This document shows positions 1-64,000 of a DNA stretch of 64,000 bases, one piece after another. The notes under the pieces are model-generated. The model was not told where the DNA came from and did no database searches. It was given only the letters and a program-made list of their open reading frames with translations. Origin of the DNA: Raillietiella orientalis. Lineage: Eukaryota. The stretch lies in NCBI GenBank assembly GCA_036172245.1, contig JAYWIR010000092.1, positions 124,001 through 188,000 on the forward strand. Direction: 5' to 3'. Made by a program: the position numbers and the translations under genes. Every line of letters starts with the position of its first letter. The first letter of the stretch is position 1.

Positions 1-3000
1 ATCGGAAGACGGCTTCATACAGGTAGGGAAGAAAGGAAAGGGGAGGATGCTCGACAAGGATCAATAAACCACTCTTATCCTGGAAGGTGAGAATTCACAA
101 GGCGAGAAGATGGAGGTAGCGCAGGAACGCGCGGAAGAAGAAATAGCCGAAGCCACTCCGGTGTCTTAGGAGGCCCTGCAATCTACGGAGGAGCTGGCAT
201 CACTGGCTAATAAAGTCCTAGAGGTGATGAGCGGTCCCCACCAAGAAAGAATTTTGCAAAAGAGCTGCAATGCACAGGAGAAGGTCAACCAGGTTGTGGA
301 GGTCTTCGAGCGCGAGTAGCTAGAGGAACAGCTTCTCGACGTAAAGGCGAACTTCTGCACCAATGTCGAGATAGAAACGCTATCTCGAAAATTGATCGCG
401 CGGGCCGAAAACTCGACTGAGGAGGCGGAAGTAACCGACCTCTCCGGAACAGAGAGTGACGCCGGCAGCGAGAAGCCCGCTGCTTCTTTATTGTCTGGAA
501 GAGCACGCTCTCTCAGACAGAAGAAGCTCAGGAAGGGCAAGAAATCGGTCTTACCCTTTTATGGCCTCTTCCCTATCGACCGCCAGAGGGCTGAACATCG
601 CCTCCTGGAATGTAAACGGTGTGGTGGACCAGGGAAAAAGAAAAAGGATTGTGCGGACCATCGCACAACAAGACATAGTCTGCCTGCAGGAGACCAACAA
701 GGTGGGTCTCAAGATTAGTCAGCAAATGGAACGGCGATTCAAAGGGCAGATCTTCGTCAGCGAGGAAGAGCGGAACACGCAGTTTGTGGCGGTCCTAATC
801 AATAACAAATTGGCTCCCACTATTCTCAAAGTGTTCTGTCCCCTACCGGGACGAATCATCGGCGTGCGACTGGCCTGGTCCGCCACTGTTCACCCTATCC
901 TGGTGAACCTGCACTGGCCGTACAGGCTAAAACATCGTTGAACGGAGGCGCTGCATGAAGCACTTCGTGAAAAGGTTGCTTCCAAGGACGTCGTGATTGT
1001 TGCTGGCAATCTCAACATATTGGATGAGATCACTCACTCCGAAGACGCCAGAAGAAGGACGGCGTATCGGCGGTTATCCGAAGAGTTCAGACTGGTGTGT
1101 CGAACTGCAAGTCACAAGCCGATCGATCACCTCCTGCACAGCACCAAACTCGGGAATCGCATCGATGGTTTTCCAGACATTATGACCACGGTGTTCGATC
1201 ACCACCTGGTGCGGTTTTTTCTGAAAACGGAGAATCCTCGGCGTTGGCAAGGCACCAAGGCGGCGCTCATCAGCATGCCCGCCTGGTTCGAAACCCATCC
1301 CGTACATCAGGCTGTCCTGCAGACGATTCTGAAGACAACAACAATTCGAGGAATCGCCATATGATACAGCCTAAAACACAGGATACACTTGTTTGCAAAC
1401 ATGCAGTTCGGGGAGAGGCGCTTGAGGCAGGAGGAGTACCGGGAGCTGAACATGCAAGATCGCTCACTCTGAAAGTACTTCGATCAGTACGAGAGTCGGT
1501 ACGTCTTCAAGAACATAAAAGGGGAAGTCGGCGTGCTGGAGAAGAGAAATCTAGCAACAGATATCTTCTGCATCCAGTACGACGGCCAAAAGCGACAGTC
1601 GTCTGAGGACATCGTGGATGCCTTTCACAGGCATTACACAGAACACTTCAGGCGACAACAGCTGTGTCGCTCTAGTCAACAGGCCTTCTTGAGCTATCTC
1701 GAGAAGAGGACCGACGACCTCCAGCGGAACAGACTGGAGGAGGAGTTCTCCGAAGAAGAGGTGAAGACTGCGTTTGGGCAACTTCGCAAGGACGTGGCAG
1801 CGGGCCCTGACAGTGTACCCATCACGCACTATCAGCGGTACCTGCACGCCTACCTGAGCTTGTTCCACCAGTTGACCCTCTGCATCCGGGAAGAAGGCAG
1901 ACTACCTCAGTCCTTCTACGAGAGTCGGATGAGATTGCTGCCGAAAGGAGGCGACTCTACCCAGATCGCCCAATGGAGGCCAATCTCGATCCTAAACTCC
2001 GATGCCAAGTGGTTGGCGAAGATCTGGTCCAACCGCTTAGGCAAGGTCATGTCGAGGCTGATCTCTCCGGTCCAGACATGTGCAGTCCCAGGACGACACA
2101 TGTCGGACAATGTCAAGTGTGCCCAGGCCACTGTTGGACTCAGTCGATACGTCGGCGAGAACCTGGTGCTGGTGTTCACTGACATGAAGAAGGCCTTCGA
2201 CTCCATCGACCACGGGATGCTGCTGAAGGTTCTGGAGAAGCTAGGCCTTCGGGAACACTCCTGCAACTTCGAGAGGGTGGTACTGCAGAATCAGTACTGC
2301 CGAATCAAAATCAACTGCCAGGAGACGGCAGCAATCCGGATGGAACGGGGAGTCCGGCAGGGCGATTCGCTAAGTCCGATGCTGTTCGTCATCTACATGG
2401 CAGCGTTGTCGTCCTTTATCGAGAAGTGCGTACGACTGCAAGGCATAACAATCGATGGCGAGCGTCTTTCCTATCTGGCATACGCTGATGATCTTTCCTC
2501 TTTTATCACGGGAGAGAGAAATCAACGAGGGTTTCTGGATGTGGTAGACCTGATGGATCAAGGCCTTGGTCTAAAGATCAACGCCCAGAAAAGCCAGCTC
2601 TTGCCCATTGGAATCCTCGATCTCTCCGCTTTAGCGGGGAGAGGATTCCGAACGGTGGACAATTCCAAGTACCTGGGTGTCTACATTGCCGACGACTCCG
2701 CGTCGAAGCTATTGTGGACCGAGAACCTAGGGAAAACGGCCAACGAAGCAGCCAAGCACACTAGAACGGACCTTGCTATGATGCGAAAGGCCTCATATGG
2801 AACGGAGTACTCCTTCGTAAAGTGCTATTCAGAACGGCCTTCGCGAGGATAAACAAGGACACCACGAGGGAGTTCGACAAGCTGCAGAGAAAAAAACTGA
2901 GGCCACTATCGCCCAGGAGTCCCACTAAAACCCCTGTGTCGTCTAAGGGAAGAAGGCGGTTCCGGGATGAAGTAGCTCGCACACTTCATAGAAATCATGG

Positions 3001-4210
3001 ATACGCGACACATCCTGGACATTGCCACTCACTGGGATGACTGGCCGTATGCGGCGCACAAGGCCTACGCTTTGTTGTTGAACAACTCGAAAGGCCTGAT
3101 GACTGCGTTGCTAGGCTGAGCAGGCGAATGGAAAATAATGGACCCAACCTGGACGAGGTAGCAACGGCTGGTGCGAAAGCACAAAATCAAGATCGTGCCG
3201 AGAAGTGGGGAACTCTGGCAGGACGAGTCCATCCTGGTGATCCCTTGGATGCTTTGTGTCCCCCTGGACACGAGAAACTGGATCCACCAGCGGTCCAGAG
3301 TTACCCTTCAACAAATCCAGGAGTGGAAACGAGGAGGGTACCTACATCACACTCGTATACTTAGGTATATAGAGATGATGTTAGGAAGGTTTGCCCACAT
3401 GACTCCCGAAGTGTGGTTCAACCACAACGACTTTGCGTGGTCCAGGGTAACCAAAACAAACCTCCGAAGACTAATGCAAGAAGAACACAGTGATATCAGT
3501 GCCCTTCAGGAAGCCGCCGATCGCTAAGGGAGTGACCGGATCAACCTGTTAGCGATTGGCACGACGCTCTGGAGGAGTGACCTTCCGCCGGGCACCCAGG
3601 ATGACCTCCTGATGTTTTATCATGGAGGAATCCAGAGTGGGTCCCGATCGCAGCACTACACCGGAAGAAGGGAAGATCGAGACTGCACAGCATGTAGTGA
3701 CATCGACACGAGACTTCACGTCTTGACGTGTCCCACATTGCTGCATGACTAACTGATCCAGAAAAGGATCATCGGACTCACCACCGGGTCCGTAATGGAG
3801 ATCCTCGCCGGGAATTTTCAGGGGGATGGTAATGTTTCCTGTTACAATTTCATGGTGAGGACGACCATCGCCCCCTTCATCACCGCCATACTTGTGCGGT
3901 GGTGGAAAATGAGGAAAGTAACAGGAGCCGCACCACCGATGGAGATCTTACAAATTCTCCTGAAGAGGGCAATCGGCATTATAAACTGTGGGAAAATCCA
4001 AGCCTGGACGTACCGATCCATCCTGAAGAGGATCCAGGACGACGCCCGGGACCATCCAGCTGGAATTCCCCCCTTAAAAGCAGAACTCCAAGGCAACCCA
4101 AGGACTCCCAAGTGCAAAGTGTTTGTATTGAGTGAATGAGAGTGTGAATGTAAAAGGTTTATTTTTATAGAAGAATAAATTTACCCCACCCCTTATGGGA
4201 ATTGGGGAAA
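1..4210 (+). mobile_element. L1/Tx1-like LINE, family A copy 1 (5' part outside window), degenerate
   Basis: End of ORF1, then ORF2 with EN (IASWNVNG, CLQET), RT (WRPISILNSDAK, GVRQGDSLSP, YADD). Ends in AATAAA (4174) + CCCCA..TGGGG hairpin + AAA. Colinear with 55204-59413. Confidence 0.95.
561..4077 (+). pseudogene. Family A ORF2 (APE endonuclease + reverse transcriptase), several stops and frameshifts
   Basis: ORF pieces 456-941, 993-1364, 1533-2852, 3171-3527 and 3795-4139 match the family A copy 2 ORF2 in order. Confidence 0.93.
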
Positions 4211-5447
4211 TCTGCCGAGTCGACGATGGGTCGACTGCATGCAGCGTGCTTTTGCTCGTCGCGACGCTGCTTTTTACGGCGTTCGTAGCATTTGCAGAGA
4301 AACCTGCGCTAAAGTGGGACTGTCCCGAACTCGGAAGAGACAACCGAACAGGGCTAGAAGTTTTCGCACTGTTGCGATCTTCCTGTTTCCCTACCTTTCC
4401 CTCCATGGTGTTACGGTGATTTCCTCGTTCCTGGCTCGGAGAGGTAACTGCGATTTCGGCATTGAGGGAGGGCACGGCACGCGTCAAACCCTCGCGCCCC
4501 TTTTTAATTGGCTTTCCCGCCGTGACTTTCCCCTTTCGGGGCGTTGCGGAAGGGGATGCTTTCTTATCGTCCGCTGATCGCCCGTTGATTTTTCCGAGTT
4601 TTTGCGGACGACCTTTTTTTATTTGCCGCTGCGGCTCTTCGTGCAGTGGTCTCTTGAACCCGACGAATTTCCGCTGCAGCTCTTTTTCTTGCAAGTACCA
4701 GGCATTTTTTGATTTCGTGCCCGGAATCTTCGCAAAAGCGGCATCTTGGAGAGGGGCACTCTTAAATTCGGTGCCCATTTTTGCCGCACTGCTCGCACGC
4801 GCGAGTCTGGCCTATGAACCACAGGTGAACGACCGTGCCGTTCACCTGCAGCTGCTCACGCACAACACGCCTGTTCGCGACGGTGATCCGCGCGGTGGCT
4901 TGTCCAATGTGGACAGAGGGAAAATCCTTAAGAGGATTTGGCCTCCTGTACAGGGCGTGCACGATGGCGAACTTCGCTAGCACGCTTACAAGATCGCGGT
5001 CGGAGATTTCCGGTTCGATGGCGCACAATTGAACGACAAAAGGGTCGTCCATCGCGGTAGGTAGGACTTCCTTGCCATTGATGGTCAACGGCGTACGGAG
5101 AAGGCGCTGCAGAAGTGCTGCGTTCTTCCACCGAATCTTCGTATATTCCATCCTGCCGGCAGGCATTATGGCAAGGAGTTTCTCCTCGCGAACGCCGATA
5201 TGGACGAGCTCATCATTGAGCTCACTTCCAATTCTCCCGTTAAGGGGCCCACTGACCTTATAACGGAGTGCAGGCATGTATCCGGATGACACATATGCCT
5301 AGAACTCCGCATTACAGGGTCCTGGCCTTTGGGAGCTAACGACGGCGTAACCCCTCACCGGGGGTGAGGAAACCATTATGGAGGATGCGGCCACTTCAAG
5401 GGCAGCTGAAGTGCATCCAGTGGCTTGCTCCTCCACACTATCCTGTG
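4211..5447 (-). mobile_element. Family C ORF1 N-terminal fragment (host of A copy 1)
   Basis: GYMPALRYKV...CEQCGKNGHRI knuckle, colinear with 59414-60650. Confidence 0.9.
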
Positions 5448-6215
5448 CTGGACGATCAGGGCCACGAGCACTCGGCACCCGCCCAAATCCGCGGCCTGCT
5501 GCGTAGATACTTCTCCTCCCTGTATGCCAGGGCACCTCCGGAGAGAAACGTCTCACGATTCCTTCTTCCGGAAGTCGCTCCAGCGATCATGGAGGAGGAG
5601 AAAAAGACCATCGACGAGCCTTTCACGATGGACGAGATTCTCTTGGCCATCGGAAAGCTCAAGAGACGCAAGGCTCTAAAGGAGAACGGCCTGCCAGCGG
5701 AGTTTTAAAAAACTTTCGCTACTGAGCTTACATCCATGGTACCGCAAGTCACCTTGCTGAGCTTACATCCATGGTACCGCAAGTCATTAGCGGCCTCCTT
5801 AGCAGCTTTGTGCTGCCTTTGCGGGATCGTCGCAGCCTGGAGCAAGGCTACGGGACGACAACGCGACAAGGGTGTCATCCAGCCAGCCATCCAGTTTCTG
5901 AAGAGGGCGTTCCGATGGCCCTACCGGGATACAGGAATACAAAAGAAGCTTGCCGGCATCTTGCAAAGGCTGCAACGGCACCACCAGCAACTGTGATCCC
6001 TTTCCTTACCCTCCTAAATTTTCTTTTATTTTTTTGTTTTGTTTTTTGTTTTTCTCCCTTCTCCCTCCTACCGTGGTGGACCGTACCGGTCTGCGAATCG
6101 GTGACCCTGCAGGCTCTGTGTTTCTTCGTGCGTGGCTGGAGCCATGTTCCAGCCACCGCACGTCTTTGTAAATGTTTATTAAACACTAAACGCCCCGGCG
6201 AAATCCGAGTGAAAA
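5448..6215 (+). mobile_element. Family D-like remnant: ORF2 linker piece, ORF2 C-terminus, 3'UTR and 3' terminus
   Basis: LDDQGHEHSAPAQIRGLLRRY matches 61642 onward. It then jumps to AALCCLCGIVAAWS...*, a T-rich UTR and the terminal hairpin at 6188-6215. Assigning the 3' piece to family D is inferred from contiguity. Confidence 0.8.
5722..5786 (+). repeat. Direct repeat, 2 x 30 bp (CTGAGCTTACATCCATGGTACCGCAAGTCA), at an internal deletion breakpoint
   Basis: Copies at 5722-5751 and 5757-5786. Confidence 0.9.
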
Positions 6216-7466
6216 TCGAACGCCTTGTGAAAGACGACTGCGACCACCAAGGCACCTGGCGTTTTCTGCTGCCTTCGGCGCCTGTTCTTCTTGCTTGTGG
6301 CAACGACTTTCGCTTCAGCCAGGCTTCGCTGCGCCACGACTTTTTTCAGCTGCAACCAGGTACGCGCGAAAAGGATGTTCGCCTCCATGGATCGTCCCGT
6401 AACCGCGTAGGTTTGTTCCCGGCTCACCACAGATTCCGCGATACTTCCTAACCGCGCGACCCACAGCTTGGAAAACAACTTGACGTCCGAGTTCACCAAG
6501 GTGATCGGACGCCAGTTGTTAAGTTGACGCAAGTCTCCGCCTTTCGGCAGGAGACGCACCTTCGCTGAGCGGAAGGAATCCGACACATTCCCGGATTCAC
6601 TCATCAGCGTCGCGAGTTTCAGCATCAAGGGAATGAGCTCCACTGCAAAGCACTGATAAAACTCTGCAGGGAGCCCATCCTCGCCTGGCGCCTTTCGTCT
6701 CTTCAGCCCAGCGATTGCGGACGAAAATTCATCCGCCGTGAAGGGCTCGTCGAGACGTTTGCGTTCCTCCTCGCCGACAACACGAGCATCCTGAGACAGG
6801 AGTATCTCAGAAAGAATATCCTCCGTCGGGGATTCCGCGTAGAGCGAGGAGTAGTAGCGTCTCACAATGCGGCGTACTCCTGCTGGGGCCGAACATTCCT
6901 GGCCCTTGTCGTCCAACAGGCATGCTGCTCCGGACTGCCAGACCTGGCGCTCGGCCCTCGCCTTGTACTCTGCGAGACGCCCGACATCGGCGCGTCTCGA
7001 AAACGTGCGGGCCTGCAGAAAGTCTCTACTGTTGGCCACCCCCTCTCCGAAACCGCGTGGAAGCCGGTGCAAGGGGAATTGGCAGCAGAACTCGCGGACA
7101 GATCTTTTGAGATCGTCCCAGTCCGCAAGTCCTTGAATGGCAAAGCCTCGGAGGTATCCACGTAGATGCTCCGCAGCCTCCGGTTGGCTACGCCTATCCG
7201 CCGGCATCCTCCAGTTTTGCAAGGAAGGCTCCTTGTCTGGCGGAAGGAGCTCAAACTACAACCTGTGATGGTCAGAAAGCTTAGTCAACAATCGTACTCT
7301 CCTACCCACACGCGCATGCAGGTTCTCATCGAGGAAAACGTGATCGAGCGATCCTTCCATTCCAGGTTCGCTGACAATCAAGTTGGCGGCGTGCACCAAC
7401 GCGCACATCTCGATGGGCAGGGCGCGCTCCCTGTGGTGGCTTCAATCGTCGAAGAGCAGACGGACG
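6216..7466 (-). mobile_element. Family C-like ORF2 fragment (end of EN to RT 'HKAFD')
   Basis: ORF 6179-7222 is close to ORF 50679-53123 (PEAAEHLR, DWDDLKRSVREFCC, NNWRPITLVNSDVK). Confidence 0.92.
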
Positions 7467-10373
7467 TTTTCATCCGGTCACGTCGGGGCGTTTATTAAAA
7501 AACACTGTACATTTGCGGTACTAGGTCCCGCTAAGGCAAATATTTCATGAAACCTGCCAGGAAGCCGGTTCTGAAGCCAGCTTGTCCTCCTCGGCAGCGG
7601 AGGGGATAGAAGGTAAAACAAAAAGAAAAATAGATGAAATTACAGAAAGGAACTATTTGGAGGTCCGGGAAGGGATCACAGCCCGCTGGAGGAGGGGACC
7701 ATCCTCTCTAGGATGCCCTCGAGGTCCCTCGTCGTAGCTCCCAGATGGGACCAGCCGATCGCGATTCGCAGTTAGCGACCCGCGTGTACGATGGGGTTCC
7801 TGTCGCTGCTCCCTCTTTTGGCTGCGCTCCAGGCGGCCACAATCCATCTGAGGGAGAAGAGCGCTGCCGGGGTTTAGGCTGGTGGCAGGGCGTCTCGCAC
7901 GAAGAGGAGTCTCACAACGTCTCTTGGGGTACTGCCTACCGGCATAGGGAGGATCCCAGGATGACGTTCCCACAAGAGCCGGAGGGCAGCGCAGTCCACT
8001 AGCAGATTTATGAGGGATTCCTTCTCCCGCACACTGCACAGTTCTGTCTCACGTTCCCCAACTTCCAGTGGTGGTGGCGCATGTTGCAGGGAAGAACCGA
8101 GTGCAACAATAACAGCGCCGTTTTCTGCCACTTGAGAGGAAGGGTGGAGAAGTCTTTGAACAACGGGGGCCACTTTAGGTCATCCGCCGGGATGCCAAGC
8201 AGCTCGCTTTATCTCCGTATTCCATGCGAGTGAACGCTTGAGGATGCGGCATCTGCCAGTTGCCTCATTGTCCACCCGCTTAGATCCTTCTCCTTGCCCG
8301 CTATCCGGCAAGAGACTTGCCATCTCGGCTTCCGGTTGTTATGAAGCGCCCTTCGTAGGAAGGGCAGCGCCGTGGCCAGTGGGATCGTCTCTGCCCAAGT
8401 GCTTCTGGCGGGACACACGATCATGTTCCGCAGCGTGCAGTGGGTGTAGATGCCGGTGCGCAGGCGGTTGTCGGATTCTCCACTGATGTCTTTTAACTTT
8501 GCCCACGTTCCAACTGTTTCTTCCAGCCATGCGCTGGAGTTGTCGGGGCTGCAGGCCATGCACCCGTTCTCCTTTGCCAGGGTGGCCATGCGTCCCAGGA
8601 GAAGTCCGCATTTTCTTATTTTCCGGCAGGGGCACAGAAGAAAAGACGCGAGTTCTTCAGTCCCGGACACACGTCTTGCGAGAAGGCGGGCTGGAACGCA
8701 CCAACGGAAGTTCAACATTTTCGCTGAGATGGCTAGTGTGCGTCACCGCATCTGTGTTTTCATTCGCTCCATCGTCAGGACGCTAAGACCTCCGTCCCGA
8801 CGTGGTGCGCGCAAATCCTTTAAAGGCACATGAGGCCCCCCGCCGCCCCACAGGGCGATGCGTAGGAGGTCCTTTGTTCTTTTTTTCAGTTCACGGGGTA
8901 CGGGGAAAACAAACAGCAGAGGGCGAAGGAGAGGAACCGCGAACGCGTTCCACACCGCCGCCCGCTCCGGCAAGTGAAGCTTGCCTTCCAGAAACGGGCC
9001 GATCGCTGACTCCACTTTTTGGAGACGACCTGACCAGGCTTCTGACTGGCAGAAGTCCCCCAACGGAACGCCGAGGTACTTTAAGTACCTCTATGTGGGG
9101 ATCCTCAAGCGGATCCAGTCAAGCCGTCCGACTCACGTCGCACCAACCACTACCTCCGATGACTTCGCTTTATTTACCCGTAGTCCAGTCCCGCGGCTTA
9201 GCAGACAGAAGAAATCCTCGACTACGGCTGCCGGGGCGGACGTGGGCAAAAGGAGCAGAAGATCATCGGCGTAAGCCGCTACGGCCGGCGTACCTGGACA
9301 CGAGCTTCGGTGGGCAGCCAATGTCACCCTGTATGCTCTCAGCACCAGTTCGAAATAGGTGCTAAAGAGCAGGGGAGTCAGGCTGTCGCCCTGTCAAATG
9401 CCGGGCCTCACCTCTACGCCGAACACGTGCTGTCCTCTGAAAAACAAGTTGATGAACGCATTGCGCCAGCAGGCGCCCAGGTAGACCGTTAAGGTGTCCG
9501 GGAAGCCCATGCGATCCAGGAGCTCCAGAAGGAGTTCTCGGTCTACGCAATCGAACGCTTTGTGCAGATCGACTGCGATCGCTAGAGCCCCCTTCCCTTA
9601 CCGGTCGTCCCTTACTTGCTGCGCTGGCGCTTCCAAGTCAGTTTTGTCGACATTCCGTTTTTTCTCCAAATTTTTCTCGCGTTGCACATGGAACCATGTG
9701 CTGGCGAAGAACAGGTTCACTTCCATGCTTCGCCCGGGAAAAGCGTACGTCTGTTCCATGCTGAAAAAGCTGTCAGCTACCTGCCGCAGTCCCGCAGCCC
9801 ACAGTCCAGCCAGCAGCTTGGCGTCCGTGTTCACAATCGTGAACGGACGCTAGTTGCATCATTTTCTGAGGTCTTCTCCCTTAGGAAAGAGCCTCACCCA
9901 GGCTGACCGAAACGAGGCGGGAACATCGCCTTCGTTTCGGATCAGCCGTGTCAATTGGAGCACCAGGGTGGTCAGCTCTGCAACGAAGCTCTGAAAGAAC
10001 TCCGCCGGCAGGCCGTCCTCCCCTGGCGCGTGACGCCTCCTGAGCCTTTTAATAGCGGTGGTGATTACACCGGTCGTATAAGGCTCGTCGAGGCTTTCTT
10101 TCTCCTCCTCCCTTATGGCCGGGGCTCCATCTGGGAGCAAGCGCTGGAAGGCGTCCCACTCCGCAGGTACCCTGGCGCAAAGAGAGCAGTAAAATCCACG
10201 CACGAGGCGACGTATCGATGCTCGGTCTGAGTATTCCTTGTCCAGGTCGTCCAGCACGCTGGGCGGCCCGGATTGTCATCCTTGACGCTCGCCCCAACTT
10301 TGTACTCGGCCAAGCGACGAATGTCAGGGGTCCTTGAGAAACGACGGACGTGCAAATACGCCCTTTTGTAACG
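7467..10373 (-). mobile_element. Family B-like LINE, ORF2 linker to 3' end, degenerate
   Basis: APGEDGLPAEFF, AYADDLLLLL, ERAAVWNAF, PRRDGGL. Terminal AATAAA-hairpin at 7467-7496. Confidence 0.92.
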
Positions 10374-12410
10374 GGAGGACGTGTTTTTCCGTTGCTCCGT
10401 CAACAAGTACCGGGAAGCGGTTTCTTCTTGGAAAGTGTGTGTTTTTTCACATCGTAAGTGTCCGATGGCATCTCTGCCAGAGAACACCACGATGAAGGTA
10501 GGCGTGGGGAAGGCTAGTCATCCTTCACAGCCTACTGGATCAGTAGCATTCGCCCCGGAATCATCCCCGTCAACGCCGAGGACGTGGAGCGCCATGGTGG
10601 CCGCGCCGAGCGCGGAAATCTTGGAGGAGCAAGCGGCTTACAAGGCCTCAGGATATAAACCATCTCTGGTTTATAAAGTAGGACCCCTGTTCCATGGTCG
10701 CATTGCCCGGGTCTTCAGTAAGGCACTACAGGACTTTCCTGTAAGAGAAGAGGATCTTGACGGCCTCTCCGAACTCAGCGGGGGGCAGCGCGTGGAGGTC
10801 GTCTGCAAAGACGTAGCCTTAGCACAGCGAATGATAAAGACCCCGCTGAATATGGATGGCCGAAAAATCCTACCGGTTAGCATGGACCGCTCCGTAGTGG
10901 TCCATCTAACCGGAATCACAAATCAGATGACGCGCTTGGTGGTCAATTCCGAGTTGATGAAATACGGAGAGGTACACGCGTTGTGGCCAAAGCCCACCAT
11001 CTTCGAAGGTTTTCATGACCATTTTGGAGGCCAGGCTGCAGCGCGTTTCACTGTCAATGAGGGTGCTGGGTTGCCCCAGAAACTGAAGGTCGCGAAGGAA
11101 TCCGTCCACCTCTGGTACGTGGGGAAACCCCGCTATTGTGGCTACTGCAATGCAGTAGGGCACTTGCGCAAGCGGTGCCCGAACATTGAGTGCCACTTGT
11201 GCGGGTTTAAGGAACACGTTCGTCGTGTGTGCCCTAAACACCCCACACAAGTGCCAACTGCTGCCAGAAAGGCGCAGGCCAAAAAAATGAACAAGCTCGA
11301 AAGACCTAAGCGAGAAACTGTCCGACCCCAGCCGCCAACTGCTCTTCCTCACACCCAGGCGTCGGAGAATGAAACAGCGGAAGACGCGGGAGTGAAGGAG
11401 GGATGGCAACTGGTAGAGACCAGGAAGGAGAAACAAGTGGTGAAAGAACCACTGAAGTAAACGGAGAAAAAGAACACGGCAGGAAAGAATAATAAAGCCG
11501 CGCCGCTGTCAAAAATCTCCGCGAGTGCTCGGTAGCACTGGATCGCGTAAGCGTTCCTGAGGCTGCCACCCGGGACAACGAGCCCTCACTCACCGTTTCT
11601 GCCGCGTCCGAGGTTCGCGACCACGAACCCTCTGTTTACACAGAGGGTGAGCCGCGCGACGCGCTCGCCGACGGCGAGGACGCCGCCTACGCGAAGGCGT
11701 GGGAGGAGCTAGCGGTTACGCTGGCCGAGCGTGAGAACCCATCACGCAAGGCCGTGCGCAGGCCGGCTCCGCCGAAGAAGGCCCCCTTAGGTGAGTTCGA
11801 CCTGGGGGCCGTAAGTACATCCTCCTCTTCGGAGGCACCCCCTTTGAAGACGGGACGTAAGTCCCAAAAACCGAGGAGGCGCCTCCCGTCCCCGAGCGAG
11901 GAGGAGAAGCCGGAAGCCGACGACAGCGTGGGAAACCCGGAGGTAGAATTCCCACGCACGCAAGCCGTCGAGCAGGTCACCCCCTTGGAGGAGGGTAAAC
12001 AGGCTGGTGAAGTCCTCCCTGTAGTCGCCAAACCTGAACAGCTCGCCTCCATGGAGGAGGGCGAACAGAGAAACGCGACTCCACCGGAGGGCAAACCGGC
12101 CGATGCGCCGTTAACCATGGAGGAAGGGACCAGGTGCCTTTAGCACCTGACCCTCCCCTTCCACCTTGCGTCCCGCCCCAACAGGTGGCGGACGCCGCAG
12201 AGCCAATTTCCCAGGAATAACACCTGTGATCGCCTGTCGCCGTCGGATCCGCGTGGCCAGTTGGAACGTCAAGGGTCTGCGCGACGACGGCAACAGACGA
12301 GATAAGGCCGACACCCTCCGTGACTTGGACCTGGCTTTGCTGCAGGAGATCGACGTGATCACCGCGGCAGACGTCCAGGAGATCGAGACGATCGCGGAGG
12401 GTCGGCTGTT
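10374..12410 (+). mobile_element. Family B LINE 5' half (5' end, ORF1, start of EN)
   Basis: GGAGGACGTGTTTTT 5' motif; ORF1; RVASWNVKG...LALLQEI endonuclease start. Confidence 0.93.
10465..12221 (+). pseudogene. Family B ORF1 (nucleic-acid-binding protein, two CCHC knuckles), internal stops
   Basis: CGYCNAVGHLRKRC and CHLCGFKEHVRRVC; stops at 11460 and 12143. Confidence 0.9.
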
Positions 12411-15198
12411 TATAACCCGGGTGCACCAGGGCGTTTATTGTAAACTATCCGGGAACATGGTTCCTGGACAAAGGGGAAAACAAGAGACGAAGGGGGTGGG
12501 ATCCCGACACGCAGGTCGGTATGCCAAAAGTCCGGAACGGGAGGGAAGGGACCACAAATACACTACTATAAAAAAAAAAAAGAAAAATATGGAGGGCAGG
12601 GGACAGGGGTCTTTGGTGAGTCCGTTCCTTAATTTCAAAACAGGCGATGGGTTCCGGCGATCTCTTTCCTTACGCCCTGTGGCAGATGGGCCCACTCGGC
12701 AGCCGACGACATGTTTGTGCTGGCTAATCCCGTGGGCTGACGAAGGATGGCCAGCTTCTTCAACTCTCGGTGGAACTTGTCGATGGCGCGGGTGAAACAC
12801 ACGGCTGCAACGGCAGCACCCAAAGACAGCCCGCCTGCCGTGAAGAAGCGGCGCATCAAGTCCCTCGCGGTGTCCCCCTGATGCAGGAGAGCTGAGGCCA
12901 GCCTCCGCCAGACTCCTAGAAGGTCACTGCAGTCCAGGAGCAGGTGCGGGAGCGTTTCCACTTCCCCGCACCGCTCACAGTTTGGGGAGACAACTCCCCC
13001 GGAAGCAAGGTTCGTCCGCTGGTTGCAGTGAAAATCCCAATGCAGCAGCATGATGACGTACTGCTTCCACGAAAGGGGGAACATCGAAGTGTTTAAACAG
13101 GAGGGAGGGACCACAAGTTCTTCGGGGGGCACACTCAAGTGCTCGCTCCACCGAAGGAGTGCCTTCGAGATGAGGGGAGGCGTGGCGGCGTCTGCCAGCT
13201 TGCAAGTCCTCCAGCCGCCAATAAATCATGTTGTTCCTGCAATGGTGCAGGCGACCTCCTATCTCGCCGGTTCGCGGCGGTCATCTCTTGATCCGAGGGC
13301 AGACAGTGCGTCGGCGAACGGCGTGACGACCAGGCGGGTCCACTTCTCCTGGCTGTTGCACACCTCGTCCAACGTGCAATACGGGGACAGGTGAGCGCAA
13401 CGAAGCTCCAGGAGGAAAACATTCTGGTGCTTTGCCCAGCCATGCAACGGTTCCTGCGGTCAGGCTTGAAAGTTCGTTGGGCGGCAGGACATCCATTCCT
13501 AAGCTTTCAGGCGCCGGTACAGCGGTTTCAAGGGGAAACCGAAGCTTTTCGTAGCGCGCTCCGTGTGCGGCCGCAGCGACACAAGTCCATCACTGGCTGT
13601 GCAGCGCCGCAGAAGCAGGCGCGCGGAAGCGCACCACGGAGTGGACCAAAGGTTGGTGCACAGGGCCAACATCCGAAGCTGCACCTGCAGCTCGATTCTC
13701 TCCAGCGTCAGGATGCTTAAGAAAGCATCCCGACGCGGAGCCGTTAAGTCTTTGAGGCGTATCCTGGACCTCGCAGGTCTCCACAGAGCGTTCCTCAACA
13801 GGCTGTGTGCCTGGAGCTTGGCCGAGTAGGGAGACGGGCGAACAAAAAGCAGGGGGCGCAAAAGGGGGGCAACGAAGGTGTTCCATATCGTGGCCCGCTC
13901 AGGCAGGATGGACCTGCCATGGTGGAACGGGCTCAGAGCATTCGAAGCCTTTCGAAGGCAGTCCGACCACACTTCCACTGGGCTGATGTTCCCCAGCTGA
14001 ACGCCCAGATATTGCATGAAAGAAGCGGTCGGGATCTCCAGGCGGATCAAGTCGGACTGCCCCTACCACGCCGCATTAATAGGTACGACCACGCTCTTCC
14101 TCCGGTTTACGCTCATGCCCGCTACCCGGCAAATCAGCTCGAAGAAATCCTACAGACTGGACGCCGGGGTGGTCATGGGTAAGAGGAGAAGCAGGTCGTC
14201 AGCATAGGCCGCCACGGACGGCGCTCCTGTACATGAGCTTGGCAGGTTGGCCAGCGTAAGCCTGTACGCCCTCAGCACCAACTCAAAGAAGATGCTGAAG
14301 AGCAACGGGCTTAAGCTGTCGCCCTGTCTGATGCCCCGCCGCACCGGAACGCCGTACACATGGCACCCGCTAAAAGAGATGGAAATGAGCGCGTAGCGCC
14401 TGGAAGCTCGCAAATACGCCACGAGTTGCACCGGGATACCGAGACGTTCCAGGAGTTCCAGCAGGAGTTCCTGAATTACGCAATCAAACGCCTTGCGGAG
14501 ATCGACCGCGACCGCCAAGGCACCCGGCGCTTCCCCAGGCCGAATATAGCGACTCCAAGACTCGGTAGCCGCAGATGCGGTTGCCTGGCTGTCGTGCGTT
14601 ACGCAACGTTGCAGCTCGAGCCACGTGCGCGCGAAGAACAGGTTCGCCTTCATGGACCGCCCGGGAACAGCGTAAGACTTCTCCGGACTTACCACGGATT
14701 CAGCGATCCTGCCTAGGCGCGCGACTCAGAGGCTGCAGAACAACTTGACGTCCGCATTCACCAAGGTGATGGGACGCCAGTTGCTTAAATGGCGCATGTC
14801 TCCGCCTTTCGACAACAGACGCACCCTTGCTGAGCGAAACGAGGCCGTGACATTGCCCGTCTCACGCATCAGCGCAGAAAGCCTCAGCACCAGGGGTATG
14901 AGTTCCGCCGCGAAGCACTGGAAGAACTCCGCAGGCAGACTATCCTCACCTGGCGCCTTGCGCTTCCTGAGGCCCGCTATGGCGAAAGACACTTCTTCCG
15001 TCGTGAAGGGCAAGTCAAGTGTGGAGCGTTCCTTCTCGTCGATTGCAGGGGAATCCGCCGGCAGAAGCAGCTCAAAGAGACTGCGTTCCGTCGGCTCCCT
15101 AGCATACAACGAGGAGTAGTAGCGCTTTAGGAGACGGCGATCGTCGGCCGCGCCCGAGCACTCCAGGCCCTAGTTGTCGAGCAGACAACCAGGGCCTG
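12409..15198 (-). mobile_element. Family C-related LINE, ORF2 RT to 3' end, degenerate
   Basis: GIRQGDSLSP, AYADD, CERCGEVETLPHLLLDC. Terminal hairpin at 12409-12439. Confidence 0.92.
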
Positions 15199-15200
15199 GA

Positions 15201-17203
15201 GGCATCAGGCAGGGTGACAGCCTCAGCCCCCTGATCTTCAGCATCTACTTCGAGCTGGTGCTGAGGGCATACAGGGTGACACTGGCAACCCTGCCAAGCT
15301 CGTTTCCCGGCACGCCTGCCGTGTCGGCCTACGCCGACGCCCTTCTCATCTTGCTCCCCAGGTCCACCCCGGCGTCGGCGTTTGAAGATTTCTTTGAGTT
15401 GCAGCGCCGCGGAACGGGCCTCGAGGTGAACATAGAGAAATCCACAATAGTTCCTAGATCTTCACTGCTTTATGAAAATACGGCGTAAGCAGGACGGCCG
15501 GACTGGATTCGCTTGGGGACCCCCACGGGCAGGTGCTTCAAGTACCTTGGCGTTCCGTTGGGGGACTTCTGCGTTCCAGAAGCCTGGTCCATCCATCTTC
15601 AAAAGGTGAAGTTGGCGATCGGCCCGTTCCGGAACGGCAAGTTTTACTAGCAGGAGCGGGCCGCGGTGTGGAATGCGTTCGCGGCCACCCTCCTTCGCCC
15701 CTTACTTTTTGTTTTCCCCGCCCCTCCCATCATACAGAGACGGACCAAAGCCCTCTTGAGGACTGCCCTTCGGGGCACAGCGAGGTCGCGAGTCCTATTG
15801 AAAGACTTGTGCGCTCCACGCAGGAATGGTGGCTCGGGCCTCCTTACTTAGGAGCGCATCCAACTACAAACAACACTTCGAAAGTTAGCCCTTGCGGCTA
15901 TCTTATGGATGACGTCAAGGTGCGATCCGGCACGGCTCCTCGCCAGAAGAGCGACCAGCTGCGAAGGATTGTCCTCGATCCTCGTGGCCTACCAGCGCAG
16001 CCTCTCCAACTGTGGCCCCGATTTGCGCCAGATGGTCGCCCTGATGAGGGAGAATACCTGGATCTCCTGCCTCCCCGTGAACTGCACTGCCTGGCTTCAG
16101 GAGTCAGCTTCCGCGTGGGCTAAGATCAACGGCACGAGCAAGGCGGAATACAACTGCCAACGACGAGGACCGTACGCTCGACAGCCGCTGAAGGAGATTA
16201 TCAACACGCCCCGGAAGTTTCTGTGGGCTTCTTTCAGCCCCCTTGCCCCCGTTTTGTCCTCCCTAAAAAACACCTGGAGCAGCAACGAGCGGGCATCGTG
16301 GGAAGTGTTCTGCCTCATCCGAGGCAGGAAAAAACCTTTAAAGGCGTGGACGACTCGGGAGATCACGGACGCTGCCACCCCGAGCGTCCCGCCTCACGGA
16401 CTTGCGCGCTGGGGAGTGCTGCTCGCGATACCTCCGGAGAAGGTGAAGTGGCCCCCAGCGTGTTGGGATTTCGGCACACTTCCGTTGAAGTGGCAGGAGA
16501 CGGTGTTGCTATTTCTGCACTGGAGACTGTTAAGCAGAGCACGCCTGTCTCACTGGACACTGAGGAATGTGTATGCCCGCTGTGTCGAGTGCGGTGAAAG
16601 AGAAACCTCCATGCATCTCACCCTCGAGTGTGTCGCCCTGGATGGACTCTGGAGTCGTATCGCCCCAATCCTCCATCTTCCAGTAGGCGACGCTAAGGAA
16701 ATTTACCATCGCCTCTTTCTGCGTGACGGCCTGCGCCCCGCTGCGTCTCTAGCAGTCCTCTGCTGCGTGCGCGGCATTGTGCAAAGGTGGCACGCCAGAA
16801 GAAGAGGCCCAAGATGCAGGGACGCTTTCCACTGGACGACGATCTCTTTAGAGACTGCGACAAGGTGGAATCTACTTCCAACAGTAAAAGCTGAACTTGA
16901 CTGCATCCTAAACAGGATGCGGAGGACCGACCCAGGCGCCCAGTGATCCCTTCCGTGCCCCCCCTCCACCGCCCCATATAACTGTTTCCCTCCCGTTATT
17001 TCTCTTTTTGTTTGTTTTTTGTTCTACTTTTCCCTTCCCATGCGCCTCGGGAATGGACCTAAGCGGACTATGCACCGGCAACAGACACGTCACCCAAGGT
17101 GGGAAAACCAAGTTTTTTCCACAACCAACTTTTGAAAGACTTTATTATCTGATTTTTGTAATAAATTAGAATAATAAATGCCCCGGCATATCCGGGTGAC
17201 AAA
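15201..17203 (+). mobile_element. Family G LINE, 5'-truncated within RT, complete 3' end
   Basis: Starts at GIRQGDSLSP; YADA; CVECGERETSMHLTLEC; stop at 16946; AATAAA at 17173 + hairpin. Confidence 0.92.
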
Positions 17204-17300
17204 CGTCGGCCGCGCCCGAGCACTCTACGCCCTGGTCGTCGAGCAAACAAGCCGTTCCTGACCGCCAGACCTGGCGCTCGGCCTTGGCCTGGTACTCCGA
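17204..17300 (-). mobile_element. Host ORF2 remnant (SEYQAKAERQVWRSGTACLLDDQGVECSGAADV)
   Basis: Translation matches the family C ORF2 linker. Confidence 0.85.
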
Positions 17301-18611
17301 GTGCAACAACAACAGCGCCGTTTCCTGCCATTTGAGGGGGAGGGTGGAAAAGTCTTTGAACAACAGGGGCCATTTTAGGTCATCCGCCGGGATGCCAAGC
17401 AGCTCGCTTCATCTCCGTTTTCCATGCGGTTGAACGCTTGGGGATGCGGCGTCTGCCAGTTGCCTCATTGTCCACCCGCTTAGATCCTTCTCCTTGCCCG
17501 CTATCCGGCAAGAGACTTGCCATCTCGGCTTCCGGTTGTTATGAAGCGCCCTTCGTAGGAAGGGCAGAGCCGTAGCCAGTGGGGTCGTCTCTGCCCAAGT
17601 GCTTCTGGAGGGACACACGATCATGTTGCGCAGCGTGCAGTGGGTGTAGATGCCGGTGCGCAGGCGGTATCCGGATTCTCCACTGATGTCTTTTAACTTT
17701 GCCCACGTTCCAACTGTTTTTTTCAGCCATGCGCTGGAATTGGCAGGGCTGCAGGTCATCCACGCGTTCTCCTTTGCCAGGGTGGCCATGCGTCCTAGGA
17801 GAAGTCCGCATATTTTTTGTTTCCGGCCGGGGCATAGAAGAAAAGACGCGAGTCCTTTAGTCCCGGACATACGTCTGGCGAGAAGGCGGGCCGGTACGCA
17901 CCACTGGGTGTTCCGCATTTTCGCTGCGATGGCTAGAGTACGCCACCGCAGCTGTGTTTCCATTCGCTCCATCGTCAGTACGCTGAGACCTCCGTCCCGA
18001 CGCGAGGAAGTGTAAGCCCTGAGTGTGCCAGGTGTGGGGAGCGGGAATCGCTCCTCCACCTTCTAGTTGACTGTGCTGCCATCCGTCCCCTGTGGGAACG
18101 GTTCGGGACGACCCTCGGGCTCCCAATGGACAGCGCGCCCAGAGTCGTTCTTCGGCCATTCTTCGTGCGTGACGCCCTGCAGCCCGTCGCAGCCCTCGCA
18201 GCCCTCTGCTGCATCCGGGGCATCGTGTCGGCCTGGAGCGACATTTGCGACGAAGGAGTGGATGCCAACGAGAGGGTAGTCATTCCGTATGCTGCGAGCT
18301 TCATGCGAAGAGTTGCAAGATGGCCCCATCTGGGACAAACGCCGAAGGACCTAGAGGGCATCCTGCGAAGGATGAGCCCTCCTCCTAGTGAATAGTGATA
18401 CCTTTCCCTCCCTCAAAACTTCTTTTGTTCTCCTTTATTTTATTTTTTTTGTGTTTTGTTTTCTCCCAAACTCCCCTCCACTGCCGAGGAGCGTCACGCC
18501 GGGCTGCGTCCCGGCGTCCAAGCAGGTCCGGTGTTGTGCGGCCGTTAGTGGGGCCTCGTACCACGTTTTTGTAGAGTTTCAATGAACGCCCCAGGTGTAC
18601 CCGGGTGGCAA
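17301..18611 (+). mobile_element. Family B LINE, 5'-truncated with 5' inversion (17301-~18002 inverted)
   Basis: The minus-strand piece RRDGG...LLLLH lies just upstream, in the intact element, of the plus-strand piece TRGSV...PPPSE*. Terminal hairpin at 18581-18611. Confidence 0.88.
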
Positions 18612-18705
18612 CACCAAATTCCCGGGGCAGGCGGTGCACAGGGAACTCTTCGCAGAACTCGTGGACCGAGGCCTTCATGCGGTCCCAGTCTTGGAGATTC
18701 CGGAG
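18612..18705 (-). mobile_element. Host ORF2 remnant ending at 'REFG-V'
   Basis: DWDRMKASVHEFCEEFPVHRLPREFG. Confidence 0.85.
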
Positions 18706-21190
18706 GATACGCCTTCCTTCCTTCGGCGTCCTGGGATCTTGTGGGTTCTTTCAGGATATTGAGATCGCCAACAACGTTCACGACGTCCTTGCTCGCGACC
18801 TCTTCCCGGAGTGCCGCATACAGCGACTCCGCACATCGATGTTTGTACCTGTTTGGCCCGTACACGTTTATCAACAAAATGTGAACGTCAGCGGCCAGGC
18901 CAATCGTACGCCGATGATACGTCCCGGCAAGGGACAGAAGACATCCAGAATGGTAGGGGCTAGTTGGTTCTTGACCAAGAACACCACATCTTCCGTGTTC
19001 CGCTGTCCTTCGCTGAGGAACATCTGCCCATCGAAACATCGTTCCATTTGCTGGATGATCTTAAGAACGCACGTGTGGGTCTAATGCAGGCAAACGATGT
19101 TTTATCTTGAGATGATCCGCCGGATTCTTTTTTTTTAATCTGCTTGATCAGACCATTTACATTGCAGGAGGCGATGTTAATGCTCCTAGCGGTCGATAAG
19201 GTTGAGGCCATAAAGGGGGAAGGCCTATTTCTTGGACTTCCTGAGTTTCTTCTGTCTGGGAGAGCTTGGTGCTTTTCCAAACGAAGAAGCGGGAACCGGT
19301 TTCTCGCTGCCAGCGTCATTCTCCGTCCCGGTGGGATCGGTGATGTCGGTCTCCTCGGTGGAGTGCTCGGCTCCTGCGACGATCTTGCGTAAGAGGGCTT
19401 CCAACGCCAACTTGGCGCAGCCTTTACGTCGAGAAGTTTGTCTTCCAGTTTCTCGCGATCGGCAACCTCCACCAACCTGGTTGACCGTTTGTTGCGCATT
19501 GCAGAACTTCTGCAGGGGCTGCTCCTGCTGATGTTCGCTCTGCACTTACATAACCTTCTTCGCCAATTTTTTGACCTCTTCGGTAGTCTGCATTGCCTCC
19601 TGCGACACCGGAATGGATTCCACCTTTTCCGACTTCTAGTTTCCTTCCGCTGCTTTCATATTTTTACCTTCCACTGCTAATACTTTTTGGGTTAGAGGAG
19701 TTTCCTGCTCCTTGATGAGCATCTTCCTCTCCCCATTCTCATTGACCTCCACAAAGCCGTCCGCTGTAAGCAAAGCGGCTTCCTCCACCTTCCTCTGCTT
19801 TATTACCTTCTGAGGTTTCACCACCTCGGTCAACGTTTTTTACCGCACGGGGGACTGCCCACGCATAGTCCGATAGTTCGCAAACACCGGACAGCACCAC
19901 TTGGCATGCCCTGGCTGCTTGCAAAACGAGCAGACCTCGGGCATGTCGCAATTGCGTACTAGGTTTCCCTGCTCCCTACAGCGGAAGCAACGAGTCCTGG
20001 TGCAGGCACCCGACGATGGCCAAAAAGTTTGCAACCTGTGCAGAACACAGGCTGCTGCTTATAAGAGACAGAGACCTACTCGGAGTCTCCATCAATACGC
20101 ACCATCCCAGGGATCTGTGTCTCCTCCTGCAGCTTCACCTTGACGATCACCCCGCCATAGAAGATTTTTCCGCAGATATTCTGGAACTCTACGTCCAGAA
20201 CCTCCCCATACTTAAACAAGAAGTCTCAAACAGCGTCCTGCTCAGTATTATTATTTATGCCTTTCATGAAGACGGTCGTGTACGGCATTTCGACGGTCCC
20301 ACAAACCATCCGCCCCTGGATGTTTATGCCATTCTCGATCAGGGCCTCCCCCAGTGGTTGACTATCTATATAGATAGTGAACCCCGTCGTCCTCGGTATG
20401 ATTCTCTGCAGACAATCAAAAACCACATAGGTCTTATATATTGCTAGATAGACTTCTTTCACATTATTGAAGCGGATCAGTCCGGTCTTAAACATTATCG
20501 ATTTCGATACCGGACTGAGCCGCACAATCGGCTTCTTGACCCGGGTGATCTTTCCCCTCTCGGGTCTGCCAAATTTTCTCAGAGGCTGAGCAATTGCCTG
20601 GCCCGCCGCCACCGCCGCATACGGAAAAGGCTGCACCGCCGCAGCCGAGCATGATGGCATTGCGATGCTCGCTACGTGGACGCCTGCGGGACCCGCCTGG
20701 GACACCGCCTCTGGCCCGACCTTAACCGCCGCCGCAGGCGCCACCGTTGTTGACGCGGGCGCGATCCTTGGCGCCGCCGCCGCCGGCACGACCACCACCG
20801 TCACCGCCGCAGGCGTTACTCTTGGCATCGCCGCCAACGGCGCCACAACTGCCGCCTCGGGCGCGATCCTCGGCATCGCTGCCGCCTCACCACTGCAGTG
20901 CTGTACCCCCATTTCTTCTATGGGGGACCTCGACCTCTTCGTTCCTTTTCCTATTAATTGCAACCTGAAGGCTGGTACTGCCGCTGAGGAAGTTTGCAGG
21001 TCTTCTACCGTGATCTCCTAGGCGCTTCTTCTGTACTTGTAAGAGCTGATCCTAGGCAGCACTCTCGACAACCTTCGTAAACACAATTGCAACCTCGAAG
21101 ATAGGTGAGTATGAATGAAGTCCAAAATTTCATTTGTGGGTTGGAGAAGATCTCTCGCAGTGGCTAGCCAGCGTTCCAACTCGAAGCATG
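18706..21190 (-). mobile_element. Family A copy 3, diverged: ORF1 and start of ORF2
   Basis: MPRIAP repeats, FKTGLIRFNN, CFRCREQG/CSFCKQPGHAKWCC, MASTLSTARSINIASCNVNG. The 5' boundary is approximate. Confidence 0.9.
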
Positions 21191-21670
21191 CATAAGTCCA
21201 CCTCGCTGGATCCGTTGAATTTTGCCCACGCAGAAACGGACTCCTAAAGCCAGATAGTCCAGTTTGCGGGGCTGCAGGAGATCAACTGGTGGCTACTCAA
21301 CAGAGCCACCAATTCTCGTAGCTGAATGCCACAATGGTACATTCTACAGTCGTTGGTTACTAGGATTGAGGTCAATCCGCTGCAGCCGGTTGCCCCGTGG
21401 GCAAGGAGTTTTGCAGGCGCACACCATGGTGCTATGCAGTAGTGTGCTGCAAGGGCAAGTTTCGTAATTTGGAGCTGACGCTCGATGCGCTCGAACGTTA
21501 GGAGACCATGCTTACCGTCCCTGCGTGGAGCGCACAAGTCCTTCAGTCGGTCGCGGAACCTCCGGGTATCCCAAAGGGCTTTCTTGATTAGACCCCTTGT
21601 TCGTGTCATAATTTGATTAGGAACGGAGCACACAAAAAGTAGGGGACCAAGCTGGGGGGCCGCAAAACTG
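21191..21670 (-). mobile_element. Old degenerate ORF2 post-RT fragment; right edge of the left nest
   Basis: LKDLCAPRRDG, APWCAPAKLL, CSPANWTIWL. Confidence 0.85.
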
Positions 21671-24600
21671 AGAAGAGAAACAGCGTGAGGGAAAGGTAAA
21701 CCTTGTTGAATTTATCAAATATGCGTTACCCTCCGTACACCCTAAGGATGCTCTCCATGATCCTGAAATTCTTCAATGGAAAACCTCAATTCATTTCCCG
21801 AACTCTCTCCATGAGTAATTTAGGATTCCATTGTTTATTGTGCTTTTAGTTTGGTTTAGTTTTTCCTTCTTCTTTAACATGGAACTGAACCACAGCGGAG
21901 TGCACAACGGTGTTGAGCAAGTGCTCTCTGCATCTTAGCCCTAAAGTCCTGTTCGATCAGAACGCAAAAAGCAATTTAGTTCACATGAAAAAGGTTTTCG
22001 AGTTTACTCTGAAATGTTATCTCTATTATTTGAAGAATACACTATCCAGGAAATCGAAGTGCCTTACTGAGCAGGAACCGGATGATATCGGCCGGCTCCT
22101 CTGGCAAACTGGCTGATCCGAAATGTCATGTCCTCTTTGAAGTCCTAGCTTTTTGTTCTGCTGAGCTACAACCGTCCGGTTGCTTGAGATACGATGCAAG
22201 TGAATTAAGTTGTTATCCTGCGCATCCTTTAAAGGTATTTCAATAGTTTTCTGTTTTATTTTAAGCCTTCCTTTCTTTTTGCCACATATTCTTGATGTCG
22301 TGTTCTGAGAAATATTAAGATTCCCAAACTTTCCAGAATAAGCGCTTCTTGTTAAGTCTCTTGGATATGCATCAGAGAGGTCTTGGTAGAATTCTCTTTG
22401 AACACTTTTGAGCGTCTATTGGGCCAAATATTTGACCGAATTGTCGAAAAAGGTATCTTAGATTAGGCGCGTCTGGAAGATGAACTTGCCTGATGTATAG
22501 GCGAGCTTTATTAGTCCCAGGCAAACTTTCCTTATGTTTGCGAGCAGATATCCACTGCCTGTAAGGAACGATAAAGAGAAAACTTCAATTGTCTATGTGA
22601 TACCTTTACTGCTTTGCCGGCAGTTCTTTTGGTGGTTTCCCGGCGTGTGCTACTTGTTCAGGCTAGTGAACAAGTTCCATATAGCATGTTTTATACGCTA
22701 TTCATTGAGTCCACAATCTATTATAGCAGCTTTTTTCTGACAGACTGCTATACACAACGGACATAAGTTGAACACATTGATTCCCGAGAGTTCTTCCAAG
22801 CGTCTTTACTCTTCTCAAAAGGTGCTTTTTCGCTAATCATCCCTTTGTTTATTTCCTTTGGTCCCACTCTTCTCCTCTGCTGTGGTACCGCCAGACACAC
22901 TTTTGTCGGTTTTTGGTATCGCTTGCTTGATTTCAAGAATAAAATGTTTGCCTGCCATGAATACCATTTTACGAGTGTGAACTGCAACGCCCGTCGATTT
23001 CTTGCAAAGGGAAGCAAAAAATTGCGTCACGTGCTCGCCGCAGCAGAAACCAGCCTGCTCTTGTTTCTCAAACACAAACGTCTGATCACGTGTTTGCTTA
23101 GCAGTCACGTATGCAGATTTTAACCTGAAGAACTCTGGATGAAGCAAAATACGCCTGCTTTCTTTCCATCGTCCGCGACAAATCTTCTGATGATGCTGCT
23201 GCAGATTCGGTGCTCCACTGAGACTTCAATAAAAAAGCCGAGCCCTGACGAATGCGTCTCGAGGATATAGCTGTTCAACCAAGGTGTCTCGGAAGTCCCA
23301 TCTTAATACAGGCAAAACTGAAATTCAAAAGACATGACCTTTGGACTGTTTGCAGCGCTACCATGATTTCTCAACGGAGTAATTTCCGGCTTCTTGAATA
23401 CAACGGAGTTGATCCTTGGCACATTTTTCTCCGTTTTAAACATACACAGGCAAATTCCTCGAATCTGTCAATGTGATTCCTGTTGACTTTTTCTGAAAGA
23501 CAACTGCCATGTGGCAATTGTTTTCCTCAGAGAGCTAGATTTGTAAATGTTTTATAATCCAATTGAAGGATTTAAAAATCTCGGAATAAATCTCTGCTAT
23601 TCGCTCATCATCCAGTTTTAGAGGAGCTTGTTTACATGGAAAACCAAAAATATGATGTGTTTCTTTTCCTCTGCGCCGATGGATTGGCGCCGCGTGAATC
23701 CCTACTTTGCTTCCAGAAAGAGTCGTCGTGGGCTACGAGTTTTTTTCCTCTTTCGTGCGCAACCTGCAAGGTGGTGAGGCAGTCCACCAAATCACGAGCA
23801 CACGGCTTGCTAGAGAGAAAAAAAAAAAAATCTTGCCTGAACGAGAGGCACGCTTGTGAATTTGCTGCAACAACAAACAAGCACTACAGCGAAGATGGAT
23901 CTCATCTGCAGGAGTGACGCAGAGCAGGTACTCTGCATCCAAGTGTCTGGAGCACTATGCAAAACCAGCATCGGTGTCAGGCCTCTTGCGCTGCCATTAG
24001 CAACAGGAAAGCCAAAGATTCCGCCTTCATCTCCAGAAGAGACATCGAAACACCCACAGTTTACTCTGTCGCAGTGGCTTATTTATCACCACGACAACGG
24101 CGCAGAACAAACGGAGCGCTGTGATTCTTATCAAGATGCAAATGGTGAGAACTGTCTTGTACGATAACACTCGTTTACAAGGATGCCAACAGGATTGCGG
24201 TGATCGTTTGGGAACATACGCGCGAGGCTTAAAGCAAACAAATGTGCCTAAACCGGTGCCCTGAAATATCTGGGCATATGGCATTTGAAACCGGAGGCGT
24301 GCCTTGACGCTATGCTTGTTTCTCTTGAAATTCGTCCTCTTCGTTATAATTAAAAGCTCCTGGGCGACTTATTCCGTTGCGGTGATCGGAAATCCATGAC
24401 TCATGGTCTAACTCTAATGTTTGCATTTGAAGCACGCTATAATTCCTGAGCCCTTTCTACACGATGAAGAACAGCTCCTGGTTTCTAACGTGAAACTGCC
24501 CTGATAGCAGAATGGTTGCCCCTTCGGCGCGCGTATGGAGAGGGAATAGGTAGCACAACTAATTCTATTTTCAGCTGATTTTTAACTGTCTGGAATTACA

Positions 24601-27600
24601 TCAAAAAGTGTTCTTCGGCTTCTGTCAATCTTCTTCCTCTCATTTTCATTTTAACAACCAGAATAACAAGATTTAATCGAGGTAATTTTTCTTTCCAGTG
24701 TCTGCACTGGTTATGCTCCGTGAACCAAACTTCAACATGAAACCTGACGTCAGCAATTATCTTAGAACTTATGTAATGTAATTTTTCAAGTGTGCGCCTC
24801 AGCACTCTGAATAATTTAGCTGTGATAGTTCCACCCTCTTGATTAATGAATTAAAGGAATTTGATTGATCCACGTACATGTGGGAGTAAATCATTTCTTA
24901 TGCTGATGTGGTTCTGTAGCAAGAAAATCTGCGATGGCTCTAGACATCTGCTAAAACATCTGCTGCAATATGAACCGGGACTTCTTGAGTCGATTCCAGA
25001 CGCGTGAGCTCTCATCTTCGTGTTGTGACGGTAGAACGCGGGAATAGAGTGTGGCTGTTGGTATGTCTGCAAATGACCTTTACCTTTCTCAAAAAATACT
25101 ACGTGTGTTCGTATGATATGAAGAGTGACTCACCTTGATCTTCCTAACATTCCTTTCATGATGCGCGTGAGTTCAGAAGGCTGGACATGCAAGATATGAA
25201 ACGTTTTGTAGTCTGCTGCTGTTGGTGTCTGCGTTGCTTGAAGCAACGGTGGCTACCCAAATTGGGCTACAAGGTCGACAATCCCCTGCTGATTTTAGAT
25301 TTAGCAATCTGACGGGAGGATGCTAATTGTACTTTCTAACTCCAAGAAGTGACATATCTGGTCAACACTGCATCGAGACGTGGGGTCCTGATTTTGATGA
25401 TCCTCGTACAACGAACTGCACAGTGGATGTGACGGTAGAGTTATATTGTACCTCCTGATTCTTTACATGATTCTCTTTCAGACTGTGGACAGAGTTTCTC
25501 GTGAAACGACGATTGCAATTGTGGGAGATCAAGAAAGCTGTTTGTGCCAAATTCAAGGAGGTCGCGGGTAAGACACTCTCTAATTTCAGAATTCGGGAAG
25601 CCTCGGCGACATATGCATTATGTTCTTGTATGCCTGTTGAGGGAGGCATGGACATGCGTTCGTGTAGTCTGGGAACCGTTATTTTATGAGGAATGCAAAA
25701 AGACTTGTAGCTAGTAAGCTGGGATCTGCTTTTGTCGGCTATGATCAGAACCGCAAAACAGAAATGCTGTTGCCAAAATTCCTTGGTTCTCACGAGGGAA
25801 CGAAAAGCATTGAAAAGGCAAAACCTTTTACTGAAAGATAATTTGCGACACAGTGGCACTTCATGAAAAAAATTTTCGGGACAGTTCATATATATAATTT
25901 GGTAGAAATTACTCCCATGGTAGGCATTCGAATAGCGCAGTCAACAGATTGATTATCGGATCAGGTTTGAGATAGCTTGCGTGATGATTGTTTCTAGAAA
26001 TCAGGGTTACCGACATTTCTAAAGGCTCCGCGGAAAACGAAAGCGATCCATTGATTGAACCTTAGTCTATGTCCGTTTTCTTCATTTTACATGTGTTTGC
26101 AATTGTTCTCATCTTATTCTTTCTTTAGCTTTTATATAATCATGTTTGTACATGTGCTCTATAAAGGAACTTATAGAAGCTCACCGGAGTTCATACATTT
26201 TGGAACCCCTTGAATCCAGTTGAACACCTCTAATCGAAATGTAAACACAGAAATTCAACAAATCCATAAGTAAAACAAAACTCTTGCTTACGTCAGAACC
26301 GATGTACTACAGAGACGTTGAAACGACCTCGAAATACGACTGGGTTCCGTTTCAATTTCTCCATCGTACATCGGTTCTATTTCTAGGTCCGACTGCACAT
26401 TTGGCTAACAGATGCAAAGAAAGAAACCGACGGCAATACTGTGCATGCAATGCAAACGTTGGGTGTGTCAAACACCTTTCATTCCGCTCATGTTCTGTTC
26501 CAGGAGCTTACCGTATGAAACAAAATTGCCCAAAACCACACCTTTTCGTTTGGGCTGCTCTTTTAACGAAGGCGGCTGGTGCGGCGTATTATTAGCGTTT
26601 TCCACTCCATCAGGCGAACAGAAACCTAAATAGAAGTGGAATATACGTTTGCGTCTCCATAACGTGCAATAAAGCATATATTGCCTAGATGTTCGTTTTT
26701 GATTCACACCATAAAGATGAATTCAAATCAGGTCACCTGAGAAGTTTGTTTAGAAAATAAAGCTTATTGTCTGTGTCATGACGTTCGATCCTGCTGCGTT
26801 ACATACATCTGCGAGCAGGAATTCGATAGAAACTAGCAATAGGCATGGAAACATCTCTGCGGCGGCACGGCAGAAACGTAGACGAAGAAAAACATAGATA
26901 GAGGCTTAAAAATGGGGAGTTTGGGCAAGGGACAGCCTTGTGTCGCAGAATATTATCTGCGATCCCTTAAACGTGATGGTGAGTTTCCGTTTCATCAATC
27001 CCAGTTGGAGGTATTTTGACGGTGCCAGATGAAGAGAACAGCGGCAGTGATGCCTTCAGTTTCGTTTTAATGTCCTCTACTCTTGCTGCAAACAGTCGCG
27101 GTCCTGACACGGAGGCAGCAAAGTGCCGCTAAGGATGCGGACAGCGCAAAGACATGGAGATGAACCGCAAAACGTATTCGCAGTTTCCGCAAATATTCGA
27201 AGGGACCTCTCCCGTTAATGCACACCTCAAGAGGCAATTGGGCCGGATAGTGATCTTGATGGTGAGGAAGATGTACCCACTCTCCACAGCTTGCAAGCAC
27301 ACCCGTGTCCAGTGATACCATCGGGGGTTGCACGGATGGCCTTAGTGCAGTAGCATGAGTGCCGACTTCTGTCACGTTAAAGAAAAGATGCTGGAATTCA
27401 TGTGCTCAGAGTTACTGCAGATCTCTCGCCGCAATTCTTTGTTGCACACTTTAACATATAAGTTCACGATTTCCACCATTTTTACTCGCAGAGTTGGTGT
27501 TCTAGAAGGTGCTTCAATTTCTTAAGTGTCTTCTTCTTTTGCGGTTTTCACAGTAACTACCCATCTTGTTGTATGGCGAATGTCCGTGTGCTGCTTAAGG

Positions 27601-29881
27601 GAGATTGGCTTGCTGGCGATTCAGAACTTGCACCCAACGCATCCTTTGCAGGAACTTCGAGGACCTTTCAAAGGATGGAGTTGCGTTACGCACGCAGAGG
27701 ATACATTGCTTCCGTTCACGTTTGGCTATCGGTTTATCGCTCACGTGTAAACGGCTTCCTGGAATCAGATCCTTCCGTTGATAGGGCAGCACGGGTTCTA
27801 TTCCTGCTGCACGTACTCAGTCGTTTGCGATCGCATTTAGCACATTTCTAAACTTCCTCGCCTCTCATTCTATCGCACTGTAGCATGGCCGTTTAAAGCT
27901 TTGTCTGTAGTCAGTGCCGTGAATAAGTCTTCAAGTTCTCCACATGAACCTTGTTTACTTTTCTCCGTCTGTAAACGTTCAGAAGCAGAAAATTTAGATC
28001 AACGGTGCAGAGAAGATTACCACGCCGCCACTGAAAGCGATACTGTATCCACAAGCTAAAAGTACTCTAGCGAAGGACACTTTAGCTATCAAATGCATAA
28101 TTTTACATAAAATTTACAAAAAGAAACAAAAGGTTGAGAAGTAATCCTTGGTCGTGGCCATATCTCAGAGAGAAGCAAAACGTTAAATAGTCGCTCCACG
28201 TTCTTTAAACATGAAGTTCACTCACGTTACTCGAGGGTCGGATAGGTCTGTTCGGATTCCGTTTAAAAGCATGGTGCTCCGTGAAATTCATTTTCAAAGA
28301 CATAAAGACATAAAAATCAACCACTTTCTCAAGTTCCACCGCCATGATCTTTCCTTCTTGCTGGAAAGATGCATTTTGTCTTCCAGGAATGCGCGGCAAT
28401 AGAGGAAACACGGAACGGTAACTGATTTGTTCGTTAGGGGTCGTGAAAAAGTGAAGGCTAAGGACGCGATGATCACACTGTGACCCTCGACGCATCATGC
28501 ATCAGCTTGAGTATGCTAGCAAGTTGATAAATTGAATTTCGCAGATTGAGCATATTTGCCATCTTGCGGATATTTCCAGAGAACATTTCGTTGAGTGGCT
28601 GGCGCCCCTGTCAGGTTATTCTCTTCTTGCCGCTTCCATAACCACTGCTGCCATGTTCCGCATGCAGCAAGTGGTCTGTGCGCACGCGTCTGGCAGAGTG
28701 CGTCACGGGAGAAAATCCGTTCATACAGGTCTGTAGGGCTCGTATAGGCGGATCCTGAGGGCCGTCAAAAAACTTTCCCAGAGAGAGATGTAGGCAATGG
28801 TTGCTAGGAAACCCAGTACATTGTGACGACGAAGAAAAGCGTCCGGCGAATTTTGCCAGAAATACAGTTCCTTTTCCTCGTGCCGACAGTAAAACAATTT
28901 TCGTAAGCATCTCGAGGAGATGTCATCGGAAACTACTATAGAGGTTCATCGGTGGAGCAGCCCTTCTACATGGTGCACACGGTGAACAAAGCTCTCAGCA
29001 ACATAGAAAACGAGAAATACTTTTAGAAATCCATGACCTAAAAAGCCCAAAAGTCTATTCCTGGTGATATATTCCAACTACTGTTTCTTATTGGTAATAT
29101 GTGGTAACACTTCAAAACGTGCTTTTCGTATGTGATCCATTCAGGTGATTGACATTTTAGAAAGCTTGTCCTCTTCTATTTGTTTCAACTATATAGAATT
29201 TTTGTAAAAGCAGAGGTTATTTCGATTACACAAATTGATGTTTCTTTGATTGTACCGTAAACTGCTGTTTCTGGCAAAGCATTTACTGAAGAGACGGCCT
29301 GGTGTCTTCCCTGAGAAGTAAATTGGCAGATGGCACATCGTTCATTGCTATTTTCACTTCTTGCTGGGAGGCCAGCATCCAAAACGGTACTGCACTCAAG
29401 AAAAGCGTGGAGAGACGAAAACTACGTGCATGGGTGCAAACTGTTTACTATGAAATCAGCGACGCCGTTGAACTTCGATTGCAGCTGCCGGCGTCCGAGG
29501 TCGTTGTTGCACGCTAACTCAAGCCCGCATATGAACTAACACGTTCTCCTGTACAGCCCGGTCCGATTATCTGGAATGTGCTTTCCCTCTGGTAGATATC
29601 GAGAAAAGCACCGAGGAACCGTAAAAGACAGGGAAAAGACAGCAGTTGCGTGAGGTTCCCCGAAACATGCCAAGAACAGTATTCTATTAGAAGAACACTG
29701 CGTGCAAAGTGTTCAAACCATCGGTTGAAAGCATCAGAATCAACTGGTTTATTTTAAATAAAGTTTCGTGCAAGACATGTTACAAAATTTATGGATGTTC
29801 TTTTCTAGTGGGACTCTCTCCACGCTGTTTTCAGAAGAATCTGTGCCTCTTGGATAATATTTCATTCATTTGGTATCTTGA
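21671..29881. other. Lower-GC island with no recognisable LINE sequence and no long ORF
   Basis: Visibly more AT-rich than its flanks. Longest ORF is 175 aa, with no domain I can recognise confidently. Confidence 0.75.
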
Positions 29882-30395
29882 TTTTCACTCGGATAATCCG
29901 GATCTTTTATTACTAAAATTGTATTATTAAGATTATTTCTTTATCTTCTTATTTATTTTATTATTATTCGAATTTCTCAATAAACTGTATTATGAAGTCT
30001 AATTCTATTGTGTTTTTTTTGAGTCAGAACCCACAATTCTCATTTGATTTGTTACACCTGTCCTTACCGAATTGCAGGCCACTGACATGCTCTAAATGAA
30101 AGAACTATTCAGCAAAACCAGAAACAAAAACACACGTTTATCTAAGTTTTAGAGGGTAAGGGAATGAAAGGAGGGATCAAGGTATGCCACGAGAAGGCCT
30201 GTGCATCCAGTTTTGGATGTGGATAGCTGCTGGCAAAAGTTTTCTCAACCGGTGCCATCGGGTAACCGCCTCCCTTGAGATGACTGCCCAATGAATTGCA
30301 ACTCGTCTTTGGTGTCCTATCCTCTGCGGAGTCCACTTCTCCAGGATTCTGCGTATTCAGCAAGGAACTGCCGCACACTCGGCTGCTGGCAGGAC
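29882..30395 (-). mobile_element. Very old G-like LINE 3' end; left edge of the right nest
   Basis: Reverse strand reads AVPC*IRRILEKW...IHWAVISREAVTRW (compare G: AVLCCVRGIVQRW...FHWTTISLETATRW). Terminus is AATAAAAGATCCGGATTATCCGAGTGAAAA at 29882-29911. Confidence 0.75.
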
Positions 30396-30734
30396 GTTGA
30401 GAATGAGAACACGACAGAAAATGTATTTTGGGTCTCACAGCGTATTGTTCAAAATCGACGAAATTCGTTCCGACATGAGGCGCAGAACGACACCTCTATT
30501 TGGAGGTCAGGGTTGGTTTTTCTTTCACAGCATCATGCACAATTGGCATTTACAATCCCAACTGTTCCTTTTGCAATCGGATGTGTTCTGTCATGTCTTC
30601 GCGAACTGGTGGTTGAGAAGGTTTTTTTTTGGAGTGCGTGTGGTGTATGGAACTGATGGTGCACCATTCCAGCGATGCATGAATACAGTGCAATTTAGAT
30701 CAGCAAGGAAGAAACGATTTGCCCTCCTCCAGAA

Positions 30735-32160
30735 TTGGAAGTGGGGTCATCCACCCCCATGGAATGCAAAGCACCCATCCCATCGGTATCTAGGGTAACT
30801 TCCACTGCGCAACATACTCCGCCACCGGCGATGTGCTGGAGCTCATTGGTTGCAGTTCCATCGCGGCAGAAATCGTCAAACACACAACCTAGAATGCCAG
30901 AGGCTACAAGCCGTCTCTGGTCCACGAGATAGGTAATTTCATTGATGATAACACTGCACGTTCGTATAAATGGGAACTTTTGAGGTTGAAATTGTGAGAG
31001 AAAACCCTTGAGAGTTTCTAGTCCATAGTAGAGGTTAGCGAGTCGAACTGATTTGCAAAGATGGAAGTCTGGCGCAGCGCTTACTAAAAACTCCCAATAC
31101 GATGCACGTTCGCAAGGTCTTCAATGTGTCGGAGGATCTTTCAGTTGTCGTCCATTTCACAGGAGTGGCAGCGCTCATGCGCCAAATTGAGGACCATGCG
31201 GATTTATCGTAACACGTTACCGTAATTGCGCTATCAAACAACGTCTACGTCTTATAGGCATAGACAGGGCTGTTTTGTGGATGACTGCAGCGCATGTCAC
31301 ACTGCCTCAGAATGGTAGATTGCCTCACAAGCTAAACATCCGCAACGAAAACGTCGATCTGTGGTACGTTTTCATATCTAATGATTGTGGGCAATGTAAC
31401 GCCACAGGTCATCTGCCAATACGGTGCACTAATATCCAATGCAACTTGTACAGCGAGAACAGAAACCATCGCACGATGTACCCTGAACTCGAAACTCCGC
31501 ATCGGCCCGCTGCCAAAAAGGCAATAATGAAAGGCATATGAAACAAAAAAATGCCGACAGTATAAAATGAGAAGGCTGGAACAAACCAGACGCCAGTTTC
31601 TAAAGCCTCACAAAAACATCAGAACGAAAATCCCCAAAGCAAGCTAGGTACCTCAGAACCGCTCGCTCCCGGCACCAGCCACATACACGGTAAACGCACT
31701 GCGTTCTTTGAAGGCCCGCGGCGAGACTGGTTGGCCAAAGCAGGTTGGTGGCGGACGCATCAGATAGTGGGAGACTTGAACGTCCGCCTTCTTTCTGGAG
31801 CGACCGACTTAAGAGCACAATTAGTCAATGTGTGCTGCGATGCACGCGCGCAACTTGTTGGCCGATGAAGGCGATGTGACAAACACAATCAACCACGTGT
31901 TCTTCGAAAACCACCTGTGCACGCGGGTGGTGACTCGAGGAGCACTCTCGTCGGAGCTGTCCGATCACCCTCGGCAAGTGCTCACCATCCATCAGCGCGA
32001 CAGAGGTCCACCCTCCGAAGCGTGGCGCCTGCCGGGAGACTGGTTGCCACTAGCAGGAGCGCGCGAACTTCTGCATGCATTCCTGCGCGGTTGCGACCTG
32101 CAAACTCTTGCTGACTGAGATAAAATAAAACGCTCCGTCCGAGATTTCTGAGACCAGTTT
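30735..32160 (+). mobile_element. Old degenerate LINE (ORF1 and EN remnants)
   Basis: GYKPSLV, VELICKD..LAQRLLKTP, LPHKLN...VDLWYV, CGQCNATGH; then SELSDH...AWRLPGDW. The 5' boundary is uncertain. Confidence 0.82.
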
Positions 32161-34595
32161 CTGGACAAAAGCTCGGCAGGTTGGCCAGCGTCAGCCTGTA
32201 CGCCCTCTCCACCAACTCAAAGAAGATGCTGAAGAGCAACGGAATTGAACTGTTGCCCTGCCTGATGTTCCGCCGCACCGGCACGCCGTACACGTGGCAG
32301 CCGCTGAAAGAGATGTAAATGAGCGCGTGGCGCCAGCAAGCGCGCAAATACGCCACGAGGTGCACCGGGAATACACGTTCTTGTTGCCCGGAGCGTACAC
32401 GTTTGTGACGATTAAGTCGATTGAGTCGGACCAGCTGAGAGTCAGCTGACCGACCCGACCCGTCATCATCGAAGCGTACGCCCTTCACGGCAGCGTCGAT
32501 GACCGGCTTCACGAAGAACGCGACCCCACAAGTGTTGCGGGCGCCGCATCGCCAATACAGTCGACCCCCCGCGATCGTCTCGATCTCCTAGACGTGCGCC
32601 GCAAAGATCACGTGGATCTCCTGTAGCAGGGCCAGGTCGAACTCACGCAGGGTGTCGGCTGTGTCTCGCCTGTTGCCGTCGTCGCTCAGCCCGTTGACAT
32701 TCCAACAGGCCACGCGAATCCGGCGGCGACTTGCGAGCCCAGGTGCTTATCCTGGGAATTTGGCACTGCTGCGCCGCCACCTGTTGGGGCGGGACGCTAG
32801 GAGGAGAAGGGGCAGGTGCATCGTGCACCAAGTCCCCTTCCTCAGGGGGTGCCAGTGTTTCGGGCGGCTCCACCGAGGGAGGTGTCGCGCTTACCTGGTC
32901 GTCCTCCTCCATAGGGGCGGGATTCTCGGGTTCGCCGCATGCAGAGGTAACTTCGACCCCCTGCTCACTTTCCATTATAGGTGTCGCCTGCACGCCGGCT
33001 TCCGGGTGCGGGAGACAGTGCTCTGGGATTTCCACGCACCGTCGGCTTCCAGTGTTTTCACTTTCTCCTCCTCGCTTGTGGACCGAAGGCGCCTCCTGGG
33101 CTTTTGGGACTTGCGTCCCTCTTTCCGAGCTGGGGCCTCCGCGGAGGAGGATAAACTTCCAGCCCCCGGGTCTGACTCAGCTTCGGGGGCCTTCTTCACT
33201 GGAGCCGGCCTTTGCACGCCCTTTCGAGAGGGGTTCTCTCGCTCGGCGAGCGTCGCCGCGAGCTCCTCCGCGGCCTTCACGGAGGCCGCGTCCTCGCTGT
33301 CGGAGCGCGCGTCTGGCGGCTTGCCCTCGGAACCGACAATAGGCTCGTCCTGGCGAGTATCGATCACGGTCTCAACAGGTTTTTCTGCTCCGTCGCCGCA
33401 GGTGACCTCGGCAGGAACGACGTCCCGCTCCAGGGTCACCGAGCACTCACGGAGTGCGTTATCGCGCGGCGCGGCTTTTTTCTTTTTCCCGGCCTGCTTT
33501 CTCTCCGTCTTTTTTTCCGACGTGATGACCATCTCTTTTTTCTCCTTCCTGGCCTTAACCAGCTGCCAACCCTCCTCCACTTCCGCGTCTACGGGAGTTC
33601 TTTCCTCCGACTCCTGTACGGGAGGAAGGGGAGCTGGCAGTTGGGAGCGGCCATTTTCGCGCGCTGGTCTTTCGACCAGCTTTCCGCGTTTACCCTAAGC
33701 CTTTTTGGATGCAGGGGGCACCGGGGTGGGGCGCTTGGGGCACTCGCGCCGAACGTGACCCTTTTCCCCGCATAAGTGGCACACAATGTTCGGGCACCTC
33801 CTACGTAAGTGCCCTACTGCATTGCAGTAGCGACAAAAGCGGGGTTTCCCAACGTACCAGAGGTCTACCGCTTCTTTGCAGACCTCCAGTTTGTGGGGCA
33901 GAGCACCACTGTCATTCACTGTGACACGCGCTGCGGCCTGGCTCCCGAAAAGGCTATTATAGCCTTGGATAATCGTTGGCTTGGGCCACAACGCGTGCAC
34001 TTGACCGTGTTTTCGCAATTCCTCACTAACCGCAGAGCAAGTCTTGCGGCTAGTGATGCAGGTGAGATGGACTCCTACGGAGCGGTCCATCGTAACCGGC
34101 AGGATCTTGTGACCCTCCACGACCAGCGGGGAACTGATCAAGCGCTGGGCCAAGGTGATGTTTTTACACACCACCTCGACGCGCTGATTTCCGCTCAGAA
34201 TGCAGAGGCCGTCAAGGTCTTCCTCGCGAATATTCGCGTCTTGAAGTGCCTTCGAAAAGGCGCGCGCACTGCAGCCATCAAACAGGTTACCTACCTGGTA
34301 AACCAGTGATGGTTTATAAACAGAGGTCCCGTATGCCGCCTGTTCAGACTGTCAACGCACTAAGCGCGGCCACAATGGCGCTCCACGTTCTCGCCTTTGC
34401 CGGCGGGGATGATTCCGGGGCAAATGCTTCTGATTCTGTAGGCTGTGGGTGTGGACAAGCCTCCCCCACACCTTTCTCCATCGTGGTGTCCTCAGACATC
34501 GCTGCCATCGTACACCAACGACGTGATGCAGACACAAAACTCAGGTAAACCGCCCTTTCAACTCACTATCGTAGCGCTGAAAAGACACGTCCGCC
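32161..34595 (-). mobile_element. Family B LINE 5' half with internal deletion (ORF1 34508-~32747, EN start, RT scrap)
   Basis: GGCGGACGTGTC 5' motif; CRYCNAVGHLRRRC and CHLCGEKGHVRREC; NVYAP joined directly to an RT piece at ~32376. Confidence 0.92.
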
Positions 34596-34605
34596 TTCGG
34601 AGTGA

Positions 34606-36310
34606 TTTCCACCAGGGAAATCCCGGAGCGTTTATCGAAAAAACATTCCACAAACGTGATACCAGAACCCACTAACGGCCACACAACACCGGACCTGCCG
34701 GGACGCCAAGACGCAGCCCGACGTGGCTCTCTTCGGCAGTGGAAGGGATGGGGGAGAAAACAAAAAGAAAAATAAAAAGTAAGGACAACAAAAAGAAGTC
34801 GGAGGGCTGGGAAGGGATCACTGTGCACTGGGAGGAGAGCTCATCCTTCGAAGGAAGCCCTTTAAGTCCATTCGAATTGTACCAAGCTGGAGATATCCAG
34901 AAGCTTTCTTCAGGAAGCGAACAGCATACGAGATGACGTCCCTATCGTTCTGGTCCACATCTTCGTAGCGTGTATCACTTTACGCCGCCACGATGCCACG
35001 GATGCAGCATAATGCTGCCACGGCTGCGACTGGCTGCAGGGAGTCCCGCACGAAGAGGAGGCGGAAAACGTCTCTGGGCGCGCTGCCCTTAGGGAGCCCT
35101 AGGGTAGTTTCAAACCGTTCCTACAGGGGTAGCAGGGCAGCACAGTCAACAAGAAGGTCGGATAGCGATTCCCTCTCCCCACACCGGGCACACTCAGGAT
35201 TTACTCTCCACCGGGTCCAGTGGAAGCTGCGCGCGTTACAGGGCACGCCCCAATGCAACGTCAGCAGCGCCGACTCTTGCCACTTGAGGGGGAGAATCCT
35301 AGCTCAATTCAAACCGGGGGCCACTTCAAGTCATCCGTCGGGATGCCGAGCAGCTCGACCCATCTTGCAAGTCATCGCGGGAGGGCACTCGGGGTCGTGG
35401 CATCCGCCAGTTCTCCCTTGGTCCAACCGTTTAAAATCTTCTGTCGTCCTGAGATGCGGCAGAAGACTTGCCACTTCGGCTTCCGACCGCTGGTAAGAGC
35501 TCTATACAGAAAGGGCAGCGCCGCAGCTAAAGGGGTGGTCTCCGCTTACGTGCTTATGGCGGGACACAGCAAAGTGGACCGTAGAGTGCAGCAACCGTTA
35601 CTCCTGAATCGCAGGCGGTTCCAGATTTCCTCTCTGGTGTTGTTCAACTTTGCCCATGTTCCAACGGTTTCCTCCAACCAGGCCGAGGAGTCGGCGGGGC
35701 TGCATACTATCCAACCGTTCTATCTTACCAGGGCTTCCATGCGCTTGAGGAGGAGACCGCAACTTCTAACCTTCCGGCCGCGGCACCGAAGATAGGACGC
35801 GAGCCCATGCGTCCAGGAAACACGGCTGGCAAGGAGGCGGGCCAAAACGCTCCAAGGGTTGTTCCACAACTTCGCTACGATGGCCAAAGTGAGCCATCGG
35901 AGCTGGATTTCCAAGCGCTCTAGCGTCAGGAGACCAAGACCGCCGTCCTGACGTGGAATGCACAAGTCCCTCAGAGGTACTCGGGGACTTCCCTTGCCCC
36001 AAAGAACGATGCGAATAAGGTCCTTGATTCTCTCCTTCAACAGGGTAGGGACGGGGCAAACAAAAAGCAGGGGGCGAAAGATGGGAGCCACGAACGCTTA
36101 CCATACCCCGGCTTGCTCCAGCAAGAGAAACTTGCCCTACAGGAACGGGCCGATCGCCGACACCACTTCTTGGAGACGACCTGACCAGGCTTCTGACGGG
36201 CAGAAGTCCGACAAAGGACGCCAAGTTACTCCAGGTACCTGGCCTCGGGGATCCCCCAGGGGATCCAGTCTGGCCATCCAGCCCACGTCGCACCAACCGC
36301 CAACACCGAC
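34606..36310 (-). mobile_element. Family B LINE, 5'-truncated, complete 3' end
   Basis: RPLLFVCP, PRQDGGLGLL; B-type 3'UTR; terminal hairpin at 34606-34636. Confidence 0.9.
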
Positions 36311-37032
36311 CGCATTTTGCGGGATTTCTACTCCTTCCTATACGCCAGGAGAACACCAGAGCACTCTAGTGCGCAGCGGCTCCTGACGGAGGGTGCTCCC
36401 GCGTTAAGGGAGGGGGAGGTTCACACCATCCACCAGAAATTCACGATGGCGGAGATTGTTTCCGCCATTACAAAATTAAAAAAAAGAAGGCGCCAGGGAA
36501 AGACGGGCTGCTAGCTCAATTCTACCAACTGCTTGAGGCAGAGTTGGGCCACCTGGTGCTCAAATTATGCATGCTGATCCGTGGACGTGGGGAAGTCCCC
36601 AACTCGTTCCGGTCAGCAAAAGTACGCCTCCTCCATAAAAGAGGAGACTTGCGCAAAGTTGGCAACTGGCGTCCCATCACTGTAGTGAATGCGGACACAA
36701 ATTTGCTCGTCAAACTCTGGGTTGAGCGGTTGGGACGGGTAGCGGAACCCGTGGTCTGTCCGGAATGGACATACGCTGTTCCCGGACGAATCATGGAAGC
36801 CAATCTGTTTCTCGCCAGCACCTTTTGGCAGTTGCAACAACGCGGTGCTTAACTACGTCGAGAGGGTCCTGGACTCTCCAGTGACCGGGAGGTAGGAAGC
36901 CGAGAAGAAGATGCGGCGCCCGGAGCCCTTGCGGTCACAGTCGATTTGCGTAAACTTTCGACTGCGTCGACCAGCATCTTTTCGTTGAACTCCTAATACG
37001 CCTGAGACTTCCGGCCGTCTTCCTGGCCTATC
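36311..37032 (+). mobile_element. ORF2 RT fragment of a related LINE
   Basis: FRSAKVRLL, NWRPITVVNAD, YAVPGR. Confidence 0.88.
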
Positions 37033-37225
37033 GCAAGCGTTCCAGGAGCTCCAGGAATAGCTCCTGGTCGACGCAATCAAAAGCTTAACAGTTGAAAATG
37101 TCAACAGCGTGGGAGCGAACCGGCGGAAGCGTTCGTCATTGAGACCGTGATCGATGACACCGCCTTCGAGCGTGCGGCGGAGAAGCTGGCTGCATCGTTA
37201 AAGCCAGACCCCTACAAAGCCAGTT
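37033..37225. mobile_element. Minus-strand RT scrap (KAFDCVDQELFLELLERL, 37033-37086) joined to a plus-strand family D ORF1 scrap (37087-37225)
   Basis: The second part aligns with 48520-48655 (IDD.AF.RAAE.LAASL.P). Confidence 0.8.
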
Positions 37226-40200
37226 GGAGGACGTGTTTTTCCTCCACTCGCCAAAGAGTAGTAGGAAAGCGCTTTTTCTTGTGTGTGGTGTTTTGTGTAC
37301 ATCGTCGCTGTCCAATGGCCAGGATGCCAGAGGACACCGCGATGGAGGTAGGCGTGGGGAAGGCTAGTTCGCCCCCACAGCCTACTGGAGCAGGTATAGC
37401 CGTCCCGGAATCATCCCCGGCCACTCCGAGGACATGCAGCGCCATGTTGGCCGCGCCCAGCGCGGAAGCCATGGCGGAGATGGCCGCATACAAGGCCTCC
37501 GGGTACAAGCCAACGCTTGTCTACCAGGTAGGCAACTTGTTTGAAGGCAGGACTGCACGCGCAGTTAGCAGGGTGCTGCAGGAAGCGAATATACTAGAGA
37601 AGGAATTTGACGGCCTCTCCGTCCTCAGCGGAGGGCAGCGGGTCGAGGTGGTGTGTAAGGACGTCACCTTGGCTCACCGCCTGATTCATGCGCCGCTGAA
37701 CGTTGACGGCCGCAAGATCTTGCCAGTGTCAATAAAGCGCTCCGTAGTGGTCCACATGACCGGCATTAGCAGCCGCATGACTCCCTCTGCGTTAGGAGAA
37801 GAACTACGAAAGTTTGGGGAGGTGCACGCACTGTGACCCCAACCCACCATTTTTGACGGCTACGGAAGTCTTTTTGGTGGTGAGGCTGCAGCGCGGGTCA
37901 CCGTAAAAGAAAATTCTGGACTTCCACACAAACTGAACGTCCCGCAAGAAAGCGTGGACCCTTTGTACGTGGGGAAACCACGATACTGCGGATACTGTTC
38001 TACCGTGGGACACCTCCGTAAGAGGTGTCCTAACATCCAGTGCCACCTGTGGGGGGAGAAGGGCCACGTTCGGCGCCTGTGCCCCAAGCGCCCCACTCGG
38101 GTTCCACCTGCCGCCAAAAGAGCGCAAAGGAAACGTGCCTTGAAGGTCGCAAGACCTAAGGCGGAAAGTATCCGTCAGAAGCTGCCAACACCTCAACTTC
38201 CGGCGCAAAGGCCGGAGGATAAACCTTCCAAAGTAATGGAAGGGAAAGAGGGCTGGCAACTTGTTGCTGCCAGAAAAGCCAAGAAAGCCCCATCCACGGA
38301 GAAGAAAGAACGTAAGCCGGCGGGTAAGCGAAAAAACCTGGTCCGCGCTCGAAAACTCGCGAGTGCACGGTGGCACTGGAACGAATCGTGGTTCCCGAGG
38401 ATGCCACCCGGAGCGACGATTCTACCCTTGCCGCTTCCTCTACGCCCAATGCTCGCGACGGCGAACCCTCTGTTTACACATAGGGTGAGCCGCGCGACAT
38501 AGCGGCGGTCGAAGCCGCGGACGCCGCGTTCGCGTATGCGGCGGAGGAGCTCGCGGTCACGCTAGCCGAGCGTGAGAACCCCTCGCGCAAGGCCGTGCGA
38601 AGGCCGGCTCCAACGAAGAAGGCCCCACAGGAGAGTTAGACCTGGGGGCCGGAAGTACATCCTCCTCCTCGGACGCACCCCCCAGGAAGTCGGGACGCAA
38701 GTCCCAGAAGCCCAGGAGGCGCCTCCCCTCCACCAGCGAGGAGAAGACGGAAGCCGTCGCCAGCGTGGGAAATTCGGAGGAGGAATTCCCACGCTCGGAA
38801 GCTGTCGATCCGGCCACCCCCATGAAGGAAGGTGAACAGGGGGGTGAAGTCCCCCCTGTAGGCGCCGACCCTGAACAGCCCGCCCCCATGGAGGAGGGCG
38901 AACAGGTAGGCGCGACCCCACCTGTGGGTGACCCGCTCGATGTGCCGTTACCTATGGAGGAGGGGGACCAGGTGCCTTCAGCACCAGACCCTCCTTCTCC
39001 ACCTAGCGTCCCGCCCCAACAGGTGGCGGACGCCGCAGGTCCGATTTCCCAGAAGTAACACCTGGGGTCGCCAGTCGCCGTCGGATTCGCGCGGCCTGTT
39101 GGAACGTCAACGGGATGCGCGACGACGGTAACAGGCGAGATACACCCGACACCTTGCGGGAGTTCGACCTGGCCCTGTTGCAGGAGATCCATGTGATCAT
39201 TGCGGCGGACGTCCTGGAGATCGAGACGATCGCGGAGGGTCGACTGTATTGGCGATGCGGCGCCCGCAACACTTGTGGGGTCGCGTTCTTCGTGAAGCCG
39301 GTCATCGACGCTGCCGTGAAGGGCGTACGCTTCGATGACGACGGTCGGGTCGGTCAGCTGACTCTCAGCTGGTCCGACTCGATCGAATTGATCGTCACGA
39401 ACGTGTACGCCCCAAGCGTAAAAGGGGGATACAGGGACCGTACCAGGTTGCTGGAAACCCTGAAGCGCGACTGGCTGGCCGATACGAACGTGCGGAAGGC
39501 ACACCTGATAGCTGGGAACTTTAATCTCCGTCTGCTGTCAGGTGAGCCCGAAGCACAAGAACGCACGCCCAACGAGTTGTGCGCTGCCATGCGCACGCGC
39601 AACTTGTTGGCAAACGCGGAGGGAATGGACCGCAGCATCGACCACTTCTTCCTGGATGTCGACCTGTGCTCGCGGGTCGGCAAACGGGGAAAAGTTGCGT
39701 CGACTCTGTCAGACCATTCCAGGTTAATCGCCGAGGTTTGCCCGCACGATAAAGGACGCCCGTCGAGGGCGTGGCGGCTGACTGGGGACTCGACGCGGTT
39801 CTCAGGTGCGAAGGAACACCTTCGCGAATTCTTGAGAGCGTCACCCTCCGCAGTCTCAAAGATTGGGACCTGTTCAAGGCCTCGGTCCGCGAGTTCTGCG
39901 AGGAGTTCCCCCTGCACCGCCAGCCCCTTGGACTTGGGGAGGAGGCTCGGAAACATAGGGCCTATTTACAGGCCCGCCGGTACGAGAGGACCCCTAATGT
40001 CCGTCGCCTGGGCGAATATCGAGCCGGGGCCGAGCGCCAAGCTTGACAATCCGGGTCGGCCAGCTTGCTGGACTGTGAGCTTCTCGTCTAGGACAGGTGG
40101 AAGACTCCATAATTAGAACGGAGCAGACATCCACTGTTCCCGGGCGAAGTATGGATGCCAACCTGTTCTTCGCGAGCATATGGTTCCATGTGCAGCGCTG

Positions 40201-42421
40201 CCAAAATGAAACTGGCGGAAAGATTGGCAACCCCACTTTGGGGCCGCCAGCTGGGCTGGGAATGGACACCCGGGCTGGGAAGGGGGCCCTAGCGATCGCG
40301 GTCGATCTCCATAAGGCGTTCGACTGCGTTGACCAGGAGCTACTGTTGGAGCTCCTGGGTCGCATGGGCTTCCCATCCTCCCTTCTCTCCTTCCTGCGCT
40401 CCTGCTGGCGCAACGCCATCGTTAACATCTGCTTTTCCAGCCAACAGGTGTACGGCGTGCCGGTGCGGCGGTGCATACGGCAGGGCGATAGCCTCAGTCC
40501 CCTGGTCTTTAGCACCTACTTTGAGTTGGTGCTGAGAGCGTACAGGGTGACTTTGGCCCCATTGCCGAGCTCGTGCCCCGGCACGCCCGCCGTTGCAGCG
40601 TACGCCGTCGATCTTCTGCTCTTGTTGCCCATGTCCGCCCCGGCAGCCGCAGTCGAGGATTTCTTCGACCTGCTAAGTCGTGGGACTGGACTTCGGGTAA
40701 ACAAGGCGGAGTCGTCGGTCGTAGCGGTGGGTGCGACGTGGGTCGGACGGCCTGACTGGATCCGCTTAAAGATCCCCGCGGCCAGGTACCTGAAGTACCT
40801 GGGTGTCCCGTTGGGGGACTTCTGCCTCGCAGAAGCCTGGTCAGGTCGTCTCCAAAAGGTAGAGTTGGCAATCGGCTCGTTTCTGGAAGGCAAGTTCCTT
40901 CTGCCGGTACGGGCCGCGGTGTGGAACGCGTTGGCGGCTTGCATCCTCCGCCCCCTGCTTTTTGTTTGCCCCGTCCCCCGTGACATTAAAACGTGGACCA
41001 AGGACCTACTCCGCATCGCCCTCTGGGGTAGCGGGAGGCCACGTGTGCCTCTAGATGACTTATGCGCTCCTCGTCGGGACGGCGGTCTCGGCCTCCTGAC
41101 GCTGGAGCGCCTGGACATACAGCTGCGATGGCGCACCCTCGCCATCGCAGCAAAGTCATGGAGCACCCCTTGGTGCGTTCCGGCCCGCATCCTCGCCCGC
41201 CGTGTGTCCAGGACGCAAGGACTCGCGTCGTACCTTCTGTGCTCTGGCAGGAAGGTCAGAAGATGCGGCCTTCTCCTTGGGCGCATGGAAGCCCTGGTGA
41301 GAGACAACGGCTGGATGGTATGCAGCCCCGCCAACTCCTCCGCCTGGCTGGAGGAATCCGTTGCGACGTGGGCCAAGCTGAACCTCCAGACTTCCCCGGA
41401 CTGGAACCGCCTGCAATTCGGCCCCAACGCCTGCTGCACACTGCGGACTACTCTGGAGTGTCCCGAAAGGAGCACGTGGGTGGAGACTACCCCTCTAGCC
41501 TCGACCCTGCTCTTCCTACGAAGAACTTTAACCAGTGGCCGCAAGCCAAAGTGGCAAGTCTCCTGTCGAATCGCAGGCAAGGAAAAGAAGATGAGCGGTT
41601 GGACCATGCAAGAACTGGCAGATGCCACGACCCCGAGTGCCCTCCCGCGTGGACTTCGTCGCTGGGGTGAGCTGCTCGGCATCCCGACGGATGACCTGAA
41701 GTGGCCTACAATATTAATCGGATCCAGGCTTCTCCCCCTGAAGTGTCAGGAGTCGGCGCTGCTGCTGTTGCACTGGAGTCTACCCTGCAACGCGCGCCGC
41801 TTCCACTGGACGCGAGGAAGTGTAAGGCCTGAGTGTGCCAGGTGCGGGGAGCGGGAATTGCTCCCCCACTTACTTGTTGACTGTGCTGCCCTCCGACCCC
41901 TGTGGGAACGGTTCGGGACGACCCTCGGGCTCCCAATGGGCAGCGCGCCCAGAGTCGTTCTTCGGCCCCTCTTCGTGCGGGACTCCCTGCAGCCCACCGC
42001 AGCCCTCGCATCTTTCTCCTGCATCCGAAGCATCGTGGCGGCCTGGAGCGACATTCGTGACGAAGGAGTGGATGCCAACGCGAGGTATGTCATCCCGTAT
42101 GCGGTCTGCTTCATGCAGAGAGCTGCGAGATGGCCCCATCTGGGAAGCATGAAGATGGACCTGGAGGGCATCCTGCGAAGGATGGGCCCTCCTCCCAGTG
42201 GATTGTGATTTCTTCCTCTCCCTCCAAACTCATTTTTTGTTTTCCTTATCTTTATCTTTCTTTTTGTTTTGATCCTTATCCCCCTCCACTGCCGAGAAGC
42301 GTCACGCCGGGCTGCGTCCCGGCGTCCCGGCAGGTCCGGTGCTGTGTGGCCGTTGGGGGGGCTCGTACCACGTTTATACAGAGTTTTTTTGATAAACGCC
42401 TCGGGCGTACCCGGGTGACAA
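37226..42421 (+). mobile_element. Family B LINE with both termini and an internal ORF2 deletion at ~40075-40097
   Basis: 5' motif at 37226-37240; ORF1 37315-39058 (broken); EN 39060-40075; RT to C-terminus 40097-42208; terminal hairpin 42391-42421. No matching TSD seen, so it may be a recombinant. Confidence 0.92.
40097..42208 (+). pseudogene. Family B ORF2 C-terminal 703 codons (RT with YAVD; CARC...HLLVDC)
   Basis: Open frame, but the N-terminal RT is deleted and the catalytic YADD is altered. Confidence 0.9.
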
Positions 42422-45048
42422 CCCCAAATCCCGCAGGTAGGCGATGCTAAAGGAACCGGTCGCAGAACTGCTGGACCGACTGCTTGAAGCGGTCCCAGTC
42501 CTGAATCGTCCGCATCCTGAAGTTCCGTATGAACGCGCGGAGATGTTCCGCCGCGTCCGGGAACTTCAGTCAGTCCCCTGGCAGACGCCACGCTGACGAC
42601 GGGGGGCCCTTGTCGCGCGGATGCACTTCGAACACGAATCGGCCATGGTCCGACAGCAAGGACGGTAACTTGCCGCGCCTGCCCACGCGAGAGCATAGGT
42701 GCTAGTCAAGGTACACGTGATCGATGCTCCGTTCCATGTCCGTATCTCCGGCCAGCAAGTTGCACGTGTGCATTTGCGCGCACAACTCGTTGACGCGGTG
42801 GTTCAGTGTATCCGGCGCACCTGAAAGCAGGCGCAGGTTGAAGTCACCTGCGATCAGGTGCGCTTTGCGTACACCTGCTTCGATCAGCCAATCGCGTCCG
42901 AGGGCAAGGTAGAATTCTCTTCTTGCCTTCGCCCTCAAAGCGTTATTTCCGCTAGGAGCGTATAGGTTGGTGACGACCAGGTCGATAGAGTCGGACCAGC
43001 TGAGAGTCAGCTGACCGACGCGACCTGCGTCATCGAACCGAACGTCCTTTATTGCGGTCTCGATGGCTGGCCGAAGCAGGAAGGCGACACCGCTTGATAT
43101 CGCGGTGCCGCAACGCCACAACAGCCGCCCACCCGAGATCCGTTCGATCTCCCGGGCTTGATCTGCGGAGATCACGTGGATCTCCTGCAGCAGCACCAGG
43201 TCGAAGGATGCCAGGGTGGCGGTCACGTCACGCCACTTGCCGTCGTCGCTTAGCCCGTTCACGTTCCAACAGGCGATCAGAAGATGACGGCGAGAGGCGA
43301 TTCCCGGCATTATGGCTGGGAAAGTGGCGTCGCGGCACCTGCCGCGGGGCAGGTGTAGGAAAGGTCCATCGGTGCGAGGACCATCGTAACGAGGACGGAG
43401 GCCTCTTCAGGCGCCTGGGGTACCTGTTCGGCCTCCATCCTCACCATCCCCTCCGTGTCCGAGCGTGGAATTCTCTCGGGCGACGGGTCCCGGGAGTTTC
43501 CCACGCTCATGGCACCCTCGCTACCGGAAGCCATCTCTTCCCCTTCGTCGGGGGAGACGATCTTCCGGGGCATTGTGGAATTTCGTCCTGCCTTTTTGCG
43601 GGGTGCTGAGGACATGGATGCTGTGTTTCCGTCCTTCACCTCGGGGTCGGAAGTGGCCGACCCCTGAGGGGAAGCAGGACGCCTGACGGCCTTCTTGCCA
43701 GCCTTGGGAACGGCCGGCTGCAACGAGGCAACCAGTTCCTCCGCGGCGCGCTCCAAGGCGACGTCATCGAGCGTTGGCTCGATGACGGATGCCGCCGCCT
43801 CGTTTCCTTCCTTGTTGACTTTGCCAACGGAGGGTTGAGCAGGGGCAGCAGCAAGTTATTTAGCGCCGCATTCGTCGATGGCGGGAATACCCTCTACGAC
43901 GACGCACCAGCTTTTGGTTTTTTCGCGGCGCGGAGTGGTTTCGCTCCGTTTCGCCACGTTCTTTCCCTTCTTATGGGAGTTTTTCTTGGGTTCGACCTTC
44001 TGCCACCCTGGCTCTTGACCCTCGCTTTCGAACTTTTCGGCGTTTTTCGCCGGAGTCTCGGGGCTGGCCTTCGCCTTTGTGGCGCAGGTGACCTTCTAAG
44101 CAGCAGCACGAGTTGGCATCTTTTTTCTTTTTTTAGCCGCGCTCTTCCTTGCGTTTTTTGCGGACACGACGCGGTCTGTGTTTTGGGGGCACACCAGACG
44201 GGTGTGCCCCGCTTGTTTGCATTGCTGGCACTGCACGCTCGGACACGTCATTTTATGGTGACCAAAGCTGCTGCAGCAGCCGCAGAACTTGGGTGTCCCC
44301 ACGTACCCGACGTCAGTGGACTCACCGTTGACGGTGAGTTTGTGGCGAAACTCACACGCTTCGCGGACCGTTACTCGCGCTGCACCCAGGTTGCCAAGCA
44401 CCCCGTCGTAATCAACAAAAAACGTAGGCTCACCCCACAGCGCGCGGACAGTTGCGAATTTTTCTAATTCGTTCCGCACAGCCTCCTTCGTCATCCGGAA
44501 CGTGATACCGGTCAGGTGAATTATCACCGACCGGTCTTCAGTAATTGGGAGAAGCCTCCGGCTCCCCATAATTACAAGGGTCCGCAGAAGTCTTTGCACA
44601 AGAGTTGCCTCCTTGCAGATAACTTCCACAAATTGTCCCCCGCTTCTGACGGACATAGCCAGAAGCTCCTCTTTTTGTACGCCGAGAACGCGCATCGCCT
44701 GAAAGAAGGCGCGCGCGTTTTCGGGAGAATATAGACCGTCTACCTTATATAGAAGGGGTGGGTTATACCTCTCCTCCAGGTAAGCGCGCATCTTTGCCAT
44801 AGCCGCTGGCGTAGGTGCCGCAGCCACGGGGTTCCAAGCCCTGGGTAAGGCCGAGGGCGCATCCGTGTTGGCGGGAGCCTCCACTGATGCGGAAGCCCCC
44901 ACCTCCATCTCCTCCGGGGGCAATGAGGTCATCGCCCCTGGATCCTCACCGATTGTGGTATCAGGCATTGCTGCCTAATCCACCACCCACACCACGCACA
45001 AGCACCAACGGAAATAAAACTCAGGAGCAGCAAAAAGACACGTCCGCT
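42422..45048 (-). mobile_element. Family D-related LINE 5' half (ORF1 44968-43310, ORF2 EN from 43310)
   Basis: GGACGTGTCTTTTT 5' motif; CGCCSSFGHHKMTC and CQQCKQAGHTRLVC; ACWNVNG, LLQEIH, AGDFN, IDH. Cut at GFG-V. Confidence 0.92.
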
Positions 45049-45147
45049 CGACGCTCCCGAGTCTCTCGGATTGAAGCCTTTTTAAGGCCTTGGTCCGGGA
45101 GTTCTGCAAGCAGTTCCCCTTGAACCGCCTGCCTTCCGGATTCGGCG
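45049..45147 (+). mobile_element. Host ORF2 remnant ending at 'SGFG-V'
   Basis: VREFCKQFPLNRLPSGFG. Confidence 0.85.
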
Positions 45148-47254
45148 TTATAACCCGGATACGCACGGGGCGTTCATTTGTGAACTCTACATGCCTGGTA
45201 CGAGGCCCCATTACGGCCGTAAACACAGGACCTGTCGGGACACCGGGACGCAGCCCGGCGTGGCACTCCCCGTCAACGAAGGGGGATGGGGATAAGACAA
45301 TAAGAAAAATAAAAAAAGAAACAAACAAAAAGAAGTTGGAGGGCAGGGAAGGGATTACTGGTCACTGTGGGAAGGGCCCATCCGTCGAACAAAGCCCTCG
45401 AGGTCTGTCTTCATATTCCCTAGTTCGAGTCATCCGGCAGCTTTCCGTAAAAAGCGTTGGGCATACGGGATGACATCACTCGCCTGTGGATCCACTCCTT
45501 CGTAGTTGACGTCGCTCCATGCCGCCAGGATGCCACGGACGCAGCACAAGGCTGCGATGGCTGCGGCTGACTGCAGTGCGTCCTTCACGAAGAAGGGCCG
45601 AAGAACGTCTCTGGGGGTGCTGCCCGTAGGGAGCCCGAGGGTCGTGCCGAACAGTTCTTAAAGAGGTCGGAGGGCAGCACAATCCACAATAAGGTGGGGA
45701 AGCGACTCCCACTCCCCGCAACTGGCACACGCAGGATCCACAGCTCCCCTCGTCCAGTGAAAGCGGCGCGCGTTGCAGGGTAGACCGCAGTGCAATAGGA
45801 GCAGCGCCGACTCTTGCTACTTGAGGGGCAGGATCCTGGATTCTTTTATCACCAGGGGCCACTTCAGCTCATCCCTGAGGATGGCGAGCAGCTCGCCCCA
45901 CCTCACTAATTTACGCGGCTGGACGCTCGGAGTCATGGCGTTGGCCAGTTCTCCTGTTCTCCAGCCGCTAATCAACTTCTCGCGTCTCTCGATGCAGCAG
46001 GAGACTTGCCACCTTAGCGTCCGGCTGCTGTGAAGTGCCCTCCTCAGGAAAAGCATCGCTGTAGCTAGGCAGGTTGTCTCTGCCTACGTGCATCTTGCTG
46101 AACTCTCCAGGAGATTCCGCAGCGTGCAGCGGGCGTAGGGGCTGCATCGAAGACGATTCCACGTTTCGTGGCTACTCTGGTTTACCACTGCCCACGTTCC
46201 AATATTCTCCTCCAGCCAGGCAGGGGAGTTGGCGGGGCAGCAAACCATGCAGCTGTTCTCCTTGGCCAATGTTGCCTTGCGCCCGAGCAGTACGCCGCAT
46301 CTTCGAATCTTTCGGCCACGGCTCAGAAGAAAAGAAGCAAGTCCTTCGCACCGGGAAACACGGCTGGCCAATAGGCGGGCCGGAGTGCACCAAGGGGAGC
46401 TCCACATCTTCGCTGCGATGGCAAGGGTTCGCCATCGCAGCTGGATTTCCACGCTCTCCAGCGTCAGGATGCTGAGACCGCCGTCTCGACGCGAAGCGCA
46501 CAAGTCATTCAAAAAGACTCGGGGCCTCCCCTTGCCTCAAAGGGCTATGCGGAGGAGGTCCTTTGTCTTCTTCTTTGATTCCACGGTGGGAGAGCAAACA
46601 AAAAGCAAGGGGAGGAGGATGGGCGGCCGCGAAGGCGTTTCGAACCGCGGCCCGTTCGGGCAACTGAAACTTGTCTTCCAGAAACGGGCCGATCGCCGTC
46701 TCGACTTTTTGAAGGCAGCTGGACCACACTTACGCAGGGGAGTAGTCCCCCAACGGCACACCAAGGTACTTGAAGCACCCCGTCGTGAGGATCCCCAGAC
46801 GGACCCAGTCCTGGTGCCATGCTTACGCCGCACCTATTGGCACCACCGACGACATAGCCCTGTTCACCTGCAGTCCGGTCCCGCGGCTGAGCAGATCGAA
46901 GAATTCTCCGATTGCCTTTTCCGGGGTGGACATTGGCAACAAGAGCAGAAGATCGACGGCGTACGCTGCAACGGCGGGCGTGCTGGGGTACGAGCTCGGC
47001 AATGGGGCCAAAGTCACCCTGTACGCTCTCAGCACGAACTCAAAGTAGGTGCTAAAGAGCAAAGGGCTAAGGCTATCTCCCTGCCTTATGTCCCGTCGCA
47101 CCGGCACGCCATGCAACTTGTTACCGCTGAAAGTGACGGTATTCCTCACATTCCGCCAGCAAGAGCGCAGGTGGGAAATCAAGGAGGGTGGGAAGCCCAT
47201 CCGACACAGGAGCTCCAAGAGTAGTTCCTGGTCTACACAGTCGAACGCCTTGTG
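45148..47254 (-). mobile_element. B-related LINE, RT ('HKAFD') to 3' end; flanks the D element on its 5' side
   Basis: IRQGDSLSP, AYAVD; B-type 3'UTR; terminal hairpin at 45148-45178. Confidence 0.9.
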
Positions 47255-47348
47255 CGCTCTAGGGTGGACGTGTTTTCTTGGAGCTCCTCGTGCCAGGAAG
47301 TCTCCCCCAGTGCAAGCGTCGTGTGGTTCGGTTGTCGATCAGGCAGCG

Positions 47349-49010
47349 ATGCCTGACGCGACCACCAGAGATGGCCAGGGGACAGCGGCAACGCCGCCCT
47401 CAGAGGCGATGGAGAGCCAGGGGGCGGCGGCAACGTCGCCCCCAGAGGCGATGGAGGTGGGGGCATCCGCCCCCACAGAATCGGTCCCCGCTACAGCGAG
47501 GGCGTGGAGCGCCGTTGTGTCGGCGCCATCGCCTGCAGCCGCGGCGGAATTGTCGGCCTATGTAGAGGAGGGGTACAAACCCTCATTGTTCTACAAGGTA
47601 GGAAATTTATATTCTTTAGAGAGCGCGCGCGACTTCTCGAAGGGCATGCGCGCTCTCGATGTGAAAGAGGAGGAGCTCAGCGCTATGACCATCCGCAGCG
47701 GGGGTCAGTACGTTGAGGTCATCTGCAAACATGCAGAGCTGGCCCAACGACTGCTTAAAACCCCCGTTGTGATGGGGACGCGCAGGCTTCTCCCCACTAC
47801 GGCGGACCGCAGCATGGTGGTCCACCTGTTAGGCGTGACCGCGCGAATGCGCAAAGAACAGGTTCGCGCCGCTTTGGAACAGTTTGGAACGGTCCACGCG
47901 CAGTGGACGAAAGTTAGTCCTTTCGAGGACTACACGGGGCTGCAACACGGCCTCACTGCTGCGCGCGTGACCGTTCGGGAGGACTGCACTCTTCCCCACA
48001 AACTGGTGGTCGAAGGCGAAACCGTCGACCTCTGGTATGTGGGGAAGCCGAAATACTGTGGCTTCTGCAATACGTCGGGCCACCTCAAAAAGAGGTGTCC
48101 CAATGTGCAGTGCCAAGTATGCGGCACAATGGGCCACACGAGGGAAGTGTGCCCAAAAGCAGCAGTGCGGGTGGTTTCCAAGAGAAACCTTAAAAAACGC
48201 GCCCGGCTTCTGCAGAAAAGACTGGCGGCGAAAGCTACCGCGAAGGCTGTGCCACACGCGCCCAAGACCCAGGCCGCACCCGAGACCCCGGCGACCAACG
48301 CCGAAAAAGTAGAGGGAGCCGGCCAGGAGACTGAGTGGCAAGTGGCAACAGCCAAAAAATCAAAGAAGGAGAGGAGGATGGAAAAGAAAATCGCCTACCA
48401 ACAGAAGAAGAAAGAGCAGGGTAGCGCGATAATTAAAGAGTGCATCGTCGTTGTCGAACGCGTTCTCGATGTTGCCGAACGCTGCCGGAAAGAACTCGCC
48501 GCTACCGACGACCTCCCCTCTGTTGACACAGTCAACAGCGAGGGGAGCGAGCCGGCGGCGGGGTCCGTCATCGACACCACCATCGATGACGTAGCCTTCG
48601 CGCGAGCCGCGGAGGAGCTGGCAGCTTCGTTGCAGCCAGAACCCTCCAAGGCTGGCAAGAAGGCCGTAAGGCGTCCGGCCTCCCCTCAGGAGTACCCCAC
48701 TTCCGACCCCGAGGTGGAGGCCGGAAGCGCAGCCTCCGTTTCTACGGCACCGCGCAAGAAGGCTGGACGTAAGTCCACAAAGCCAAGGAAGCTCGTCTCC
48801 CCCGTGGAAGGGGAAGAGATGGCTTCCGCAAGCGAGGGTGCCATGAGCGTGGGAAACTCTCGGGACCCGTCGCCCGAGAGACTCCCACGCACGGACACGG
48901 AGGGGATGGAGGGGGTGGAGGCCGAACAGGTGCCTCAGGTGCCTGAGAAGGCCGAGACCCCCATGGACATCCCGCCCGCCTCGCAAGAGGAGGGCTCCCC
49001 CACACCTTAA
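47349..49010 (+). CDS. Family D ORF1 protein, open, ~553 aa, two CCHC knuckles
   Basis: CGFCNTSGHLKKRC and CQVCGTMGHTREVC. ATG at 47349 follows the 5'UTR. A 13-codon duplication lies near the N-terminus. Confidence 0.88.
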   Translation: MPDATTRDGQGTAATPPSEAMESQGAAATSPPEAMEVGASAPTESVPATARAWSAVVSAPSPAAAAELSAYVEEGYKPSLFYKVGNLYSLESARDFSKGMRALDVKEEELSAMTIRSGGQYVEVICKHAELAQRLLKTPVVMGTRRLLPTTADRSMVVHLLGVTARMRKEQVRAALEQFGTVHAQWTKVSPFEDYTGLQHGLTAARVTVREDCTLPHKLVVEGETVDLWYVGKPKYCGFCNTSGHLKKRCPNVQCQVCGTMGHTREVCPKAAVRVVSKRNLKKRARLLQKRLAAKATAKAVPHAPKTQAAPETPATNAEKVEGAGQETEWQVATAKKSKKERRMEKKIAYQQKKKEQGSAIIKECIVVVERVLDVAERCRKELAATDDLPSVDTVNSEGSEPAAGSVIDTTIDDVAFARAAEELAASLQPEPSKAGKKAVRRPASPQEYPTSDPEVEAGSAASVSTAPRKKAGRKSTKPRKLVSPVEGEEMASASEGAMSVGNSRDPSPERLPRTDTEGMEGVEAEQVPQVPEKAETPMDIPPASQEEGSPTP

Positions 49011-49527
49011 TCTTCCCCGCAGTAATTCCGGGAATCCCCTCCCGCCGTCGTCTGCGCATCGCCGTTTGGAACGTGAACGCCATGACAGACGCCGGCAGGA
49101 GACGAGACATGGCCGCCCTTCTGGAGTCCTACGACCTTGCGCTGCTGCAGGAGATCCACGTGATCTCTGCAGAACAAGCGCAAGAGATTTCTCACCCGGT
49201 CACGCCGGGGCGTTTATTCCATATAACATAACCAAAAAAAAAAAAGCAATTATACAAAATAAACCAGTTGGGAACCAAACTTCCAACCGACGACTGAACA
49301 AGAATGAAGAGAATATTGCTGGCACGCAGGCCAGAGTAACAGTTTTGTGAACGGTGTGGGGGGGCGGGAAACACAAAGAAACCAAAATAAAATAAAAACA
49401 ATGAATAAGGAGGACGGGATAAGGGTCTTTGGGATCGCTCTGGAAGACACGGGGATAAAAGCATGGGCACCGGAAATTTTATTGAGCGAACGGGGACGGG
49501 GTATGGGTGGGCGAGAGGTCGCAGGGG

Positions 49528-52500
49528 TCACCGGATTACGCCGTTCTCAAAGGTGTGTAAACCGGCGATGTATGCCGGTGATGTCCTCATTCACCTTGTC
49601 ACGAAGATGAGATCACCTTGCAGCCTTCTCCATGAATTGAGCTGCAAGCAGGTGAGCCTCCCTTCGCTGCGATGACAACTCCAGGGCGTAGCGGGCCTTC
49701 ACGATGGCGCGAACGCAACACATGGTTGCGACAATCGCGCCAACCGAAAGTCCATTTCTGCTGAAGAAGCGCCGCAGCACATCAATGGCAGTGCCTCCTT
49801 GTGGCATGATGGCCGAAGTGAGCCTTCGCCACAGTTCACGGAGGTCACCGCAGTCCAACAAAAGGTGCGGAAAAGACTCGATCTCTCCGCACCTTAAACA
49901 GTTTGGCAAAGCAGCTCCCCCGGAAACGATGCTTCGCTGCCTATTACAGTGAAATGCACAATGTAAAAAGAGCAGCACATCTTGTTTCCACTTAAGGGGG
50001 AACACGGAGCTGTCCAAACAAACGGGGGGGACCACTATCTCTCCGGGGGGCACACTTAAATGTTCGCTCCACCGAAGCAGTCCCTTCGCCCGATTCCGAG
50101 GTGTGGCGGCTTGCACCAGCTCCTTTGTCGTCCAGCTGCCGAGGAGCTTACTGACTCCCGCTATTTTGCAGGAGAACTCCCATTCCGCCGGTAGGCAACC
50201 GTCGTTGCTTGCCCTGAGGGCAGACAGCGCTACGGCGAGTGGTGTGGCGGCCAGACGATCCGACAACTTCTTGTCCTGCATGACTTCGTCCATTTGATGA
50301 CTGAGGAGAAGTCGCAGGCGTCGAAGATCATCCGGGCGCGTTCCTTCGGAAGCTGCCCACGATGAAAAAGATTCCTGCCGCCATGCATTAATGTTCATGG
50401 GGCGGCAGGAGATCCAGCTTTGGGCTTCCAGCAGTGAGGACAGCAGCCTCAGCGGGAAGCCAAACCCTATTCTGGTGTGCCGAAAGTGGGGTAGCAACGA
50501 AAGCAGTCCCTCGCTTCCCGTGCAGCGCCTCAGTATAAGGCGTGCGGGTGAGCACCACGGCGTACACCACAGCTTGGCACAGAGCCGCAGCATGCGAAAC
50601 TGCACCTGCAGTTCGATGCTGTTTAAGTCGAGGATGCCCAAGCCTGCATCCTGACGCGGCGCCACCAAGTCTTTAAGTCTAACACGGGATCTTGCAGCGC
50701 CCCACAACGCTTTGCGTAGAAGGCGCTGCGCCCAGACTTTGACTTCCTGGGGGGGTGGACAAACAAAAAAACAGGGGGCGGAGGAGGGGGGCAACGAAGG
50801 TGTTCCAGATGCAGGCCCGTTCCGGCAAGACGAACTCGCCTCCTGAAAACGGGCTAAGTGCACGCTCTGCCTTCCGAAGGCAGTCCGACCACGCTTCTGA
50901 GACGCAGAAGTCGCCCAACGGCACGCCAAGGTACCTGAGGTACCTGCCCGTGGGGATCCCCAGGTCGATCCAGTCGGACTGCCCCTCCCACGTCGCACCA
51001 ACCGGAACAACCATACACTTACTCCTGTTAACGCTCACGCCCGCACCACGACGGATCAACTCAAAGAAATCTTCAAGCGACGCTGTCGGGGTGGACATGG
51101 GCAACAGGAGAAGCAGGTCGTCGGCAGAGGCTGCCACGGCGGGCGTACCTGGACAGGAGCTCGGCAGGTTGGCTAGCGTCAGCCTGTAAGCCTCCAGCAC
51201 CAATTCAAAATAGATGCTGAAGAGCAGCGGGCTTAAGCTGTCACCCTGCCTAATTCCTCGTCGTACCGGCACGCCGTACACGCGACAACCACTGAAAACA
51301 ATGGATGTAATCGCGTGGCGCCAGCAGGAGCGCAAGTACGCCAACAGGGATGCCGGAAGACCCAGACGTTCCAAAAGCTCAAGAAGAAGCTTTTGGTTCA
51401 CGCAATCGAAAGCTTTGTGCAGATCGACTGCAACCGCCAAGGCTCCCGGTGTCTCCCTTTGCGTCCCGCGCCTCCGTCGGTGAGAGATCGAAGGTGTCGC
51501 TTCCGCACGACGATCCACCGCCACACGATGCTGCAATTGCAGCCATGTGCGGATGAACAAGAGATTCGCGTCCATGGACCGCCCAGGAACAGCGTACGTC
51601 TGCTCCGGACTTACCAAGGATTGCGCGATCCTACCCATCCGCGCCACCCAAAGTTTCGAGAACAACTTGACGTCCGAATTCACTAATGTGATCGGACGCC
51701 AGTTGTTCAGTTGGCGCAAATCTCCGCCTTTCGGCAGTAGACGCACCTTCGCTGAGCGAAACGAGGCGGGGACATCGCCCGAGTCTCGCATCAGCGACGA
51801 GAGCTGGAGCACCAGGGGGATGAGCTCCGCCGCAAAACACTGAAAGAATTCCGCGGGGAGCCCATCTTCGCCTGGCGCTTTTCGTCTCTTGAGCCCCGAG
51901 ATGGCCGAGGAAATTTCCTCTGCCGTGAAGGGCTCATCAAGACGCGCGCGTTCCTCCTCGTCTACAACAGGTGCATCAATCGGCAGAAGCAGCCGGGAGA
52001 GGCTGCGTTCTGTCGGTGCCTCTGCATACAGAGAAGAGTAATAGCGCCTGACTATCCGTCGCACGTCGGCTGGAGCCGAGCATTCCCGGTCCTGGTCGTC
52101 GAGCAGAACTGTCGCCCCTGACTGCCAGACCTGGCGCTCGGCCTTGGCCTTGTACTCGGATAATCGACCAACGTCCGCGCGCCTGGAAAAGGAGCGGGCC
52201 TGCAGAGAATCTCTGCTGTTGGCTACGCCCTCTCCGAAGCCGCGCGGAAGCTGGTGCAAGGGAAACCGGCAGCAGAACTCGCGGACCGATCTTTTCAGAT
52301 CGTCCCAGTCCTCGAGCTCACTTATGGCAAAGCCGAGGAGGTACTGGCGAAGATGCTCAGCCGCCTCCGGGTGGCTTAGCCAGTCTGCCGGCATCCTCCA
52401 AAAACAGTTTGGAGGCCCCTTGCCTGGCGGGAGCACCTCGAACTCGAGCCTGTTGTGGTCTGAAAGCACGGACGGCACGGGACCTCTCCGACCCACTCGA

Positions 52501-53120
52501 CAGAGCAAGTGTTCATCAAGGTATACGTGGTCCGGCGTTGCTGCTATAACAGGGTCGCTAGCGAACAAGTTGCACGCGTGCACGGACGCGCACATCTCTT
52601 CCGCTAGCAACTTTTCCCTTTTGTGGGATCTAGTCTCGGAAAGCAGGTGGACGTTAAAGTCCCCCGCAATGAGATGGGCCACAGTAGGGTGAGATCGAGT
52701 GAGCCACTGGCCTTGAAGGGTACCGAAGAACTCAATCCTTTCGGCCCATCGTCCAGCACCGCTCGGCGCGTACACGTTGGTTACGACAAGGTCGATCGAG
52801 TCGGACCACTGGAGTACAAGCTGTCCCACTCGGCCTTCCGTGTCGAAACGAACGCTGCGCACCGCTCCCGCCAAAGTTCCTCGCACGAGGAAAGCGACGC
52901 CGCACGTACGTGCAACGCCGCACCGATAAAGTAGCGTTCCGCCCGCGCGCCGTTCGATTTCGGCAGCCTGCTCTCCGGAGATGCTGTGAATCTCCCGCAG
53001 GAGCGTCAAGTCGAAGGCGCGCAGAGCGTCAGCCACTAGTCGCCTCTTCTCCTCGTGTTGGAGCCCGTTGACGTTCCAAGACGTTACGGCAACACGACGA
53101 GAAGACGCGATTGCCCTCAT
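49528..53120 (-). pseudogene. Family C ORF2 (EN + RT + Cys motif); SADD in place of YADD, frameshift at ~50765, late stop
   Basis: ORFs 50679-53123 and 49613-51010: TSWNVNG, AGDFN, GIRQGDSLSP, CLRCGEIESFPHLLLDC. Confidence 0.92.
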
Positions 53121-53792
53121 CACGGCTGGGAAAGCGAGGCCGTGGTGCGCGCCTCACCCGGCGAGCGGGCAGTAAGCAGCACGACGGGCTGGAGGGCGCG
53201 GTCGCCACCGGCCTCAACTGTGCTGCACGTAATCGGGTGCTCCTCCCCGGGTGCAGAACCTGTGGGTTCCGGGGTGAGCACTCGCAGTTCCGCGGCGAGT
53301 GTGTCACGCCTCAGGGCTTCAGCCCTGCGGGCGCTCGCTCCCGCGCGAGTTACGCGTCGTTCAGCTGCGTTATCGGACTCCTTTGCGAAGTCTGATGCTC
53401 GCACGATCGACGGGCGCTTGCATCCGTCCGATTGCACCGGAATGGTCTTCTCGGCGGTCACAGAAGCGGACTTGCACGCGTTGAAGGCGTTGGCTTTTTC
53501 CTTGGAAGAGTCACAAGCCGCGCGTGTTTTCGTATTCGCGCGACTGCTTTTTCCTTTGGAAGAGCTCAGGGATGGAGGTTGCGGAGCTTTCTTTGGAGAT
53601 TTTTCTTTCCTCCTCTCCACAACCTTCCATTTGCCTTCGCGATTTTCGGAAGCTTCCGCGACAGTAGTTGCATAAAACCTCCGGGATTTTCGCTGCGTTC
53701 TCTGGGGGCGTTGCTTTCGCTACGCCTTTAAAAGGCGGCAACGGAGTCACCTTCTTGACAGTCGGGAGATCGCTCCGCTCCTGCCGAGTCGG
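53120..53792 (-). pseudogene. Family C ORF1 C-terminal part
   Basis: Continues from 59414 across the A insertion (...SPTRQ|ERSDL...) and ends LSQP* overlapping the ORF2 ATG. Confidence 0.85.
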
Positions 53793-53962
53793 TGAACTTG
53801 CTCCGCGGCTCGAAGTATTGTGCGCTTGACAACTTAATCAGTTCATTGTGCTCGTGTGTGCCCGGAAAGGGGAAGTTTTCCAGAAGAAACAAAAAAAGAA
53901 GCGGCGAGGAGATCGCGGCAAAAGACCTGCAGTGGTCCCGTGCAGCAAGACCAGCTGCCAGG

Positions 53963-55750
53963 ATGCAGGCACCTAGAAGAGGAGTGGATAGACCGTCGTC
54001 CCCCATGGAAGCCATGGAGGTAACGTGCGGCAACGGCGAGGCGGTGGCAGGCATGCCGAGGATCGCGCCCGCGGCGGGCTTTGCTGCGCCGGCGGCGGCG
54101 ATGCCAAGGGTCGTGCCCGCGGCGACGACGGCGGAGGTCGTGCCCGCGTCGGCGACGCCGAGGATCGTGCCCGCGGCGGGGAAGGTCGCGCCTGCGGCGG
54201 CGATGCCGAGGGTGCCGCCCGCGGCGGTAACGGCGGCAACGTCGAGGTTTGCGCCCGCGGCGGTGGCGTCCCAGGCGGGACCCGCGGGCGTCCACGCGGT
54301 GCAGGGAGCGACGCCATCTTGTTCGGCTGCGGCGTCGCAGCCCTTTTCTTATGTGTCGGTGGCGGCTGGACAGGCGAGTGTCCACCCACCTAGGAAATTC
54401 GGTAAGCCGCTTAGCGGAAAAGTACTAAAAGTGGACCGACCAATAGTGGAAATAGGCCCCAACGTGAAGCCCATTATCTTCAAGACGGGGCTAATAAAAT
54501 TTAATAACATCAGGGAGGTCTATTTGTCCCTCGACAAGACGGACATAGACTTTGATCGCATTCAGGCGATCATTCCATCAAACAACGGGTTCACAGACTT
54601 TACAGACTGTGGAAACATTAGAGAGCGATTGATCCAGAAGGGGATCAATATACAAGGACGGATGGTTTGTGGTATTGGCGAGATGCCATACACAACCGTC
54701 TTTTTAAACGGCATCTCCATCCTCACAGCGCAACTAGCAGTGTGGAATTACTTGGAGCAGTTTGGGGAAGTTCTGGACCTTGATTTCCAGAACTTCTCTG
54801 GAAACATATTTTCTGGCGACATGATCGCCAAGATGAAGTTGAGGGAGGGAGCGGTGATCCCTGGATTGGCCGTTATTGACGAACAATCCCAGGGAGTGAA
54901 TGTGCGTTACCGGCAACAACCGGTATTCTGCACCGGGTGCAAGCAGTTCGGCCACAGGGCCGGGGCTTGCCCAACGTGTCGTTGTTTCCGCTGCGTCAAA
55001 GTAGGACATCAAGTCCGAAACTGCCCGCAGCCGGAGGTGTGCTCCTTCTGCAAGAAACACGGACATGCGAAATGGGGCTGTCCGGAGTTTGAAAACTGCA
55101 GAAGGATTCGAGGTCTCTCTCCCGTGAGAGAGAGAAACATCAAGGAGGCCGAGCAGCCTCAGAAGGCAGGAAGGCAGAAAAAAGTGAAAGAAGCCGTCCC
55201 GGTGTCGGCGGACGGCTTCATAGAAGTGGGAAAGAAGGGAAAGAGGAGGATGCTCGTCAAGGAGCAAGGAACTCCTCAAATCCTGGAAGCACCAGAGCAG
55301 GAAGGCGAGAAGATGGAGGTAGCGCAGGAAGGCGCGAAGGAAGAGAGACAGGAAGCCACTAAAGTGTCGCAGGAAGCTCTGCAGACTACGGAGGAGTTGG
55401 CAACACTGGCGGAGGAGATCATGGAGGTGCAGAGCGGTCCTCAGCAAGAGAAAATCTTGCAGAAGATCTGCACTGCACAAGAGAACATCAACCAGGTTGT
55501 GGAGGTCGCTGAACGCGAGAAGTTAGAGGAACAGCTTCTCGACGTGAAGGCGAACTTCTGCGCCAAAGTCGAAATAGAGGCGCTATCTCGAAAATTGATC
55601 GCGCAGGCGGAACACTCTACGGAGGAGGCGGAAATTACCGACCTCACAGGTACGGAGAGTGACGCCGGCAGCGAGAATCCCGCTGCTTCTTCATTGTCTG
55701 GAAGAGCACGCTCTCTCAGACAGAAGAAGCTCAGGAAGGCCAAAAAATAG
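53963..55750 (+). CDS. Family A ORF1 protein, open; Ala/Pro repeats and three CCHC knuckles (start codon uncertain)
   Basis: CTGCKQFGHRAGAC, CFRCVKVGHQVRNC, CSFCKKHGHAKWGC. Confidence 0.88.
   Translation: MQAPRRGVDRPSSPMEAMEVTCGNGEAVAGMPRIAPAAGFAAPAAAMPRVVPAATTAEVVPASATPRIVPAAGKVAPAAAMPRVPPAAVTAATSRFAPAAVASQAGPAGVHAVQGATPSCSAAASQPFSYVSVAAGQASVHPPRKFGKPLSGKVLKVDRPIVEIGPNVKPIIFKTGLIKFNNIREVYLSLDKTDIDFDRIQAIIPSNNGFTDFTDCGNIRERLIQKGINIQGRMVCGIGEMPYTTVFLNGISILTAQLAVWNYLEQFGEVLDLDFQNFSGNIFSGDMIAKMKLREGAVIPGLAVIDEQSQGVNVRYRQQPVFCTGCKQFGHRAGACPTCRCFRCVKVGHQVRNCPQPEVCSFCKKHGHAKWGCPEFENCRRIRGLSPVRERNIKEAEQPQKAGRQKKVKEAVPVSADGFIEVGKKGKRRMLVKEQGTPQILEAPEQEGEKMEVAQEGAKEERQEATKVSQEALQTTEELATLAEEIMEVQSGPQQEKILQKICTAQENINQVVEVAEREKLEEQLLDVKANFCAKVEIEALSRKLIAQAEHSTEEAEITDLTGTESDAGSENPAASSLSGRARSLRQKKLRKAKK
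54052..54270 (+). repeat. Degenerate GC-rich coding minisatellite (MPR[IV]xPAA... units)
   Basis: About 5 PR-x-x-P-AA units; a similar array with fewer units lies at ~20730-20880. Confidence 0.8.
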
Positions 55751-55763
55751 GTCTTCCCCTTTT

Positions 55764-58700
55764 ATGGCCTCTTCCCTATCGACCGCCAGGAGGATAAACA
55801 TCGCCTCCTGGAACGTAAACGGTGTGGTCGACCAGGTAAAAAGAAGAAGGATTGTGCGGACCATCGCACAACAAGACATCGTGTGCCTGCAGGAGACCCA
55901 CAGGATGGGTCTCGAGATAAGCCAGCGAATAGAACGGCGATTCAACGGGCAGATGTTCGTCAACGAAGGAGAACGGAACACGAAGGGTGTGGCGGTGCTA
56001 ATAAAGAACAACTTAGCCCCCACTATTCTGGAAGTGTTCTGTCCCCAACCCGGACGAATCATCGGCGTGCGACTGGCCTGGTCCGCGACTGTTCACTTTA
56101 TCCTGGTGAACGTGTACGGGCCGCACAGGCTAAAACATCGTTGTGCGGAGGCGCTGCATGCAACACTCCGGCAAAAGGTCGCCCCTAAGGACGTCGTGAT
56201 AGTTGCTGGCGATCTCAACATCTTGGATGAGATCATTCATTCGGAAGACGCCAGAGGAAGGACGGCGAATCGACGGCTATCCGAGGAGTTCGGACTGGTC
56301 TGGCGAACAGCAAGCCACAAGCCAATCGATCACGTCCTGCACAGCACCGAACTTGGGAACCGCATCCAGGGGTTTCGCGACACTATGACTACGGTGTCCG
56401 ATCACCCCCTGGTGCGGTTTTCCCTAAGAACGGAGAATCCTCGACGGAGGCAAGGCACCAGGGCGGCGCTCATCAGCATGCCCGCCTGGTTCGAAACCCA
56501 TCCCGGACATCAGGCTGTCCTGGAGGCGATTCTGAGGGCAACAACAATCCGAAGAGTCGCCGACTGGGACAGCCTGAAACACAGGATACACCTGTTTGCG
56601 AACATGCAGTTCGGGGATAGGCGCTTGAGGCAAAAGGCGTACCAAGAGCTGAACATCCAAGATCGCTCCCTCTCAAAGTACTTCGATCAGTACGAGAGTC
56701 GGTACGTCCTCAATAACATAAAAGGGGAAGTCGGCGTGCTGGAGAAGAGAAATCTGGCAACAGATATCTTCTGCATCCAGTACGACGGCCAAAAGCGACA
56801 GTCGTCTGAGGACATCGTGGATGCCTTTCACAGGCATTACACGAAACACTTCAGGCGACAACAGCTGTGTCGCTCTAGTCAACAGGCCTTCTTGAGCTAT
56901 CTCGAGAAGAGGACCGACGACCTCCAGCGGAACAGACTGGAGGAGGAGTTCTCCGAAGAAGAGGTGAAGACTGCGTTTGGGCAACTACGCAAGGACGTGG
57001 CAGCGGGCCCTGACAGTGTACCCATCTCTCACTATCAGCGGTACTTGCATGCCTACCTGCGTTTGTTCCACCAGTTGACCCTCTGCATCCGTGAAGAAGG
57101 AAGACTTCCACAGTCCTTCTACGAGAGTCGGATGAGATTGTTGCCAAAAGGAGGCGACCTCACGCAGGTCGCTCAATGGAGGCCAATCTCGATCCTGAAC
57201 TCGGATGCCAAGTGGTTGGCGAAGATCTGGTCCAACCGCTTAGGCAAGGTCATGTTGAGGCTCATCTCTCCGGTCCAAACGTGTGCAATCCCTGGACGTT
57301 ACATGTCGGACAATGTCAAGTGTGCTTAGGCCACCGTCGGACTCAGCCGATACGTCGGCGAGAACCTGGCGCTGGTGTTCACTGACATGGAGAAGGCCTT
57401 CGACTCCATCGACCATGGGATGCTGCTGAAGTTTCAGGAGAAGCTAGGCCTTCCGGAACACTTCAGCAACTTCGTGAGGGCGGTACTCCAAAACCAGTAC
57501 TGCCGAATCGAAATCAACGGCCAGGAGACGGCAGCAATCCGGATGGAACGGGGAGTCCGGCAGGGCGATTCGCAAAGTCCGATGATGTTCGTCATCTACA
57601 TGGAGGCGTTGTCGTCCTCTATCGAGAAGAGCGGACGACTGCAAGGCATAATCATAGATTCCGAGCGTCTTACCCATCTGCATACGCTGATGATCCACTC
57701 TTCTTTATCAAGAGAGAGAAATCAACGAGCGTTTCTGGATGTGGTAGACCTGATGGATCAAGGCCTGGGTCTAAAGATCAACGCCCAGAAAAGCCAGCTT
57801 TTGCCCGTTGAAATCTTCGATCTCTCCACTCTAGCGGGGAGAGGATTCCGAACGGTGGACAAGGCCATGTACCTGGGTGTCTACATTGGCGACGTCTCCT
57901 CGTCGAAGCTATTGTGGACCGAGATCCTAGGGAAAACGGCCAAGGAAGCAGCCAAGTACACCCGAACGGACCTTGGAATGAAGCGAAAGGCCAATATATG
58001 GAACGGAGTACTTTTTCCAAAAGTGCTCTTCGGGGCGGTCTCCGCTAGGATGAACAAGGACACTACTAGGGAGTTCGACAAGCTGCAAAGAAAAACACTC
58101 TGGGGCCACTATCGCCCAAGAGTAAGACTGAAACCCCTGTGTCGTCCCAGGGAAGAAGGAGGTTCCGGGATGAAGTCGCTTGCACATTCCATGGAAATCA
58201 TGGATACGCGACACATCCTGGACATTGCCACTTACTGGGATGACTGGCCGTATGCGGCGCACAGGGCCTACGCGTTGTTGCTTAACAACTCGAAAGGCCT
58301 GATGACTGCGCTGCTAGGCCGAGCAGGCAAATGGAACAAAATCGACCCCACCTGGACGAGGAAGCAACGGCTGGTGCGGAAGCACCAAATCAAGATCGTG
58401 CCGCGAAGCTGGGAACTCTGGCAGAACGAGTCCATCCTGGTGATCCCTTGGTTGCTTCCTGTCCCGCCGGACACGAGAAGCTGGATCTACCAGCGGTCCA
58501 GAGTTACCCTACTGCAATTCCAAGAGTGGAGGCGAGGAGGCTACCTACATCAATCTCGTATACTTCGGTATACAGAGATGATGTTAGGAAGGTTTGCCCA
58601 CAGGACCCGCGAAGTGTGGTTCAACCACAACGACTTCGCATGGTCGAGGGTAACCAGAACAAACCTCCGAAGGCTCATCCAAGAAAACGACCGTGACACC

Positions 58701-59279
58701 AGTGCCCTCCAGGAAGCCACCGTACGCTATGGGAGTGAACGGTTCAACCTGTTAGCGATCGGCACGACGCTGTGGAGGAGCGACCTTCCGCCGGGCACCC
58801 AGAATGACCTCCTGATGTATTATCACGGAGGAATCCAGAGTGGGTCTTGATTGCAGCACTTCACAGGAAGACGGGAAGACCGAGACTGCGCAGCATGTGG
58901 AGACGACGACACGAGACTTCACGTCTTGACGTGTCCCACACTCCTGCATGACTGGCTGATCCTGGAAAGGATCATAGGACTTACCAACAAGTCCGTTATG
59001 GAGATCCTCGCCGGGATGTTTCATGGGGATGGTAATGTTCCCTGTTACAATCCCATGGTGAGGACGACCATAGCCCTCTTCATCACCGCCATACTTGTGC
59101 GGTGGTGGAAAATGAGGAAAGCCAGGAGAACCGCACCACCGATGGAGATCCTACAAGGGCTCTTGAAGAGGGAAATCGGCATCAGGAACTGCGGGAAGAT
59201 CCACGCCTGGACGTACCGATTCATCCTGAAGAGGATCCAGGACGACGCCCGGGACCATCCAGCTGGAATTCCCCCCTGA
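55764..59279 (+). pseudogene. Family A ORF2; stops at 57329 and 58850, local frameshift removing YADD at ~57680
   Basis: ORFs 55659-57329, 57375-58850 and 58851-59279. The TACGCTGATGAT sequence is out of frame. Confidence 0.93.
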
Positions 59280-59413
59280 AAAGCAGAACTCTAGTGCAAC
59301 CCAAGGACCCCCAAGTGCAAACTGTTTGTATTGAGTGAATGAGAGTGCGAATGTAAATTTCGTATTTTTGTTGAAAAATAAACTTACCCCACCCCTTGTG
59401 GGACTTGGGGAAA

Positions 59414-60659
59414 CCTGCCGAGTCGGCGATAGGGCGACTGCATGCAGCGTGCTTTTGCTCGTTGCGACGCTGCTTTTTACGGCTTTCGTAGCCTTTTTAG
59501 TGGGGCCTGCGCTGCAGTGGGGCTGTCCGGAACTCGGAAGGGACAACGGAACGGGGCAAGAAGTCTTTGCACTGTTGCGATCTTCCTGTTTTCCTACCTT
59601 TCCCTCCAGGGTGTTACGGAGATTTCCTGGTTCCAGGTTCGGAAAGGTGCCTGCGAGTTCGGCAGAGAGGGAAGGCACGGCACGCGTCAAAGCCTCGCGC
59701 CCCTTTTTAATTGGCTTCCCCGCCGTGACTTTCCCCTTTCGGGGCGTTGCGGGCGGGGATGCTTTCTTTTTATCCGCGGATCGCTCGTGGTTTTTTTCGA
59801 GTTTTTGCGGACGACGTTTTTTATTTGCGGCTGCGGCTTTTTGTGCAGTGGTCTCTTGAACCCGACGAATTTCCGCTGCGGCTCTTTTTCTTGCAAGTAC
59901 CGGGCACTTCTTGATTTCGTGCCCGGAATCTTTGCAATAGCGGCATCTTGGAGAGGGGCACTCTTTAATTCGGTGCCCATCCTTGCCGCACTGCTCGCAC
60001 GCGCGAGTCTGGCCTAGGAACCACAGGTGAACGACCGTGCCGTTCACCTGCAGCTGCTCAGGCACAACACGCCTGTTCGCGACGGTGATCCTCGCGGAGG
60101 CTTGTCCAATGTGGACAGAGGGGAAATCCTTTAAAGGATTTGGCCTCCTCCACAGAGCGTGCACGGTGGCGAACTTCGCCAGCACACTTACGACATCGCG
60201 GTCGGAGATTTCCGGTTCGATGTCGCACAATTGAACGACAAAAGAGTCGTCCATCGCGGTAGGTAGGACTTCCTTGCCATTGATGGTCAACGGCGTACGG
60301 AGAAGGCGCTGCACAAGTGCTGCGTTCTTGCACCGAATCTTCGTGTATTCCATCCTGCCAGCAGGCATTGTGGCAAGGAGTTCCTCCTCGCGAACGCCTA
60401 TCCGGACGAGCTCATCATTGAGCTCACGACCGATTCTCCCGTTAAGTGGCCCACTGACCTTATAACGGAGTGCAGGCATGTATCCTGATGACACATATGC
60501 CTGGAACTCCGCATCGCAGGGTCCTGGTCTTTGGGAGGTAACGACGGCGTAACTCCTCACCGGGGGCGAGGAACCCATTACGGAGGATGCGGCCACTTCA
60601 AGTGCAGCTGAAGTGCATCCAGTGGCTTGCTCCTCCACACTATCCTGTGTACTGGCCAT
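59414..60659 (-). pseudogene. Family C ORF1 N-terminal part
   Basis: CEQCGKDGHRIKEC and CRYCKDSGHEIKKC. Confidence 0.9.
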
Positions 60660-60788
60660 GTTGAACTATGCTACTTGGCAGATTGCACAGGAACACACAA
60701 GTGCGAGCAAAAACGCAGGCACAAAGTTGCCCGATCGTTGGCGCGGAAAGACGCGGAAACACGTCTGCACTGTACGAGCGCAAGAGAT

Positions 60789-63700
60789 CGAACGGATCTC
60801 CGGAGGGCGGCTATGGTACAGGTGTGGAAGAGCGAAAAGTTGCGATGTCGCCTACCTGCTTCGGCCAGCCGTCGAGGCCGCGGCTCGGGGCGTGCGGTTC
60901 GACGATCACGGTCGTGTCGGCCAGCTGACTCTCAGGTGGTCCGACTCGATCGATCTGATCGTCACGAACGTGTACGCACCGAGCGGCAAGGACCTGATGA
61001 ACAGGAAGGCGAGGAAAGAGTTTTTCCTTGTCCTTCGGCGAGACTGGCTGACCGAAGCAGGCGTGCGGAATGCCCATCTGGTTGCAGGCGATTTCAACGT
61101 TCGCCTGAAACCAGATGAGCAGAATCCCGAGCGTGACCTGGTCAACGAGGTGTGCATGGCGGTGCACACCTGTAATCTGTTGGTCAGTGCACCGGGGATG
61201 AAAGACAGCATTGACCACGTGTTTCTTGACGAGCAACTGTGCCCTCGCGTGGGCAGCCGCGGCAAGTTACCGTGCGAGCTGTCCGACCATCGCCCGCTAG
61301 TCCTCGAAATCCTTCCGCGCGACAGGGGCCCCCCCTCGTCAGCGTGGCGTCTCCCAGGGGACTGGCTGATGCTCCCGGACGCGGCGGAACATCTCCGCAC
61401 GTTCATACGGAGCTTCAGGCTGCGGACACTCCAGGATTGGGACCGCTTCAAGCGGTCGGTCCAGGAGTTCTGCGACCAGTTCCCTCTGCACCGCCTACCT
61501 ACGGGTTTTGGGATCAAGGCTTGTAACGAACGAGCCTATCTGCAGGCCCGCCGTTACGTTAGGACCCCCGACATCCGCAGGCTGGCGGAATACAACGCGG
61601 GAGCCGAGAGGCAAGCCTGGCAGTCCGGATCGGCCAGCTTGCTGGACGATCAGGGCCAGGAGCACTCGGCAATCGCCCAAATCCGCGGCTTGCTGCGGAG
61701 TTACTACTCCTCCCTGTATGCCAGGGCACCTCCGGAGAGGAACGTCTCACGACTCCTGCTTCCGGAAGGCGCTCCAGCGATCGGGGAGGAGCAGAGAAAG
61801 ACCCTCCACGAGCCTTTCACGATGGACGAGATCCTCTCGGCCATCGGAAAGCTCAAGAGGCGAAAGGCTCCAGGGGACGACGGCCTGCCCGCGGAGTTTT
61901 ATCAAACTTTCGCGGCTGAGCTTACCCCCCTGGTACAGCAACTCACCTTGCTGATACGCGAAACAGGTGACGTTCCCGCCTCGTTTCGTTCGGCAAAGGT
62001 GCGGCTCCTCCCTAAGGGAGGAGATCTGAGGAGCATGAACAACTGGCGTCCCATCACAATAGTGAATGCGGACGCTAAGTTGGTGGCTAAGGTTTGGGCA
62101 GAGCGTCTGGGACGGGTTGCCAACATCTTCATCAGCCCGGAACAGACATATGCTGTTCCCGGGCGAAGCATGGAGGCGAACCTTTTCCTCGCTTCCACCT
62201 ACCTAGAGCTCCAACATGAAAGGAGCTTGGTGCGCAGCCGGAATTCCGGTGCGTGCGCCGCAAAGGGGTTGGATGGTCGGGTGGGTGAGGGAGCCCTTGC
62301 GGTCGCAATCCACTTGCGAAAAGCATTCGATTGCGTCGACCAGAATCTCCTTCTGGTGCTTCTGGAACGCTTGGGCTTCCCAACCTCATTAGTGGCCTAT
62401 CTGCGCTCCTGCTGGCGCGACGCGCTCATCAATGTTACTTTCAGCGGACAGACCGTGCACGGCGTGCCGGTGCGGCGTGCGATCCGGCAGGGAGACAGCC
62501 TGAGCCGCTTGGTCTTCAGTACCTACTTTGAGTTGGTACTGAGAGCGTACAGGGGAACTCCGGCGCACCTGCCGCACGACTGTGCCGGTACGCCGGCTGT
62601 TTCAGCATACGCGGACGACCTTCTGCTGCTGCTCCCTATGTCCACCCCGGCTGCGGCGGTCGAGGAGTTCTTCGACCTGCTGCATCGGGGAACCGGACTT
62701 ACGGTGAACAGGGCGAAGTCGTCCGTGATGCCAGTTGGTGCGGCGTGGGCAGAGCAGCAGGACTGGGTCCGTTTTGGGATCCCCACGGTGAGGTACTTCA
62801 AGTACCTTGGTGTGCCGTTGGGGGACTACTCCCCTGCGGAAGCGAGGTCCGGCTGCCTTCAAAAAGTAGAGACGGCGATCGGCCCGTTCCGAGGCGGCAG
62901 GTTTTTTCTACCTGAACGGGCCGCGGTTTGGAATACGTTCGCGGCTCCTCTCCTCCGCCCCCTGCTTTTTGTTTGCCCCCCCACAGAGAGGATTGAAAAG
63001 CGGACAAAGGACCTCCTCCGTATCGCCCTTTGGGGCAACGGGAGGGCCCGAGGCCGCTTAAAGGACTCGTGCGCTCCTCGTCGGGATGGTGGTCTGGACC
63101 TCCTGACGCTGAAGCGGCTGGAGCTTCAGCTCCAGTTCCGCTTGTCGGCACTCGTTCCAGAGTTGTGGTGCACCTTTTGGTGCGTCCCTGCACGTCTTCT
63201 TCTCCAGCAAGCCACCGTCAAGACGGGACTGACGTCGTTTCTTGCACTCCGTCGCCGCGTCAACCGATGCGGACTCCAGCTACGGAGGGTGGCTGCGCTG
63301 TATCGGAAAAACCCAGGATTGCTCACCTGTCGCCCGTTTAACGGTAGTGCCTGGTTGCAGGAAACCGTTTGAACGTGGGGACAGTTCGGCATGCAACGCT
63401 CCCAACAGGAACGAAGGTTCCTGTTTGGGGGTTACAGAAGTTGCACGCTCCGCGAGATCCTGGAGGATCCAAAGAAGAGAGCGTGGGCAGGAAGAACCGC
63501 CCTCGCTGCTGCGCTGCCCTCCCTGATGGAAGATCTGGACAGCAATGTTGCGGCGAAGTGGGTGGTTACAGTAACAATCTCCGGAAAGGAGAAGAAGATA
63601 GGAGAGTGAAAGACGGGCCAGTTAACAGACGCTGCGACCCGGAGTACGCCTCCCAATGGACTTCTGCGCTGGGGCGCGCTGCTCGATGTTCCCATTGAAC

Positions 63701-64000
63701 ATCTGAAGTGGCCCCCGGTGCTCATGAACACTTCCGCCCTCCCCTTAAAATGGCAGGAGTCGGCTCTCCCGTTGCAGCACTGGGGACTCTTCTGCAATGC
63801 CCGCCGACACCACTGGACCTGGGGAGCGGTGGACCCCAATTGCGTCAGGTGTGGGGAACGGGAGTCCCTCCCCCACCTGCTAGTGGATTGTGTTGCCCTT
63901 CGGCCCCTTTGGTTTCGCTTTGCCGCGGCCATCGGAATCCCCTGCGGCAACCCCAGGGACGCACTGAAAGCCCTCTTCGTTGCTGACGCCCTTCGGCCAG
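60789..64000 (+). pseudogene. Family D ORF2 resumed (EN, RT with intact YADD; stops from 63372)
   Basis: AGDFN, SIDH, LSDH, AIRQGDSLS, AYADD, CVRCGERESLPHLLVDC. Confidence 0.92.

Follow-up and report, generated by a model that had tools for sequence, protein, structure and literature searches.

The window, the whole stretch of 64,000 nucleotides that was analyzed, contains a nest of LINEs with alternating strands, host(-) > D(+) > C(-) > A(+), as an earlier note had described; two perfect TSDs and the trends in damage and contig depth agree with the nest and with its implied relative order of insertion. The reading that we favor, with a probability of about 0.68, is a stack of target-primed LINEs in which the targets are coding motifs of other LINEs, in antisense, and each family has a preference of its own. 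The nest and its surroundings display TSDs, a frame restored upon excision, junctions at identical nucleotides, a signature of selection between paired copies, and a bias in orientation. The layers are as follows.

45048 to 45147, plus strand: R, a 100-bp LINE ORF2 remnant (about aa 275-307) that ends ...LPSGFG
45148 to 47254, minus strand: host, a decayed J/D-group LINE whose 3' end (...CCGGGTTATAA) is at 45148 and which reaches HKAFD of ORF2 (about aa 579)
47255 to 47263: nine nucleotides (CGCTCTAGG), read as junction filler at the 5' junction of D, that match neither the host nor the 5'-end motif
47264 to 49188, plus strand: left part of D, with the 5' end (GTGGACGTGT...), ORF1, and the first part of ORF2, as far as ...EQAQEI
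49177 to 49188 and 60777 to 60788: left and right TSD copies of C (AGCGCAAGAGAT, 12/12)
49189 to 53792, minus strand: 3' part of C, with the 3' end (...AATAAACGCCCCGGCGTGACCGGGTGAGAA at 49189), ORF2 with APE and RT, and the end of ORF1; A's left TSD copy occupies the final 13 nt
53793 to 59413, plus strand: A, a 5621-bp LINE with three CCHC knuckles in ORF1 and APE and RT in ORF2
59414 to 60776, minus strand: 5' part of C, with the N-terminal 400-odd codons of ORF1, in which two CCHC knuckles lie, and its 5' terminus at 60776
60789 to 64000, plus strand: right part of D, ORF2 onward from ERISGG... in one frame, exiting the window

The TSD of C (49189-60776) lies inside the endonuclease of D and is perfect over the 12 bp that had been claimed. 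Excision of C together with one TSD copy rejoins D ORF2 in one frame (...LLQEIHVISAEQAQEI followed by ERISGGRLWYRCG...), and the rejoined protein is collinear with the N-terminus of C's own ORF2. When 2000 random pairs of window positions were taken, with both boundaries sliding by 15 bp, a flanking direct repeat of at least 12 was found for 2 of the 2000. The duplication around A (CCTGCCGAGTCGG at 53780-53792 and 59414-59426) is likewise perfect (13/13), extends to neither side, and lies in C ORF1 at the coordinates previously given for A. The expectation that removal of A would restore the frame of its target stood in part: C ORF1 is open across the joint, but the whole of ORF1 is not regained because an independent frameshift lies just downstream, with the frame changing about 60 to 150 nt beyond the excised joint. 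A ends in ...GGGGAAA and belongs to a family distinct from that of C (ORF2 identity of 27-29%). The junction between the A 3' end and C is bridged by one public contig of 595 bp (287 + 308 letters on the two sides); another public contig terminates at 60775, by the C 5' end.

The outer layers were also found where the earlier note had put them. The host reads ...HKAFD to 47254, which is followed by the 9 nt and then by D, so that D adjoins a minus-strand reverse transcriptase at KAFD; a public contig of the host family continues past 47254 with AVDL/HKAFD instead. The 3' end of D is expected near 64.4-64.6 kb, past the window, and the TSD of D in the host is for that reason not directly visible. 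Insertion into the host is indicated by the one junction of the two that the window contains, at the 5' end of D, and also by another D-like 3' end, which uses the HKAFD site again at 6214 and from which a TSD of 14 bp (TCGAACGCCTTGTG) would follow; the 3' side of D would continue into the host beyond the window. The host in turn ends at GFG in a plus-strand remnant: position 45148 adjoins R, which reads ...EFCKQFPLNRLPSGFG up to the host 3' end and has the 5' end of K(-), a LINE described below, as its left neighbor.

Damage to the coding regions grows outward. A carries 1 internal stop in the 1083 codons of ORF2 (TAG at 57327-57329), C has one frameshift in each ORF (that of ORF2 near aa 800), D has 2 stops in the 1075 codons of ORF2 and an open ORF1 (ATG at 47349 to stop at 49010), and about 600 host codons contain 6 stops and 1 frameshift. 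The depth of contigs of a public run at 97% identity or more declines outward in parallel (A, 5-37; C, 9-19; D, 2.5-10; host, 0-1). The layering and its order stand on these trends together with the perfect TSDs and the restored D ORF2. Insertion would have proceeded from R(+) through host(-), D(+), and C(-) to A(+), with each layer arriving by target-primed reverse transcription that would produce a TSD of 12-14 bp.

The members of the stack are L1-like non-LTR retrotransposons with APE and RT domains and a CCHC ORF1. In A, C, and D alike, ORF2 encodes an apurinic-like endonuclease at the N-terminus and a reverse transcriptase after it, and Pfam reports PF03372 (Exo_endo_phos) and PF00078 (RVT_1). 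Among solved LINE proteins, the best relative of C ORF2 is human L1 ORF2p (E of 2.4e-45 for the RT and 1e-4 for the endonuclease), with a weaker match to R2 (6e-15 or worse), a ranking of similarity and not of phylogeny. Distant homologs have APE, RT, and zf-RVT; Pfam reports PF13966 for the distant homologs only, with no report for the window proteins, and a C-terminal Cys/His motif is visible in the ORF2 translations of C (CLRCGEIESFPHLLLDC) and D (CVRCGERESLPHLLVDC). The ORF1 knuckles are of the form CX2CX4HX4C, two in D as in C and three in A, and PF00098 scores 19.4 bits in C ORF1, just below the cutoff of 20.8. A and C are full elements flanked by TSDs and lack terminal repeats. No poly(A) or A-rich tail is present at the 3' ends of the window elements, which read ...GAGAA, ...TATAA, ...GACAA, or ...GGGAAA and are followed directly by the TSD. 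These ends lie 24-31 nt past an AATAAA and share a conserved terminal motif (...AACGCCCCGG..CCGGGTGA.AA), and no covariation was seen in the 3' hairpin. The conserved AATAAA before the 3' end is not the poly(A) signal known from chlorophytes. The 5'-end motif of D is common to five other elements.

LINE-derived DNA makes up at least 51,467 of the 64,000 window bases (at least 80%, about 85%), and eleven 3' junctions were mapped in it. G+C content is 55-61% in LINE DNA versus 43.5% in the adjoining anonymous DNA. Metagenome scans found no close relatives. The region also contains other rearrangements: a joint near 37031 is palindromic, and the sequence of 8097-8802 is repeated at 92% in 17297-18002.

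An older second stack, E(-) > D'(+) > C'(-) > A'(+), occupies positions 2-7474.

2 to 4210, plus strand: A', an older A-family copy, 88.6% identical to A nt 1413-5621, with 10 stops
4211 to 5447, minus strand: C', ORF1 and 5' part of a C-family element, 91.7% identical to C nt 128-1362
5446 to 6214, plus strand: D', a D-family ORF2 fragment (aa 350-454) 88.6% identical to D, and a 454-bp 3' UTR that ends ...CCGAGTGAAA
6215 to 7474, minus strand: E, a C-group ORF2 from aa 583 to 165, of which the antisense start TCGAACGCCTTGTG encodes HKAFD

The 3' end of A' lies at the same nucleotide of C-family ORF1 as that of A, and C' begins with TCTGCCGAGTCGA, the counterpart of the A TSD. No empty A target was found, both copies of C-family ORF1 in the window being occupied. 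The 3' end of D' sits on the HKAFD site of E(-), and the D 5' junction and the D' 3' junction together frame one 14-mer. The match to CACAAGGCGTTCGA is perfect at both occupied HKAFD sites (2/2), and the four unoccupied sites that were found carry 1-2 mismatches. E and host(-) belong to different families: E is 73% identical to C and 57-61% identical to D, J, K, and F, and for the host the values are 77-78% with J and D and 63-67% with C and H. The C'/D' junction joins C nt 128 to D aa 350, whereas the C/D junction joins C nt 1 to D aa 66, and therefore one deletion is needed whichever model is adopted.

Three 3' ends (18612, 42422, and 45148, the last being that of the host) share a single insertion nucleotide, past GG(N)G of GFG codons.

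17985 to 18705: third GFG junction, a plus-strand 3' end at 18612 (...CCCGGGTGGCAA) adjoining a 93-bp minus-strand ORF2 remnant (...HRLPREFG)
37227 to 42422, plus strand: J, a J-group LINE with its 3' end (...CCCGGGTGACAA) in K(-) just past the GFG codons
42423 to 45047, minus strand: K, a D-group LINE from its 5' end to ORF2 ...LPAGFG, interrupted by J at the GFG site

The insertion of J is not closable by a TSD because its 5' flank is a plus-strand ORF1 fragment and not the remainder of K. Within this one window, repeated hits at a single nucleotide of a repeated target number 2, 2, and 3 events at three sites, which is a small sample. The C group is at best regionally selective, since H (C-group) entered G about 26 nt from the point at which C entered D. 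The junctions of H in G, F in E (in the same orientation), and I in H are at unique places. Where the target is readable, 9 of 10 3' junctions are antisense (two-sided p = 0.021), and no common motif was seen among the target sequences of different families.

Recurrence of insertion points in other parts of the window, which the earlier note did not mention, suggests that fixed sites within each other's genes are targets of these elements. The same junctions might instead have arisen by ordinary, untargeted nesting followed by segmental duplication and later deletions, so that the repeated junctions (2-6214 and the three at GFG) would be DNA copies of single old events. We consider this unlikely, although A' and C' align to A and C unbroken across their junction (5.4 kb at 89.3%), followed by the D-like piece at 88.6%, and the three layers diverge to a similar extent between the two stacks (A, 11.4%; C, 8.3%; D, 11.4%), as a duplication would give. 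Our explanation is that the older stack would have been built from older masters of each lineage. For A versus A' ORF2, dN/dS is 0.38 (bootstrap, 0.30-0.48) against out-of-frame controls of 0.76 and 1.17, and differences by codon position are 99/80/151 (p = 4.6e-6), a signature of selection. Divergence along A is also uneven, with identity of 82.5% in the ORF1 tail versus 90% in ORF2. J versus host gives a dN/dS of 0.31-0.38, and J lacks stops throughout 613 codons even though it has diverged from the host by about 25%. The value for C versus C' (0.48; 0.32-0.71) is only moderately below 1, and the values for D versus D' (0.80; 0.38-2.03) and for i versus J (0.69; 0.42-1.27) are uninformative and, with the other rearrangements of the region (the palindromic joint and the 92% repeat), leave room for a duplication. 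Against it, the outermost elements of the two stacks come from different families, and at the third GFG junction the target flank (66/93 identical) is more diverged than the inserted 3' UTR (239/287). Independent insertions are favored over segmental duplication because of the dN/dS values of 0.3-0.4 and the different outer elements.

Insertion without any targeting, in a neighborhood so rich in LINEs that a LINE is the usual target, would make the shared sites and the antisense bias a matter of chance or of a loose nick-site preference. The LINE content of the window, the three junctions at unique places, and the lack of a common target motif fit such an account, but it is very improbable given that one nucleotide is common to three junctions and another to two in targets of about 6 kb, that the occupied HKAFD sites are perfect 14-mers and the four empty ones are mismatched, and that nine of ten junctions are antisense. 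Least credible is an assembly artefact, with mis-joined repeats and layers made chimeric by the joining of contigs. Repeats abound in the region, short-read contigs stop at element ends (e.g., 60775), and the sole public run containing the DNA may be the source sample itself; however, mis-joins do not yield perfect 12-13 bp duplications at exact termini or frame restoration on excision, and the A 3'/C junction is bridged by one contig.

Under the preferred reading of targeted insertion, the A family would enter C-family ORF1 at one site, the D family would enter the 14-mer for HKAFD, an RT motif, and the J/host family would insert at the nucleotide that follows the GFG codons, which lie between endonuclease and RT; C-group elements would go into the endonuclease region. 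Target sites would be read by the endonucleases or by annealing of the RNA 3' end. Site preferences on the antisense strand would rebuild the same order of nested dolls again, and the alternation of strands is probably no accident. A broader proposal, which we hold to be evenly balanced between right and wrong, is that of a guild of L1-like LINEs in mutual parasitism, where the integration machinery of each family reads a conserved antisense coding motif of another and LINE-only domains of nested stacks form on their own, their layers in a fixed order and on alternating strands.

Nesting is frequent among transposons, and the stack alone is ordinary. It is less ordinary that the same nucleotides in the genes of other LINEs were struck repeatedly, in antisense, by copies that had diverged under selection. 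Should a genome-wide count agree, the elements would count as APE-type LINEs that use conserved coding sequence of their own relatives as a safe-haven target. Such a strategy would limit damage to the host, would explain the growth of LINE-only chromosome domains, and would provide for study natural endonucleases whose recognition sites are long and G+C-rich. The case also illustrates that strand alternation within a nest can reflect target choice and not chance.

Precedents exist among target-specific LINEs. Tx1L of Xenopus laevis is described as integrating within another transposon, Tx1D, to give composite elements (PMC1950540), and target-specific families are described for multicopy genes, transposons, microsatellites, and telomeres, with most of the APE-type ones falling in Tx1 or R1 (PMC4640811). 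The window elements resemble these in being APE and RT LINEs whose endonuclease would choose one sequence inside a repeated target, share CCHC zinc knuckles in ORF1 with Tx1, and, like "stringent" LINEs, have a fixed 3' terminus without long poly(A). They differ from Tx1 and R1 in that the targets are antisense coding motifs of other autonomous LINEs, in that several families seem to target each other in a chain, and in their TSDs of 12-14 bp; specificity here is read from 2-3 events per site in one window, from sequence alone. In green algae, Zepp and ZeppL form L1-type nested LINE clusters of tens of kilobases, reported as one per chromosome at putative centromeres, and in Coccomyxa these clusters are richer in G+C than the genome around them (61% versus 53%) (PMC3446292, PMC8226300). 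The window too consists of tens of kilobases of G+C-rich LINEs nested in LINEs, but it holds several distinct families (27-29% to about 75% identity) and not one; if the targeting is real, a domain that targets itself in this way might serve the elements as a safe haven, or might be a compartment resembling a centromere, which has been proposed for Zepp clusters. With human L1 the elements share two ORFs, target-primed reverse transcription, and TSDs of similar length, and they differ from it in the CCHC knuckles of ORF1, in 3' ends without a poly(A) tail, and in junction sites that are G+C-rich and recurrent rather than TTTT/AA.

The nest at 45148-64000, described in the earlier note as a minus-strand host carrying D(+), which carries C(-), which carries A(+), is real, and all of the coordinates given for it hold. 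The LINE copies on which the analysis rests are as follows:

53793-59413, plus strand, A, inserted in ORF1 of C
49189-60776, minus strand, C, inserted in the endonuclease region of D
45048-45147, plus strand, R, a 100-bp ORF2 remnant
42423-45047, minus strand, K
37227-42422, plus strand, J
6215-7474, minus strand, E, bearing an older stack
5446-6214, D', second copy of the D family
4211-5447, C', second copy of the C family
2-4210, A', second copy of the A family

Both target-site duplications (TSDs) claimed for the nest are borne out: A is flanked by 13 bp (CCTGCCGAGTCGG on both sides, 13/13) and C by 12 bp (AGCGCAAGAGAT on both sides, 12/12), whereas repeats of at least 12 occurred in only 2 of 2,000 random position pairs allowed 15 bp of slack per boundary. 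Excision of C with one TSD copy rejoins D ORF2 (...ISAEQAQEI|ERISGGRLWYRCG...) collinearly with C's own ...ISGEQAAEIERRAGGTLLYRCG... The expected repair of C by removal of A was only partly obtained. Once A and one TSD copy are taken out, 5,634 nt in all and divisible by three, C ORF1 stays open over the joint, but the frame shifts about 60 to 150 nt downstream; from there the portion of C ORF1 resembling the D ORF1 tail lies in another frame, so C ORF1 has a frameshift of its own. C ORF2 is also frameshifted near residue 800, where D keeps one frame. The 5' end of D adjoins the host at KAFD as described, with 9 unmatched nucleotides and then the host's ...HKAFD on the minus strand; its opening motif, G.GGACGTGT, also begins G, J, K, and Y, which are further LINE copies, and has a variant form in C. 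The host in turn ends, as had been read, at a plus-strand GFG remnant, its 3' end at 45148 (...AACGCCCCGTGCGTATCCGGGTTATAA) adjoining R (...EFCKQFPLNRLPSGFG), whose other boundary is the 5' end of K.

The proposed order of insertion agrees with the damage in each layer, which rises outward from A through C and D to the host. A has one TAG in 1,083 ORF2 codons, C one frameshift per ORF, D two stops in 1,075 codons, and the host six stops and one frameshift in about 600 codons. The TAG of A, at 57327, was ruled out as a family trait and is private to this copy, since A' has CAG at that codon. Contigs at least 97% alike from one public run (X1, which contains this DNA at a share of 0.47 and may be the source sample itself) had depths of 5 to 37 over A, 9 to 19 over C, 2.5 to 10 over D, and 0 to 1 over the host. 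Among the 8 of 156 placed contigs that were listed, one of 595 bp spans the A 3'/C junction, another stops one base short of the 5' end of C, and a third, running past 47254 with ...AVDL|HKAFD, represents an uninterrupted relative of the host. Runs X2 and X3 had no contigs placed on the window, and no RNA run was listed among those containing this DNA. The damage gradient and the contigs support the nest and its relative, undated order.

The earlier note missed that the insertion sites recur. The segment 2-5447 aligns as one piece (89.3%) to 55205-60649 across the A 3'/C junction, so an A-family element occupies the same nucleotide in both C-family ORF1 copies of the window; a 315-bp D-like piece (88.6%) directly follows this alignment block, and no empty version of the A site in a C-family ORF1 was found within the window. 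At the GFG site, 3' ends at 18612 (+), 42422 (+), and 45148 (-) fall on the identical nucleotide of three different antisense targets, after GG.G of the GFG codons at about residue 307 of ORF2. The 11 nt between a 3' end at 34606 and a 5' end at 34594 were considered as a fourth GFG remnant and rejected as too short. At the HKAFD site, the D-like copy at 5446-6214 has its 3' end in E, on (A)TCGAACGCCTTGTG, antisense HKAFD, and the 5' junction of D in the host also ends on ...TCGAACGCCTTGTG; together, the D 5' junction and the D-like 3' junction at 6214 indicate a 14-bp TSD at one HKAFD site. Both occupied HKAFD sites are perfect CACAAGGCGTTCGA, and the four unoccupied ones that were found (in J, C, H, and F, the last two being further LINE copies) have one or two mismatches. 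The C group is not strictly site specific, as the entry points of C and H lie 26 nt apart.

Fragment ends also cluster at ORF2 residues 346 to 364, around LLDDQ (5446, 15196, 17202-17300, 36299, and 40073), and P0001, the closest metagenome protein (64% identity), likewise starts at LLDD; this region is possibly another hot spot of insertion or truncation. A third, distant A-like element (18706-21130, minus strand), 68.7% identical to A nt 104-2479, comprises the 5' half only. It is cut short on the 3' side at the 93-bp GFG remnant and flanked on the 5' side by an ORF2 piece of the same strand, and therefore does not lie in a C-type ORF1; no alignment was obtained for its 5' junction.

Eleven 3' junctions were mapped, ten with a readable target strand, and nine of these ten are antisense (two-sided p = 0.021); without A' and D', the count is seven of eight (p = 0.07). 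F has the same orientation as E, in which it lies. Antisense targets account for the alternation of strands in the stack. The 3' ends of the A, C, D, and J-host families carry two terminal motifs, ...GGGGAAA and ...AACGCCCC(N8-10)CCGGGT.A.AA, a conserved AATAAA lies 24 to 31 nt upstream of the element 3' ends, and integrated copies are without long poly(A). The mechanism is most likely target-primed reverse transcription, in which a nick on the sense strand of the target at the site would prime on an RNA whose fixed terminal motif would lie 24 to 31 nt past AATAAA, with a second nick made 12 to 14 bp from the first. The choice of site may lie with the apurinic-like (APE) endonuclease, as in Tx1L or R1Bm, or with read-through RNA that anneals to the target. 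A 3' hairpin of four pairs has no compensatory changes and so no covariation support; in single folds, that of C is not significant (z = -0.7) and that of A is weak (z = -1.6).

Recurrent junctions could alternatively result from duplication at the DNA level, in which case all divergence between copies would be neutral. The ORF2 of A and A' departs from this prediction, with a dN/dS of 0.38 (bootstrap, 0.30 to 0.48) against 0.76 and 1.17 in the two wrong frames of the same alignment, and with differences distributed 99/80/151 over codon positions 1/2/3 (p = 4.6e-6). Identity between them is also uneven, at 82.5% in the ORF1 tail and 89 to 90% in ORF2; the 10 stops in 1,083 codons of A' are about what 6 to 8% neutral decay predicts. 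J and the host give a dN/dS of 0.31 to 0.38, and J is stop-free over 613 codons despite about 25% divergence. Other pairs are less telling: the dN/dS values for D/D' (0.80; 0.38 to 2.03) and for i/J (0.69; 0.42 to 1.27), where i is a further LINE copy, have wide intervals that include 1 and are uninformative, and that for C/C' is only moderately low (0.48; 0.32 to 0.71).

The two stacks are similarly diverged in all three layers (11.4, 8.3, and 11.4%), as duplication would have it; independent insertion could give the same picture if the older stack was made from older masters of each lineage. The outer elements nevertheless differ in kind. E belongs to the C group (73% identity to C, 57 to 61% to D, J, K, and F) and the host to the J/D group (77 to 78% to J and D, 63 to 67% to C and H), which rules out E as a duplicate of the missing 5' part of the host. 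Again against duplication, the 3' untranslated regions inserted at the third GFG junction are 83% alike (239/287), compared with 71% (66/93) for the target flanks. The C'/D' joint requires a deletion of about 0.9 to 1 kb under any model.

Mosaic stretches occur at 36299-37226 and in pieces at 17202-18023. A palindromic joint at 36954-37110 runs through plus-strand ORF2 residues 581 to 606 and then minus-strand residues ~597 to 570, covering the HKAFD region both ways. Between it and the 5' end of J lies a 116-bp plus-strand ORF1 fragment (37111-37226), which rules out the left flank of J ('TGFVGV') as a continuation of K. Element I (15201-17201, plus strand) lies between minus-strand ORF2 pieces at 15140-15196 and 17202-17258 that overlap by ~50 nt and are ~88% alike; they belong to two different elements or else form a target duplication of I in H, which would be unusually long and aged. 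Two copies of a minus-strand ORF2 segment of 706 bp (8097-8802 and 17297-18002) share 91.9% identity, far more than the 60 to 79% typical between families here, and are a young family pair unless the segment was duplicated locally.

The window from 45 kb to its end, and most of the remainder, consists of non-LTR retrotransposons in eukaryotic DNA; at least 51,467 of the 64,000 bases are LINE derived (tblastn map with the C and A ORFs plus self-comparison). Long frames contain the Pfam domains Exo_endo_phos and RVT_1, and the reverse transcriptase of C is nearest to human L1 ORF2p (E = 2.4e-45), with R2 proteins at 6e-15 or weaker, among solved structures only. Distant database relatives combine APE, reverse transcriptase, and zf-RVT at no more than 31% identity, except for one metagenome fragment at 64%, and the Atlas returned only generic APE-plus-RT clusters. 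The ORF1 proteins carry CX2CX4HX4C knuckles (two in C and D, three in A), with PF00098 scoring slightly below the cutoff. In-frame tandem repeats occur in the N-terminal parts of ORF1, in A at 54053-54264 (periods 27, 36, and 48; Ala/Pro rich) and in D at 47374-47456 (42 nt twice). Metagenome scans yielded five loci of 22 to 41% identity for an ORF2 profile, none of them informative, and no match to the A 3'-end pattern, and an Rfam search of the window gave no match. CpG observed/expected is 0.85 to 1.11 across all window parts, nowhere depleted even in old copies, and thus gives no sign of methylation-driven decay. One large non-LINE exception, 9.3 kb of anonymous DNA at 21667-30993 (43.5% G+C amid LINE sequence of 55 to 61%), has no Rfam match, no Pfam domain in any of eight ORFs, and no repeats of note, and may be the original genomic ground. 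Bordering it, a faint plus-strand LINE at 30994-32148 (51% G+C), with ORF1 and endonuclease pieces 24 to 43% identical to C, is probably older than any other copy in the window.

As a nest alone, the structure is ordinary; the recurrent antisense sites are what lift it to a moderately interesting lead. A keyword search of open-access literature, too limited to establish that such targeting is unpublished, found no LINE families that chain-target fixed coding motifs on the antisense strand of other autonomous LINEs. The Tx1 and R1 clades include target-specific APE-type LINEs, and some such LINEs target transposons, according to passages of PMC4640811, and part of PMC1950540 describes integration of Tx1L within the transposon Tx1D. 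Nested, G+C-rich LINE clusters are formed by Zepp and ZeppL of green algae, as set out in sections of PMC3446292 and PMC8226300.
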